A stretch of 64,000 bases of DNA from Eledone cirrhosa. Its lineage: Eukaryota. The stretch is taken from positions 313,472,001 through 313,536,000 of the forward strand of contig OZ024743.1 in assembly GCA_964016885.1 (NCBI GenBank), given 5' to 3'. The position numbers and the translations under genes were made by a program. The notes beneath the pieces are model-generated. The model was not told where the DNA came from. It made no database searches and saw only the letters and a program-made list of their open reading frames with translations. Positions within the stretch are counted from its first letter, which is position 1. Every line of letters starts with the position of its first letter. This document shows, piece after piece, positions 1 to 64,000 of this stretch.

Positions 1-12037: not shown

Positions 12038-13940
12038 ATGTTAAACGAAGCTAACGAAAATAGTGGTGGGGGGACAGCAAGAGTTGTAAGCTCGCACGCT
12101 TTAGTCCCCCCTTCCTTCCCAACTAATGTCATAGAGAAGGAAAGAAAAAATAAAATAAAAACAGACGAATGTGCCGAGAAAAATGACGGAAACACAAATC
12201 TGGACATTGATTCCAACAACAAAAAAAAATTTGAAAAATTGCATGACAATATTAATAGCACAAACAAAGACACAACAAACACAAAAATAACATTTGAAAA
12301 CAACATCATAACAGAAAGCAAAGCAGACGACAAAGTCAACACCAATAATATTTCATTTGCACAAACAACAAAGAAATCTTTGACATATATACCTGAAAAT
12401 ATTTCAGATGTGGCACAAATAATTATAAACGCCAAACAATACATAACTCAAGGGGAAAATGGTATTTTATCGGTAAAAAAGCCTCAAGAACTCACCAAAG
12501 ACATTGAAAGTGGACGGTCGTTTTCCGCACCATCAACAACATTTCTAAAAAACCTCAACAGCCAACACAAACAGAAATCAAAGCAGTACTTACAGAAGTA
12601 CTTAATGAAACCTATTTCATAAGAAGAGACAGACTGTATGGAAGCCTAGCGATTATTGTGAAGAACGAATCGGCGGCAAAAAATGTCCTTTGTCGCCGAT
12701 TCGTTCGACAAATTTTACCTTTTATTCATCTTATATGGGTAAAAGAACTCAGCGCATATGGCGGGATGCAATGATGCCAGATGTGGACTACTGCTGGCTC
12801 ATAGCTGGCTTCATCGATCCAGCGAATGACAACGTGATTTCCATTGGGAAAACCACAGGCAATGCGTTCAGTGGAACAGGTATAGAACTTGTAGTGCAAA
12901 TGAAGCCTGAACGCATCGCCCAAATACCCGACAGAATCCTATTAGAAGGCCACGGGTATATAAACATTAGCGTGGAGGGGAGAAGGCCGTCCTGTCATAT
13001 CTGTGCAGGTAGAGGGCACCTGAAGGCGGCTTGTCCCCAACTCAACAAAAAGAAAACCCTGCTACCAACACCAGCTCCACCACCACCACCACAACAGATA
13101 AACAAACAACAAAACTCAGTCCCACCCAAACCGTCCCTCAGTAAAACTACACCACCACTACAACACAAACAGTCACAACACATTACCCAAAAACAAAACA
13201 CAGTCCCACCCAACCCCTCACTCAATAAAACAACACAACCACCGCAGCCACAACACACAACACAGTCTAACATAGTGACATCCATCTCCCTCACAAAGAA
13301 AGCCAACACGGAAACATTACCAGCAAACATACCTCTTCCCTCCAACACTGAAGATAACCCAACGAATTCGGAGGAAGAAATGGAGTCCTTCAGACAGATT
13401 AAAAGGAAAAAAAGAAAACATGTGCAAAACACACAAGGCCAAACAACCCCTACCCAAATGTCAACACAATCCAACAAAACACAAAACACCCCTCCAGCAA
13501 CAAACAAAACCAAACCTGCCCCTCCCCTCTTCGAAACACTCACACCATCCGAAAAAAAGACATTACACTATACTTACATCAACAGAAACAATAATAAATT
13601 AAATGAATTCATAAACAATAACCCTTCGGTACAAACCGAAGGTGTAAACTTTGTTTCTTCAGAAAACTACCCACATTTAAAATTAATAAAGATCCCAATG
13701 AACCTCTACCAAAAACCAAAAAAGGATTTTAAGGAGAACGTAGGACCACCCGCTGTCAAACCCATAAACCGCGTCCTACTAAAAAGCTTTCCCCCTCCCC
13801 TTCCCCTCACCAACACAACTCCAAACACCCCAACCTCACCACACACTGACGACCCCACACCACCACAAGACACCCCTTCACCCAACACCCCGGACCCCAT
13901 GGAAGTCGTGCGACCCGAACCCCGGGAAGCAGAAAGGTAG
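12038..13940 (+). pseudogene. Tx1-A ORF1 (gag-like, CCHC zinc knuckle, P/T/Q-rich linker), disrupted near 12620-12690
   Basis: SFAQ motif, IPDRILLEG, CHICAGRGHLKAAC (CX2CX4HX4C) and basic KRKKRK. Confidence 0.85.
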
Positions 13941-13979
13941 GTCTCTACACTCTCCTTTGGCTTTGCCGCCCACATCGAT

Positions 13980-16900
13980 GTGTTAAGAGTAGGATGTTTG
14001 AATGCACGTGGCCTGGGCTCAACTTGGAAGCAAGCAAAGCTTCTAAATGACCTCAGGTCACGTGGTATAAATGTAATGGTTATCTGTGAGACTCGAATCA
14101 GCGTCGTGCGGCAGCTGGCCCCTACCTTCGATGACTTTGAGGTGCATGCATCTCTCTGTTAACCTGGAGGGGGAGGGGGGTTGTCGTACTGCTGGAAAAA
14201 CACCTGGGTCTCGCCGTACAGGTTGTTCACTCGGACCCGGAGGGTCGTTTGTTGGTGCTAGACGTTGGCAGTAGTGAAGGTGTGGCCTTGAGACTGGTCG
14301 CCGTCTACTCCCCTTTAGGAGCTGAACGGCCCGACTTCTTCCAGCGTTTGGAGACTTTTCTGGGAACGTCGCGTTCCCTGCTTCTAGCGGGGGATTGGAA
14401 TGACATCCTAGATGCACGTTGGGACTATGCAGGAGCATGTCCTAATAGATGGGGGTGTAACAGCCTCAAGGGGTTACTCGACCGTTTTAACTTGGTCGAT
14501 AGATATCGACTAGATTTTCCAACTGTGCCAGCCTGGACTTGGACGAACCAAAGTGGTCAATCTAGATCGTACTTAGATAGATCCTTAGTTAGAAGTAAGG
14601 ATAGGGACATATTAAGCTGTCCAGAAATGCTCACGGTTGGCTATACGGATCACAAATTAGTGACCTGCGTAGTCAATCTCGAGAAAACACATAAACAGGG
14701 TCCCGGTTACTGGAAACTTAATTTGTCTTTACCGGCAAAAGAGACTTACAGAAACCGGATTAGCAGATTAGTTGAGGAGAGGTTGACGGGTGCAATCGTC
14801 AACAACCGATGGTGGGCATCTCTCAAAAGAGAGATTAGAACAGAATCAATAAGTTATAGCAAGATGTTAGCTGCCGATAGGAATAGAAACAAGAAAGAAT
14901 TAACAGGTAAATTAGAAGAGGCAATCAAGAGCGAAGATGTGGCCAGAGTGCTGGCATCGAGGACGGCCTTGAACCAGTTTTTCGATGCAAAGCACGAAGG
15001 CTGCGTCATTCGAAGTAAAATACGTGCTCTAGGTAATGAGGGGGCCAAAGCCGTTGGCTGGGCCCGCGTGACAGAAGCTAAGAGTGGAAATCGATCCACC
15101 ATCCGGTCTTTGCAAGACGAGGATGGACAGGTGATCCGGGAGCCTAAGCAGATGTGCGAGGCCTTTCAAAGGCACTTTGCCCGATTATTCGGGGGAGGCG
15201 AGGGTCCGGGCAGGGACGTGGATTTCGGTCCATACCTCGACGGCCTGCCGCGTCTCTCGAGCGAAGAGGCAGAGTCCTGCGAGGGACCAATCTCGGCTGA
15301 TGAGATCGGAGATGCGCTGAGCCAATGCAGCAAACGCAAATCTCCAGGTCTCGATGGTATACCTTACGAACTTTATTTAGCAATGCCGGTCTTTTTCTCC
15401 GAACTCCTCGAAGGGGTCTACTGCAACTGGCAGCAGAACGGGAGAATTCCTTGTTCTGTAGCCAAGGGCGTAGTCTCGCTGGTGAGGAAGGACGAGAACA
15501 AGGGGGATAGTATAAATGATTTTCGGCACATAACCCTGCTAAACACAGTTAAAGATTTTGGCCAAGGTGTTAGCAAAGAGGTTGGCGCTTGTCGTGGGTG
15601 GCTTGGTGGGAGACGCGCAGACATGTGCTGTCCCATCCAGGTCAATTCACGATAACATCCATCTCATGCGATACATCATAGAGAGGGTTGGCAACAAACC
15701 CGGCTTCGGTGGGGCCCTGATCGACTTGGATCAGTCTAAGGCCTTCGATAGGGTCGACCATGGTTACCTGGATGCGGTGCTAGCGGCGGCTGGGTTCGGT
15801 CCTGTTTTCAGAGGCTGGATCACTGCCTTACATAGCAACCACATCTGTTCTAGGATCAAGGTGAACGGCTACCTTTCGAAGCCGTTCGAAATCACACGAT
15901 CCATTCGACAAGGGTGCCCTCTCTCATGCCTTCTGTACGTATTGACTCTCGAGCCTTTACTGAGGAAGTTGGAGTTGTTGCAGGGTATCCCCCTGGAACC
16001 AGGATTGAGCAAAGCGGTGTCGGTCTACGCCGATGACGTAACAGTAATGGTATCGACCGACTCGGAGATCGAGGCGATCGGTACCTTACTGGAGGATTAC
16101 GAAAGGTTGTCAGGAGCGAAACTGAACCGGGAAAAATCCATCGGGCTGCAACTCGGAACGTGGAGAGGCAGACCGATGCCTCCCGACGGTGTCGTCGGAT
16201 ACTGGACGGAGGGCCCGGTGAAGTTGCTTGGGGTCTGGTTTGGACCGGACCTCCAGGTGGAAAAGAACTGGGACGAGGTTACGAACAAGGTGTTTGCACT
16301 AACCCAGAAATGGGCCAAGTGTAAGCTGTCCCTAAAAGGTCGGGCGGAGGTGGCGAACATTTACATAGCGTCCGTCACTTACTACCGCCTGACTGTCGTG
16401 CCTTGCCCTTTCTTTGGAAGAAGCGCCCTCCTATGGTGAGAAGATCCATCTGCTGCCAACAACCATCGAAAGGAGGGCTGAGGATGCCGTGGTTGATGAT
16501 GCGTAGGCACGCATTAAGGCTACGGCACCTACAGGTAGTCCCCACTGGTCAACCGGTGTGGGCTCCGTTCGTGAAACGAGCCTTTCCGAGACTCGTCTCG
16601 CTCACCGAGCTGCAGTCCTAGGTCAAGCAAAGATCCGGAAAACTGGGAGACTGGCACACTGAGTGTGCCCAGGCGCTCAGGGCTCTCTGGCAAGCGGGCC
16701 AGGCCATCGGTGGAGAATCCACCTCATCATTCTATAGAGGGCTGGTGGCTAGCAGGGGCGATGACACCCTTGGAGAATCGCTGGACATGGAAGAGGACGA
16801 ACTGGCCAGCCTGTTCGGTAGGACTTGGGCCCGGGACCAATGGACAACTTCCAGAAGTCACTAGCCTGGCAGTGCTACCGGGGGGCTCTACCCGGTCGAG

Positions 16901-17367
16901 ACAGGCTCTACAGACATGGGCGCCCGGACAGGGATCCCTCGATAAAGATTTGCCCTAGATGCGTGCGTCACGAAGAAACCGTTGCGCACGCATTGGTGCA
17001 ATGTCCGGGCGTGGCTGATCTGTGGGGCTACGCCGAACGACTGCTGTCGCGGGTGGCGCCCATCCGATTGACCGCCGAGTCCGTGGTGACAATCAAGCCG
17101 CCTCCCCTCTTCACAAAGGAAGCAAAGGCGGTTTTTCTGTGCGTAATAGCCATGTTGAAAGAGGTTGTTTGGTGGACACGATTGAAAGGTCTGAGGTCAG
17201 GCAACTTCCTCTCTGGTCATAGTCTGGTCTACTTCTTCCGATATCACTTCGGAAGAAGGATAAGAATGGAGAGAGAGGTGCTTGGCCACAGGCAGTTTTA
17301 TGAAAGGTGGGTGATAGTGGCAAGAATGGCTCGTGTAAATGGGCCTTCTCTGTATACCATCCTGTAG
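13980..17367 (+). pseudogene. Tx1-A ORF2 (APE endonuclease, RT, C-terminal zinc finger); several stops and frameshifts
   Basis: LNARGL, GDWND, SYLDR, TDHK, GPGYWKLN, KSPGLDG, DLDQSKAFDRVDH, RQGCPLS, YADD, CPRC...ETVAHALVQC. Confidence 0.93.
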
Positions 17368-17578
17368 GTAAAGAAGTGAAGGAGAGGGGAGCACCTTCTC
17401 CATGTGCTCCCGGGCAAAGGATTGCACACTTTTTCGGGGGTGTGTGCAACCCCCATCACGTCCCCTCCCTTTTGAGGTTGTTTTCGATTATTTTCATTTT
17501 ATATCCTTTTTACTCGATTTTATGTAAACTCCCCCTTTGTATTTGTCCCTTCTTTTTATGCCTTTATGGTAAATAGAG

Positions 17579-17614
<36 letters not shown>

Positions 17615-17633
17615 CTATTGTGTATATGCCAAC

Positions 17634-18981
17634 ATGTCTGGAAAGCAACAAATGAAATCAACAGAATCAGAAAGAATTCTAAAGGAGATATCATCGAAAT
17701 TATCAACAATTATCACGATGATTGACACACAATCCTCTATTTTAAAGGAAATAGAAAAACAATCTACAGACGGAAAACTTATAACTGAACATATAAACTC
17801 TGAAATTAAGAATTTAGCTGAAATTATACCAACAGTTATCAAAGATACAAGAGAAAGCCTACCACAATCCCCTTCGATGTCAGGACTAAACGAAAGAAAT
17901 TTGGAAAACAAAACACATCGAATAAGAAAAGAAATGTGGAAAACATGGGAAAAAATTCCTTAACATAAGAAAACAAAACTTCTGGATAGCATACAATTGC
18001 GAACAATATGTCGAAACACATTCGAAATGGCTCTCTCTAACGGCACCCATACTCCCTCGTAAATACCTAATTACAGAAATTGCAGAACCAGAAGAAGAAA
18101 CAAAACTCCGACGGGAACTTACATTGACAAAATTCAGGACCGACATCTTCATTTCTCAATGTAAACAATCCGCTACAAAGCCAAATATGAAGCTATTGAT
18201 GACCAAATTGAAGTTGAAATTTCAAAGCTAACGACTGGTAATATAGCTGGAAAACTACGAGAACTTTGGATCAGAGATATCTCAAAAGAAGAAAACAAAC
18301 AAGAAAGGTATGGCAGCAGAAACAATTATTTCTCGACGAATATGCTGCAAATTACGGTAAAGACTCTGGAACCCTGAGAAAAAGCATTAAAAGTGGACAA
18401 TCTCACCAACACAACATACGCCAGAACACGTGCCAACACAAACACTCACCTTACCTTGAATCAAAGAAGAACTACGGTAATAACTCTTCGCTTTTTCTAC
18501 AAAAACACCCTATCGCACACAACTTGAACAAAAAGCACAAACACGATAGATATTCCTTTGACCAGACCATGAGAAGTAGTAAAACCAGGAGATCATTCTC
18601 AAGATCTCAACAGAGACTACAACAAGGAATGTGGAAACAAAACGTAGAATAACCAGATCACTCTCAAGATCTCAACAGAGATTGCCCACAAGAAACTGGG
18701 CGAAAAAACGATCTAAACCTGAAAGCAAACCTAGGTCATTTCCCCAGATTGTTAAAAATAATGCTAACAGGAAATGGAAAAATAATATACATAATACCAA
18801 AAATAGGACAAAATACATAACGAAACCAAATATAATATCACGACCAAAAGTTCATCAAGCGAACACCAACAGGAATATAAATCCTGAACAGAGAAAAATC
18901 CATTTTTTAACGTCAGGACAACAAAAACCGGAAAAAGAAAAACTCCAGGAGGAAACATACCCAAAACAACTGTACACGTAG
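17634..18981 (+). pseudogene. Upstream ORF1 of the PLE (coiled-coil-like N-terminal half, basic N/K/R-rich C-terminal half), broken by several frameshifts
   Basis: Segments 17634-17955, ~17956-18170, ~18170-18300, 18266-18652 and 18631-18981 read as one protein (…MWKTWEK/FLNIRKQNFW…LPRKYL…KFRTDI…RYKAKYEAIDDQ…LRELW…WQQKQLF…HFL); the ATG follows the pLTR leader. Confidence 0.62.
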
Positions 18982-21208
18982 ATCCTAAAATAATTAATTT
19001 ATCTAAAAGAGATCTTGACAATGATGAAATGCAAATTCTGCCAAAAGGACTGAAATTCACACCGACTCCAACAGTCAACCACCAAGAACTGAAGGAGGAT
19101 ATCCAAGAATTCTGTCGAAAATTACGTCTTGTAGAATTATTCGCTAATAAAAGTAATGAGAGTGATGAATCACTAGTAAAGAATAAATCAAATTTCACTC
19201 CGCCAAAAGGAAGAAATATCTATCTCGACCAATACATTGACATCCTGTCTAAATTTTCTCTTAGACGTAATACTAATGTTAGTCCAAACATTAACAAATC
19301 AGAAATGTCTGCACTTAAACGTATACAAAATGATAAAACAATAATAATTAAACAAGCAGATAAAGGGGGTAAAGTTGTTATAATGGATACTACAAAGATT
19401 TGGTTGAGGAACAACTGAAAGACACAACATTCTATCATGAAATACCGTCAAATATAGACCACAACATCATGAAGAAGATCAACAACCTGGCTTCAAAATA
19501 CCACAACTCACTTACTGATAAGGAAAGAGACTACATCACCAATTTTGAGCCAAAACCCAGCAACCTGTATGGCCTACCGAAAGTTCATAAGTCAAAAGAA
19601 ATACAACTGGCAGTAAGAGAACAAAACAGTGAGTACATTAAATTACTACACCCAAAAGACTTAAAACTTAGACCTATTATAGCTGGTCCAACATGCCCCA
19701 CCCACCGTCTAAGCAATTTTGTTGACATTATTTTGAAACCACTATGTATTCACATACCCAGTTTCATCCGGGATGATATCGACTTCCTGTCCCATCTTCC
19801 CAAAACCACGGAAACGAATTCACTTCTACTCAGTTTTGATGTGGTAAGCCTTTATACCAACATTACACATGATTTAGGAATAACGGCGGTTAAATACTGG
19901 GTAGAAAAACATAGAGAAGTGATTCCCATCAGATTCACAGCGCCATTTATATTAGACGCAGTTAAACTTATTCTGGAAAACAACACTTTCTTCTTCAATG
20001 GAAAGAATTACATCCACATTAGAGGCACAGCGATGGGAATGAAGTTTGCTCCCGTTTACGCGAACTCTGTAATGGGATACTTAGAACAACAACTCTACCA
20101 AGAAACAGAGGAAAAATATAGTACTGACTTAAGAAAGTACATTGAAAAATCTTGGAAGAGATACCTTGACGACTGTTTCATCATCTGGACAGAATCTCCA
20201 GATACTCTGGATGAGTTCAATATCCTCCTGAATAACCTACACCCATCTCTCCAATTCACAAAAGAGATGAGTAGCACCAAATTACCATTCCTAGATATAA
20301 TGATAATCAAAAACGACACCACCATTAACACGGATATATATTATAAGCACACAGACACTCATCAATATCTGAATTTTAAGTCCTGCCATCCACCTCATAC
20401 AAAACGCAACATCCCATACTGCCTAGCCAGAAGAATTTGTACCATTGTAGAAGATACGAATACCAGGTACAAACGCCTAACAGAACTAAGAGAATCTTTG
20501 CTCAAACAAAAATACCCATCTCTACTTATAGAAAATGGCATACAGCGGGCTATAAAAATACCTGTACAACAACTTAGGACAACCCAAGGAAGAAGAAACC
20601 AAGAACTGGTCATACCATTTATAATGACACACAACCCATGTCACCAGAATATCTTCAACACTGCCAAAGCAAACCTACCGATCATTGCTCAAAGTAATGA
20701 ATTAAAAGGCTTAATCACAGATCGATCTTTGACTCTTAGTAAAAGACAGCCAAAAAATTTGAAGCAATTACTAACAAAAGCAAAGTTTGACCTTAACAAC
20801 AAAGACCAATCATTCACTGTATCTAAATGCAATGATAGTCGATGCGGCACATGTCAATCCATACACGCCGGTCAATATATGAAAACAAAAACTGGAAAAA
20901 TATTCCCAAATGCAAATATGAACTGCAAAAGCAGAAATTTAATTTACTGCATTAAATGCCCGAATTGTGAAGAACTATATGTCGGTCAAACTGGAAATGC
21001 ACTATCGGAACGTGCACGGGTACACCGTCAGCAAATCAGAGACCCAAATGTCCGTCAGATACCCCTAAGTAACCATCTAGCAACATGTGGTCAGGGAATA
21101 TTTATAATATTCCCATTCTACAAATTACACAGCCCAAGTGAAATCAAGAGAAAAATCAAAGAAAAGAATGTTATTGATAAATTCAAACCCAAGCTAAATG
21201 AACAATAA
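18903..21208 (+). pseudogene. PLE ORF2: RT plus GIY-YIG endonuclease, one frameshift near 19390
   Basis: IINLS...KGLKFTPTP, IIKQADKGG, LYGLPKVHK, LRPII, FDVVSLYTNI, GTAMG, RYLDD, LPFLD, SCHP, CxxxxCxxC, LIYCIKCPNC...YVGQT. Confidence 0.93.
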
Positions 21209-21270
21209 TAATGCTTAGGGGTATTACTTCTACTATGACTATGACTACGACCATGTCGACTACAACCGCT

Positions 21271-21316
<46 letters not shown>

Positions 21317-21318
21317 GC

Positions 21319-21365
<47 letters not shown>

Positions 21366-21382
21366 ACATAATAATAATAATA
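21271..21382. repeat. (AAC)n/(AAT)n microsatellite inside the PLE 3' UTR
   Basis: Directly visible; a shorter version is in the inverted copy at ~11225-11265. Confidence 0.9.
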
Positions 21383-21474
21383 AAAGTGATGTTGATGGTG
21401 ATGATTACTAGAAAATGCTATTTTCATCATTTCTAAAAATAGCAAAACAATTGATGCTTTGGATATGATTAATT

Positions 21475-21640
21475 ATTGGTCGTTAGACATGCTCAACCAC
21501 CCATGACGCTTAAACCAATCAGCTTTAGTAATTCAGTGAAACTACACACTGATTGGTCGAAATACAGTTTGCAAGATTTAGCATTCTGGAGCCACTTTTC
21601 ACTGTATATAAGGTACAAAATTTACCCATCTCATTACAGT
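21475..21640 (+). promoter_or_regulatory. Putative Pol II promoter of the PLE (CCAAT boxes and TATA)
   Basis: ATTGG 21475, CCAAT 21515, ATTGG 21552 and TATATAA 21605-21611, just upstream of the pLTR start and the hammerhead. Confidence 0.5.
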
Positions 21641-21674
21641 TGAAAATTGCAAACTTGACTGTCACCACATATTA

Positions 21675-21713
21675 TGAACCTGAAGATTGCGAAAGCATGA
21701 AAGTACTTGTTCA
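21675..21713 (+). ncRNA. Minimal type I hammerhead ribozyme (3' pLTR)
   Basis: tgaac-CTGAAGA-t-tgc(gaaa)gca-t-GAAA-gtac-TT-gttca; a palindromic GUAC loop replaces stem III. Confidence 0.8.
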
Positions 21714-21973
21714 ATTAACACTTAGAATTTAATATTCTATCATACTATTTCATTATAATACCATTATAAATTTTAAAGGATTGTAAATAAAACGAGTAAA
21801 TCAGACAAAGTTGGAATTCCTCTTATTAATATATATATATATATGGATCACACAGTAACAATACACCAGGAATTAAAATTATTGGATCTGCTATGATGAG
21901 AAACAAGATGTGAAACAAAAGGACTGTGCTGCTGCTGCTGCTCCTGATAATAGTTATATTTATAGTTATAATG

Positions 21974-22030
<57 letters not shown>

Positions 22031-22128
22031 ATATGTTCTGTTTACATGTTTACATGTTTTATTGTGTATGGTCCTATTACGTGTGTTTCGTATATGATCC
22101 GCTTACAGTAAATCACTTAATCACCTAA

Positions 22129-22167
<39 letters not shown>

Positions 22168-22814
22168 CACACATATATATATATATATATATATAATTAT
22201 ATATACATACATACACACACACATATATATATATATATATGTGTGTGCGTGTGTGTGTGTGTGTCTATCTGTATACCTACTAGCTTGGTTGAAAAACGCA
22301 TTTCTACCTGTATAATCTGATAATGATATAAGAAGACGGCCATGTCCATAATCGAAGGTGAATATTACTGCCAAAAATATCTAACAAAAACATAACAACG
22401 AAGCAATAGACACTAAATATTTTTAACGTCCACGATTGCAGTGAGCCATCCGATATTTATTCATTAATTCCAACTGTGTTTTTGTGATATAACGGCATTC
22501 GATTTTTCTTTGAGTCATTACAGATGTTTCCTTGTGATATTGTATTAATGAATAGAAGTTGTTACCGTCAACTTATTGAATATAATATACTTTCTCTTCC
22601 TCTACCTGCCTTGATCTGACTTATTCATTATAATATATTTCTTTGTACACATGCAATGTATGTATGTATGTATGCATGCATGTATGTGTGTATGTATGTA
22701 TGATTGCATGTTTGTATGTATTTATGTATGTATGATTGCATGTTTGTATGTATTTATGTATGTATATGTGTATGTATGTATGCATGTATGTATGGATGTA
22801 TGTACGTATGAAAC

Positions 22815-23140
22815 CAGATGAAAGAAATCGAATTCTTCTCATACCTGAGGATTTAAATGCAAGAGTTAGAAATGATCACAGAACTTGGAATGGGAATGGA
22901 AAATGTAATACTCCTGAAAATGTGCTAGAAAATGTAATAACTCCTGGAAATGTGCTAGAAGCTAAGTCTTTGTATAGCTTTGTATTGCTAACACTTTCTT
23001 CCGGCACCAGGAGAGAAGCACAAGACAGCCTAGACGCATCCCGGTTCAAAACATGTGATTGGTTTTGTTCTTGGGCATATGCGTGATGTTCGAGACATAT
23101 GTCATGTCAATGCGTTGCGCGGAGCTATGTGCAGTAAACC
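22815..23140 (+). pseudogene. Old RTE-type APE endonuclease fragment
   Basis: Translates in pieces to ILLIPEDLNARVRND...GKCN and CIANTFFR...HKT...HPGSKH, resembling GDFNARVG / ITNTFF / TWMHPRSKHW. Confidence 0.5.
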
Positions 23141-23149
23141 ACAATTTTT

Positions 23150-23325
23150 TGGGGAACCGTAGGTCGGACGCCATGCTTTCCAGCATAGTTACGTCCCTTT
23201 ACAGTCTGAGTTCAAATCCCGCCGAGGTTAACTTTGCCTTTCGTCCTTTCGGGGTCGATAAAATAAATTACCAGTAATGTACTAGTCAATTGCTGGCCTT
23301 GTACCAAAAGTAGAAACAATTATAA
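23150..23325 (+). mobile_element. tRNA-derived SINE
   Basis: B-box gagttcaaatccc, then gaggttaactttgcctttc...ggggtcgataaaat...ctggccttgt; same family as 52922-53312. Confidence 0.8.
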
Positions 23326-24194
23326 TTCCAAAGAAACTAAATATTGCTCTGATTAAAAATGCTTCAGTAAAGATGAGAAAGTTAGGAAGGTTTCAGTGTG
23401 AAGACACTTGAGAACATTTCAAAACTTTGGTTTATGATACTTCGGCATCTTTTCTTCGTATTGTTGGTAGGAAACATCAATCTTAGTTCAATGAAAAGGA
23501 AGAAGAGAATCCCGTGCTACTTAAGATAGCATTAGGTAAAGGAACTTGGCAGGGGAGAATAAAGAGGTAAAGTGTAATTTACAACACAAGCTTCCTATTC
23601 TGCAAGACGATTAAAGGAGAAACAAACAAGTGGTTTCAGTCTACAGCTGATGCCAACAATACAAAGCTAAATTTCATCTTCCTCCCCAATTCCACCTAGA
23701 AAATCTCCCAATTTTATCTCAAAACTCTCAGATTGTTTGGCAATATACCGTATGTTTAATTAAAAACATTTTGAAGACCTTGCGCTATCATTTTAAAATA
23801 GTGACTATGTCACTTACTTTTTTTTCGGCAAAGGAAGGGAGAGAAGCTGACAGATTCGGTTTCAAACTGTTGGTATTCCTCAGGGCAACATACTCCCCTC
23901 CCCGTCCCTGCCGAAAATTATAGAGGCTGGATTCTTATAGAATTCCAGTAATAATCAGGAACTCATTATACAGAGCGATTGCCGGTCCAGCAAAAATTTA
24001 TTTTTTACGCATACATACACATATCATAATTATTTAAATTATCCATAGCGTCAAAAAGAACGTTTTTTTAGCCCTTTATCTCAACCTCATTTGCGTACTC
24101 ATCTTGATAATTTGAAATATCTGACTTTTCTTCTCTTATCCCTTCACTATGCAAGGAAAACTTGAACCGTTAAGGTATTTTTCTTTATGTCAAC

Positions 24195-24642
24195 ATTTAT
24201 AAAACGCACTTGGTATATCATCTGATGAAAGCGTACCAAAGTGTTGGTACCCTTGAAATATATATAATAGAATAAATATCGTTTTATAAATATAGTTTCC
24301 ATTTATTTAATATCATTGAATATTATACTCCAGAAAACTTGTCGAGTGTTCTGAATCAGTTATAAACATTTATATTTGTGGAATTATCAACAAATTGAAT
24401 ATAACTTTTGCTTATAAATAGCTCCTTTAATGTTGAGCACTTTAAACTTCTTCTATAAATTACCTAAAAATAAGGAATATCTAAAACAACTCATTGAGAA
24501 ATCTGACTCCTTTATACGAAGTCTTAGATGGCGTGCTTTCCATTTTGATAGAACATCGGATGACAAAATAAATAAATCCAGTTACAACTTCGATCATATC
24601 TTTAAATCTAAGAAAAATCCACATAGCAACAAACTACTAGCC

Positions 24643-24645
<3 letters not shown>
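24195..24645 (+). mobile_element. 5' end of a Naiad-type PLE: TATA, hammerhead-like motif and ORF start 24430-24645
   Basis: tataaaa 24198; CTGATGA 24222 ... GAAA 24255; protein LPKNKEYLKQLIEKSDSFIRSLRWRAFHF resembles Naiad PLE N-termini; cut off by (TA)n. Confidence 0.6.
24217..24272 (+). ncRNA. Hammerhead-like motif with long stem II and weak stem I
   Basis: cat-CTGATGA-aag c gtaccaa(agtg)ttggtac c ctt-GAAA-tatata-TA-ata. Confidence 0.55.
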
Positions 24646-24690
<45 letters not shown>

Positions 24691-24696
<6 letters not shown>

Positions 24697-25240
24697 GAGG
24701 TTGGTAATGGCACATGGAATATATAAGAGACAGAATACTTTTTTGTGAAAAAACATATCATTTTATAAGGTAAGGAAATAATAAAGGGTATAAAAAATGA
24801 CCGGTTTCGATGGGTCTGCAAAAGCAATCTTTTCAAATGTTGATTAATATTAAGAAAATTAATAATAAGAAGAGTTAAAATTTGAGATTTGAAAATTCAA
24901 GTATAAAATTCAGTGTGGGATTTCATAGTAGTTTTCATCTTGGTAGCAGCAAGTTGACTGCTGTGTGCCTTTCTGGTAGTGAATTCACTACCAGAAAGGC
25001 ACACAGCAGTCAACTTGCTGAATTTTATACTTGAATTTTCAAATCTCAAATTTTAACTCTTCTTATTATTAATTTTCTTAATATTAATCAACATTTGAAA
25101 AGATGGCTTTTGCAGACCCATCGAAACCGGTCATTTTTTATACCCTTTATTATTTCCTTACCTTATAAAATTATATGTTTTTTCACAAAAAAGTATTCTG
25201 TCTCTTATATATTCCATGTGCCATTACCAACCTCAATTTT
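24691..25240. repeat. Large palindrome/foldback: outer arms 24691-24913 / 25018-25240, perfect 74 bp core 24947-25020
   Basis: Core cagcaagttgactg...gtgaattcac...cagtcaacttgctg is self-complementary; outer arms differ at only a couple of positions; (TA)n on both flanks. Confidence 0.95.
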
Positions 25241-25275
25241 CTCTATAACCTTCGTTTTGTGTAGAAACTTACACT

Positions 25276-25325
<50 letters not shown>

Positions 25326-25329
<4 letters not shown>

Positions 25330-25534
25330 GAAAAAGTGAAGAATAGCATGGTCAACAGTACAAAAATAGGAGTTTATCTACAGTCTAACAATTGTTTCAC
25401 TGATTAAGTTGTCTAAAAATTGCTGAACACTAGAAGCAGTGGCACTCAATTTCAAATACGATGTTAGCTTAACCAGATCATCATAGACAACTTTTTTTGT
25501 ACTGTTGACCATATTATTCTTCACTTTTTCAATT
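25326..25534. repeat. Small element with ~41 bp inverted ends
   Basis: aattgaaaaagtgaagaatagcatggtcaacagtacaaaaa versus tttttgtactgttgaccatattattcttcactttttcaatt. Confidence 0.75.
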
Positions 25535-25700
25535 TTATTACTCCAAGATAAACTTATGTAGGAATACAAGTGAAATCATAAACTCGCCACCTACGTAAAC
25601 CTCTTGTTGAGTCAAACAAAGCCGTACGCTAAAACTATCTATAATAATAAGTATTCACAACCTCTAACTGGATTAACTATAACGATATTTTGTTATCCCT

Positions 25701-25789
<89 letters not shown>

Positions 25790-26273
25790 TTGTCGGGTTG
25801 TAGATAAATGCGTCCATAGGCGAAATACCGGTTGAGCACTCGATGCGCGCGCAGAGCAAAGTATAATATTATGAAGAATGAGAAATCACTATTGCATCAT
25901 ATCACATTTTTTAACATATTACATGTTTTTCCGTCGATCAGGCAAGATCTGTTACATATCGAACCCGACTCTGCATTCGAAGGATATGTTTTGTGTGTTC
26001 AAACATCTCAGCTGCTATTTATCTGTAGTACATATTAGCATCCTGTTATTTCGGCCTTTTCATTGATTCAATAATCCCATCATCACCATCTGTCTGTCCA
26101 CTTTCGTTCATCCATTGATTGGTCAAAAGGCCGTATTCTTTCATCACCACCCAAATCTGTTCGCCAGTTCCTACTACTTTACTATTCTCACATTACGGAC
26201 TTCCCACATATACATATACACGCTCGCACACACACACACATATATAAATATATATACATCCATACACACACCT

Positions 26274-26334
<61 letters not shown>

Positions 26335-26339
26335 TGACC

Positions 26340-28650
26340 ATTCCTTGCTCATGCAGGAACTGATTTTGGCTTGATTTCTACAGCTGGATGCCTTTCCTAA
26401 CACCAACCTCATTTACAGTGAGTGCTGGGAGCTTTTTTCCGTGGCGTCTACACGTCCATTTTACAGTGTGGGCTGGGTGCTTTTTTGCCGTGGCACCTCC
26501 ACGACCACTTTGCAGTGGGAAGGTGTGGGTGCATATTGTCTATATGCTTCAGCTTGTACCCATGAGAGGTCGGGTACTCTGTATTACTGCGTGACGCCAG
26601 AGGTCACGGTCATGTGTCATCGCCTTTGAGAGGTGTAATTGAGTAAGGTCGGCTTTTATCACCTCATCCCAGGTCTTCTTGGATCTCCCCACTCCGCGGT
26701 TTCCATTGACTTCTAGTGCTCTGCACCTTTTTATGCAGCTGTCATCCTTCATACGCATTACATGTCCATACCAACGCAACCGCCTCTCCTGCACACAGCA
26801 TTTGATTCATCTTATGTTCAGTCTCTCTCTCAATTCATTTATGCTTTGCCGTTTGCGTATACTACTATTACACATCCATCGGAGCATGCAGGCATCGTTT
26901 CTTTCTAATCTACGTAAGTCTTCCACCTTCAGCGCCCAGGTCTCACTACCATGTAACATTGCTGTTCGGATACACGCATCATACAGTCTGCCTTTCATTT
27001 TGAGGGAGAAGCCTTTTGCAGCTAGCAGTGGCAGTAGTTCCCTGAACTTCTTCCATCCCGTTCTTACCCTAGTTATTGTACTTTCTGAACACTCACCTCT
27101 GCTGTTAATTCAGAAGCTGTCTACTGTTTCTACAGAGCCCTCCCAGAGATTAGTGGTACTTGTTTCCTGTGGCTGTTTGCTGCTTGCTGTCCCAGCACAG
27201 CTGCTACATGTGAAGCTTACATTCTTAATTAAGCTTCCTGAGAGCCCGCTACATCTCTTGTGTACCCATTGTTTGCATTTGGGGCAGAGAATGGAGTTCC
27301 TACCTACACCTTTCCTCCATACTGAGGGGATCTGGGTTCTGTTTTCTCGTCTACTTACAAGGACCTTAGTCTTTGTCATGTTGACTTTGAGACCCTTTCT
27401 TTCTAGTCCCTGCTTCCAAGTTTAGAATTTCTTCTCTAGTTCTACCATAGATTCAACTATAAGTGCGAGGTCATCTGCATACAGGAGTTCCCATGGGCAT
27501 CCGGTCTTAAACTCCTCCGTTATTGCCTGCAGGACTATGATGAACCTGTACGCTAAATTCCTCGCTATACTCATTGCTAATCCTAACTTTGCTGACTGCT
27601 CACCTGTACATGCCTTGTACAGCTTTCACAAGCAATTCATCTACTCCTAGTTTTCTAAGAGCCCACCAGATTATAGCACGTGGAACTCTGTCAAAGGCTT
27701 TCTCGAGATCGACGAATGCCAGGTAGAGTGGCTTACTTTTAGCCAGGTACTTTTCCAGTAACTGCCTCACAAGAAAGAGGGCATCAGTGGTGCCTCTTCC
27801 TGGTACAAACCCAAATTGCATCTCATCTAGTTTCACCCGTTCCCTAATCAACTGTGCTATAACTCTTTCTGTTACTTTCATGACACGGTCCATCAGCTTT
27901 ATACCTCTATAGTTTCCTCTATCTAGTGCATCACCTTTACCTTTGTAGCAGTTGACAATGATGCAACTGCACCAATCTTTTGGTATGACACCTTCTAGTA
28001 TTACCTGGTTAACAATACGTGTAGTTATAGTGTGACCTACAGACCTAGATACCTTCAGCATCTCGGCAGCTACACCCGATGGACCGGTTGCCTTCCCCAT
28101 CTTCATATCTTTGATTGCCTTACTAACTACGCTGCTGCTGACTTGTACTGCTGGCCCCTCTATAGGGTCTACATGGGGTAGGGTCTCTTCTTCCCATGCA
28201 TTCTCCACATTTAATAATCTAACATAATGGCTCTTCCATGCATCTTTCTTCTCTGCACTTGTGAGGGCAAGCTCACCTTTATCATTCTGGATACACTTCT
28301 CTCCAATGACATCACAATTCTCTCTGACACACTGCCTCACAATCTTGAACACCTGCTGTTTCTGGTTCTCACGTTGCAAAACATGCTTGAATTTTCTATC
28401 CTCTGCTTCCCTCCTAGCTAAGTATACTTGTCGCCTAGCTTCCCTCTTGGTCTCTATGTAATGTACCCTGCTTCCCCCGTTCTTCCATTCTTTCCATGCC
28501 TGTGTCTTGGTCTTAACTGCCTCATCTACCTTATTGTTCCACTACCAAGTCACCCTCCTACTCCTTGTGGTCTTACTCCAGCCCCAGATCTCATCCGTCG
28601 CCTCTAGTACGTTATTTTTTAGGAACTCCCAGTGCTCTTCTACATTGAAT
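26340..28650 (-). mobile_element. 5'-truncated RTE-clade LINE (degenerate RT)
   Basis: KATGPSG, YKGKGD...[66 protein letters not shown]; the GVHQG motif is deleted near 27546. Confidence 0.92.
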
Positions 28651-28651
28651 G

Positions 28652-28700
<49 letters not shown>

Positions 28701-28895
28701 CGAATGTAGAAAAGTAGCACACAAGTTGATATGTATGTAAAAACAAATATAGAAAGTAAAAAGATTTTTTCAGTAGAAAATGTTGAAGAGATATTTTCAG
28801 TGAAATATCAAAACATTAATTTACTTACAATACTGGTTTCAGCAGTTTATGCATTGTCAATTGCGGATATGCAGAATATTGTTAAGTTGCATATT

Positions 28896-28897
<2 letters not shown>

Positions 28898-28963
<66 letters not shown>
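28898..28963. repeat. (TAA)n microsatellite, left edge of the Dong/Tx1 nest
   Basis: About 22 perfect TAA units. Confidence 0.95.
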
Positions 28964-28966
<3 letters not shown>

Positions 28967-29701
28967 AGAAGGAATGCTAATGGCTGCGCAGGAGCAGGCC
29001 CTCAAAACGAAGTGGTTGAAGCACCATATCTACAAGGAGGAGGCTAGCCCACTGTGCAGGATCTGTGGAGAGAGAGAGGAGACTGTGGCTCACATTGTGT
29101 CCGAGTGTAAACACCTAGCCCAGACCCACTATAAGGGCTGGAGACACGATGTGATGGGCAGGGTGATCCACTGGCACCTGTGCAAAGTAAACAATTTACC
29201 ACATTCTGAGAAATGGTATGAGCATAGGCCAGAGGCGGTGATGGAGAACAATCAGGTGAAGGTGCTGTGGGATTTTAGGATACAGACGGACAAAAAACTG
29301 GAACACAATAGACCTGACCTGGTGGTTGTGGACAAAGAAAAAAGATCGTGTCTGATTGTGGATGTGGCCTGCCCGTTCGACACGAGAGTGCAAGAGAAGG
29401 AGAGGGAGAAAATTAACCGATACCAGGACCTAAAGTGGGAGGTGAAAAGGATCTGGAACTGCCATGAAGTCAAAGTGATCCCGATTGTCATAGGCGCACT
29501 GGGGACTATCTCCAAAAGTTTCCAGGGATGGTTAAAGAAAATCGGCCCCTTCACGCTTTTTGGAACGCTTCAAAAGGCATGCTTGCTTGGAACAGCAAGA
29601 ACCCTCCGATACGTCCTGAATATCTGAGGCTGTAGGTAGTAGCTTGATATTCAATCCAACGGACTTTCCAGTTAACCAACATCAATGACTGAGATTCAAG
29701 G
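28964..29701 (+). mobile_element. R4/Dong-type RLE non-LTR element D1 (5'-truncated, open endonuclease domain)
   Basis: AAQEQAL, CRICGEREETVAHIVSEC (CCHC), RHD, NRPDLVV...DVACPFD...EKINRY, PIVIGALG; (TAA)n on both sides. Confidence 0.92.
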
Positions 29702-29976
29702 AATAACAACAATAGTAATAATAATAATAATGCTTTCTTTATTAACCACAAGGGTTTACATAAAGTAGACATTAAGGACAGTGCAGGACAATACAGGCCG
29801 GTATAAATGGGCATTTCTGCGTGTAAAAAAACAGAGGATGTAATAAAAAATAACAATGAAAAATTCCCCAATAGGGGGGAGACTTCGGAGGGACATTTGT
29901 GGAGAAACCCCATTAAAAGGCCACAGTGACCCTGACCACCAGGGCAAGTGCCCTCTCCCAGTTTTCCACCTTTAAT

Positions 29977-32900
29977 TTACAGACAGATACTCAGAGTAGT
30001 CCCATTCACACGGGCTATTCTTGCCTTTCTCACCCATCTTTCAACAAAATGATGGGAAGAGAGCACTTCCCTTTCTACCCTGATTTTCCTTTTAAAATGA
30101 AATTTGAAAAAGTTAATCAGGGCATCACCGAAGAGGTAAGTGCTTGTCTTCAGCCCTTTCAAACGTGTCCACCATACTATCTCTTTCGCCATGACCACCA
30201 GACAGATAAAAACTGCTTGCCCTTCCCGGCTAAAGGAGGAGGGCGGGGCAATCCTCACGATGGACACAGCTGATAGCTGGATCCGTCCTACACGAGACAG
30301 CAGGTGTTCGACATAAACACACAAGTCAGCAATGCTCGGACACTGGACCAGTACGTGCAGGACGGTTTCGTCGCCCTGCGCGCACCTCGGACATGCCCGG
30401 CTGACGGCACCTCCATGCCTGTAGAGTTTATCCCGAACTGGCAAAGCTCCTCGGTAGCACTGCCAGGCCAGGGATTTCTGGAAGTTGTCCATAGGCCCCG
30501 GCCCGAAAGTTCTTCCGAAGAGATTGGCTAGTGGATTTTCGTCGACGCCTAGAGTTTTCCCAAGTACGTCGTCGCTCTTCCCTTCCACTAATCCTCTATA
30601 GAACGCCAAGGTGGAGTTTTCACCGATCACATTGCCCGATTGGTCGAGGGCTGTGAGCGCCTGAAGACATTCCAGTCTCCAAGCACACCCTCTCGGTCTT
30701 CGCTTGACCCAGGACTACAGCTCCGTCAAGGAGACGAGCTGGGGAAAGACGCGTCTAGCAAACGGCGACCACACCTGATCACCGTCGAGGAAGAGGAAGA
30801 GATGTCGTAGCCTGAGCGCGTGTCTGCACATCATTCCCAGCCCTACACGTAGCGAGTGTTGACAACAGATGGACCGCCTGACCATCGGAGCGTGTCCCTT
30901 CCACAAAAAGCGAAAGGGCAAACGCTCCAGCGCAGTCAGGCGGGGCTTAGGACAAGGTACCACGGACAGGCGGTAGGAGATGACGGACGCGATATACGCG
31001 TTAGCCACCTCCGCTCGACCTTTCAGGGATAGCTTCCTCTCGTCCCATTTCTGGGTGAGAAAGCCACCCTGCTCGTCACCTCTTCCCAGTTTTTGTCCGT
31101 CTGGAGATCCGGACCGAACCAGACCCCGAGCAATTTAACCGGTACGTCCGTCCAGCGCCCGACGACGCTGTTTGACGGCATGGACCTGCCTCTCCAGGTG
31201 CCGAGCTGCAGGTCCACTGACTTTTCCTGGTTGATCATTGCTCCTGTCACCGCTTCGTATTCTCTTAGTGTAGTGCCGATCGCCTCGATGTGTTTGGCGT
31301 TCGACACCACTACGGTGACATCGTCCGCATATGCTGACACAGATCTTCCGCATCCTAGTTCGCGCGGGACCCCCCCTCAACGTCTCCAGTTTGTGCAGTA
31401 ATGGCTCGAGAGTCAATACGTACAAGAGGGACGAGAGGGGACATCCTTGGCGGACCGAGCGCATGATGTTGAACGGTTCCGAAAGGTGACCGTTCACTCT
31501 CACTACAGAGCAGATGTCGCTGTGCATGGCAGCGATCCAGCCTCTGAAGACGGGCCCAAAGCCAGCCGCCCTCAGGACTTCCGCTAGGTAACGATGGTCG
31601 ACCCTATCGAAAGCTTTCGACTGATCTAAATTGATCAAGGATCCACCCGTGCCAAGTTCCCTAAATACCCTCTCTACGATGTATCGCATGAGGTGGAGGT
31701 TGTCGTGGATGGATCTGTCGGGAATGGCGCATGTCTGCGCCTCTCCCACCAGACCACCAACGACAAGCGCCAACCTCTTTGCTAGCAACATGGCGAAAAT
31801 CTTGAACTCTGTGTTTAGCAGAGTTATGGGCCTAAACTTGTCTATGTTATCCCCCTTGTTCGGATCCTTTCTCAGCAGCGCCACAGCTCCTCGGCTCACA
31901 GAGCTGGGAATTCTCCTTGTCTGTTGCCAGTTGTAGTAGACGTCCGTTAAGAGGCCTCTGAACAAGTCTGGCATCTGTACGTAAAGTTCATAGGGCAGAC
32001 CATCCAAACCAGGCGCTTTACCCCTTGTGCAGCCAGCCATTGCCTCCCGTACTTCAGCGGCTGTTATCGGCTTTTCGCAACACTCCGCCTCAGTGGCCAA
32101 GAGCCGCGGCAGTCCGTCGAGGTAGACACTAAAGTCCATCCCTCGATCCGGCCCGCCGCTGCCCCCGAAAAGCTGAGCGAAGTGTCGCTGAAAAGCTTCA
32201 CACATTTGCCCGGGATTGAGTAGCATGCGCCCGTCGTGGTCCACCAAAGACCTGATCGTGGCTTTGTTGCCACGACGCGCCTCCGCCACTCGGGCCCATT
32301 GAACGGCTTTCGTCCCCTCGTATCTGAGAGCACGCACCCTAGCTCTGATAACGCAGCCTTCGTGCTTTGCATTGAATAATTGGTCAAGGGCCAATTTCGC
32401 CCCAAGTACGTCGGTCGCGATGCCTTTGCTAAGCGCCTCGTCTAATTTTCTAACTAATTCTCCCTCTGCTCTATTTTTCTCTCTTGCTAAAGCCTTACTA
32501 AACTAATGGACTCTATTTTAATTGCTCTTTTCAGAGCAAACCACCACTTGTTGTTGACGATGGCCCCCGTCAACGCCCGCTTAACTAGTTCGCTAATGTG
32601 GTCTCTGTAGGCCTTGCGCGCTGGTAAGGACGCGTTTAGCTTCCAGTAGCCGGGTCCTCGTTTATGAAGCCTATCTAAGTCAAGCACACAGATCACGAAT
32701 TTGTGGTCCGTGTAGCTGACTATCTTGAATTGTGGACAGCCTATGCTAGAGCTATCTATTTCCCTACAAAATACTCTATCTAGATATGATCTGGATGACC
32801 CTATGCGATTTCTCCAAGTCCACATTGGCACATTCGGGAAATCCAATCAGTACCTGTCAGACAGTTCAAAACGCCTGAGCAGGTTGGTGAGGCTCTTGAA

Positions 32901-33382
32901 CCCTCCTCCCCTATCCGCTAATCCCACACAGTCCAGGCGTGCATCTAAGATCCCGTTCCAGTCGCCCACTAACACTAAAGATCGGGACGTTCCAAGAAAG
33001 GTCTCCAGACGCCGGAAGAAATCAGGCCGCCCTGCTCCTGTCGGAGCATAGACGGCCACTAGCCTGGAAGCTAGCCCGTCTCCGCTGATCACGTCTAGCA
33101 GCACCAACTTACCTTCTGGGTCCAGGAAAATGGCCCGTATGGCGAGATCCAAACCTCTCCGAAAAAGCACAGCAACCTATCCCTCCGATCCCGGACGGCT
33201 GGGAGATGCGTACACATCGTAGCCGCCGAAGATCGGTGCGAAGGCCTGTGCTTCGGAGATTCTGGTTCTCTGATGGCCACTACATCTATGTTTAGTGACC
33301 TGAGGTCGTTGAGCAGGTGGCCCTGCTTCCATGACAACCCCAAGCCACGCGCATTTATGCTGCCTATTCTGAGTGAGATCAT
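29977..33382 (-). pseudogene. Tx1-B ORF2 (APE, RT, zinc finger), frameshifted
   Basis: SINARGL, GDWNG, SYLDR, TDHK, GPGYWKLN, KAPGLDG, FRPITLLN, LDQSKAFDRVDH, RQGCPLS, YADD, CPRC...ETVLHVLVQC. Confidence 0.92.
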
Positions 33383-33416
33383 GTTGAAAAGGAGTGGAAA
33401 AGATGGGAAAGACCAC

Positions 33417-34750
33417 TTACCTTACTTCTCGTAGGGGAAGGACGGTTTTTCCATCCTTTTTACTGCTTGTGGCCTCCTCAGGAAGGATGTCCTTATAAAT
33501 CCTCCTGGAGAGTGCTTGTCGGAAGTCTCCGATGTCTTTGGGGAATTTTTGTTTTAGTGTCATGTACGTTTTCTGTGTGATGCGAGTGATTTGTATGCGT
33601 GGAGGTGGTGTGAATTTTTGGGTTGTTGTGTAGTCTTTTTCTGTGAAGCTGGTGTTGTGTTGCATGTAGTGTAATAATTGGTTGTTGTTCAAATTTAATG
33701 CTGTGTAGTGTGTATCGTTTTGGTTGTTTTGTTTTGTTTGCGTTTGTTGTGGGTTTGTTTCTGTTACGCTTTTTGGTTACTTTTGGGTGTAGGTGATGGT
33801 GGTGTTGGGGTTAATGAATGTGATGGTGTTGGTGTTTGGGTTGATGGGGTTGGTGATGCTGGTGTGGATGGTGGCATATCTGTCCTAACTTTTTTGTTTG
33901 TTAATTTATTTGCTTCCCTCTGTATTTTGTTTTTGGAGGGGGAAGGAAGAGAATTTTTTCTTTTTTGGTTTCTTTTTTTTTCTGATACCGTTTCCCACTC
34001 CTCGTCATCTGTCTCCAGTTGTGATAGGCCGGGGAGTGGAAAATCCTCCACAGGCGTTAGTTTTGGTTGTGGCTTCGTGGATGGTGTAGGCGCTGGTGCT
34101 AGTTCTGAAGCGTTGGGTGGTGGTGGTGTTGGTTTTGCTGGTGGTGGTGGTGTTGGTTTTGCTACTGTTGCTAGGGTTGTTGCTGTTATAGTTGCTTCTG
34201 TTGTTGCTGCTACAGTTGTTGCTGCCATCTCTGCTACTGGTGGTGTTGATGGTTGTGTCACTGGGGCTGACCCTGTACCCATCTTTCTCTACCATTCTTT
34301 TGGCTTCTTATAATTCCTCCTGAGTTACATGGATCGCTTCGCATGTTTTTGCTACTCTGGCAAAACTCAGGGTAGTTTTCTTAATTTCATTGTTGCTGTT
34401 GATGTTATCGTTATTTTTGTTATTGTCAATTTTAGTTTCCGTTGTGGTGGTGGTGGCTTCAGTGGTGTTCGGTGTGGAAGAGTTCATTTTGGTTGAATTC
34501 ATTTCGATATAATGAGTTAATTTATTTTTTCTTTTGTTTCTGTTGTCGCTGTGGTGGTGGTGGTGCGGGTGGCGGCTTTAACACCTGCAGTCATTGGTAA
34601 TGGCGGGAAATGAATGTCTGGCTGAAACAAATTTAAAATATTGCTACTGCTTATATTTTTAGTGTTGGCAAACGTAGTAATATTTACAATGGTGGTGTCG
34701 GTGTGAGGTGTTAGTTTGTGAGGAAGGCTCTCAGCTACTGAGTCGGCCAT
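33417..34750 (-). pseudogene. Tx1-B ORF1, degenerate; central CCHC-containing part apparently missing
   Basis: T/N-rich N-terminus, LSFARVAK, P/T-rich linker, EEWETVSEKKR and a C-terminus similar to Tx1-A ORF1. Confidence 0.65.
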
Positions 34751-34989
34751 GATTTTTCAAAGAAAATCTTTTTTTGTTTGATAATTATAAAAAGTTTAAA
34801 TTTGGGGCTTAAGACCCCAATCTTTTTGAGTGTCCTTTTCAGAAATCAATGTATGTGCACTTATATACAGTTAACAATAAACATTTTCCATAAATGGCAA
34901 TTTTAAACAACTGAAAATAACAAACCTTTGCGGAGCTCACGAAGATACGATTTACTACGTAGGTCGCCAATAATAATAATAATAATAAT

Positions 34990-36096
34990 GAACAAAAAGA
35001 AATGGATAGGAAGACTAGGAAGCTATTGACTATCTACAACATGTTCCACAAGAGGAGTGATGTCGATAGACTCTACTTAAGGAGATCTGAAGGTGGAAGA
35101 GGTCTTATTAGGATAGAGGACTGTTTTCAGATGGAGAAAAAGAACCTACTCAAATACGTGACCGATAGTAAGGAGCCAATGCTCAGAATTGTACTGAAGG
35201 AGAGGACAATAGACCAGGGGATGTCCAAGGAGGAAATAACAACAAGGAGAAAGAGCAACCTTCATGAAAAATCCCTTCATAGTACCTTCTTTGAGGAAAC
35301 GGAATTCAGAGATCCACAGACATGGAACTGGTTGAGAAGAGGAGATTTTAAAAAGGCTACATAAGGAATGCTAATAGCTGCGCAAGAGCAGGCCCTCAAA
35401 ACGAAGTGGCTGAAACACCATATTTACAAGTAGGAGGCTAGCCCTCTGTGTAGCATATGTGGAGAGAGAGAGAGGAGACTGTGACTCACATTGTATCCGA
35501 GTGTAAACACCTAGCCCAGACTCACTATAAAGGGTGGAGACACGATGTGATGGGCAGGGTGATCCACTGGTACCTATGCAAAGTAAACAATTGACCACAT
35601 TCTGAGAAGTGGTATGAGCATAAGCCAGAATCGGTGATAGAAAACGATCAGGTGAAGGTGCTGTGGGATTTTAGGATACAGACGGACAAGAAACTGGAAC
35701 ACAATAGACCTGACCTGGTGGTTTTGGACAAGGAAAAAACTTCGTGCCTCATTGTGGATGTAGCCTGCCCATTCGACACGAGAGTGCAAGAGAAGGAGAG
35801 GGAGAAAATTAACCGATACCAGGACTTAAAGTGGGAGGTAAAAAGGATATGGAACTGCCATGAAGTCAAAGTGGTCCCGATTGTCATAGGCGCAATAGTT
35901 ACTATCTCAAAAAGCTTCCAGGGATGGTTAAAGAAAATTGGCCCGCCCCGCATTTTGGAACACTTCAAAAGGCATGCTTGCTAAGAACAGCAAGAACCCT
36001 CCGATACGTCCTGAATATCTGAGACTGCAGGTAGTGGCTTGATATTCATTTCAACAAACTTTCCACTTAACTAACATCAATGACTGAGACTCAAAG
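34990..36096 (+). mobile_element. Dong-type element D2 (5'-truncated, stops)
   Basis: DRLYLRRSEGGRGL, RLE domain and the same 3' UTR as D1; (TAA)n on both sides. Confidence 0.92.
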
Positions 36097-36114
36097 AACA
36101 ATAATAATAATAAT

Positions 36115-38514
36115 CTCCATCACTACAGTACTACTATCCCATCACCACCGTCACCACTGCATCATCGTTACCACCACTATTCCGTCACTACGTCCTGTTA
36201 AGAGAGGGATGGTATTAGTGCCACGACACATGACTAGAAGCGAGGAAGTCACCAAAAGATATAAAAAGATATAAATAGACTTATTTAGTGACCCGGTCAA
36301 ACAGCTAACAACATAATAATTATTGTTGTTGTATCTCTAAACTCTCTCAAAATGTTTAGTTTAAACGATGTCAACTAATAATAATAATGATAAGCAACAA
36401 GTCGAAACATTACAGAACAGAACACAGACAAAAACAAACGCAACAACAAAAGAAAAACAAACTAAAAAAGTTTTGAACTTAACAACCCCTACTTCCCTCG
36501 TAGCTAAATTCAAAAACAGCAGCAACAGCAACTACAACACTAGTAACTGATGTTACTGGCCTTGAATAACAAAAAGAAAAAAAATGAAGTCAGACATTCA
36601 AACATTTCAATGAAACTTGAGTCCTTATTGAATGGGACATTCCAAAACATAGACACTAAAAACAGATTGGAAATAAAGTACAAAACTAGGGGGAAAAAGC
36701 TAAATATTATCATAGAGGAAGTGAAGCAACGCATTGTCGCAAAAAGTGCAAAGCTTAGGCGGTATGAGAAGAGGGTCTGTCAGTATAGACAGAACCGCAT
36801 GTTTGACAACAACCAGAAGATGCTGTTTGGACAGCTTGAAGGGAAAGAAAGAGGCAACGACGTGATCCCAGAGGCGGAACAAACTAAGACATTCTGGAGA
36901 GAAATATGGTAGCAGGATGTTGAACATAATAGTTAGGCGGTGTGGATTGAGACAGTACAAAAGGAGGTTAGTGAACAAGCACACCAACAACCTGATTTGC
37001 GTATCACAGTTGAAACTCTTAAAGGGGAGGCCAAAACACTAACCAACTGGAAATCAGCAGGCCCAGATGGTGTGCAGGGGTATTGGATTAAACATATAAC
37101 ATCCCTCCACCCGAAACTGACAACCATGTTCAATGACTTCTTGATGTCGGCTGAGGTACTAGAGTGGTTGACAAATGGTACCACAGTTCTGGTAATGAAA
37201 GACCGAATCAAGAGTAATGATGTTACCAACTACAGACCTATCACATGTGTGTCCGTAATGTGGAAACTGTTAACAAGCATTGTGTCTGAGGAAATCTACC
37301 ATCACCTCCACATAAACAACTTGTTATCAGACGAACAGAAAGGATGCCGAAAGAAGTCCCATGGTAAAAAGGACCAGTTACTTATTGATAACATAGTAAT
37401 GAGGGATTGCAAGAGGAGACACACTGGTCTTGCCATTGGATGGATAGACTACAAAAAGGCAGTCGACATGGTACCTCATTCTTGGATAACCAAAAGCCTA
37501 GAGATGTTCAAGGTGGCAGATAACATCAGACAGTTGTTGAGCAAAAGTATGAAGTCCTGGAAAACAGAGTTAACATCGGGTGGAGAATTCTTGGAATGCG
37601 TTAAGATCAAGAGAGATATCTTCCAGAGAGATAGTTTGTCCCCTCTGCTATTTGTCTTTGCCCTGATACCACTGACTGTTATATTGCGAAAAGTGAGAGC
37701 AGGATACAAGTTGGGAAAAGAAGAGCTTACCATCAACCACCTCCTCTTTATGGGCGATCTTAAACTCTTTGGGAAGAGTGAGAAGGAGTTCGATGTACTT
37801 GTTGACACTGTCCGTATTTTCAGCAATGATATATGTATGCAATTTGGTATTAATAAGTGTGGAGTCCTAGTGATGAAGAGGGAAAATTGAGCAGAAGCAA
37901 CGGAATTCAGGAACCAACAGGTGAGATGATAAAGGAAATTGACACTGATGAAGAATACAAATATTTAGGGGTACTGGAGCCGGATGACATCAAGAACAAA
38001 AAAAAAACGAAGGAATTGATAAGATCTGAGTACATTAGGAGAGTAAGGAGCGTATTAAAATCGCATCTAAATAGTAGGAATGTCATAAGTGCAGTGAATT
38101 CCCGAGCTGTGTCTATTATTAGGTACAGTGCGGGAATTCGGAAATGGAATGTTGCTGAACAAAAAGAAATGGATAGGAAGACTATGAAGCTATTGACTAT
38201 CTACAACATGTTCCACAAAAGGAGTTATGTCGATAGACTCTACTTAAAGAGATCTGAAGGTGGAAGAGGTCTTATCACCATAGAGGACTGTGTTCAGATG
38301 GAGAAAAACAACCTGCACAAATACGTGACTGACAGTAGGGAGCCAATGCTTAAAATTGTACTGAAGGAGAAGACAATAGACTAGGTGATATCCAAGGAGG
38401 AAATAACAACAAGGAGGAAGAGCAACCTTCATGGAAAATCCCCTCATAGTACCTTCTTTGAGAAAACTGAATTTAGAGATCCACAGACATGGAACTGGTT
38501 AAAAAGAGGAGACC
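36115..38514 (+). mobile_element. Dong-type element D3: 5' UTR piece fused to the RT region (internal deletion at ~36612-36618), 3'-truncated
   Basis: 36115-36618 is homologous to the D4 5' UTR (43005-43320, reverse); then WKSAGPDG, NYRPITC, EQKGC, WIDYKKA, DSLSPLLF, NHLLFMGDLKL. Confidence 0.88.
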
Positions 38515-38538
38515 ATAAAATATGTATATTAAGGAATA

Positions 38539-39533
38539 GCGCTTGGAAACTGGAATGTCTCCAGGCCCTCAATGCCCTGTGCCAGCAGGGCATCAGTATC
38601 GGTGGAACATCCACCTCGGCATTCTATAGAGGACTAGTGGCGGGGAAGAGCGACGACGTTCTCGGAGAGATGCTGGTCGTCGAAGAAGATGAGCTCTTTG
38701 CTCTCTTCCGGAGAACTTTCAGCCCAGGGCCTATGGATAACTTACAAAAATCCTTGACCTGGCAGTGCTACCGGGGAACGTTGCCGGTTCGAGATAAGCT
38801 CTATAGGCACGGAAGTGCCGTCAGCCGAGCCTGTCCGAGATGCGCGCAGAGCGACGAAACCGTCGTGCACGCACTCGTTCCGTGCCCGAGCATTGCTGAC
38901 TTGTGGAGCTATGTCGAACAGTTGTTGTCGCGTGTAGGACTGATCCGTTTATCGACTGAGTCCATTGTGATGATGGTCTCGCCGTCTTCCTTCGAGGAGG
39001 AAGGGCAGGCAGTTTTCATCTGCCTGGTGGCCATGGCGAAAGAGATTGTGTTGTAGACAAGGTTGAAAGGTTTAAAGACATACTTTCCTCTTCGGCGAAT
39101 CCCTAATTAACTTTTTCAAGTTTCACTAGAAAAGGGAAATCAGGGTGGAGGGGTAAGTTTGTTGAAAGGTGGGTGAATGTAGCGAGAATGGTCCGAGTGA
39201 ACGGGACCGCTCTGAATATACGCCTGTAATTTGAGAAATGGAAAAATTGAGAGAGGGCACTTGCCCTGGTGGTCAGGGTGGCCATGGTCTTTTGTGTGGT
39301 TTTCCGCACGAGTGTCCCTCGGAGGTTTCCCCCCTGTTGGGGAATTTATCATTGTTTCAATTTTCATTTTTATTGTTTATATATATATATATATGTTTCT
39401 ATGTATTTTTTTCTTTTCTTATATAAATAATAAAAATCTTTACACGCACAAACCCCACATCGTACCGCCCTGTACCGTCCTGTGCCGTCTGTAATGTTTT
39501 TCTTGATGTCAGCCCTTGTGGCCAATAAAGAAA
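38539..39533 (+). mobile_element. 3' part of a Tx1-B-like LINE (Tx1-C)
   Basis: WQCYRGTLPVRDKL...CPRC...ETVVHAL; 3' UTR ends cccttgtggccaataaagaaa followed by (ATT)n. Confidence 0.9.
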
Positions 39534-39565
39534 TTATTATTATTATTATTATTATTATTATTGTT

Positions 39566-42500
39566 CTTTGAGTCTCAGTTATTGATGTTATTTAACTGGA
39601 AAGTTTGTTGAAATGAATATCAAGCCACTACCTGCAGCCTCAGATATTCAGGACGTATTGGAGGGTTCTTGCTGTTTCCAGCAAGCATGCCTTTTGAAGT
39701 GTTCCAAAAAGCGGGGCGGGACCAATTTTCTTTAACCATCCTTGGAAACTTTGAGATAGTACCTAGTGCGCCTATGACAATCGGGACCACTTTGACTTCA
39801 TGGCAGTTCCAAATCCTTTTTACCCCCCACTTTAAGTCCTGGTATCGGTTAATTTTCTCCCTCTCCTTCTCTTGCACTCTCGTGTCGAATGGGCAGGCTA
39901 CATCCACAATGGGGCACGATTTTTTTCCTTGTCCAAAACGACCAGGTCAGGTCTAATGTGTTCCAGTTTCTTGTCCGTCTGTATCCTAAAATCGCACAGC
40001 ACCTTCACCTGATCATTTTCCATCACCGACTCTGGCTTATGCTCATACCACTTCTCAGAATGTGGTCAATTGTTTACTTTGCATAGGTGCCAGTGGACCA
40101 CCCTGCCCATCACATCATGTCTCCACCCTTTATAGTGAGTCTGGGCTAGGTGTTTACACTCGGATACAATGTGAGCCACAGTCTCCTCTCTCTCTCTCCA
40201 CAGATCCTGCACAGTGGGCTAGCCTCCTGCTTGTAAATATGGTGTTTCAGCCACATCGTTTTGAGGGCCTGCTCTTGCGCAGCCATTAGCATTCCTTCTG
40301 TAGCCTTTTAAGGTCTCCTCTTTCAACCAGTTAAATGTCTGTGGATTTCTAAATTCAGTTTTCTCAAAAAGGTACTAAAAGGGATTTTTCATGAAGGTTG
40401 CTCTTCCTCCTTGTTATTTCCTCCTTGGACATCCCCTCGTCTATTGTCCTCTCCTTCAGTACAATTCTAAGCATTGGCTCCCTACTATCAGTCACGTATT
40501 TGTGTAGGTTGTTTTTCTCCATCTGAAGACAATCCTCTATGCTGATAAGACCACTTCCACCTTCAGATCTCCTTAAGTCGAGTCTACCGACATCACTCCT
40601 CTTGTGGAACATGTTGTAGATAGTCAATAGCTTCCTAGTCTTCCTATCCATTTCATTTTGTTCAGCAACATTCCATCTCAGAATTCCCGCACTGTACCTA
40701 ATAATAGACACAGCTGGGGAATTTACTGCATTTATGGCATACCTACTGTTCAGATGTGACTTTAATACGCTCCTTACTCTCCGAATGTATTCAGATCTTA
40801 TCAATTCCTTCATTTTTTTGTTCTTGATATCATCAGCCTCCAGAACATCCAACTACTTCTCACTCTTCCCGAAGAGCTTAAGATCGTCCATGAAGTGGAG
40901 GTGATTGATAGTAAGCTCTCCCTTTCCCAACCTGTATCCTGCTCTCACTTTTGGCAGTATAATGGTCAGGGGGATCAGGGCGAGGACAAACAACAGAGGG
41001 GACAATCTATCTCCCTAGAAGATACCTCTCTTGATCTTCACGCCTCCCAATGATTCTCCGCCCGATGTTAATTCTGTTTTCCAGTACTTCATACTTTTGC
41101 TCAACAACTGTCTGATGTTATCTGCCACACTGAAGATCTCTAGGCTTTTGGTGATCCAAGAATGAGGCACCATGTCAAATGCTTTTTTTAGTCTGGCAAG
41201 ACCAGTGTGTCTCCTCTTGCAATTCCTCAATACCATCTTATCAGTAAGTAACTGGTCCTTTGTACCACGGAACTTCTTTCGGCATCCTTTCTGTTCGTCC
41301 GGTAACAAGTTGTTTATGTGGAGGTGATGGTAGATTTCCTCAGACACAATGCTTGTTAACAGTTTCCACATTACGGACAGACATGTGATAGGTCTATAGT
41401 TGGTAACATCAATACCCTTGATTCGGTCTTTCATTATCAGAACTGTGGTACCATTTGTCAACCACTCTGGTTCCTCACCTGACATCAAGCAGTCATTGAA
41501 CATGGTTGTCAGTTTCGGGTGGAGGGATGTTATAATTTTAATCCAATACCCCTGCACACCATCTGGGCCTGGTGACTTCCAGTTGGTTAGTTTTCTGGCC
41601 TCCCCCTTAAGAGTTTCAACTGTGATACTCAAATCAGTTTGTTGGTGTGCCTGTTCACTAATCTCCTTTTGTACTGTCTCAATCCACACTGCCTGATCAT
41701 TATGTTTAACATCCTGCTCCCATATTCCTCTCCAGAATGTCTTAGTTTGTTCCGCCTCAGGGATCAAGTCGTTACCTCTTTTCTTCCCTCAAGCTGTCCA
41801 AGCAACATCTTCTGGTTATTGTCAAACATGCGGTTCTGTCTATACTGACTGGCTCTGCTCTCGTATCGCCTAATCTTTGCTACAATGCGTTGCTTCACTT
41901 CCTCTATGATAATATTTAGCGTTTTCCTCCTAGTTTTGTACTTTATTTCCAGTTTATTTTTAGTGTCTATGTTTTTTAGTGTCCCATTCAGTAGGGGCTC
42001 AAACTTTCCAATGTCATTTCTCATTTCCCTGATTTGACCATTCAGTCGTTTCTTCCACCAAGGTTCTGATCTTTCTTGTTTGATTTTTCCTCTCACTTTT
42101 ATGCCAAGTAATTTCCTCACCGCATTTGCTGTTGCTTTGAGGATATTGTTGCACTGGTGAAGTTTCCTCGCCTCAAGGTATGGGATGACTTTGTTTACCT
42201 TAGCTGTCGTTTCTTTTAACTTTTTCCTGTCTACAAATCTTAGGTTCACAGGTTTCCCACTATCATTGTTCAATTCATCTACCAATAAGTTTAGGATATC
42301 ATTTCCTCAATGGCCGTATCTTTGTTCCAGGTATTATTTATTTCAGCATTCAGATCATTGTCTGCTTCGGATGATTCCTCCGTTCTCTCAACCTCTTCAC
42401 CTTCATCTCCCACTGGCTTGTTTGCCTGGCATACTCCACTCTCCATTTCCAAGCTAATCTTTCTGCTCAGTTCCTCCAGTTCCAGCTCGCTTATCCACCC

Positions 42501-43948
42501 ATTAGTTCTTATTACCCGAGCCTGCCCGGCCAATTTTTGTTCATCTAATTTAAATAGACCAATCTCGTTCCAGATGCTATGCACCTGTTTCCTATAGCCT
42601 TTTTCCTTGGGGTTACTCTTCAGGTAAAATTGCATAACAGTTCTATTCAATTCTTTCGTCCAGTTGGTTCTGGTCCCTTTCCTTCTTCTTCTTCCTCCTC
42701 CAACACCAGCAGTATTAGGATGACAGACAGGTCCCTGCTACTGGGCCAGGGAGCACCTACTGGGTGAGGGTCTGTCACATGACATTCCAGTCTCCACTTC
42801 ACCGTTATTCGAACTGTTTAGGTTCGACATTTAAACACCCATATCGAGGATTGGTGAATGTATGGTTACATAACCACCGGTGATTTCATCACCCCCAGGG
42901 ATTTGATCACCCCCCGGTGATTTTAGCATGCCACTATCACGCTGTAGACGAACATAAATAAATAAACAAATAAATAGGTAAAAACTTTTAAAAAATAGGC
43001 TTATGTTTAAGTTTCATTATAATGTAATGTTTGAATGTCTGACTTAGTTTTTTTGTTTGTTTGTTTCTTTCTTTGTTTTTCTTTTCTTTACGTTTTTCGT
43101 TGCTGGTGTGCTGTTTAAATTTTGATTTTTAATTTTTTGATTTTTTGACCGGTGTAATCACATCAGTCTATTTATATCTTTTGATACCTTCCTCCCTTAG
43201 TGGGAATACTACGATCTCTCTGTCTTAGCAGGTGGTAGTGGGAGAGAATAGCGGCGGTAGCGATAATGAGGCAGTGGTGGTGGTGTTGATGTGATCGTAG
43301 TACTGTAGTGATGGTGTTGAAGTTGAAGTAGAAATAGAAGTTGAAGTAATAGTTGGCTTGGCTAGATTTTTTTGCGTGGTAGTGGTGATGGTGGCGGTGG
43401 TGGTGCAATTATTTGCCTGTCTGTCGACATAGCGATTTTCCTCTTTTTTTACTATAACATTTCTGATCCAAAATTAAATATTAAATATTGGGGCCCTATG
43501 CCATAATGTGATGCGTTGTCGCTGGCTGAGAGTCAAAACTATAATCTTAAGTTTCATTTGTAATAAGAATTATTCTATCACAGTTGTTTTAAGTTGAAGT
43601 AACAGTTGTTTTAAATATGAAGTTGAAGTAACAGTTGGCTTGGCTAGAATTTTTTTGCGTGGTAGTGGTGATTGTGGCGGTGATGGTGTTGGTGGTGAAA
43701 TTATTTGCCTGTCTGTCCACGTAACGATTTTCCTCTTTTTGGACTGTAACATTTCTGATGCGAAATTAAAAATTAAATATTGGAGCCTTATGCCATAATG
43801 TGATGCGTCGTCGCTTGCTGAGAGCCAAAACTGTAATCTTATATTTCATCTGTAATAAGAATTATTCTATCACAGTTGTTTTAAATAATGTAAAAATCAA
43901 AAACTTACGGGAGTGATTCTATAACACTATAATCCACCACGTGCATAT
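39566..43948 (-). mobile_element. Near full-length Dong-type element D4 (ORF 42830-39640, ~1.1 kb 5' UTR)
   Basis: N-terminal RTNWTKELNRTVMQFY...EQKLAGQARVI, PWWKKRL, RT and RLE motifs; internal deletion near 40850; (AAT)n at both ends. Confidence 0.92.
43337..43884. repeat. ~260 bp tandem duplication within the D4 5' UTR
   Basis: 43337-43592 versus 43619-43884 (gaagttgaagta...tggcttggctaga...ataagaattattctatcacagttgttttaa). Confidence 0.85.
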
Positions 43949-44061
43949 ATTATTATTATTATTTGTAACAGCATGCCTTCCACTAAAGATAACTAAGAGA
44001 CAAAATGGTGGTGTTAAATGTAAAGAGTAGAGATAAACACACAAACGCATACACACTTAAA

Positions 44062-44130
44062 ATGTTGGCTGAAAAGTTCATAGGCTGACTATGAAGGAGC
44101 GATGCTAGAGCTGTGAAATCCTGCATGCTT
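44062..44130 (+). mobile_element. Possible Tc1/mariner terminal fragment
   Basis: tggctgaaaagttcataggctgac resembles mariner TIR-proximal sequence (recognised from memory only). Confidence 0.3.
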
Positions 44131-44133
44131 TAA

Positions 44134-44313
44134 TGGGGAATTTTTCATTGTTTCAATTTTCATTTTATTGTTTATATATATATATGTTTTATGTCTTTTT
44201 TTCTTATCTTATATAAATAATAAAAATATTTACACGCACAAAACCCACATCGTACCGTCCTGTTCCGTCTGAGATGTTTTTCTTGATGTCAGCCCTTGTG
44301 GCCAATAAAAAAA
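44134..44313 (+). mobile_element. Tx1-C-like 3' UTR fragment
   Basis: Closely matches 39338-39533; followed by (ATT)n 44315-44380. Confidence 0.88.
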
Positions 44314-44341
44314 TCATTATTATTATTATTATTATTATTAC

Positions 44342-44372
<31 letters not shown>

Positions 44373-44381
44373 GTTATTACT

Positions 44382-46306
44382 CTTTGAGTCTCAGTCATTG
44401 ATGTTAGTTAACTGGAAAGTTTGTTGAGATGAATATCAAGCCACTACCTGCAGCCTCAGATATTCAGGACGTATCGGAGGGTTCTTGCTGGTGATTGATG
44501 GTAAGCCCTCCCTTTCCCAACCTGTATCCTGCTCTCACTTTTCGCAGTACACTGGTCAGGGGCATCAGGGCAAGGACAAACAACAGAGGGGACAGACTAT
44601 CTCCCTGGAAGATACCTCTCTTGATCTTCACACTTCCCAAGGATTCTCCAGTTGATGTTAACTCTGTTTCCCAGGACTTCATACTTTTGCCCAACAACTG
44701 CCTCATGTTACCTGCCACCTTGAAGATCTCTAGGCTTTTGGTGATCCAAGAATGAGGCACCATGTCCAATGCCTTTTTGTAGTCTATCCATCCGATGGCA
44801 AGACCAGTGTGTCTCCTCTTGCAATTACTCATTACCATCTTATCAATAAGTAACTGGTCCTTTGTAGCACGTGACTTCTTTCGGCATCCTTTCTGTTCGT
44901 CCGGTAACAAGTTGTTTGTGTGGAGGTGATGGTAAATTTCCTCAGACATAATGCTTGTCAACAGTTTCCACATTACGGACAGACATGTGATAGGTCTATA
45001 GTTGGTAACATCATTACCCTTGATTCGGTCTTTCATTATCAGAACTGTGGTACCATTTGTCAACCACTCTGGTACCTCACCTGACATCAAGCAGTCATTG
45101 AACATGGTTGTCAGTTTCGGGTGGAGGGATGTTATGTTTTTAATCCAATACCCCTGCACACCATCTGGGCCAGGTGATTTCCAGTTGGTTAGTTTTTTGG
45201 CCTGCCTCTGAAGAGTTTCAACTGTGATACTCAAATCAGTTTGTTGGCGTGCCTGTTCACTGATCTCCTTCTGTACTGTCTCAATCCACACTGCCTGGTC
45301 ATTATGTTTAACATCCTGCTCCCATATTCCTCTCCAGAATGTTTTAGTTTGTTCCGCCTAAGGGATCAAGTCGTTGCCTCTTTCCTTCCCTTTAAGCTGT
45401 CCAAACAGCATCTTCTGGTTGTTGTCGAACATGCGGTTCTGTCTATACTGGCTGACTCTGTTCTCGTATCGCCTGATTTATGCACTTTTTGCTACAATGC
45501 GTTGCTTCAGTTCCTCTATGATAATATTTAGTTTTTCCTCCTAGTGTTGTACTTTATTTCCAGTCTATTTTTAGTGTCTATGTTTTTTAGTGTCCCATTC
45601 AGTAGGGACTCAAGCTTTCCAATGTCATTTCTCATTTCCCTGATTTGACCACTCAGTCGTTTCTTCCACCAAGGCTCTGCTCTTTTTTGTCTGTTGTTTC
45701 CTCTCGCTTTTATACCAAGTAGTTTCCTCACCGTATTTGCTGTTGCTTTGAGTGCTTTGAGGATATTGTTGCCCTGGTGAAGGCTCCTCGCCTCAAGGTA
45801 TGGGATGACTTTGTTTACCTTAGCTGTTGTTTCTTTTAACTTTTTCCTGTCTACAAATCTTAGGTTCATAGGTCTCCCACTATCATTGTTCCATTCATCT
45901 ACCACTAAGTTTAGGATATCTACCAAATCTTGTCCTAGCCCGTCAGCATTCATCTCCTCAGTGGCCGTATCTCTGTTCCAGGTATTATTTATCTCAGCAT
46001 TCAGATCATTGTCTGCTTCGGGTGGTTCCTCCGTTCTCTCGACCGCTTCACCTTCATTTCCCACTGGCTCGTTTGCCTGGCATACTCCACCCTCCATCTC
46101 CAAGCTAATCTCTCTGCCCAGTTCCTCCAGTTCCAGCTCGCTTATCCACCCATTAGTTCTTATTAGCCGAGCCTGCCCGGCCAGTTTTTGTTCATCTAAT
46201 TTAAATGGACCAATCTCGTTCCAGATGCTATGCACCCTTTTCCTATAGCCTTTCTCCTTGGGGTTACTCTTCAGGTAACATTGCATAACAGTTCTATTCA
46301 ATTCTT
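44382..46306 (-). mobile_element. Dong-type element D5 (5'-truncated; large internal deletion at 44490/44491)
   Basis: ORFs 45528-46301 and 44464-45291 (GIFQGDSLSPLLF) jump straight from INH to the last codons and 3' UTR. Confidence 0.9.
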
Positions 46307-46309
46307 GTT

Positions 46310-46755
46310 GAAGGTGGCATCTAAGAAGTTAACTACTTTGGTTCTATATTCGTAGGTGATTTTAAGGCCAAGGCTATCTAGGGTTCTTCTAATGCTCTTA
46401 CGGGTTTATTCATGTTTTTAACTAATAGGAGAGCGTCATCTCTATATATTCCGCCTTGAAGGTAACTAAATTTATTATGTAAGGTATGGGCTATGTATAT
46501 ACCAACAATATCCGTAACTTGTGCTGAGTCATTAGCACCCATAGTTATGTCAAAGTTATCTATTCTATCCTTATGTACACAAAAGTTATTTTCAAATTTA
46601 ATTATCGTCTTTCTAGCAGCTAGGATAATGTTTATTTCGTCGTCGGTTAAGTCAGAGTTGGCTTCCGCAAATGCTAGTGCCTTGCTTAGAGTATCGAGTG
46701 ATATGGAGGAGTAATAGTCATTAATGTCGAATTGTATAAAGTTAGAGGTATTTTT
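46310..46755 (-). pseudogene. Naiad-type PLE RT fragment
   Basis: FIQFDINDYYSSIS...ARKTII...FDITMGANDSAQVTDIVGIYI...GIYRDD. Confidence 0.75.
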
Positions 46756-46771
46756 ATATATATATATATAT

Positions 46772-46834
<63 letters not shown>

Positions 46835-46865
46835 TGTGTGTGTACACGAGAGAAAGATAGTGAGA

Positions 46866-46940
<75 letters not shown>
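46756..46940. repeat. Compound (TA)n(TG)n(GA)n microsatellite
   Basis: Directly visible. Confidence 0.95.
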
Positions 46941-46942
<2 letters not shown>

Positions 46943-48182
46943 CGAGACGCGTAGCCTGAAGCCAGGAAGTCTATAACAGCTAATGAGTGTAATAAAAGTA
47001 TGAACACTATAAATGATTTCCTAAAATAAATATATATTTAAGGTTGCAGTTTACTTATAGTTGGCTTAGTTCTAATGTTGTCGTCCTACTACAAATTACA
47101 CTCATAATAATCGTCGATCATTATAGATATTAATTGGGAAAATATAGACACAAGCACTCGCACGGAATCAAATGACGCATCTGTCGAGCACCGGGAGAGC
47201 GCGTTAGTCATCACACTAAAGATTTCATGGTTACTGACTTTCTTTTTAAACCTGTAGCTAGATGTGAAACAATTTGATGCGTCAAATTCATCAAAATCAA
47301 ACTAATATATATATATGAAATGAAATTTAATTAATTTAGTTTATTTTCATATAAATCGCTACTTATAAAAATAAACGAACAAAGTTTGACAATTCATTAA
47401 TTAGTTTCATTATCAATACAATCTAATCATATTTTAAAATCGTAACATTCTGATGAGAAACATATCCTGATCATAGGTTAATAAACGTATGATGGTATTT
47501 TCTCGAAAATTATTTAGAAAACTTCAGTAATACTATAGAAAAGCATAGACCTATTGACACGAGAGATGGATGTTATAAATAATTTTAAATTAATTTTTCA
47601 AATATGATTCTTAATTGATGTTTCAGTTAAATTAATGCATAATTAATTATTTCCGTCTTAAAATCTTTTTTTTTTTAATGGTTATTCCAAAGCTGAATTA
47701 ATTCGGAAATATTGGTGCCTTGGCTGCCACATCTAAAATATTCTCCTTTCAACAATATATAATTATTTTCATTATACAAAATAATTCAGATATTTTGTAG
47801 TCAATATCCAGAATTATCGAATGATTCTTCTGTAAGGTGTATGTAAGTTATTTTGAATAAACAGCTGCTGGTCATTAAATTAAATGAAACTCAGACGTAA
47901 ATATGAATTATATGTCAAAACTAACTTTACTTACCACATGGACAGGCTTTATAGATGTACCTTAATTATATTTAATTAATCTTTGAATTTATGAAACCAA
48001 GACATAACTATAAAATATATGATACGGCAGATGTTTAATAGAAGCCAGCTATAATTAAACTGTGCGACATTAAATAAAGGGTCGATTTGAGAAATAGTTT
48101 TCTATTGATAATAGATATTGATATACTTCACTCATTAGCTGATTTAAACATTTTACTTCAAGCTGGGCATCTCGGGTTCGAT

Positions 48183-48191
48183 ATACACACA

Positions 48192-48273
<82 letters not shown>

Positions 48274-48310
48274 TATATATATATATGTGTGTGTGTGTAT
48301 ATCTATATAT

Positions 48311-48370
<60 letters not shown>
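48183..48370. repeat. Compound (CA)n/(TA)n microsatellite
   Basis: Directly visible. Confidence 0.95.
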
Positions 48371-48373
<3 letters not shown>

Positions 48374-49364
48374 AAATGGAGAAAAAAACAAGTTTAACAA
48401 CTTAAATCCATTAAAAAATGTCTATGTACGTCTCTAAACAGGTGACAATGGCACATGTATATGCAAACAATATGGGAATGTTTTGGTGCGTGCTTGCTTA
48501 TGTAGACTATTTTCTATGTCTTATTAGTTTTTATCATGTTATTGTTATTTTGGGTTATGAAGAACGAGGTGTTTTTGTTGTTCATTTCTGGTAGGGTGTT
48601 TCAGAGTACTCCATCGGTTACTATTTTTGTTCAGTTTTCTATGGAAGGGTCCGGATAACCCATTTAACTCATCAACATTGTCACCGCTAGGTCAACGGAG
48701 GGAGAGTCGAGATGTTTGTGTCTGCTCGGGACTGTAAGGACACCTAAAATCCTTAGCAAAATAAGGAACAAAACACCATGTCATATTCGAATTTGAGTGA
48801 AGACTGTTTCAATTTACATCAACAGAGAATCGAAACTGTTTCATCAGCACTATTGTCTTCATATTTTGTCAATCGCAGAATTTGTGAATAACATTTCTAC
48901 CTCAACTATTTCAGGAATCAATGAGATATTGTATTGCATTTAGAAGAATCATTATCAGATAAATGACTTGATTCTCTCCCTTGAGTTAAAGTGGTTACTT
49001 GGGAATTTAAACGAGGTTGAGCTCTCAGGTGTCCAGCAGTTTAACACTTGCGATAGGATATTGGTTATAGAGAAAGACATAACCATGAAAGAAAAGCGGT
49101 GAAAATAAATCTGGTATCAATAGCGAAGTTTTATATTAACAAATACTATCTCAGATCGTTGGTTGATCAAATGACTGGATTAAACGAATCTTTTATGACA
49201 AACATCTACCTGGTGTTTGTAAGTAATTTTATTGTACAATAAACTATTTATTGCACTATCTTTGATTAACTCCCATTTTAACTACGTTTTATTTGATTGC
49301 CCGAAATACTTTAGTGTATTTCTACCTGGCATTCTCTGAAGTTTTTGCCGTCTAATATATATAT

Positions 49365-49434
<70 letters not shown>

Positions 49435-50057
49435 GGTCAATTAGGAATAATTTCAAATTGCGTTAGTCAACAAACATGCAGAAAGATCTTTGAAGTTTAA
49501 CGAGCCACTACTGATTCATAAAATAAACCATTTATTGCCATTATCTGACATTCCCAACCACTGTGGACATATTTTGTTTTCGAAGTTATATTAAAACAAA
49601 CAATATCTATATAGATTTAACAACCGAAGCTAGGGAGAATTAACGAAGATCATATCTATCTCTGCTTTCACAGATGAAATATTTGAAAATTGTTATGGCA
49701 ATGTGTAGAGATATTCATTATTATGCTCATATGCTGAGCCATTTATACGTTTATGGACTTTAATCATATATACTCTATATACATGTTCTAATGAAATATA
49801 TTACAAGGAAAAAGAAAGTGGCGAATCGGTAGAGTTATTAGAGCTTTGGGTTATGAGGCTTCTTTGTATTTGATCCAGTTCTCAGTGTTCTGTGATCCTG
49901 GTAACGTGAACTTTCATAATTTAGGGATTTATGAATAAAGTACCTTATTTATTAACCACGAATAATTAAAAGGAAAAAATATAGATTAAATTTAAATGGT
50001 AATAAAATTAGGAATTAAGATCAATAATGGTTCCTGATTTAGGCACAAGGCCAACAG

Positions 50058-51300
50058 TTTTGTTTTGTGTGGGGAGACCACAATGGACAACAGTATTCAA
50101 GGTGCGGTTGGACAAAAGTAGAGAAGAGAAGGATAATGGTGTGGATATCTCTCGACTGGAAAGTTCTGAGAATCCAGGAACATATTCTGTGGGCCATGTC
50201 AAATTTGTTGTTTATATAAGTGGCCCAGCTTATGTTGTTGTCCACAATAACTCCCAAATCTCTGATTTTGTTGGATGCCACGAGAGTTTCATCCGAAGGA
50301 AGGGAGTGTGGGAGTTTCAGTGCATCCTCTGAAAAGTAGATTAATTCAAATTTATCCTCGCTCAGCAACATATTGTTCTTTTCCGCCCGTTGGATAATAG
50401 TATGTAGATCTTATTGAAGACATGGCCGGTCACCTACTCCTTTGATGACCTTCTGGAGCTTGGAATCATCTCCAAAGATTCTTATGTTGCTGTTCTTGAT
50501 GATGTCAATAATGTCATTTATATAGATGATGAAAAGAAGTGGGCCCAACACAGTGCCTTGCGGGACGCCACTGCTGACTTTGGCTGGGCTTGATTGTACT
50601 CCTTCGACTACAACATGTTGATCTCTATTTGTTATGAAACACTTGACCCATTGCAGTAATTTCCAGAGACACCAATGTTGGATAGTTCTTTTCACTAGAA
50701 TGTTGTGATAAACCATGTCAAAGGCCTTGCTGAGATCAAGGTAGATGACATCAGTGTTGGAGCCCACTCCCAAAGCACTTAAAATGTCATCAAAATGATG
50801 CAGGAGCTACGTTAGGCAGTCCCTTCATGTACGGACACAATGATGGTTGGAGTTCAGCAAATTGAGATAGTATTCTTGAAAGCAACAAATAACTTAATGA
50901 TTGAGAGATGAGTGATCTCGGGCGGTAATTCACTGCATGGACTTGTTTCCTTTTTAAAAACCTGGGACAACAGGCTGGGACAGAAAGGTTTCAGATATAT
51001 AGCCAGCATCCAGTGAGGTTCTCCACAGATTAGTAAAAGGAGATGCAGCTTCAGGACACAATCAGGGAATATATAGAGGCCTACTTCTGAATTGTGTTTA
51101 ATTTCGTTTATTGCTGCTAAGACAGTAGGGGCGCCAAACGTCATGCCCGATAGAATATGTTTAGGATTAACATCCCTGATACACCCCAGATCAGCCATAT
51201 AAGGATTGCTGAAAACAGAGGAGTAGTGTTTCTGGAGTATCTCACCCATGGTTTTGGCATTGTCTTAGAGGGTGCTATTTACATCAATTAGAAGGCCAAC
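50058..51300 (-). mobile_element. CR1-group LINE copy 3, truncated at both ends and more decayed
   Basis: ORFs 50854-51249, 50411-50773 (YLDLSKAFD, GVPQGTVLGPLLF, FGDD) and 50039-50371 are homologous to copies 1 and 2. Confidence 0.9.
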
Positions 51301-51537
51301 TGATCTCAGTTTGACAATCGTCACCGACGAATGCAAGGAGAAAGTTCTCCAGGAAAGTTAACCAGGAATCTTTAAAAATCATCCCACCAAAGTTAACAAA
51401 AACTTACTTGATCTACCAAATCATAATATTATAAAATTAAATCAAATTGTTTAGTGAAGTCATTCTTTTCCTTTTTTAAAATATACCTAACTGTACCAAG
51501 GATTTCACACATTTTCCAATGCATATATATATATATA

Positions 51538-52338
51538 TATATTTGATTTGCAAAGCTGTCTAAACGTATTGTTATTACTCTGGGGTACTATTCCCTATCG
51601 AGTGCTAAAGCTACATACCGAATTTGCATTCGTTAGCTTGGTCGCAACTTAAAGCTTCGTTAATGCTGTACTAAAATTTGTATTTTAACTCCTAGAATTA
51701 ACGATTAACTGATTCATTTAATTAGACAATTCTATTGATTGATTAATTGTTTATGTTTGTTTGATCATTTCTGGTTGAGTGCTTAATTCGGTTTGTCTAA
51801 GGGAATTTCATTCCTTTGTCTCAAATTTCGAATTCACCGCCGAAACGGGGGTTACCTCCCTTGGAGAAAACTACGTGTCTATAGCGAAATTTACTGCTAG
51901 AATACACCCGCAGAAGCTAAAGAACACAAGACTTGTTGAAGAAGGAAATCCTTTGTTCTGTCGTCAAAGACCATTTATTAACTTGCAGACCCCTGCAAGC
52001 GGAATTTGTCGATCTTGGATTTGCAGAAACCTAGCGCGGATGTTGTGTGTTGTATGTGATGTATATCGTATGCTATACGATATGCATTATATATAGCATT
52101 CGGTCTCCACGTTCTGTCCAGGTCAGTCTAAAATCTTTTCCTGAGTCCAACCATTTTCGTTGCTATGGCAATGCGGCTGGACTGCCGATCGCTATATTTG
52201 ATTTGCAAAGCTGTCTAAACGTATTGTTATTACACTGGGGTACTATTCCCTATCGAGTGCTAAAGCTACATACCGAATTTGCATTCGTTAGCTTGGCCGC
52301 AACCTAAAGCTTCGTTAATGCTGTACTAACATTTGTAT
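51538..52338. mobile_element. ~800 bp non-coding element with 146 bp direct terminal repeats, embedded in (TA)n
   Basis: 51538-51683 and 52193-52338 are nearly identical (about 4 substitutions). Confidence 0.7.
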
Positions 52339-52636
52339 ATATATGAGTGTGTGTGTGTTTATTTATACGCATTTCATTTGTTTAGCATTATCACGCAATT
52401 AACAAGGCATCACCATGTGAGTAATTATTTCCATTAATTGATAGTGCCTTAAAACGTACATTCAATGATCTATGCATTCATTATATTCCTGCTAAGTGTG
52501 TATGTGATTGAACACTTAAATTTCATTATAGCTATTACACATTTCAATTTGCTTCCAGCTTGGTTTCAACGTCAACTGGTTTTTAATACCCAATTTTATC
52601 TATTTTATATTAAAAATCCATTATATGTAAATATTT

Positions 52637-52675
<39 letters not shown>

Positions 52676-52877
52676 TATATATATGTGCGTGTGGTGTGTG
52701 TGTGTGTGCAGAAAGTTCAGTTAATCCGAAGAAAACTGGTGAGAGAACCATATGCTTGTGTGTGCCTGGCTGTTTCGTCCACAGATTTGATGTGCTTTTT
52801 TTTTTGTGTTAACAGAGGATCAGGGAGACTTGGAGTTTGTCTGGGGTGCCAACCCAGATCACGAGCCGGCTGCTTGC

Positions 52878-53312
52878 ACTGGGTAATTGCTGGCCTTGTG
52901 CCAAAAGTAGAAACAATTATTTAACCCCTGGTGAATTAGCAGTATTCGTAGAGGGTTGGACGCCATGCTTTCTAGCATAGTTACGTCCCTTTACGGTCTG
53001 AGTTCAAATCCCGTCGAGGTTAACTTTGCCTTTCATCCTTACGGGGTCGATAAAATCAAGTACCAGTAATGGACTGGGTAATTTCTGGCTTTGTGCCAAA
53101 AGTAGAAACAATTATTTAACGCCTGGTGAATTAGCAGTATTCGTAGAGGGTTGGACGCCATGCTTTCTAGCATAGTTACGTCCCTTTACGGTCTGAGTTA
53201 AAATACCGTCGAGGTTAACTTTGCTTTTCATCCTTACGAGGTCGATAAAATAAAGTACCAGTAATGTACTGGGATAATTGCTGGAATTGTGCCAATAGTA
53301 GAAGCAATTATT
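52878..53312 (+). mobile_element. Tandem copies (195 bp period) of a tRNA-derived SINE
   Basis: taac-cctggtgaattagc...gagttcaaatccc...gtcgataaaat...agaaacaattatt starts at 52922 and 53117, with an extra tail copy from 52878. Confidence 0.88.
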
Positions 53313-53315
53313 TAT

Positions 53316-53700
53316 TTTTGACAGAATCGGTAGAGCATCGGAAACCATGTTTTGCAGCATAAAGTTACATCCATTTACATTCTGATGTAAAATCTCGCCG
53401 AGGTTAGCTTTTCTTTTCATCCATATGGGTTCGATAAAATAAAGTACCAGTCACTTTCCTCTTCCCCAAAATTGATGGCCTTGTGCCTATAAAAGAAACC
53501 ATTATTATTGTAAACATATCATGAACTTTGTTGAATGAAGCCGCTACATATTTATAGAGATATGGTCGTTTACGTTCTGAGTTCAAATCCCGCCGAGGTT
53601 AGCTTTGCCTTTCATCCTTAAGGAGTCGATAAACTAAAACACCAGTAATGTACTGGTTCGACTTAATCGACTTTCGCTTCCCCTTCAAATTGCTGGCCTT
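53316..53700 (+). mobile_element. Two further, more divergent SINE copies
   Basis: Same core (cgccgaggttagct...tcgataaa...ctggcctt) at ~53395 and ~53590. Confidence 0.75.
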
Positions 53701-54984
53701 CTGCTGACCTTCTAACTTAAAGGACCAGTCTTGTAACACCCTGTCATGTATTCTGACTTCAAATCCCACTTCTGCTTATTTGATTGGTTGACTTAATAAT
53801 ACGCACGGTTTAACATCATCACGAGGCCCATGGGAGCGTTTACTGGAATTCTATCTGTTTCGATCAATAGGATCGGGTTCCCGATTTGAGATTACACTCC
53901 TCCCTTCCCTTCTTGAGTAAAATGTAAAAACAAAATATAGGCTAAATTTAATTTAAGCAATATATACTCGTCTGTAAATTGACACAAGACGTTAATTTAA
54001 AAAAGAAAATGCTTATACATATCAATTTAATATTTATAAGCTCAGACATGTGGTGTGATGTTGAATATATTTACGTCAGGTATAATGGTGATCCAATAAC
54101 ATGGTGTGAACTGATTCGCCCTGGAGTTAATCTTCCATTGTTTAATTTAGACGCTTATTACACCCTAGAGTTATAAATAATTGAAAAGACGAAATTACTA
54201 CTTAACACAGAAGATATTGTCATCATAGACTGAAGTAGTAAGAAGGTAATTGTGGAAGTGTGATTTCGTTGGCATTTCTACAGAACGGTTAAGCAATTTT
54301 ATATACTTCGCACTTGGTTTCAAGCTAATTTTTCAGAACCTAAGTTAATAGAATATAACCGAATGAAATATGTCATATTTCATACAGAACCTAATCAACA
54401 GAACACATATTCTTTCATAGGATTCAGTCAATAGATTACGACCATGCTGTGGCATCGCCTTCGGGGTATATATTCGATCATACATGACGTAAGCTAACAG
54501 AATGTGTAGCCACATAAACGGATACAAATACACATGCACACGCAGGCACATATATGCATGCATGCATGCATGCATACATACATACATACATACATACATA
54601 CATACATACATGATGATGACTGCAACTGGATTTCGAGTAATGCCGTAGTTTGATGCATAAGCATCATGGACGTGACTTTTCAGTCCTGCTAGAGACTTGC
54701 CTATCGCCAGCAATACTATGCGTCGCAAAAATGTCACATATCAAGCGTTGCTTGTGATTTTTTAAATAAGGAAAGGCTCTTCAGCGGCTAATCCCAGTCT
54801 CTGAATATCGAATACATTTGCCCGAAAAGAAGAATTGGTCTACATCATTAGCTGCAAACGAAGTCACAGCTTTTATATCAGAGTGACCTTCTCCCAGAGA
54901 GATGTCTTAATGAAGACTAGGACGCTCTCGCTGCACAAAAAAAAAAAAAAAAAATACATGCATACATGCATATTCACAAAATAG

Positions 54985-55465
54985 ATTGGGAATCAAGCAA
55001 GATACCTGCTAGCAAAATAGATGCAAGCAAAAAAGATGCAGTCTCTGGAATAGTCATCGATGTTCCGCACATCATAAGCAGTTGTTCAAAGACGTAATTG
55101 TTCAAAGATGAAATTGCCAAAACACTGTACAATACAATTCGCAGAAAGAATAGCCCTGAGAATAATCGTTTAAATGATGCGGAAGATATATGCATACACA
55201 ATCTGAAAAGGTACTGGGGGAATGTCTTAATCAACACCCCAATAAATTGCAATTGTAAATCCTGACATACTGATATGGGACAGAGAAAAGAAGACATTCA
55301 CAGTAGTGAAAATCAGCTGCCGCTAACAATATGATGCAAAAGATTAGCGAAAAGAGCAACATTTATGGTGAGGAATCTGTAGATACGCCACACTGATTAT
55401 GCTTTTAGATTTGCACATGTGATAATTCATGCTCTGGGATATATTACTAGCTGCTCCAGAATGTA
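54985..55465 (+). pseudogene. Decayed RLE-endonuclease C-terminus of a second site-specific non-LTR family
   Basis: Pieces translate to DVPHIISSCSK, DEIAKTLYN, PDILIWDREKK...VVKISC, KISEKSNIY and VIIHALGYI. Confidence 0.55.
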
Positions 55466-55586
55466 ATAAGTGCATATACACATGTATAGATACAGAAACA
55501 GATGTACGTGTACATATATAACTCAGAAGATACAGATCCACTCATACATAACATTCATAATTGCACACACACACGCACGCACACGC

Positions 55587-55634
<48 letters not shown>

Positions 55635-55777
55635 ATTTACGTAGTCCATGTTTAAATTCCTCTGAAAGAGTTTGTTTCGATGTTAGAAACCAACTTTTAC
55701 CCTATTAGTGAAAATTTATAAAATAATAAAACCAGTATATACATACATACAGGCAGATAGTAACACTTACAAGCAGC

Positions 55778-55859
55778 CATCCATCCATCCATCCATCCAT
55801 CCATCCATCCATACATACATACATACATACATACATACATACATACATACATACATACA

Positions 55860-55890
<31 letters not shown>
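55778..55890. repeat. (CCAT)n(ACAT)n microsatellite
   Basis: Directly visible. Confidence 0.95.
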
Positions 55891-56334
55891 GTATATGTAT
55901 ATGTATACAAATAGAGTATGGTTCATCATAGAGTTTTGTATGAAAGCATATCCACACGTTTATGTATGATAAATATACAAAAGACTCGCTTTGAATGTTT
56001 TATGTTGTTATCAAATCACGTTCATAATAGTAGCAGCGAGAGAACGACATGCATATGTTTTTGGCTTTTTGACCTGATCGATCACGTTTAGTTACTCAGT
56101 AGCTTATATACTTTTTGGCGTATGAAGCATTGGCTGGAGAATCTGTGGTAAAATGTTTCCATGGTTAGGCGGCGAACAATGTACGTAAAACTTCAAAGAA
56201 ATCTCCTGTGAAATACAACCTATTAGGATGACAGATAAGCTTACACAATTGTGAACCGTTACTCCCCAAATCAGCTGAGGTACACAATCCGCCCAAAGTT
56301 TCGGTTGATCGAAAGTATTTTTCGAAATTGAGGT

Positions 56335-56710
56335 TTCCTAATTTAGGCACAAGGCCAGCAATTGGGGGAGGGGGTGAAATTCGATTACATCGATCCCGTA
56401 TTTTACAGTTACTTTAATTTATCGACCCTAGATTGATGAAGGATAAAGTCCCCCCCCCCCCCCCCGCAGCGGGATTTGAACTCAGAACTTAGAAAATTGT
56501 AACTAGATAGCGCAGAGCATTTTTTCCGACGCTCTACCGATACTGTCAATTCACTGCGATCTGGTTCGGGAATAATCGTTTCTACATTTTGCACAAGGCC
56601 ACCAATTTGAAAGAAAAAGTCGATTAAATCAAACCCGATGTATTACTGGTATGTTATTATATCGGCCCCGTAACGATGGAAGGCAAAGTGTTATTTGAAC
56701 TCAGAATATA
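56335..56710 (-). mobile_element. Two reverse-strand SINE copies
   Basis: ggcacaaggcca...ttatcgaccc...gggatttgaactcaga at 56345-56490 and 56590-56705. Confidence 0.75.
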
Positions 56711-56837
56711 CAAGCATACCGATACTGCCACTCTACCGCCCTATAGTGCGGAAATAAGGACCTCTGTTGAAGGTGTATATAAATAAAAAATACTTTCAAT
56801 ATGCAGTTTACTGACATGTATTCTCGCTATTATTTTC

Positions 56838-56950
56838 TTCAAATCCCGCCGAGGTTAACTTTGCCTTTCATCCTTACGGGGTCGATAAAATAAAGTACCA
56901 GTAATGTACTGGTTATTGCTGGCCTTGTGCCTAAAGTATAAACAATTATT
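56838..56950 (+). mobile_element. 5'-truncated SINE
   Basis: ttcaaatcccgccgaggttaactttgcc...aaacaattatt. Confidence 0.8.
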
Positions 56951-57299
56951 TTCTTATAAACGTTGATTTGGATTCGTTGCAAAATCGTTTCTTTGCAGGT
57001 GAAACTACAACTATTATCTGAACACCCTGGCTTATCTTCTACAACTTCACATCGCTAAAGAAATGTATTTAAACGTTTATTTGTTTGTTTATTTGTTTAT
57101 GTGTGTGAGTCTGTAACAGGCGTGAGTTTTTCGTTGTGTGTGTGTCTATGATCATGCCTTTGTGTATTTATGATTGTATCGGTATCAGGGTCCATATGTG
57201 TATGTGCGTGTGTGATTGTTTTTATGTATCTGTGTACATATATGTTTGCTTGTGTGGATGAATGTATTTGTTTATCTGTGTATCTTTATGTGTATGTAT

Positions 57300-57452
<153 letters not shown>

Positions 57453-58292
57453 TTCATTTATTTGTGTACGTGTGTGTGTTCTTAACTGTGCGATCACACG
57501 TGTGTTTGAAAAGCAAAGAAAAAAAACTAACGTCAACTTTTAAGATGGCTTTAGGAAGCATGATTGCGAAAGCGTGCCGAATTATCACTACAAAACATAC
57601 AGTGTTTTACACAGACCTTAAAAACATCGACAAAAATGGCGTCTTAATGGAAATCTTAACATTCCCAAGAGTTAAAACGTGACATGGCTTCTCATATCAT
57701 CTGCTGTTGTTGTTGATAGTATTTTATTTCAATATACTCTCTGTATACAATAAGATATATTTTCTTAAAAGCAGCAATTAACCTTTAAAAATACTCTACG
57801 GCTCTTAGTATGATTATGCATTTGTGCATTTACAAGTATGGATTAATATAATGGAAACAAAGAAACAATATATATGTACCAACCGCCAGGGCAGCATACC
57901 AATTATGAAAAAAATATTCGGAGACGGAGCTAATACATATAAATATTACCTTCGATAACAAACCAATATGTATATATTATATTATATGATATTATATGAT
58001 ATATTATATTATATTATATTTATATATTTGAATGCTAATGTCTATAGTTGTAATTGAGATGTGGTGACTGTAAATTATGGATACATTTATAATGAAGTAA
58101 TTTAAATTAAAAAAACTACACCAACAAAAAGCAAAGAAATTGTGTGTGTGAAGGCATAACAGCTTGAGAATAAAAAATATGAAGATGTAAACGTATTCAC
58201 AATAAAACATGCATATATACACATATATAGAGTTATATATGTATATCTATATCTTTATATATAAGTATTTATAGAGATATATTAATATCTAA

Positions 58293-58376
<84 letters not shown>

Positions 58377-58452
58377 CGAAGGAAATGTGGTAAGAAACCA
58401 GGTGGACCATAACACACCAAAGTACTCAATACTTAGGGTAGTAGAGTGGGTA

Positions 58453-58528
58453 ATAGGAACGAGTAGGACCCCGACTGCTGAGCTCAAGCCGTCGGGGCTT
58501 GAGCTCAGCCGTCGGGGTCCTACTCGTT

Positions 58529-58533
<5 letters not shown>
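58453..58533. repeat. GC-rich hairpin, 38 bp arms and 5 nt loop
   Basis: ataggaacgagtaggaccccgactgctgagctcaagcc / ggcttgagctcagccgtcggggtcctactcgttcctat; one mismatch. Confidence 0.92.
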
Positions 58534-58587
<54 letters not shown>

Positions 58588-58694
58588 ATTTAGATATTAA
58601 TATATAAATGCACACACACGCACACACTTGTGCACACACATGCGCGCGCGCACACAAACACACGCACACACACACAAACACACATATATATATA

Positions 58695-58880
58695 TTCTCT
58701 GTTAAGTTTATTGGTTGAGCACCCTGAGTACCCTGATAACATATACTTTCTCTCCCTCCTTGTTCTCACGTTAAGAATCACAGAGGAAGGATGCATACAC
58801 ACCGACATCTACGGAAAGTATGACTGCAGAGAACTACAGTGTAACTGATTCTGTCCCACCTAAAGTGGCCAACATGCAGA
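58695..58880 (+). pseudogene. Possible decayed PLE RT thumb fragment
   Basis: FLSLLVLTLRITEEGCIHTDIYGK resembles the LPFLD...TDIY.K segment of ORF2 near 20280-20350. Confidence 0.35.
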
Positions 58881-59129
58881 AAGAGATCTTAAGGATTGGC
58901 AACACATGTGACTAGAGACAAAAATATAGCACAAATAATTCTAAAGGGTCTTCGTTAAAACCGGCTATCCAGCATTTCTCGCCAATCTCCAGGATGCTAA
59001 TACATGCCCAATTAGTGCACGCATGTAAAAAGATACCTTAAAACGCCGCACCTCAACATAATGACCACCTATGCTATCGGTCAAGCTATCTGGTGGAAAG
59101 GTCTGAATATACAACTGGCGGTGTCAAGG

Positions 59130-59720
59130 TCCTTACTCTAAATTTGACCTACTAACACAAACTCTATCTGAACAAACCTCGTAATATTCTAAATGTCTCA
59201 GTAAGGCAGAGAAGATATCTCTTGGTAATGAGGTCTGGATCTTTGAAGTACTTTCCGAGTAATCTTATATGGAACTCCTTTAATTGCCAAACTCTTTTAC
59301 CAGGACCGTCCCGATTCTCATACCAGGATTTCTGAAGGAGTGGAAATGAGAGTAAACACGTTGTTTAAAACGATTTTGCAGCATACCAACGTATCTGTTG
59401 CTAACTTCAAAATTTTCTGCGATCTTGTGAATAATCTCATACACAGCAGATATGATATTACATTTCTGTTGGACAGGGCAGCTCTCTTTAGTTTTACAAG
59501 AGCAGCTAGGATTCACATCGGGTATATTTTTTGCAGTTTATTTTTTAATCTCTAAATGGGCCACATGAATAGGATATCCAGACGGAATTGCGATTGAATA
59601 TTTTAGTGACTGTACCTATGTCGTGGTGGGGAATGTCTATCTATTAAACCTTAAAACGTAGGTAGCGCTTTAGTTCCGTGTATGAACATTAATAAATAAT
59701 ATAATATATCAGCTCTCAAA
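59130..59720 (-). pseudogene. Naiad-type PLE C-terminal linker and GIY-YIG fragment
   Basis: LIDRH...KIFNRNSVWISYSC, CSCKTKESCPVQQKC...AVYE...YVG...FKQRVYSHFHSF, WQLK and LCLTE. Confidence 0.72.
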
Positions 59721-59775
59721 CCTGATTGAGCACTGTTTTCCTTTTTCATTTTCCCCACATAGGGATATATATATT

Positions 59776-59814
<39 letters not shown>

Positions 59815-59819
<5 letters not shown>

Positions 59820-59960
59820 GTCTCACGATTGTAAGGCCGTGAGTTTGATTCCCGGTGACACGTTGTGTCCTTGAGAAATACATTTTATTTCATGATTCTC
59901 CAGTTAACTCAGATTTCAACCAGTTGTACCTGTAATTCGAAAGGACAGCCTAGTCAGTTC
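59815..59960 (+). mobile_element. tRNA-derived SINE fragment with central conserved domain
   Basis: B-box gagtttgattccc followed by gttgtgtccttgagaaatacattttatttc...ctccag. Confidence 0.6.
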
Positions 59961-60191
59961 TTCGGGTTTTACCCTATGTAATTTCACTTTGGATTCGCTT
60001 GGTTTTCAGGTTTATTGATAGTAACACTCCATTGGTGTTTTGATTATCTTGTCAAGGGCCCCGACTATGTAATACATTTATACTCTACTATCCCCAGTAT
60101 CGAGTCTTTGATGAAAAATGGTCTTACTTGTTTAAAACTGGTAATCCTGATCCGTCTATCTCTCTATTTATCTTATATATATATTTATATA

Positions 60192-60409
60192 CAGGGTGTC
60201 CCCAAAAATGTATACACACTTCAATCTTTAAAAACTGCATTAGAATAAATTCTATTGTATATGCCTTATTTAAATTATTTAAACATATTTGGGTGTTTAT
60301 AAATAATTGAATTATGCCTGTAGATCATTTTATTTTTGGGAAAGGCATTCTAATAAATATTGCTTGTACAGTTAATCAAAATGTGTATACACTTTTTTGG
60401 GACACCCTG
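60192..60409. mobile_element. Tc1/mariner-type MITE (218 bp) with TA target duplication
   Basis: TA-cagggtgtccccaaaaatgtatacaca ... tgtgtatacacttttttgggacaccctg-TA. Confidence 0.85.
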
Positions 60410-61133
60410 TATATATATATATATATGTACACATACACGCACGCACACGCACACACACACACGCACGCACACATATATTTACATATATATATATAGGAAG
60501 ACAGAGAGAGAGAGAGAGAGAGGAGGGAAGAGATGGAGAGAGACAGAGAGGGGGAAAGAAAGAGAGAGAAATTTTGCTAGCTCGCTAGATTGATAGATAG
60601 GTATAATAAGGAGGAGGAGGAGGAGGGACGAGGTATGAAAATAGTATCATTATGTGTATGTGTATGTGGGTGTTGTGGGTGTTGTTGAATGTTGAATTGT
60701 TAATGGCATCTACATCAATGTGTTTTTCATAACAGATGAAAAACGTGTGGAAAGCGCATATTGCGGCCATATAAATTCAACTATATTCTATACACTGTAG
60801 ACATTAAATGGAAATATTTTATCGTTATCTGAAGACAAAGAGCCCATAATAATTGTTTCTACTTTTGGTTCAAGGCCAGCAAATACCCAGCAAATACCCA
60901 GTACTTTATTTTATCGACCCCGTATGGATGAAAGGCAAAATAATTGTTTCTACTTTTGTCACAAGGCCAGCAAGCCGGCCATATATAAGACTGACGTTCT
61001 GCTTTACCTGAAACCAAACGTCTGTTTATGTATAATGTGTTCAGGGAAAAACCAGTCTTTATACTTAGTATTTTGTCTATATACTATTTCTATTATAATA
61101 TATCATCGGTGTTTTAGGAAAGAATTTCCTAGA

Positions 61134-61333
61134 NNNNNNNNNNNNNNNNNNNNNNNNNNNNNNNNNNNNNNNNNNNNNNNNNNNNNNNNNNNNNNNNNNN
61201 NNNNNNNNNNNNNNNNNNNNNNNNNNNNNNNNNNNNNNNNNNNNNNNNNNNNNNNNNNNNNNNNNNNNNNNNNNNNNNNNNNNNNNNNNNNNNNNNNNNN
61301 NNNNNNNNNNNNNNNNNNNNNNNNNNNNNNNNN
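61134..61333. other. Assembly gap (200 N)
   Basis: Run of n. Confidence 1.
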
Positions 61334-61407
61334 GCGCATCGGTAGGAGTTCTGCTACATGGATATAAAGTAGTGGCCGTACTCGAAAACGAGTTGGCAGC
61401 CACCATG

Positions 61408-61509
61408 CATATATATACATATATGTGTGTGTGAGTGTATATATACATATATTTTTGTGTATATTTATATATGTGTATATGTGTATATCTATATATGTGT
61501 ATATGTGTT

Positions 61510-61572
<63 letters not shown>

Positions 61573-61639
61573 ATATGTGTATATATGTGTGTGTATATGT
61601 ATATATGTGTATATAATATGTATTATATAAGTATATATG

Positions 61640-61678
<39 letters not shown>
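61408..61678. repeat. Complex (TA)/(TG) microsatellite
   Basis: Directly visible. Confidence 0.92.
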
Positions 61679-61681
<3 letters not shown>

Positions 61682-62102
61682 TAGCAAAGATAATAGGTCA
61701 GCAATGACTTGTACGTCAGAATGTCGTTATGCAGACATACATACAGATATTATAAGGGCTCGACGGAGATCGATAACCGGCGCCTAACACCCCTTTAACA
61801 ACAGAAAATTGAAAATTAAAAGCTGCAGTTAGTATCTTTAAACCGCAAGGAATATATAAATGCAAGTTTGAAGTCAATCAGAGTAGAAATGTGGATTTGT
61901 ATAGACTTTGAGGACAACACACACACACTCAGTCCGCAACAGTTCTATATATATATATATATATATATATAGGCTGTGTCCTAGAAATGTTAACATTTCT
62001 AGAACACAGCCCATCATACTTTGCTCTACGAGGGCATTTCGAGTGCTCATACGGGTTACCACATACGGACGCTTTAAGCATCCAACACCAATTATATATA
62101 TA

Positions 62103-62142
<40 letters not shown>

Positions 62143-62644
62143 GATAGTTATATAGTTGCACAAGAATTTAATAGTAAACAAATACCATATATGTTAACGC
62201 ATTGCTGTATTAGTATTGAAGGTATAGTTTAGATTCTGTTGAAGCAAGATATCAGAAATGGCGATGAAGATATCGCCTTAAGCAATAAACTTACGTATAA
62301 CATTCTAAATAAGAATCTTATTAGACAGTTTGACAGTTTCTACTGTAGGCTTTCAAAACAGCGTTTGTGGAAACCATGCAATATTTAGAACACTGCATCA
62401 AGTTTCCATAACAACTAAAAATTTTAAAGAGATAATTCCACAGAGAAATTAAATATAATACTGCAGTAATTGGTTTATTATCTCTATACATAAACCAGAA
62501 AAGTAGAAAATCTTTCTGCATGTAATCAGTAAATCTAAAATCCCTAATCATTTTATAAATTTCATAAAATTCCCGAACTATAATATTTCTGATGCTTCCG
62601 TCAGATATACGTGCCGTGACTGAAATGAACAGGATTATATGCAA

Positions 62645-62675
62645 TATATGTATATATATATGTATATGTGTGTGT

Positions 62676-62773
<98 letters not shown>

Positions 62774-62863
62774 GCATATACATATACATACATACACATA
62801 CACATGTGACTATATATATATATTCACACACACACATATATATATACATAAACATATACACCC

Positions 62864-62894
<31 letters not shown>

Positions 62895-62909
62895 ATATAC
62901 ATATATATT

Positions 62910-62957
<48 letters not shown>

Positions 62958-63076
62958 CATATGCATATACATATACATACACATACACATATGACTATAT
63001 ATATATATGCACACATACACATATATATATATATATACATAAACGCATATATATATATTGTATATACATATATATT

Positions 63077-63120
<44 letters not shown>
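62645..63120. repeat. Complex (TA)/(CA) microsatellite field
   Basis: Directly visible; source of many spurious YIYI ORFs. Confidence 0.93.
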
Positions 63121-63122
<2 letters not shown>

Positions 63123-63129
63123 TACTTTA

Positions 63130-63458
63130 TATGGTGTGAAAGAAACTTGGTATAAGAGGGATAAGTTGTGGTGTGCTGGAGAGAAGGCTGAGATGGTATG
63201 GACATGTGATGCGCATGGAGGATGACCGCTGGGTAAAGAAGTGCCAATAAATCCCAGTAGAAGGAAGACGCTGTAGAGGTAGACCACGAAAAACATGGGC
63301 GGAGGTGGTGAGAGCAGACCTCAGATTACTGAAACTCACCGAGGAGATGACGAAGGACAGGGACAAGTGGAGAGATGCAGTGCTGAATAGGACCCGTCCC
63401 ACCCTTGCAACCAGGGAAAAGCGGACGTAAAATGATGATGATGATGATGATGATGATA
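63130..63458 (+). mobile_element. 3' end of an RTE LINE with (GAT)n tail
   Basis: [22 protein letters not shown]...RGRPRKTW...DRDKWR, then ggacgtaaaa(tga)n. Confidence 0.88.
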
Positions 63459-64000
63459 TATATATATACATATATTTTATATATTTTTTATGTTTTCCGG
63501 TAGTGGTCGTGTGTATGAGAGAGAGAGAGAGAGAGGGAGAGAGTGTGTGAGTGTTTGTGTGAGTGTGTGTATATGTGTGTTTCATTTCTTAAGTGGGGTT
63601 GAATATAAGAAACTGTGGTGTCGTAGTGTTGATGCCCGTAACATATGGTAAAATAAGTTTTAGCACAATAACATGCAACAAATATAACAACCATAATTGT
63701 AACAAAAACACGAATAACAACAGTAATAATACAGAAACAACAACAATCATAATATCGACGAGCCCATCAGTGTTCTTTTGAGAAAACTAAAAAAATAGAA
63801 TCCTTTGTTGACAGTCATAAAACATAGATGGGCAAGGCCGTACGGTTTTTGTTCTTGCAGTGTTAGCGATTTTTGTTGTCGTCAATGTGGTTTTGTGCCT
63901 GCAATTAAGCTGGCTAAATTCTCTGACGCATCCTACGGCAGAGATGGTGATCACCACGCATACTCGCACATACACCACAATAAATCAAGATGATAACTAC

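What the first reader, a model, noticed from the sequence alone, without database searches (positions are those of the whole stretch)
28898..46306. Self-feeding Dong/Tx1 nest built on one microsatellite read in opposite directions
Seen order: (TAA)n-D1(+)-(TAA)n-Tx1B(-)-(TAA)n-D2(+)-(TAA)n-D3(+)/Tx1C(+)-(ATT)n-D4(-)-(ATT)n...Tx1 tail(+)-(ATT)n-D5(-). Dong 3' ends always run into (AAT)n and these Tx1 3' ends into (ATT)n, producing tail-to-tail junctions three times (~29715, ~39550, ~44345). Known: Dong (R4 clade) targets TAA repeats. Inference: an RLE element and an APE element share the same target with opposite polarity, and each insertion regenerates a target for both. This would build convergently transcribed arrays that could yield antisense RNA or piRNAs.
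Basis: partly seen in the sequence, partly recalled or inferred. Interest (0 to 1): 0.74.

Follow-up and report, generated by a model that had tools for sequence, protein, structure and literature searches.

The report
Two jumping genes share one microsatellite
Two unrelated kinds of jumping gene in this animal genome sit in the same short ATT/AAT repeat and almost always face opposite ways, so they pile up into stacks like this 17-kb one, likely because each cuts its own strand of the repeat and usually leaves repeat behind for the next arrival.

Summary
Confirmed, and genome-wide. The stretch holds five Dong-type (RLE) and three Tx1-type (APE) pieces of different ages, joined by (AAT/ATT)n. 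In G000, 1,570 of 1,687 full-length Tx1B starts follow ATTATTATT in exact phase. Tx1-Dong tail-to-tail joints number 1,126 (about 1 by chance), against 9 Tx1-Tx1 and 1 Dong-Dong. So orientation is not random and the joints are not one duplication. More families use the repeat: a second Dong, further Tx1 families and a SINE. Sister Tx1 copies end in (AT)n or (ATCT)n. Limits: a shared target suffices, since Dong ends face Tx1 tails no more often than long arrays do generally (10 of 31 vs 10 of 47). 'Each insertion regenerates a target' holds for full-length Tx1 (33 of 33) but only 22 of 58 truncated rows. This nest is two opposite-polarity stacks fused at D3/Tx1C without repeat. The piRNA idea is untested. 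Opposite-strand sharing of one repeat is known (TRAS1/SART1); an ATT-targeting Tx1 paired with an RLE element was not found in print. This scan already reported the same system at many other loci of this genome.

The parts
28897..28965 (+). (ATA)23 array, left end of the nest (AAT polarity)
28964..29703 (+). D1: 5'-truncated Dong-1 (CCHC + RLE + 3' UTR), youngest copy, 99.5% to nearest fetched copy
29702..29731 (+). AAT linker, tail-to-tail joint 1 (begins with Dong's imperfect AAC/AAT tail)
29732..34968 (-). Tx1B: both ends present, ORF1 (about 600 bases shorter than other copies) and ORF2 (APE-RT-zf-RVT) with stops and frameshifts
34969..34989 (+). (AAT)7 linker, Tx1B head to D2 head
34989..36099 (+). 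D2: 5'-truncated Dong-1
36100..36114 (+). (AAT)5 linker
36115..38520 (+). D3: Dong-1 with a piece of 5' UTR, internal deletion, RT region; 3' end missing; not D1's subfamily
38521..38531 (.). 11-base filler at the repeat-free D3/Tx1C joint where the repeat polarity flips
38532..39533 (+). Tx1C: 5'-truncated Tx1 of a second subfamily (77% to Tx1B)
39533..39562 (+). (ATT)10 linker, tail-to-tail joint 2
39563..43947 (-). D4: near full-length Dong-1 with 5' UTR (292-bp tandem duplication) and broken ORF
43948..43963 (+). (ATT)5 at the D4 5' end
44131..44313 (+). Tx1C-type 3' tail
44316..44379 (+). (ATT)21 linker, tail-to-tail joint 3
44381..46306 (-). D5: Dong-1, 110-base 3' end joined at 44490 to the RT part; no repeat at 5' end
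11808..17580 (+). Tx1A, outside the nest: sister Tx1 copy with (TA)n at both ends; internal control for target switching

Best explanation
This is a stack of independent retrotransposon insertions in (ATT/AAT)n: Dong-type RLE elements read along the AAT strand and Tx1-type APE elements along the ATT strand, likely because each endonuclease makes its first nick on the opposite strand of the same repeat. Shown: domain content, fixed polarity, exact Tx1 5' phase, different ages, genome-wide recurrence. Inferred from established target-primed reverse transcription: each RNA ends in a few repeat-like units that would pair with the nicked strand and prime cDNA. An insertion usually splits an array and leaves repeat on both sides, so later copies of any family using the repeat land beside earlier ones. 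Tail-to-tail and head-to-head Dong/Tx1 joints follow from geometry; no partnership is needed. A SINE with a Tx1-like tail and Tx1 polarity is probably moved by Tx1. This particular nest is two stacks of opposite polarity, probably fused by a later deletion or inversion at D3/Tx1C.
For: Intact Tx1B ORF2 (L260, 1152 aa) has Exo_endo_phos, RVT_1 and zf-RVT; intact Dong ORF (L261, 1141 aa) has RVT_1, CCHC and an RLE stretch aligning to R2. 1,570 of 1,687 Tx1B starts follow ATTATTATT. AAT follows 30 of 30 and 31 of 31 Dong ends; at least two ATT units follow 29 of 30 Tx1C tails. Joints: 1,126 Tx1-Dong, 9 Tx1-Tx1, 1 Dong-Dong. In 1.19 Mb of blindly chosen DNA, 67 element-array contacts obey the polarity and 5 do not; 54 of 87 arrays touch an element. 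The tag variant seen on (ATCT)n-ending sisters makes up 25 of the first 100 listed Tx1 tails but 1 of the first 100 Dong joints. Either partner can be the younger (15 Dong, 4 Tx1, 10 ties, 2 unscored of 31).
Against: No cleavage or insertion assay and no empty sites: nick positions, tail pairing and net repeat gain are inferred. Upstream repeat is missing at 36 of 58 truncated Tx1 rows and 26 of 103 truncated Dong rows, and at three places in this nest. Dong ends face other Dong copies more often than arrays of 4 or more units do (9 of 31 vs 5 of 87, p=0.0016; not significant against longer arrays), so local clustering may add to the shared target. The age test is crude and its pool is rich in young Dong copies.
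Confidence: 0.85

Rival explanations
1. Mutual feeding in the strong sense: each element prefers the tail made by the other, and the convergent arrays act as sources of antisense RNA or piRNA.
For: 10 of 31 unselected Dong ends face a Tx1 tail vs 13 of 87 arrays of 4 or more units (p=0.06); LINE-flanked arrays tend to be longer (median 10 vs 5-7 units, p=0.08).
Against: The excess vanishes against arrays of 6 or more (10 of 47, p=0.30) or 8 or more units (10 of 31, p=1.0); Dong faces Dong about as often as it faces Tx1.
Confidence: 0.15
2. The repeats are only element-made tails: Tx1 and Dong carry or write (ATT)n or (AAT)n themselves, and only Dong is a true targeter that lands in Tx1 tails.
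For: Both elements end in imperfect repeat-like units; many truncated Tx1 lack upstream repeat.
Against: Repeat also precedes 93% of full-length Tx1B starts in exact phase, a second Tx1 start (8 of 8 local copies) and 22 truncated Tx1 at unrelated breakpoints. What lies beyond that repeat varies freely.
Confidence: 0.06
3. The nest comes from segmental or inverted duplication, a circularly permuted Dong, or misassembly.
For: D1+Tx1B and D4+Tx1C form a 1.8-kb inverted repeat; D3 stops 3-5 bases before the point where D1 starts.
Against: The inverted arms are only 80% alike; Dong copies are 88-94% alike and have different truncation points. D3 is about 91% alike to copies that match D1 at 98-99%. 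The same joints recur over a thousand times.
Confidence: 0.03

Closest known systems
Dong (Bombyx mori), DongAg, DongBg, Darwinula Dong1/2; R4/Dong clade
   Same: Single ORF with RT and restriction-like endonuclease; (TAA)n target, described as usual in insects, molluscs and cnidarians (PMC7998251, PMC3812793, passages read).
   Different: Here two Dong families (39% amino-acid identity) share the repeat with APE elements and a SINE on the other strand; not mentioned in the passages read.
Kibi (TC)n, Koshi (TTC)n and crocodilian (TTCC)n/(TTTC)n Tx1 families
   Same: Tx1-type APE elements that insert in a microsatellite (PMC4494074, passages read).
   Different: Target is (ATT)n, with sister copies on (AT)n and (ATCT)n; no ATT-targeting Tx1 in the passages read or in searches.
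TRAS1Bm and SART1Bm in (TTAGG/CCTAA)n
   Same: Two non-LTR elements insert into one tandem repeat in opposite directions, set by endonuclease specificity (PMC7265360, passages read).
   Different: Those are telomeric and structurally similar APE elements; here the two have unrelated endonucleases and the target is dispersed at roughly one array per 14 kb.
R1 and R2 in 28S rDNA (recalled, not from a call)
   Same: An APE and an RLE element share one host repeat.
   Different: Two distinct unique sites in one orientation, not one microsatellite entered from both strands; no self-stacking linker.

Membership tests
R4/Dong clade | Single ORF: RT, then CCHC and PD-(D/E)xK restriction-like endonuclease; no APE | tested here: met
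   L261 ORF of 1141 aa: RVT_1, weak zf-RVT, RLE stretch aligns with R2 9nl3; no Exo_endo_phos
R4/Dong clade | Insertion into (TAA)n, read on the TAA strand | tested here: met
   3' ends 30 of 30 and 31 of 31; 5' ends 23 of 30 by eye
R4/Dong clade | N-terminal SANT/Myb-like domain | tested here: inconclusive
   No Pfam hit at E<=0.05; the paper needed HHpred, not run here
R4/Dong clade | RT phylogeny with named Dong/R4 references | not tested
   No named Dong among 120 listed homologues; no reference sequence held
Tx1 clade | ORF1 plus ORF2 with N-terminal APE, RT and C-terminal zinc knuckle | tested here: met
   L260 ORF1 504 aa and ORF2 1152 aa; best solved relative L1 ORF2p
Tx1 clade | Closer to Tx1 than to L1 proper | tested here: inconclusive
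   Only named homologue is 'Transposon TX1 149 kDa protein' (32%, 301 bits) vs human L1 179 bits; no tree built
Tx1 clade | Sequence-specific insertion with fixed junction phase | tested here: met
   1,570 of 1,687
TRAS/SART-like antiparallel pair | Two elements in one repeat in opposite directions | tested here: met
TRAS/SART-like antiparallel pair | Telomeric repeat target, both partners APE-type | tested here: not met
   Dispersed trinucleotide target; one partner is RLE. Works like the pair, is not a member.
TRAS/SART-like antiparallel pair | Strand-specific nicking shown biochemically | not testable with these tools
   needs an endonuclease assay
Dual-strand piRNA cluster | 24-31 nt RNAs from both strands with 1U / ping-pong signature | not testable with these tools
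   no RNA run available for this stretch

The most novel reading that the evidence does not exclude
Cross-family twin priming: because the two enzymes prime from opposite strands of one repeat, a Dong particle and a Tx1 particle can use the two ends of a single break and insert together, giving (ATT)n-Dong(-)|Tx1(+)-(ATT)n with both partners 5'-truncated and joined almost blunt without repeat. Five such joints were seen (L048, L056, L059, L094, L285; gaps -1 to +5 bases), with the same signature as within-family 5' inversions (three Tx1, three Dong). Loss of the upstream repeat by an ordinary later truncated Tx1 insertion explains them as well.
Probability: 0.1. Interest if true: 0.75.

Novelty: new variant of a known kind. 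Interest (0 to 1): 0.42.

Why it matters
It shows two unrelated endonucleases converged on one three-letter repeat from opposite strands. It gives a simple rule for how thousands of ordered LINE stacks and a majority of (ATT)n arrays (54 of 87 sampled) come to be flanked by retroelements in this 3-Gb genome. Close Tx1 sisters on (ATT)n, (AT)n and (ATCT)n, about 62% identical over the endonuclease region for Tx1A vs Tx1B, make target-specificity change in APE endonucleases directly testable. No host function is shown.

Tried and rejected
D1 and D3 as halves of one permuted copy: rejected by subfamily. D3/Tx1C as a mobile chimera: no second copy among 40 scored places. Mutual preference of Dong and Tx1: not seen. 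Rfam on four loci gave no ribozyme at the Dong or Tx1 5' ends, only simple-repeat miRNA noise and one weak tRNA match (E 0.07); ARAGORN found no tRNA in four SINE-bearing loci, so the SINE's tRNA origin is unconfirmed. The piece left of D5's head (46307-46755) looks RT-like by eye but matched nothing. The unselected Dong sample stopped at 31 ends, so the neighbour test has low power. The original Dong paper (PMC309301) and Kojima and Fujiwara 2004 were not seen; supplements of PMC4494074, which may list more Tx1 targets, could not be read. Repbase was not available and may hold ATT-targeting Tx1 entries.
Full report
1. Observation. The sequence, tandem-repeat scan, self-alignment and Pfam scan give: (ATA)23 - D1(+) - AAT - Tx1B(-) - AAT - D2(+) - AAT - D3(+) | Tx1C(+) - ATT - D4(-) - ATT - spacer - Tx1 tail(+) - ATT - D5(-). 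D4 is near full length (to 43947). Three places lack repeat: the D3/Tx1C joint (11 filler bases), the start of the short Tx1 tail, and the head of D5. The repeat reads AAT on + left of 38520 and ATT on + right of it, so the nest is two stacks of opposite polarity. No other of 40 scored places holds both halves of that joint.

2. Not a duplication. Dong copies in the window are 88-94% alike with different truncation points; Tx1B and Tx1C are 77% alike. Nearest fetched copies elsewhere: D1 99.5%, D5 97.0%, Tx1 tail 96.2%, D4 95.2%, Tx1B 95.0%, D2 94.5%, Tx1C 92.7%, D3 92.3% (only fetched loci compared). D3 ends 3-5 bases before D1's start point but belongs to another subfamily.

3. What the elements are. 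An intact Tx1B relative (L260) has ORF1 (504 aa) and ORF2 (1152 aa; Exo_endo_phos, RVT_1, zf-RVT), nearest solved relative L1 ORF2p, only named homologue a 'Transposon TX1' protein. An intact Dong (L261) has one 1141-aa ORF with RT, CCHC and an RLE stretch aligning to R2. Clade names rest on architecture and target, not on a tree. The host is an animal, possibly a cephalopod; that guess rests on repeat content and was not tested.

4. Genome-wide polarity (G000, 3.0 Gb). Best-hit samples: 30 of 30 Dong 3' ends run into AAT; 29 of 30 Tx1C tails into at least two ATT units; 30 of 30 Tx1B starts follow (ATT)n; 23 of 30 Dong starts have AAT repeat at or within about 15 bases, by eye. Whole counts of exact tags: Tx1B start 1,687, of which 1,570 follow ATTATTATT; Dong 3' tag 11,199; Tx1 tail tag 22,934 (includes sisters on another repeat). 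Tx1-Dong tail-to-tail with a 24-54 base gap: 1,126, about 1.3 expected at random; that gap range caught 19 of 31 local joints. Controls: Tx1-Tx1 9 sites, Dong-Dong 1 site at 12-42 bases. In 119 of 120 requested 10-kb stretches at round coordinates (80 on the four largest contigs, and tag densities run 1.6-2 times the genome mean), 87 arrays of 4 or more units were scored: 54 touch an element, 67 contacts obey the polarity, 5 do not.

5. More members. A second Dong family (39% amino-acid identity) also reads on AAT; another Tx1 start also follows ATT. A roughly 200-base SINE-like element lies on the ATT strand and its last 20 bases resemble the Tx1 tail; mobilisation by Tx1 is inferred. Tx1A in this window is flanked by (TA)n, and 3 of 4 local copies of one tail variant run into (ATCT)n. 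That variant is 25 of the first 100 listed Tx1 tails but 1 of the first 100 Dong joints, as expected if adjacency follows the target.

6. How far 'self-feeding' goes. Of the first 33 Dong tags listed on C1, 31 could be scored: Tx1 tail across the array 10, Dong 9, SINE 3, other 9. Background for Tx1 tails is 13 of 87, 10 of 47 and 10 of 31 for arrays of at least 4, 6 and 8 units (p 0.06, 0.30, 1.0); for Dong 5 of 87, 5 of 47, 4 of 31 (p 0.0016, 0.07, 0.21). A shared target is enough. Upstream repeat survives at 33 of 33 full-length Tx1, 22 of 58 truncated Tx1 rows, 77 of 103 truncated Dong rows and 7 of 9 full Dong rows, after dropping 41 rows that were alignment continuations (loci are not a random sample, inversion joints give two rows). 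At 31 tail-to-tail joints Dong looks younger in 15, Tx1 in 4, 10 tie, 2 unscored (crude).

7. Mechanism. By established target-primed reverse transcription, an element reading along ATT primes from a nick in the AAT strand and the reverse for Dong. Opposite polarity then forces tail-to-tail and head-to-head joints between families and head-to-tail joints within them, as seen. Nick sites, tail pairing and net repeat gain are inferred. Five repeat-free head-to-head Dong|Tx1 joints and six within-family 5' inversions were seen; the former allow, but do not need, cross-family twin priming.

8. Known work. Dong on (TAA)n: PMC3812793 and PMC7998251 (passages). Tx1 on microsatellites: PMC4494074 (passages; supplements unseen). 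TRAS1 and SART1 in opposite directions in one repeat: PMC7265360 (passages). Octopus papers list Dong-R4 and L1-Tx1 as abundant or recently active but the parts read give no targets: PMC13282606 (first third and passages), PMC8967140 and PMC9115989 (passages). Searches (listings) showed no ATT-targeting Tx1 or Dong/Tx1 pair; subscription journals and Repbase were not covered. Earlier notes of this scan describe the same system elsewhere in this genome (598 notes fit the words, 8 shown); they are not independent support.

9. Verdict. Real, genome-wide and well explained by two sequence-specific retrotransposons entering one repeat from opposite strands. A new variant of known behaviour; the RNA consequence is untested.

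Noticed in passing
window 11808-17580: Tx1A, a 5.8-kb sister Tx1 with (TA)n at both ends; other sisters end in (ATCT)n (L188, L224, L229). Target switching within one Tx1 radiation.
   Followed up: partly
L275 2808-3996, L289 2756-3645, L283 1-1428: Dong-2 copies (39% amino-acid identity to Dong-1) start with a 5' UTR about 85% alike to Dong-1's over 400 bases: possible 5' UTR exchange between families.
   Followed up: partly
L097, L103, L223: Dong copies with 5' inversions of twin-priming shape; one search listed a single paper holding the terms, not read.
   Followed up: partly
L097, L106, L117, L120 near 1480-1500: Short tandem repeats of the first 10 or so bases at full-length Dong 5' junctions, suggesting repeated template jumps.
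   Followed up: no
L187 4692-4870; window 52875-53704: Very abundant SINE-like element (71 exact tail tags in 1.19 Mb) on the ATT strand with a Tx1-like 3' end, often in tandem; tRNA origin not confirmed.
   Followed up: partly
window 10710-11801 and 18764-21833: Penelope-type element (RT + GIY-YIG, open frame of 611 aa) with inverted and nested copies of its end.
   Followed up: no
window 3638-5495, 7648-8742, 50059-51300: Three RT-bearing LINE fragments of another family; the two 3' ends seen run into (TA)n.
   Followed up: no
window 46307-46755: Unidentified RT-like fragment on the minus strand joined directly to the head of D5.
   Followed up: partly
L250-L255, L262 (C1): Tandem full-length 5.9-kb Tx1B copies separated only by (ATT)10-20; L260 and L261 hold open ORFs.
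   Followed up: partly

Follow-up and report, generated by a model that had tools for sequence, protein, structure and literature searches.

A conserved U1-type donor motif at the ORF1 end of Tx1-type retrotransposons in Eledone cirrhosa and its place in a predicted long-range helix

We propose, with a confidence that stands about midway, that the 51–52-nt segment between ORF1 and ORF2 of the Tx1-type retrotransposons in Eledone cirrhosa, previously put forward as a mini-intron, is the 5' arm of a predicted clasp that closes on the end of ORF2. According to this model U1 would bind the conserved donor at the start of the segment but no splicing would follow, and closure of the clasp would conceal both this donor and the ORF2 start. 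That the helix and the donor motif are under selection is very probable. The window analysed here is a stretch of 64,000 nt (contig OZ024743.1, positions 313,472,001–313,536,000). It contains copies of Tx1-A and Tx1-B, with the following features (a slash marks the proposed exon boundary).

29732..34968, minus strand: Tx1-B non-LTR retrotransposon copy, decayed, with (ATT)n on both flanks and an ORF1 about 0.6 kb shorter than in intact copies
33417..34750, minus strand: Tx1-B ORF1 remnant with the C-terminus PLREVR-stop; start approximate
33415..33423, minus strand: Tx1-B U1-type 5' splice-site motif AAG/GTAAGT, +1 at 33420, containing the ORF1 stop
33383..33414, minus strand: Tx1-B ORF1/ORF2 spacer, pyrimidine-rich, complementary to the 3'UTR at its purine-rich start
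33380..33382, minus strand: Tx1-B ORF2 ATG, within the proposed mini-intron
33369..33370, minus strand: AG of Tx1-B Arg5, the proposed acceptor; low-scoring, absent from the outgroup and paired in the predicted helix
33356..33422, minus strand: 5' arm of the predicted Tx1-B helix (donor, spacer, ATG and first ORF2 codons)
29942..30006, minus strand: 3' arm of the predicted Tx1-B helix (last ORF2 codons, stop and first 3'UTR bases); duplex −55.8 kcal/mol
29943..29950, minus strand: Tx1-B anti-donor CACTTGCC, predicted partner of donor positions −1 to +7
29977..33382, minus strand: Tx1-B ORF2 (APE endonuclease, RT, zf-RVT), broken in the window copy
33107..33115, minus strand: second 9/9 donor-like match, in Tx1-B ORF2 over P-E-G-K codons; shared by B and C, while the other families have a weaker match or none
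29817..29836, minus strand: strong acceptor-like site in the Tx1-B 3'UTR, the top-ranked AG in B; also in E, lost in A, C and D
29738..29743, minus strand: Tx1-B polyadenylation signal AATAAA
13934..13942, plus strand: Tx1-A donor motif AAG/GTAGGT over the ORF1 TAG stop
13935..14000, plus strand: 5' arm of the predicted Tx1-A helix
17335..17402, plus strand: 3' arm of the predicted Tx1-A helix, at the ORF2 stop; −48.7 kcal/mol

Pfam analysis of the Tx1-B copy L091 identified an APE endonuclease (PF03372) followed by a reverse transcriptase (PF00078) and a C-terminal zinc-binding domain (PF13966) in ORF2. ORF1 is a separate upstream ORF of 567 aa with a CCHC-like motif, for which no Pfam match was found. 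The Tx1-B copies examined have (ATT)n at both ends, while the Tx1-A copies examined are followed by TA-type repeats. Close homologs of the Tx1 element are named from Argonauta and Octopus. We provisionally take the elements to be Tx1 rather than L1, following the preliminary description and the general features of the clade; our tree comprised only the families studied here. Microsatellite-targeting non-LTR retrotransposons of the Tx1 clade (L1 group), such as Kibi and Koshi, have been described (PMC4494074), and for Octopus vulgaris a list of recently active families includes L1-Tx1 ones (PMC13282606). Kibi and Koshi share with the present elements the two ORFs, the APE endonuclease, RT and zinc finger, the insertion into microsatellites and the tandem copies. 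They differ in that the accessible part of their description mentions neither a conserved donor at the ORF1 end nor pairing of the ORF2 start with the ORF2 end (PMC4494074).

Compared with L091, the Tx1-B copy in the window lacks about 0.6 kb of ORF1 near 34266, including the zinc-knuckle region. Head-to-tail tandem Tx1-B copies about 5.9 kb apart, with (ATT)n between them, were seen in L092, L093 and L095. Repeat pieces on the opposite strand at 28700–29730 and 34990–35600 enclose Tx1-B in the window and also flank L091 and L097; we presume this repeat to be an R4/Dong-type element. The window further holds a third Tx1 copy, 5'-truncated and with a C-type 3'UTR (36937–39530), and a Penelope-like ORF with RT and GIY-YIG domains (19373–21208). 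A tectonic-3-like gene model of Octopus sinensis (P0102) opens with a piece of Tx1 endonuclease, which might represent exonisation or an annotation artefact.

The mini-intron signals are present exactly as first described. ORF1 of Tx1-B ends in E-V-R-stop over the donor, with the TAA at 33419–33417, a pyrimidine-rich spacer follows, and CAG/A places the AG at 33370–33369 inside Arg5 of ORF2; removal of these 52 nt is in frame. The Tx1-A counterpart, with its donor at 13937 and its AG at 13986–13987, spans 51 nt. The segment has GT...AG ends and a strong donor, as expected of a mini-intron, and the 51–52-nt splice is in frame in families A, B and E. ORF2 itself begins within the Tx1-B segment, the last 14 nt of which comprise its ATG (33382) and codons 1–5, and the ATG and first codons are kept in 30/30 Tx1-B loci. 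ORF2 of Tx1-A is already in the frame of ORF1; the window copy has ATC in place of the ORF2 ATG, which is found in all 29 other Tx1-A copies fetched. The caveat that the AG may simply reflect a conserved Arg codon was well placed: the AG is part of Arg5, the outgroup has AAC in its place, and the predicted helix pairs it with the far end of ORF2.

Families C, D (with subfamilies) and E came to light when the start of the endonuclease was searched with a degenerate pattern, and the donor motif is present in these too, behind ORF1 ends that can only poorly be aligned. The ORF1 frame was set by means of a C-terminal motif that is conserved, in a set of loci some of which overlap. The donor then lies in phase 2 in Tx1-B (43/46 main-class loci), in Tx1-A (23/28 loci) and in the one copy of family E. 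It lies in phase 1, with the ORF1 stop 5 nt further on, in C (8/9 loci) and D' (5/5). In one D subfamily (4 of 5 resolved loci, 15 in total) it lies in phase 0 and the stop comes 27 nt later. Tandem Tx1 arrays in two prokaryotic genome bins, which are likely to be co-binned animal DNA, were used as outgroup (68 loci, endonuclease 41% identical). Here the donor motif is located past the ORF1 stop in 58 of 61 loci and the ORF2 ATG follows a few bases after it, with no pyrimidine tract and with AAC where Arg5 stands. In O4, a sister family from the outgroup with 3 loci, the donor is missing from the ORF1 end.

Positions −2 to +6 of the motif (AG/GTAAGT), the span that pairs with U1, agree in 6–7 of 7 family representatives, and the flanking positions in 2–6 of 7. 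Fourfold-site identity to the outgroup ranges from 3/41 to 12/41, so that silent sites are saturated. Among the ≈280–450 GT sites of each element the donor is top-ranked in 9 of the 11 elements scored (15 were given, 4 were left unscored). The suggestion of a conserved donor is therefore supported: across related families AG/GTAAGT is nearly invariant whatever the frame of ORF1, in A–E as well as in the outgroup, except in O4. This places a conserved donor at the end of a structural ORF, as in copia-type elements. The phase varies (2, 1, 0 and post-stop) and so does not give a conserved product. It is hardly credible that Arg-stop or Gly-Lys codons gave rise to the motif by chance and that common descent has preserved it since. 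Codons can produce such a match, as seen from the second perfect one over P-E-G-K codons in ORF2 of B and C and a weaker one from E-R-W-V codons, yet the motif at the ORF1 end has outlasted three frame changes and a move into non-coding sequence while silent sites became saturated.

In the outgroup families, O4 included, the donor motif occurs a second time, on the ORF2 stop or directly behind it (L140–L207). Acceptor-like sites are found ≈40–290 nt past it, and the pair might represent a 3'UTR intron or a second U1 site. An 11/11 U1-complementary donor lies inside ORF1 in the outgroup subfamily O3 (L142:1469). The contigs of a genome bin labelled uncultured Arenicella, probably animal DNA, are made up of Tx1 units repeated head to tail every ≈6.5 kb (L140–L204, L206–L207).

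Genomic copies lacking exactly the proposed intron had been suggested as a check, and none could be found in Tx1-B: a two-exon-flank pattern applied to the genome matched 2,520 copies with a gap of 50–54 nt and 0 with a gap of 0–25 nt. Spliced copies (SpIREs) of human L1 make up 116 of 6,609 copies, or 1.8% (PMC5860796). Applied to Tx1-B this rate predicts ≈45 spliced copies. Such copies are expected if the fusion is real, because the fused mRNA would then carry the RT gene and should be a template for its own enzyme in cis. An mRNA for ORF1 only would be without RT in cis, and the missing spliced copies are therefore compatible with it.

Splicing to any acceptor was addressed through the Tx1-B copies whose ORF1 end precedes no normal donor (33 + 39 + 15 rows, 84 distinct copies). 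The spacer is kept in 81 of these, and the other 3 are rearrangements which we rejected as spliced copies. L097 has a 346-nt deletion that starts from the donor, with a GG end and microhomology (L097:3480–3520), and L229 has an inversion with its breakpoint at the donor. In L228 a patch of ≈21 nt of the Tx1-B ORF1 end, stopping at the donor and with short microhomology, lies inside another repeat (L228:4270–4300). For Tx1-A, 0 spliced copies were found and the spacer is kept in 5/5 changed-donor copies, against 861 intact ones; for family D there were likewise none, the spacer being kept in 6/6 changed-donor copies, a count without a denominator. The changed-donor patterns covered B, A and D and are blind to A-final copies and to exons starting with GTA.

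Among the joints listed in contigs of runs X1, X2, X4, X5 and X6 there is no 52-nt skip, and among the loose ends listed in the same contigs none is at the donor; the type of these runs is unrecorded, so that neither result bears on expression. A search for fused, longer proteins gave one ordinary ORF2 of 1,276 aa, which is weak evidence. Viral contigs gave no match, and metagenome contigs gave 2 distant loci that are uninformative.

The first reading of the segment, a 51–52-nt intron whose splicing controls an in-frame fusion of ORF1 and ORF2, is most improbable in the light of these data. The donor is perfect and the junction is in frame in A, B and E, but none of the 2,520 Tx1-B copies is spliced where the human L1 rate predicts some 45. 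In the phase-1 families the equivalent splice leads to a stop one codon past the junction, so that C and D would gain an immediate stop rather than a fusion, and in the outgroup, where the donor comes after the ORF1 stop, a fusion is impossible. In addition, the acceptor is weak and ORF2 retains its own ATG. Scored with a crude matrix, the Arg5 acceptor ranks 18–132 among the ≈190–400 AGs of 10 elements, and neither it nor the adjacent pyrimidine tract is conserved along with the donor, both being absent in the outgroup.

The main rival to the U1-docking mechanism is a spliced mRNA for ORF1 only. The donor would then be a working one, joined as in Ty1/copia elements to a distant acceptor past ORF2 to give a subgenomic RNA, and the helix would regulate the splice or bring its sites together. 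Every donor position spares ORF1 wholly or nearly so and removes the ORF2 start, and the outgroup has acceptor-like sites past ORF2. According to the same crude matrix a strong 3'UTR acceptor exists only in B and E; in B it is the top-ranked one and lies ≈125 nt beyond the 3' arm. A precedent is known from the Arabidopsis element EVD (PMC5580714). We nevertheless regard this explanation as rather unlikely. No distal acceptor is conserved across A, C and D, no Tx1-B retrocopy with such a junction exists among the changed-donor copies, where the search would have caught one, and the donor is itself a paired part of the predicted helix in B and C.

For the preferred reading, the docking of U1 on an unspliced donor that a clasp can hide, part of the evidence comes from folding. 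In each of 15 elements we folded the region reaching from the donor to codon 9 of ORF2 with ≈905 windows of that element, and the best-pairing window is at the ORF2 stop in 13 of them, with thin margins (0.1–3 kcal/mol) in 4 of the 13. In the Tx1-A copy of the window the ORF2-stop window is second-best by 0.3 kcal/mol, and it is the best in L096. The old family F failed the helix test. The register is common to the elements: the first ORF2 codons pair with the last ones and the spacer pairs with the purine-rich start of the 3'UTR, which gives a predicted clasp of 65 nt with arms 3.4 kb apart. Full pairing of the donor, with the anti-donor, is predicted in B and C alone; in A, E and O1–O3 the helix covers part of it, and in D most of it is looped out. 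The anti-donor keeps T-(G or A)-C-C in B, C and O1–O3 and in B and C resembles the 5' end of U1. Both the pyrimidine tract and the AG of the proposed intron are explained by the predicted helix because they pair in it. The invariance of the donor is not explained by pairing, because the rest of the helix covaries.

In shuffling tests (300 shuffles each, two counts per element) the target was fixed at the ORF2 stop beforehand. The real energy was reached by 1 and 0 of 300 shuffles in B, 0 and 0 in D', and 5 and 12 in Dq, whereas support is weak in A (12 and 22) and D0 (32 and 31), and F fails (132 and 135 of 300). The ≈905-window scan and the outgroups were judged by rank and position, as a shuffle target would there be picked from the real sequence and thus be biased. 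When arms were swapped between families, B paired with B at −65 and with D at only −29 to −45, and D0 paired with D at −57 to −60 and with B at −48; C pairs with B almost as well as with C. Doubly changed columns are Watson-Crick in 110 of 318 cases compared with 35 in the swapped control, counted over 28 family pairs that are not independent. Between B and D0 this holds for 7 of 13 such columns, compared with 0 in the control, and the A–D pairs show no compensatory excess. The excess of G.U over A.C (68:49, p = 0.096) is not significant and does not settle which strand pairs.

In the outgroup the predicted pairing lies at the same place. The best partner is ≈3,380 nt downstream in O1, O2 and O4 and ranks third in O3. 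The arms of O1 and O4 are written in unrelated letters, and each fits its own partner (−43 and −41) better than the other's (−28 and −18). The outgroup helix is centred on the ORF2 AUG, and O4 has kept it without a donor at the ORF1 end. Rfam gave only below-threshold microsatellite matches. A TURBS-like reading of UGGGA was dropped since the motif is variable among outgroup copies.

From O4, and from the centring on the AUG, one could argue that the clasp serves translational control of ORF2 alone by limiting reinitiation to full-length RNA, and that the donor is a separate signal such as a factor site at the DNA level. A conserved donor of human L1 does overlap a RUNX3 site (PMC5860796). We consider this combination improbable, as the conserved span is exactly the one that pairs with U1, the anti-donor T-(G or A)-C-C is kept in B, C and O1–O3, and a second such motif is found just after ORF2 in the outgroups.

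How U1 docking and the clasp might act together can be outlined, tentatively and with somewhat less than even confidence, as a completion switch in which the U1 site guards the nascent RNA and the clasp, reaching over 3.4 kb, displaces U1 and clamps the ORF2 start once ORF2 is complete. While ORF2 is being transcribed the donor would be exposed, and U1 snRNP may dock on the nascent RNA without splicing it. The docked U1 would shield the transcript from early ending at the AATAAA or ATTAAA hexamers of the A-rich ORF1. When the 3' arm emerges 3.4 kb later the clasp would shut, displacing U1 and masking the donor, so that only finished RNA would be polyadenylated, exported unspliced and copied. 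The clamped ORF2 AUG would also limit reinitiation and thereby ration the ORF2 protein. AATAAA or ATTAAA hexamers are found 70–510 nt upstream of the donor in most families and are few after it within ORF2; O2 has none at all. In favour of this mechanism are the conservation of the motif independent of frame, the absence of spliced copies, the complementarity at one and the same place across families and the compensatory changes. It is weakened by family D, where the donor is looped out of the helix, by O4, which keeps the clasp but has no donor at the ORF1 end, and by the lack of hexamers in O2.

A structure-gated U1 site is known from foamy virus. At its major splice donor bound U1 suppresses polyadenylation, and a different RNA structure blocks U1 and permits polyadenylation (PMC3694450). 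The likeness lies in the gating of a U1 site by structure, which is predicted in our case. Foamy virus is, however, a retrovirus with local LTR structures, whereas the present element is a LINE in which the predicted mask lies 3.4 kb away and covers a start codon as well. In the shGAG RNA of the Ty1/copia element EVD, U1 at the donor has two roles, one in splicing and one in preventing premature termination (PMC5580714). As here, a conserved donor stands at the end of a structural gene; EVD differs in being an LTR element in which donor and acceptor are both conserved and splicing has been demonstrated, while the elements studied here have no conserved acceptor and no spliced copy was seen. 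Human L1 is likewise an L1-group element with conserved donors that mostly evade splicing, but its donor lies in the 5'UTR and has left spliced copies (PMC5860796), while the Tx1 donor lies at the ORF1 end and has left none.

For bicistronic LINEs it is still an open question how ORF2 is translated, how splicing is avoided and how full-length RNA comes to be favoured (PMC5009743; PMC3894237). If the completion switch is true, a single helix would link the completion of the transcript to its escape from splicing, to the formation of its 3' end and to the rationing of RT. The literature searched (mostly open access and without supplements) contained no description of a LINE with a conserved donor where ORF1 ends, of pairing between the two ends of ORF2, or of control by a completion switch in any LINE. 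As the arms, the anti-donor and natural compensatory variants are known, the helix can be tested by paired mutations. The thousands of young copies, each with a perfect donor, also bear on how often insertions disturb host splicing.

In run X4 the A-rich middle of ORF1 (window 33640–34300) is covered about 1,000 times more deeply than ORF2, with a peak at 33860–34080 and a drop past the hexamers near 33910 and 33699; the run type is unrecorded and depth on contigs cannot show ends. A hybrid copy (L104:3250–3360) combines a B'-type ORF1 end with a B-type spacer and ORF2, as would be expected after a switch on the donor or directly behind it, whatever its route.
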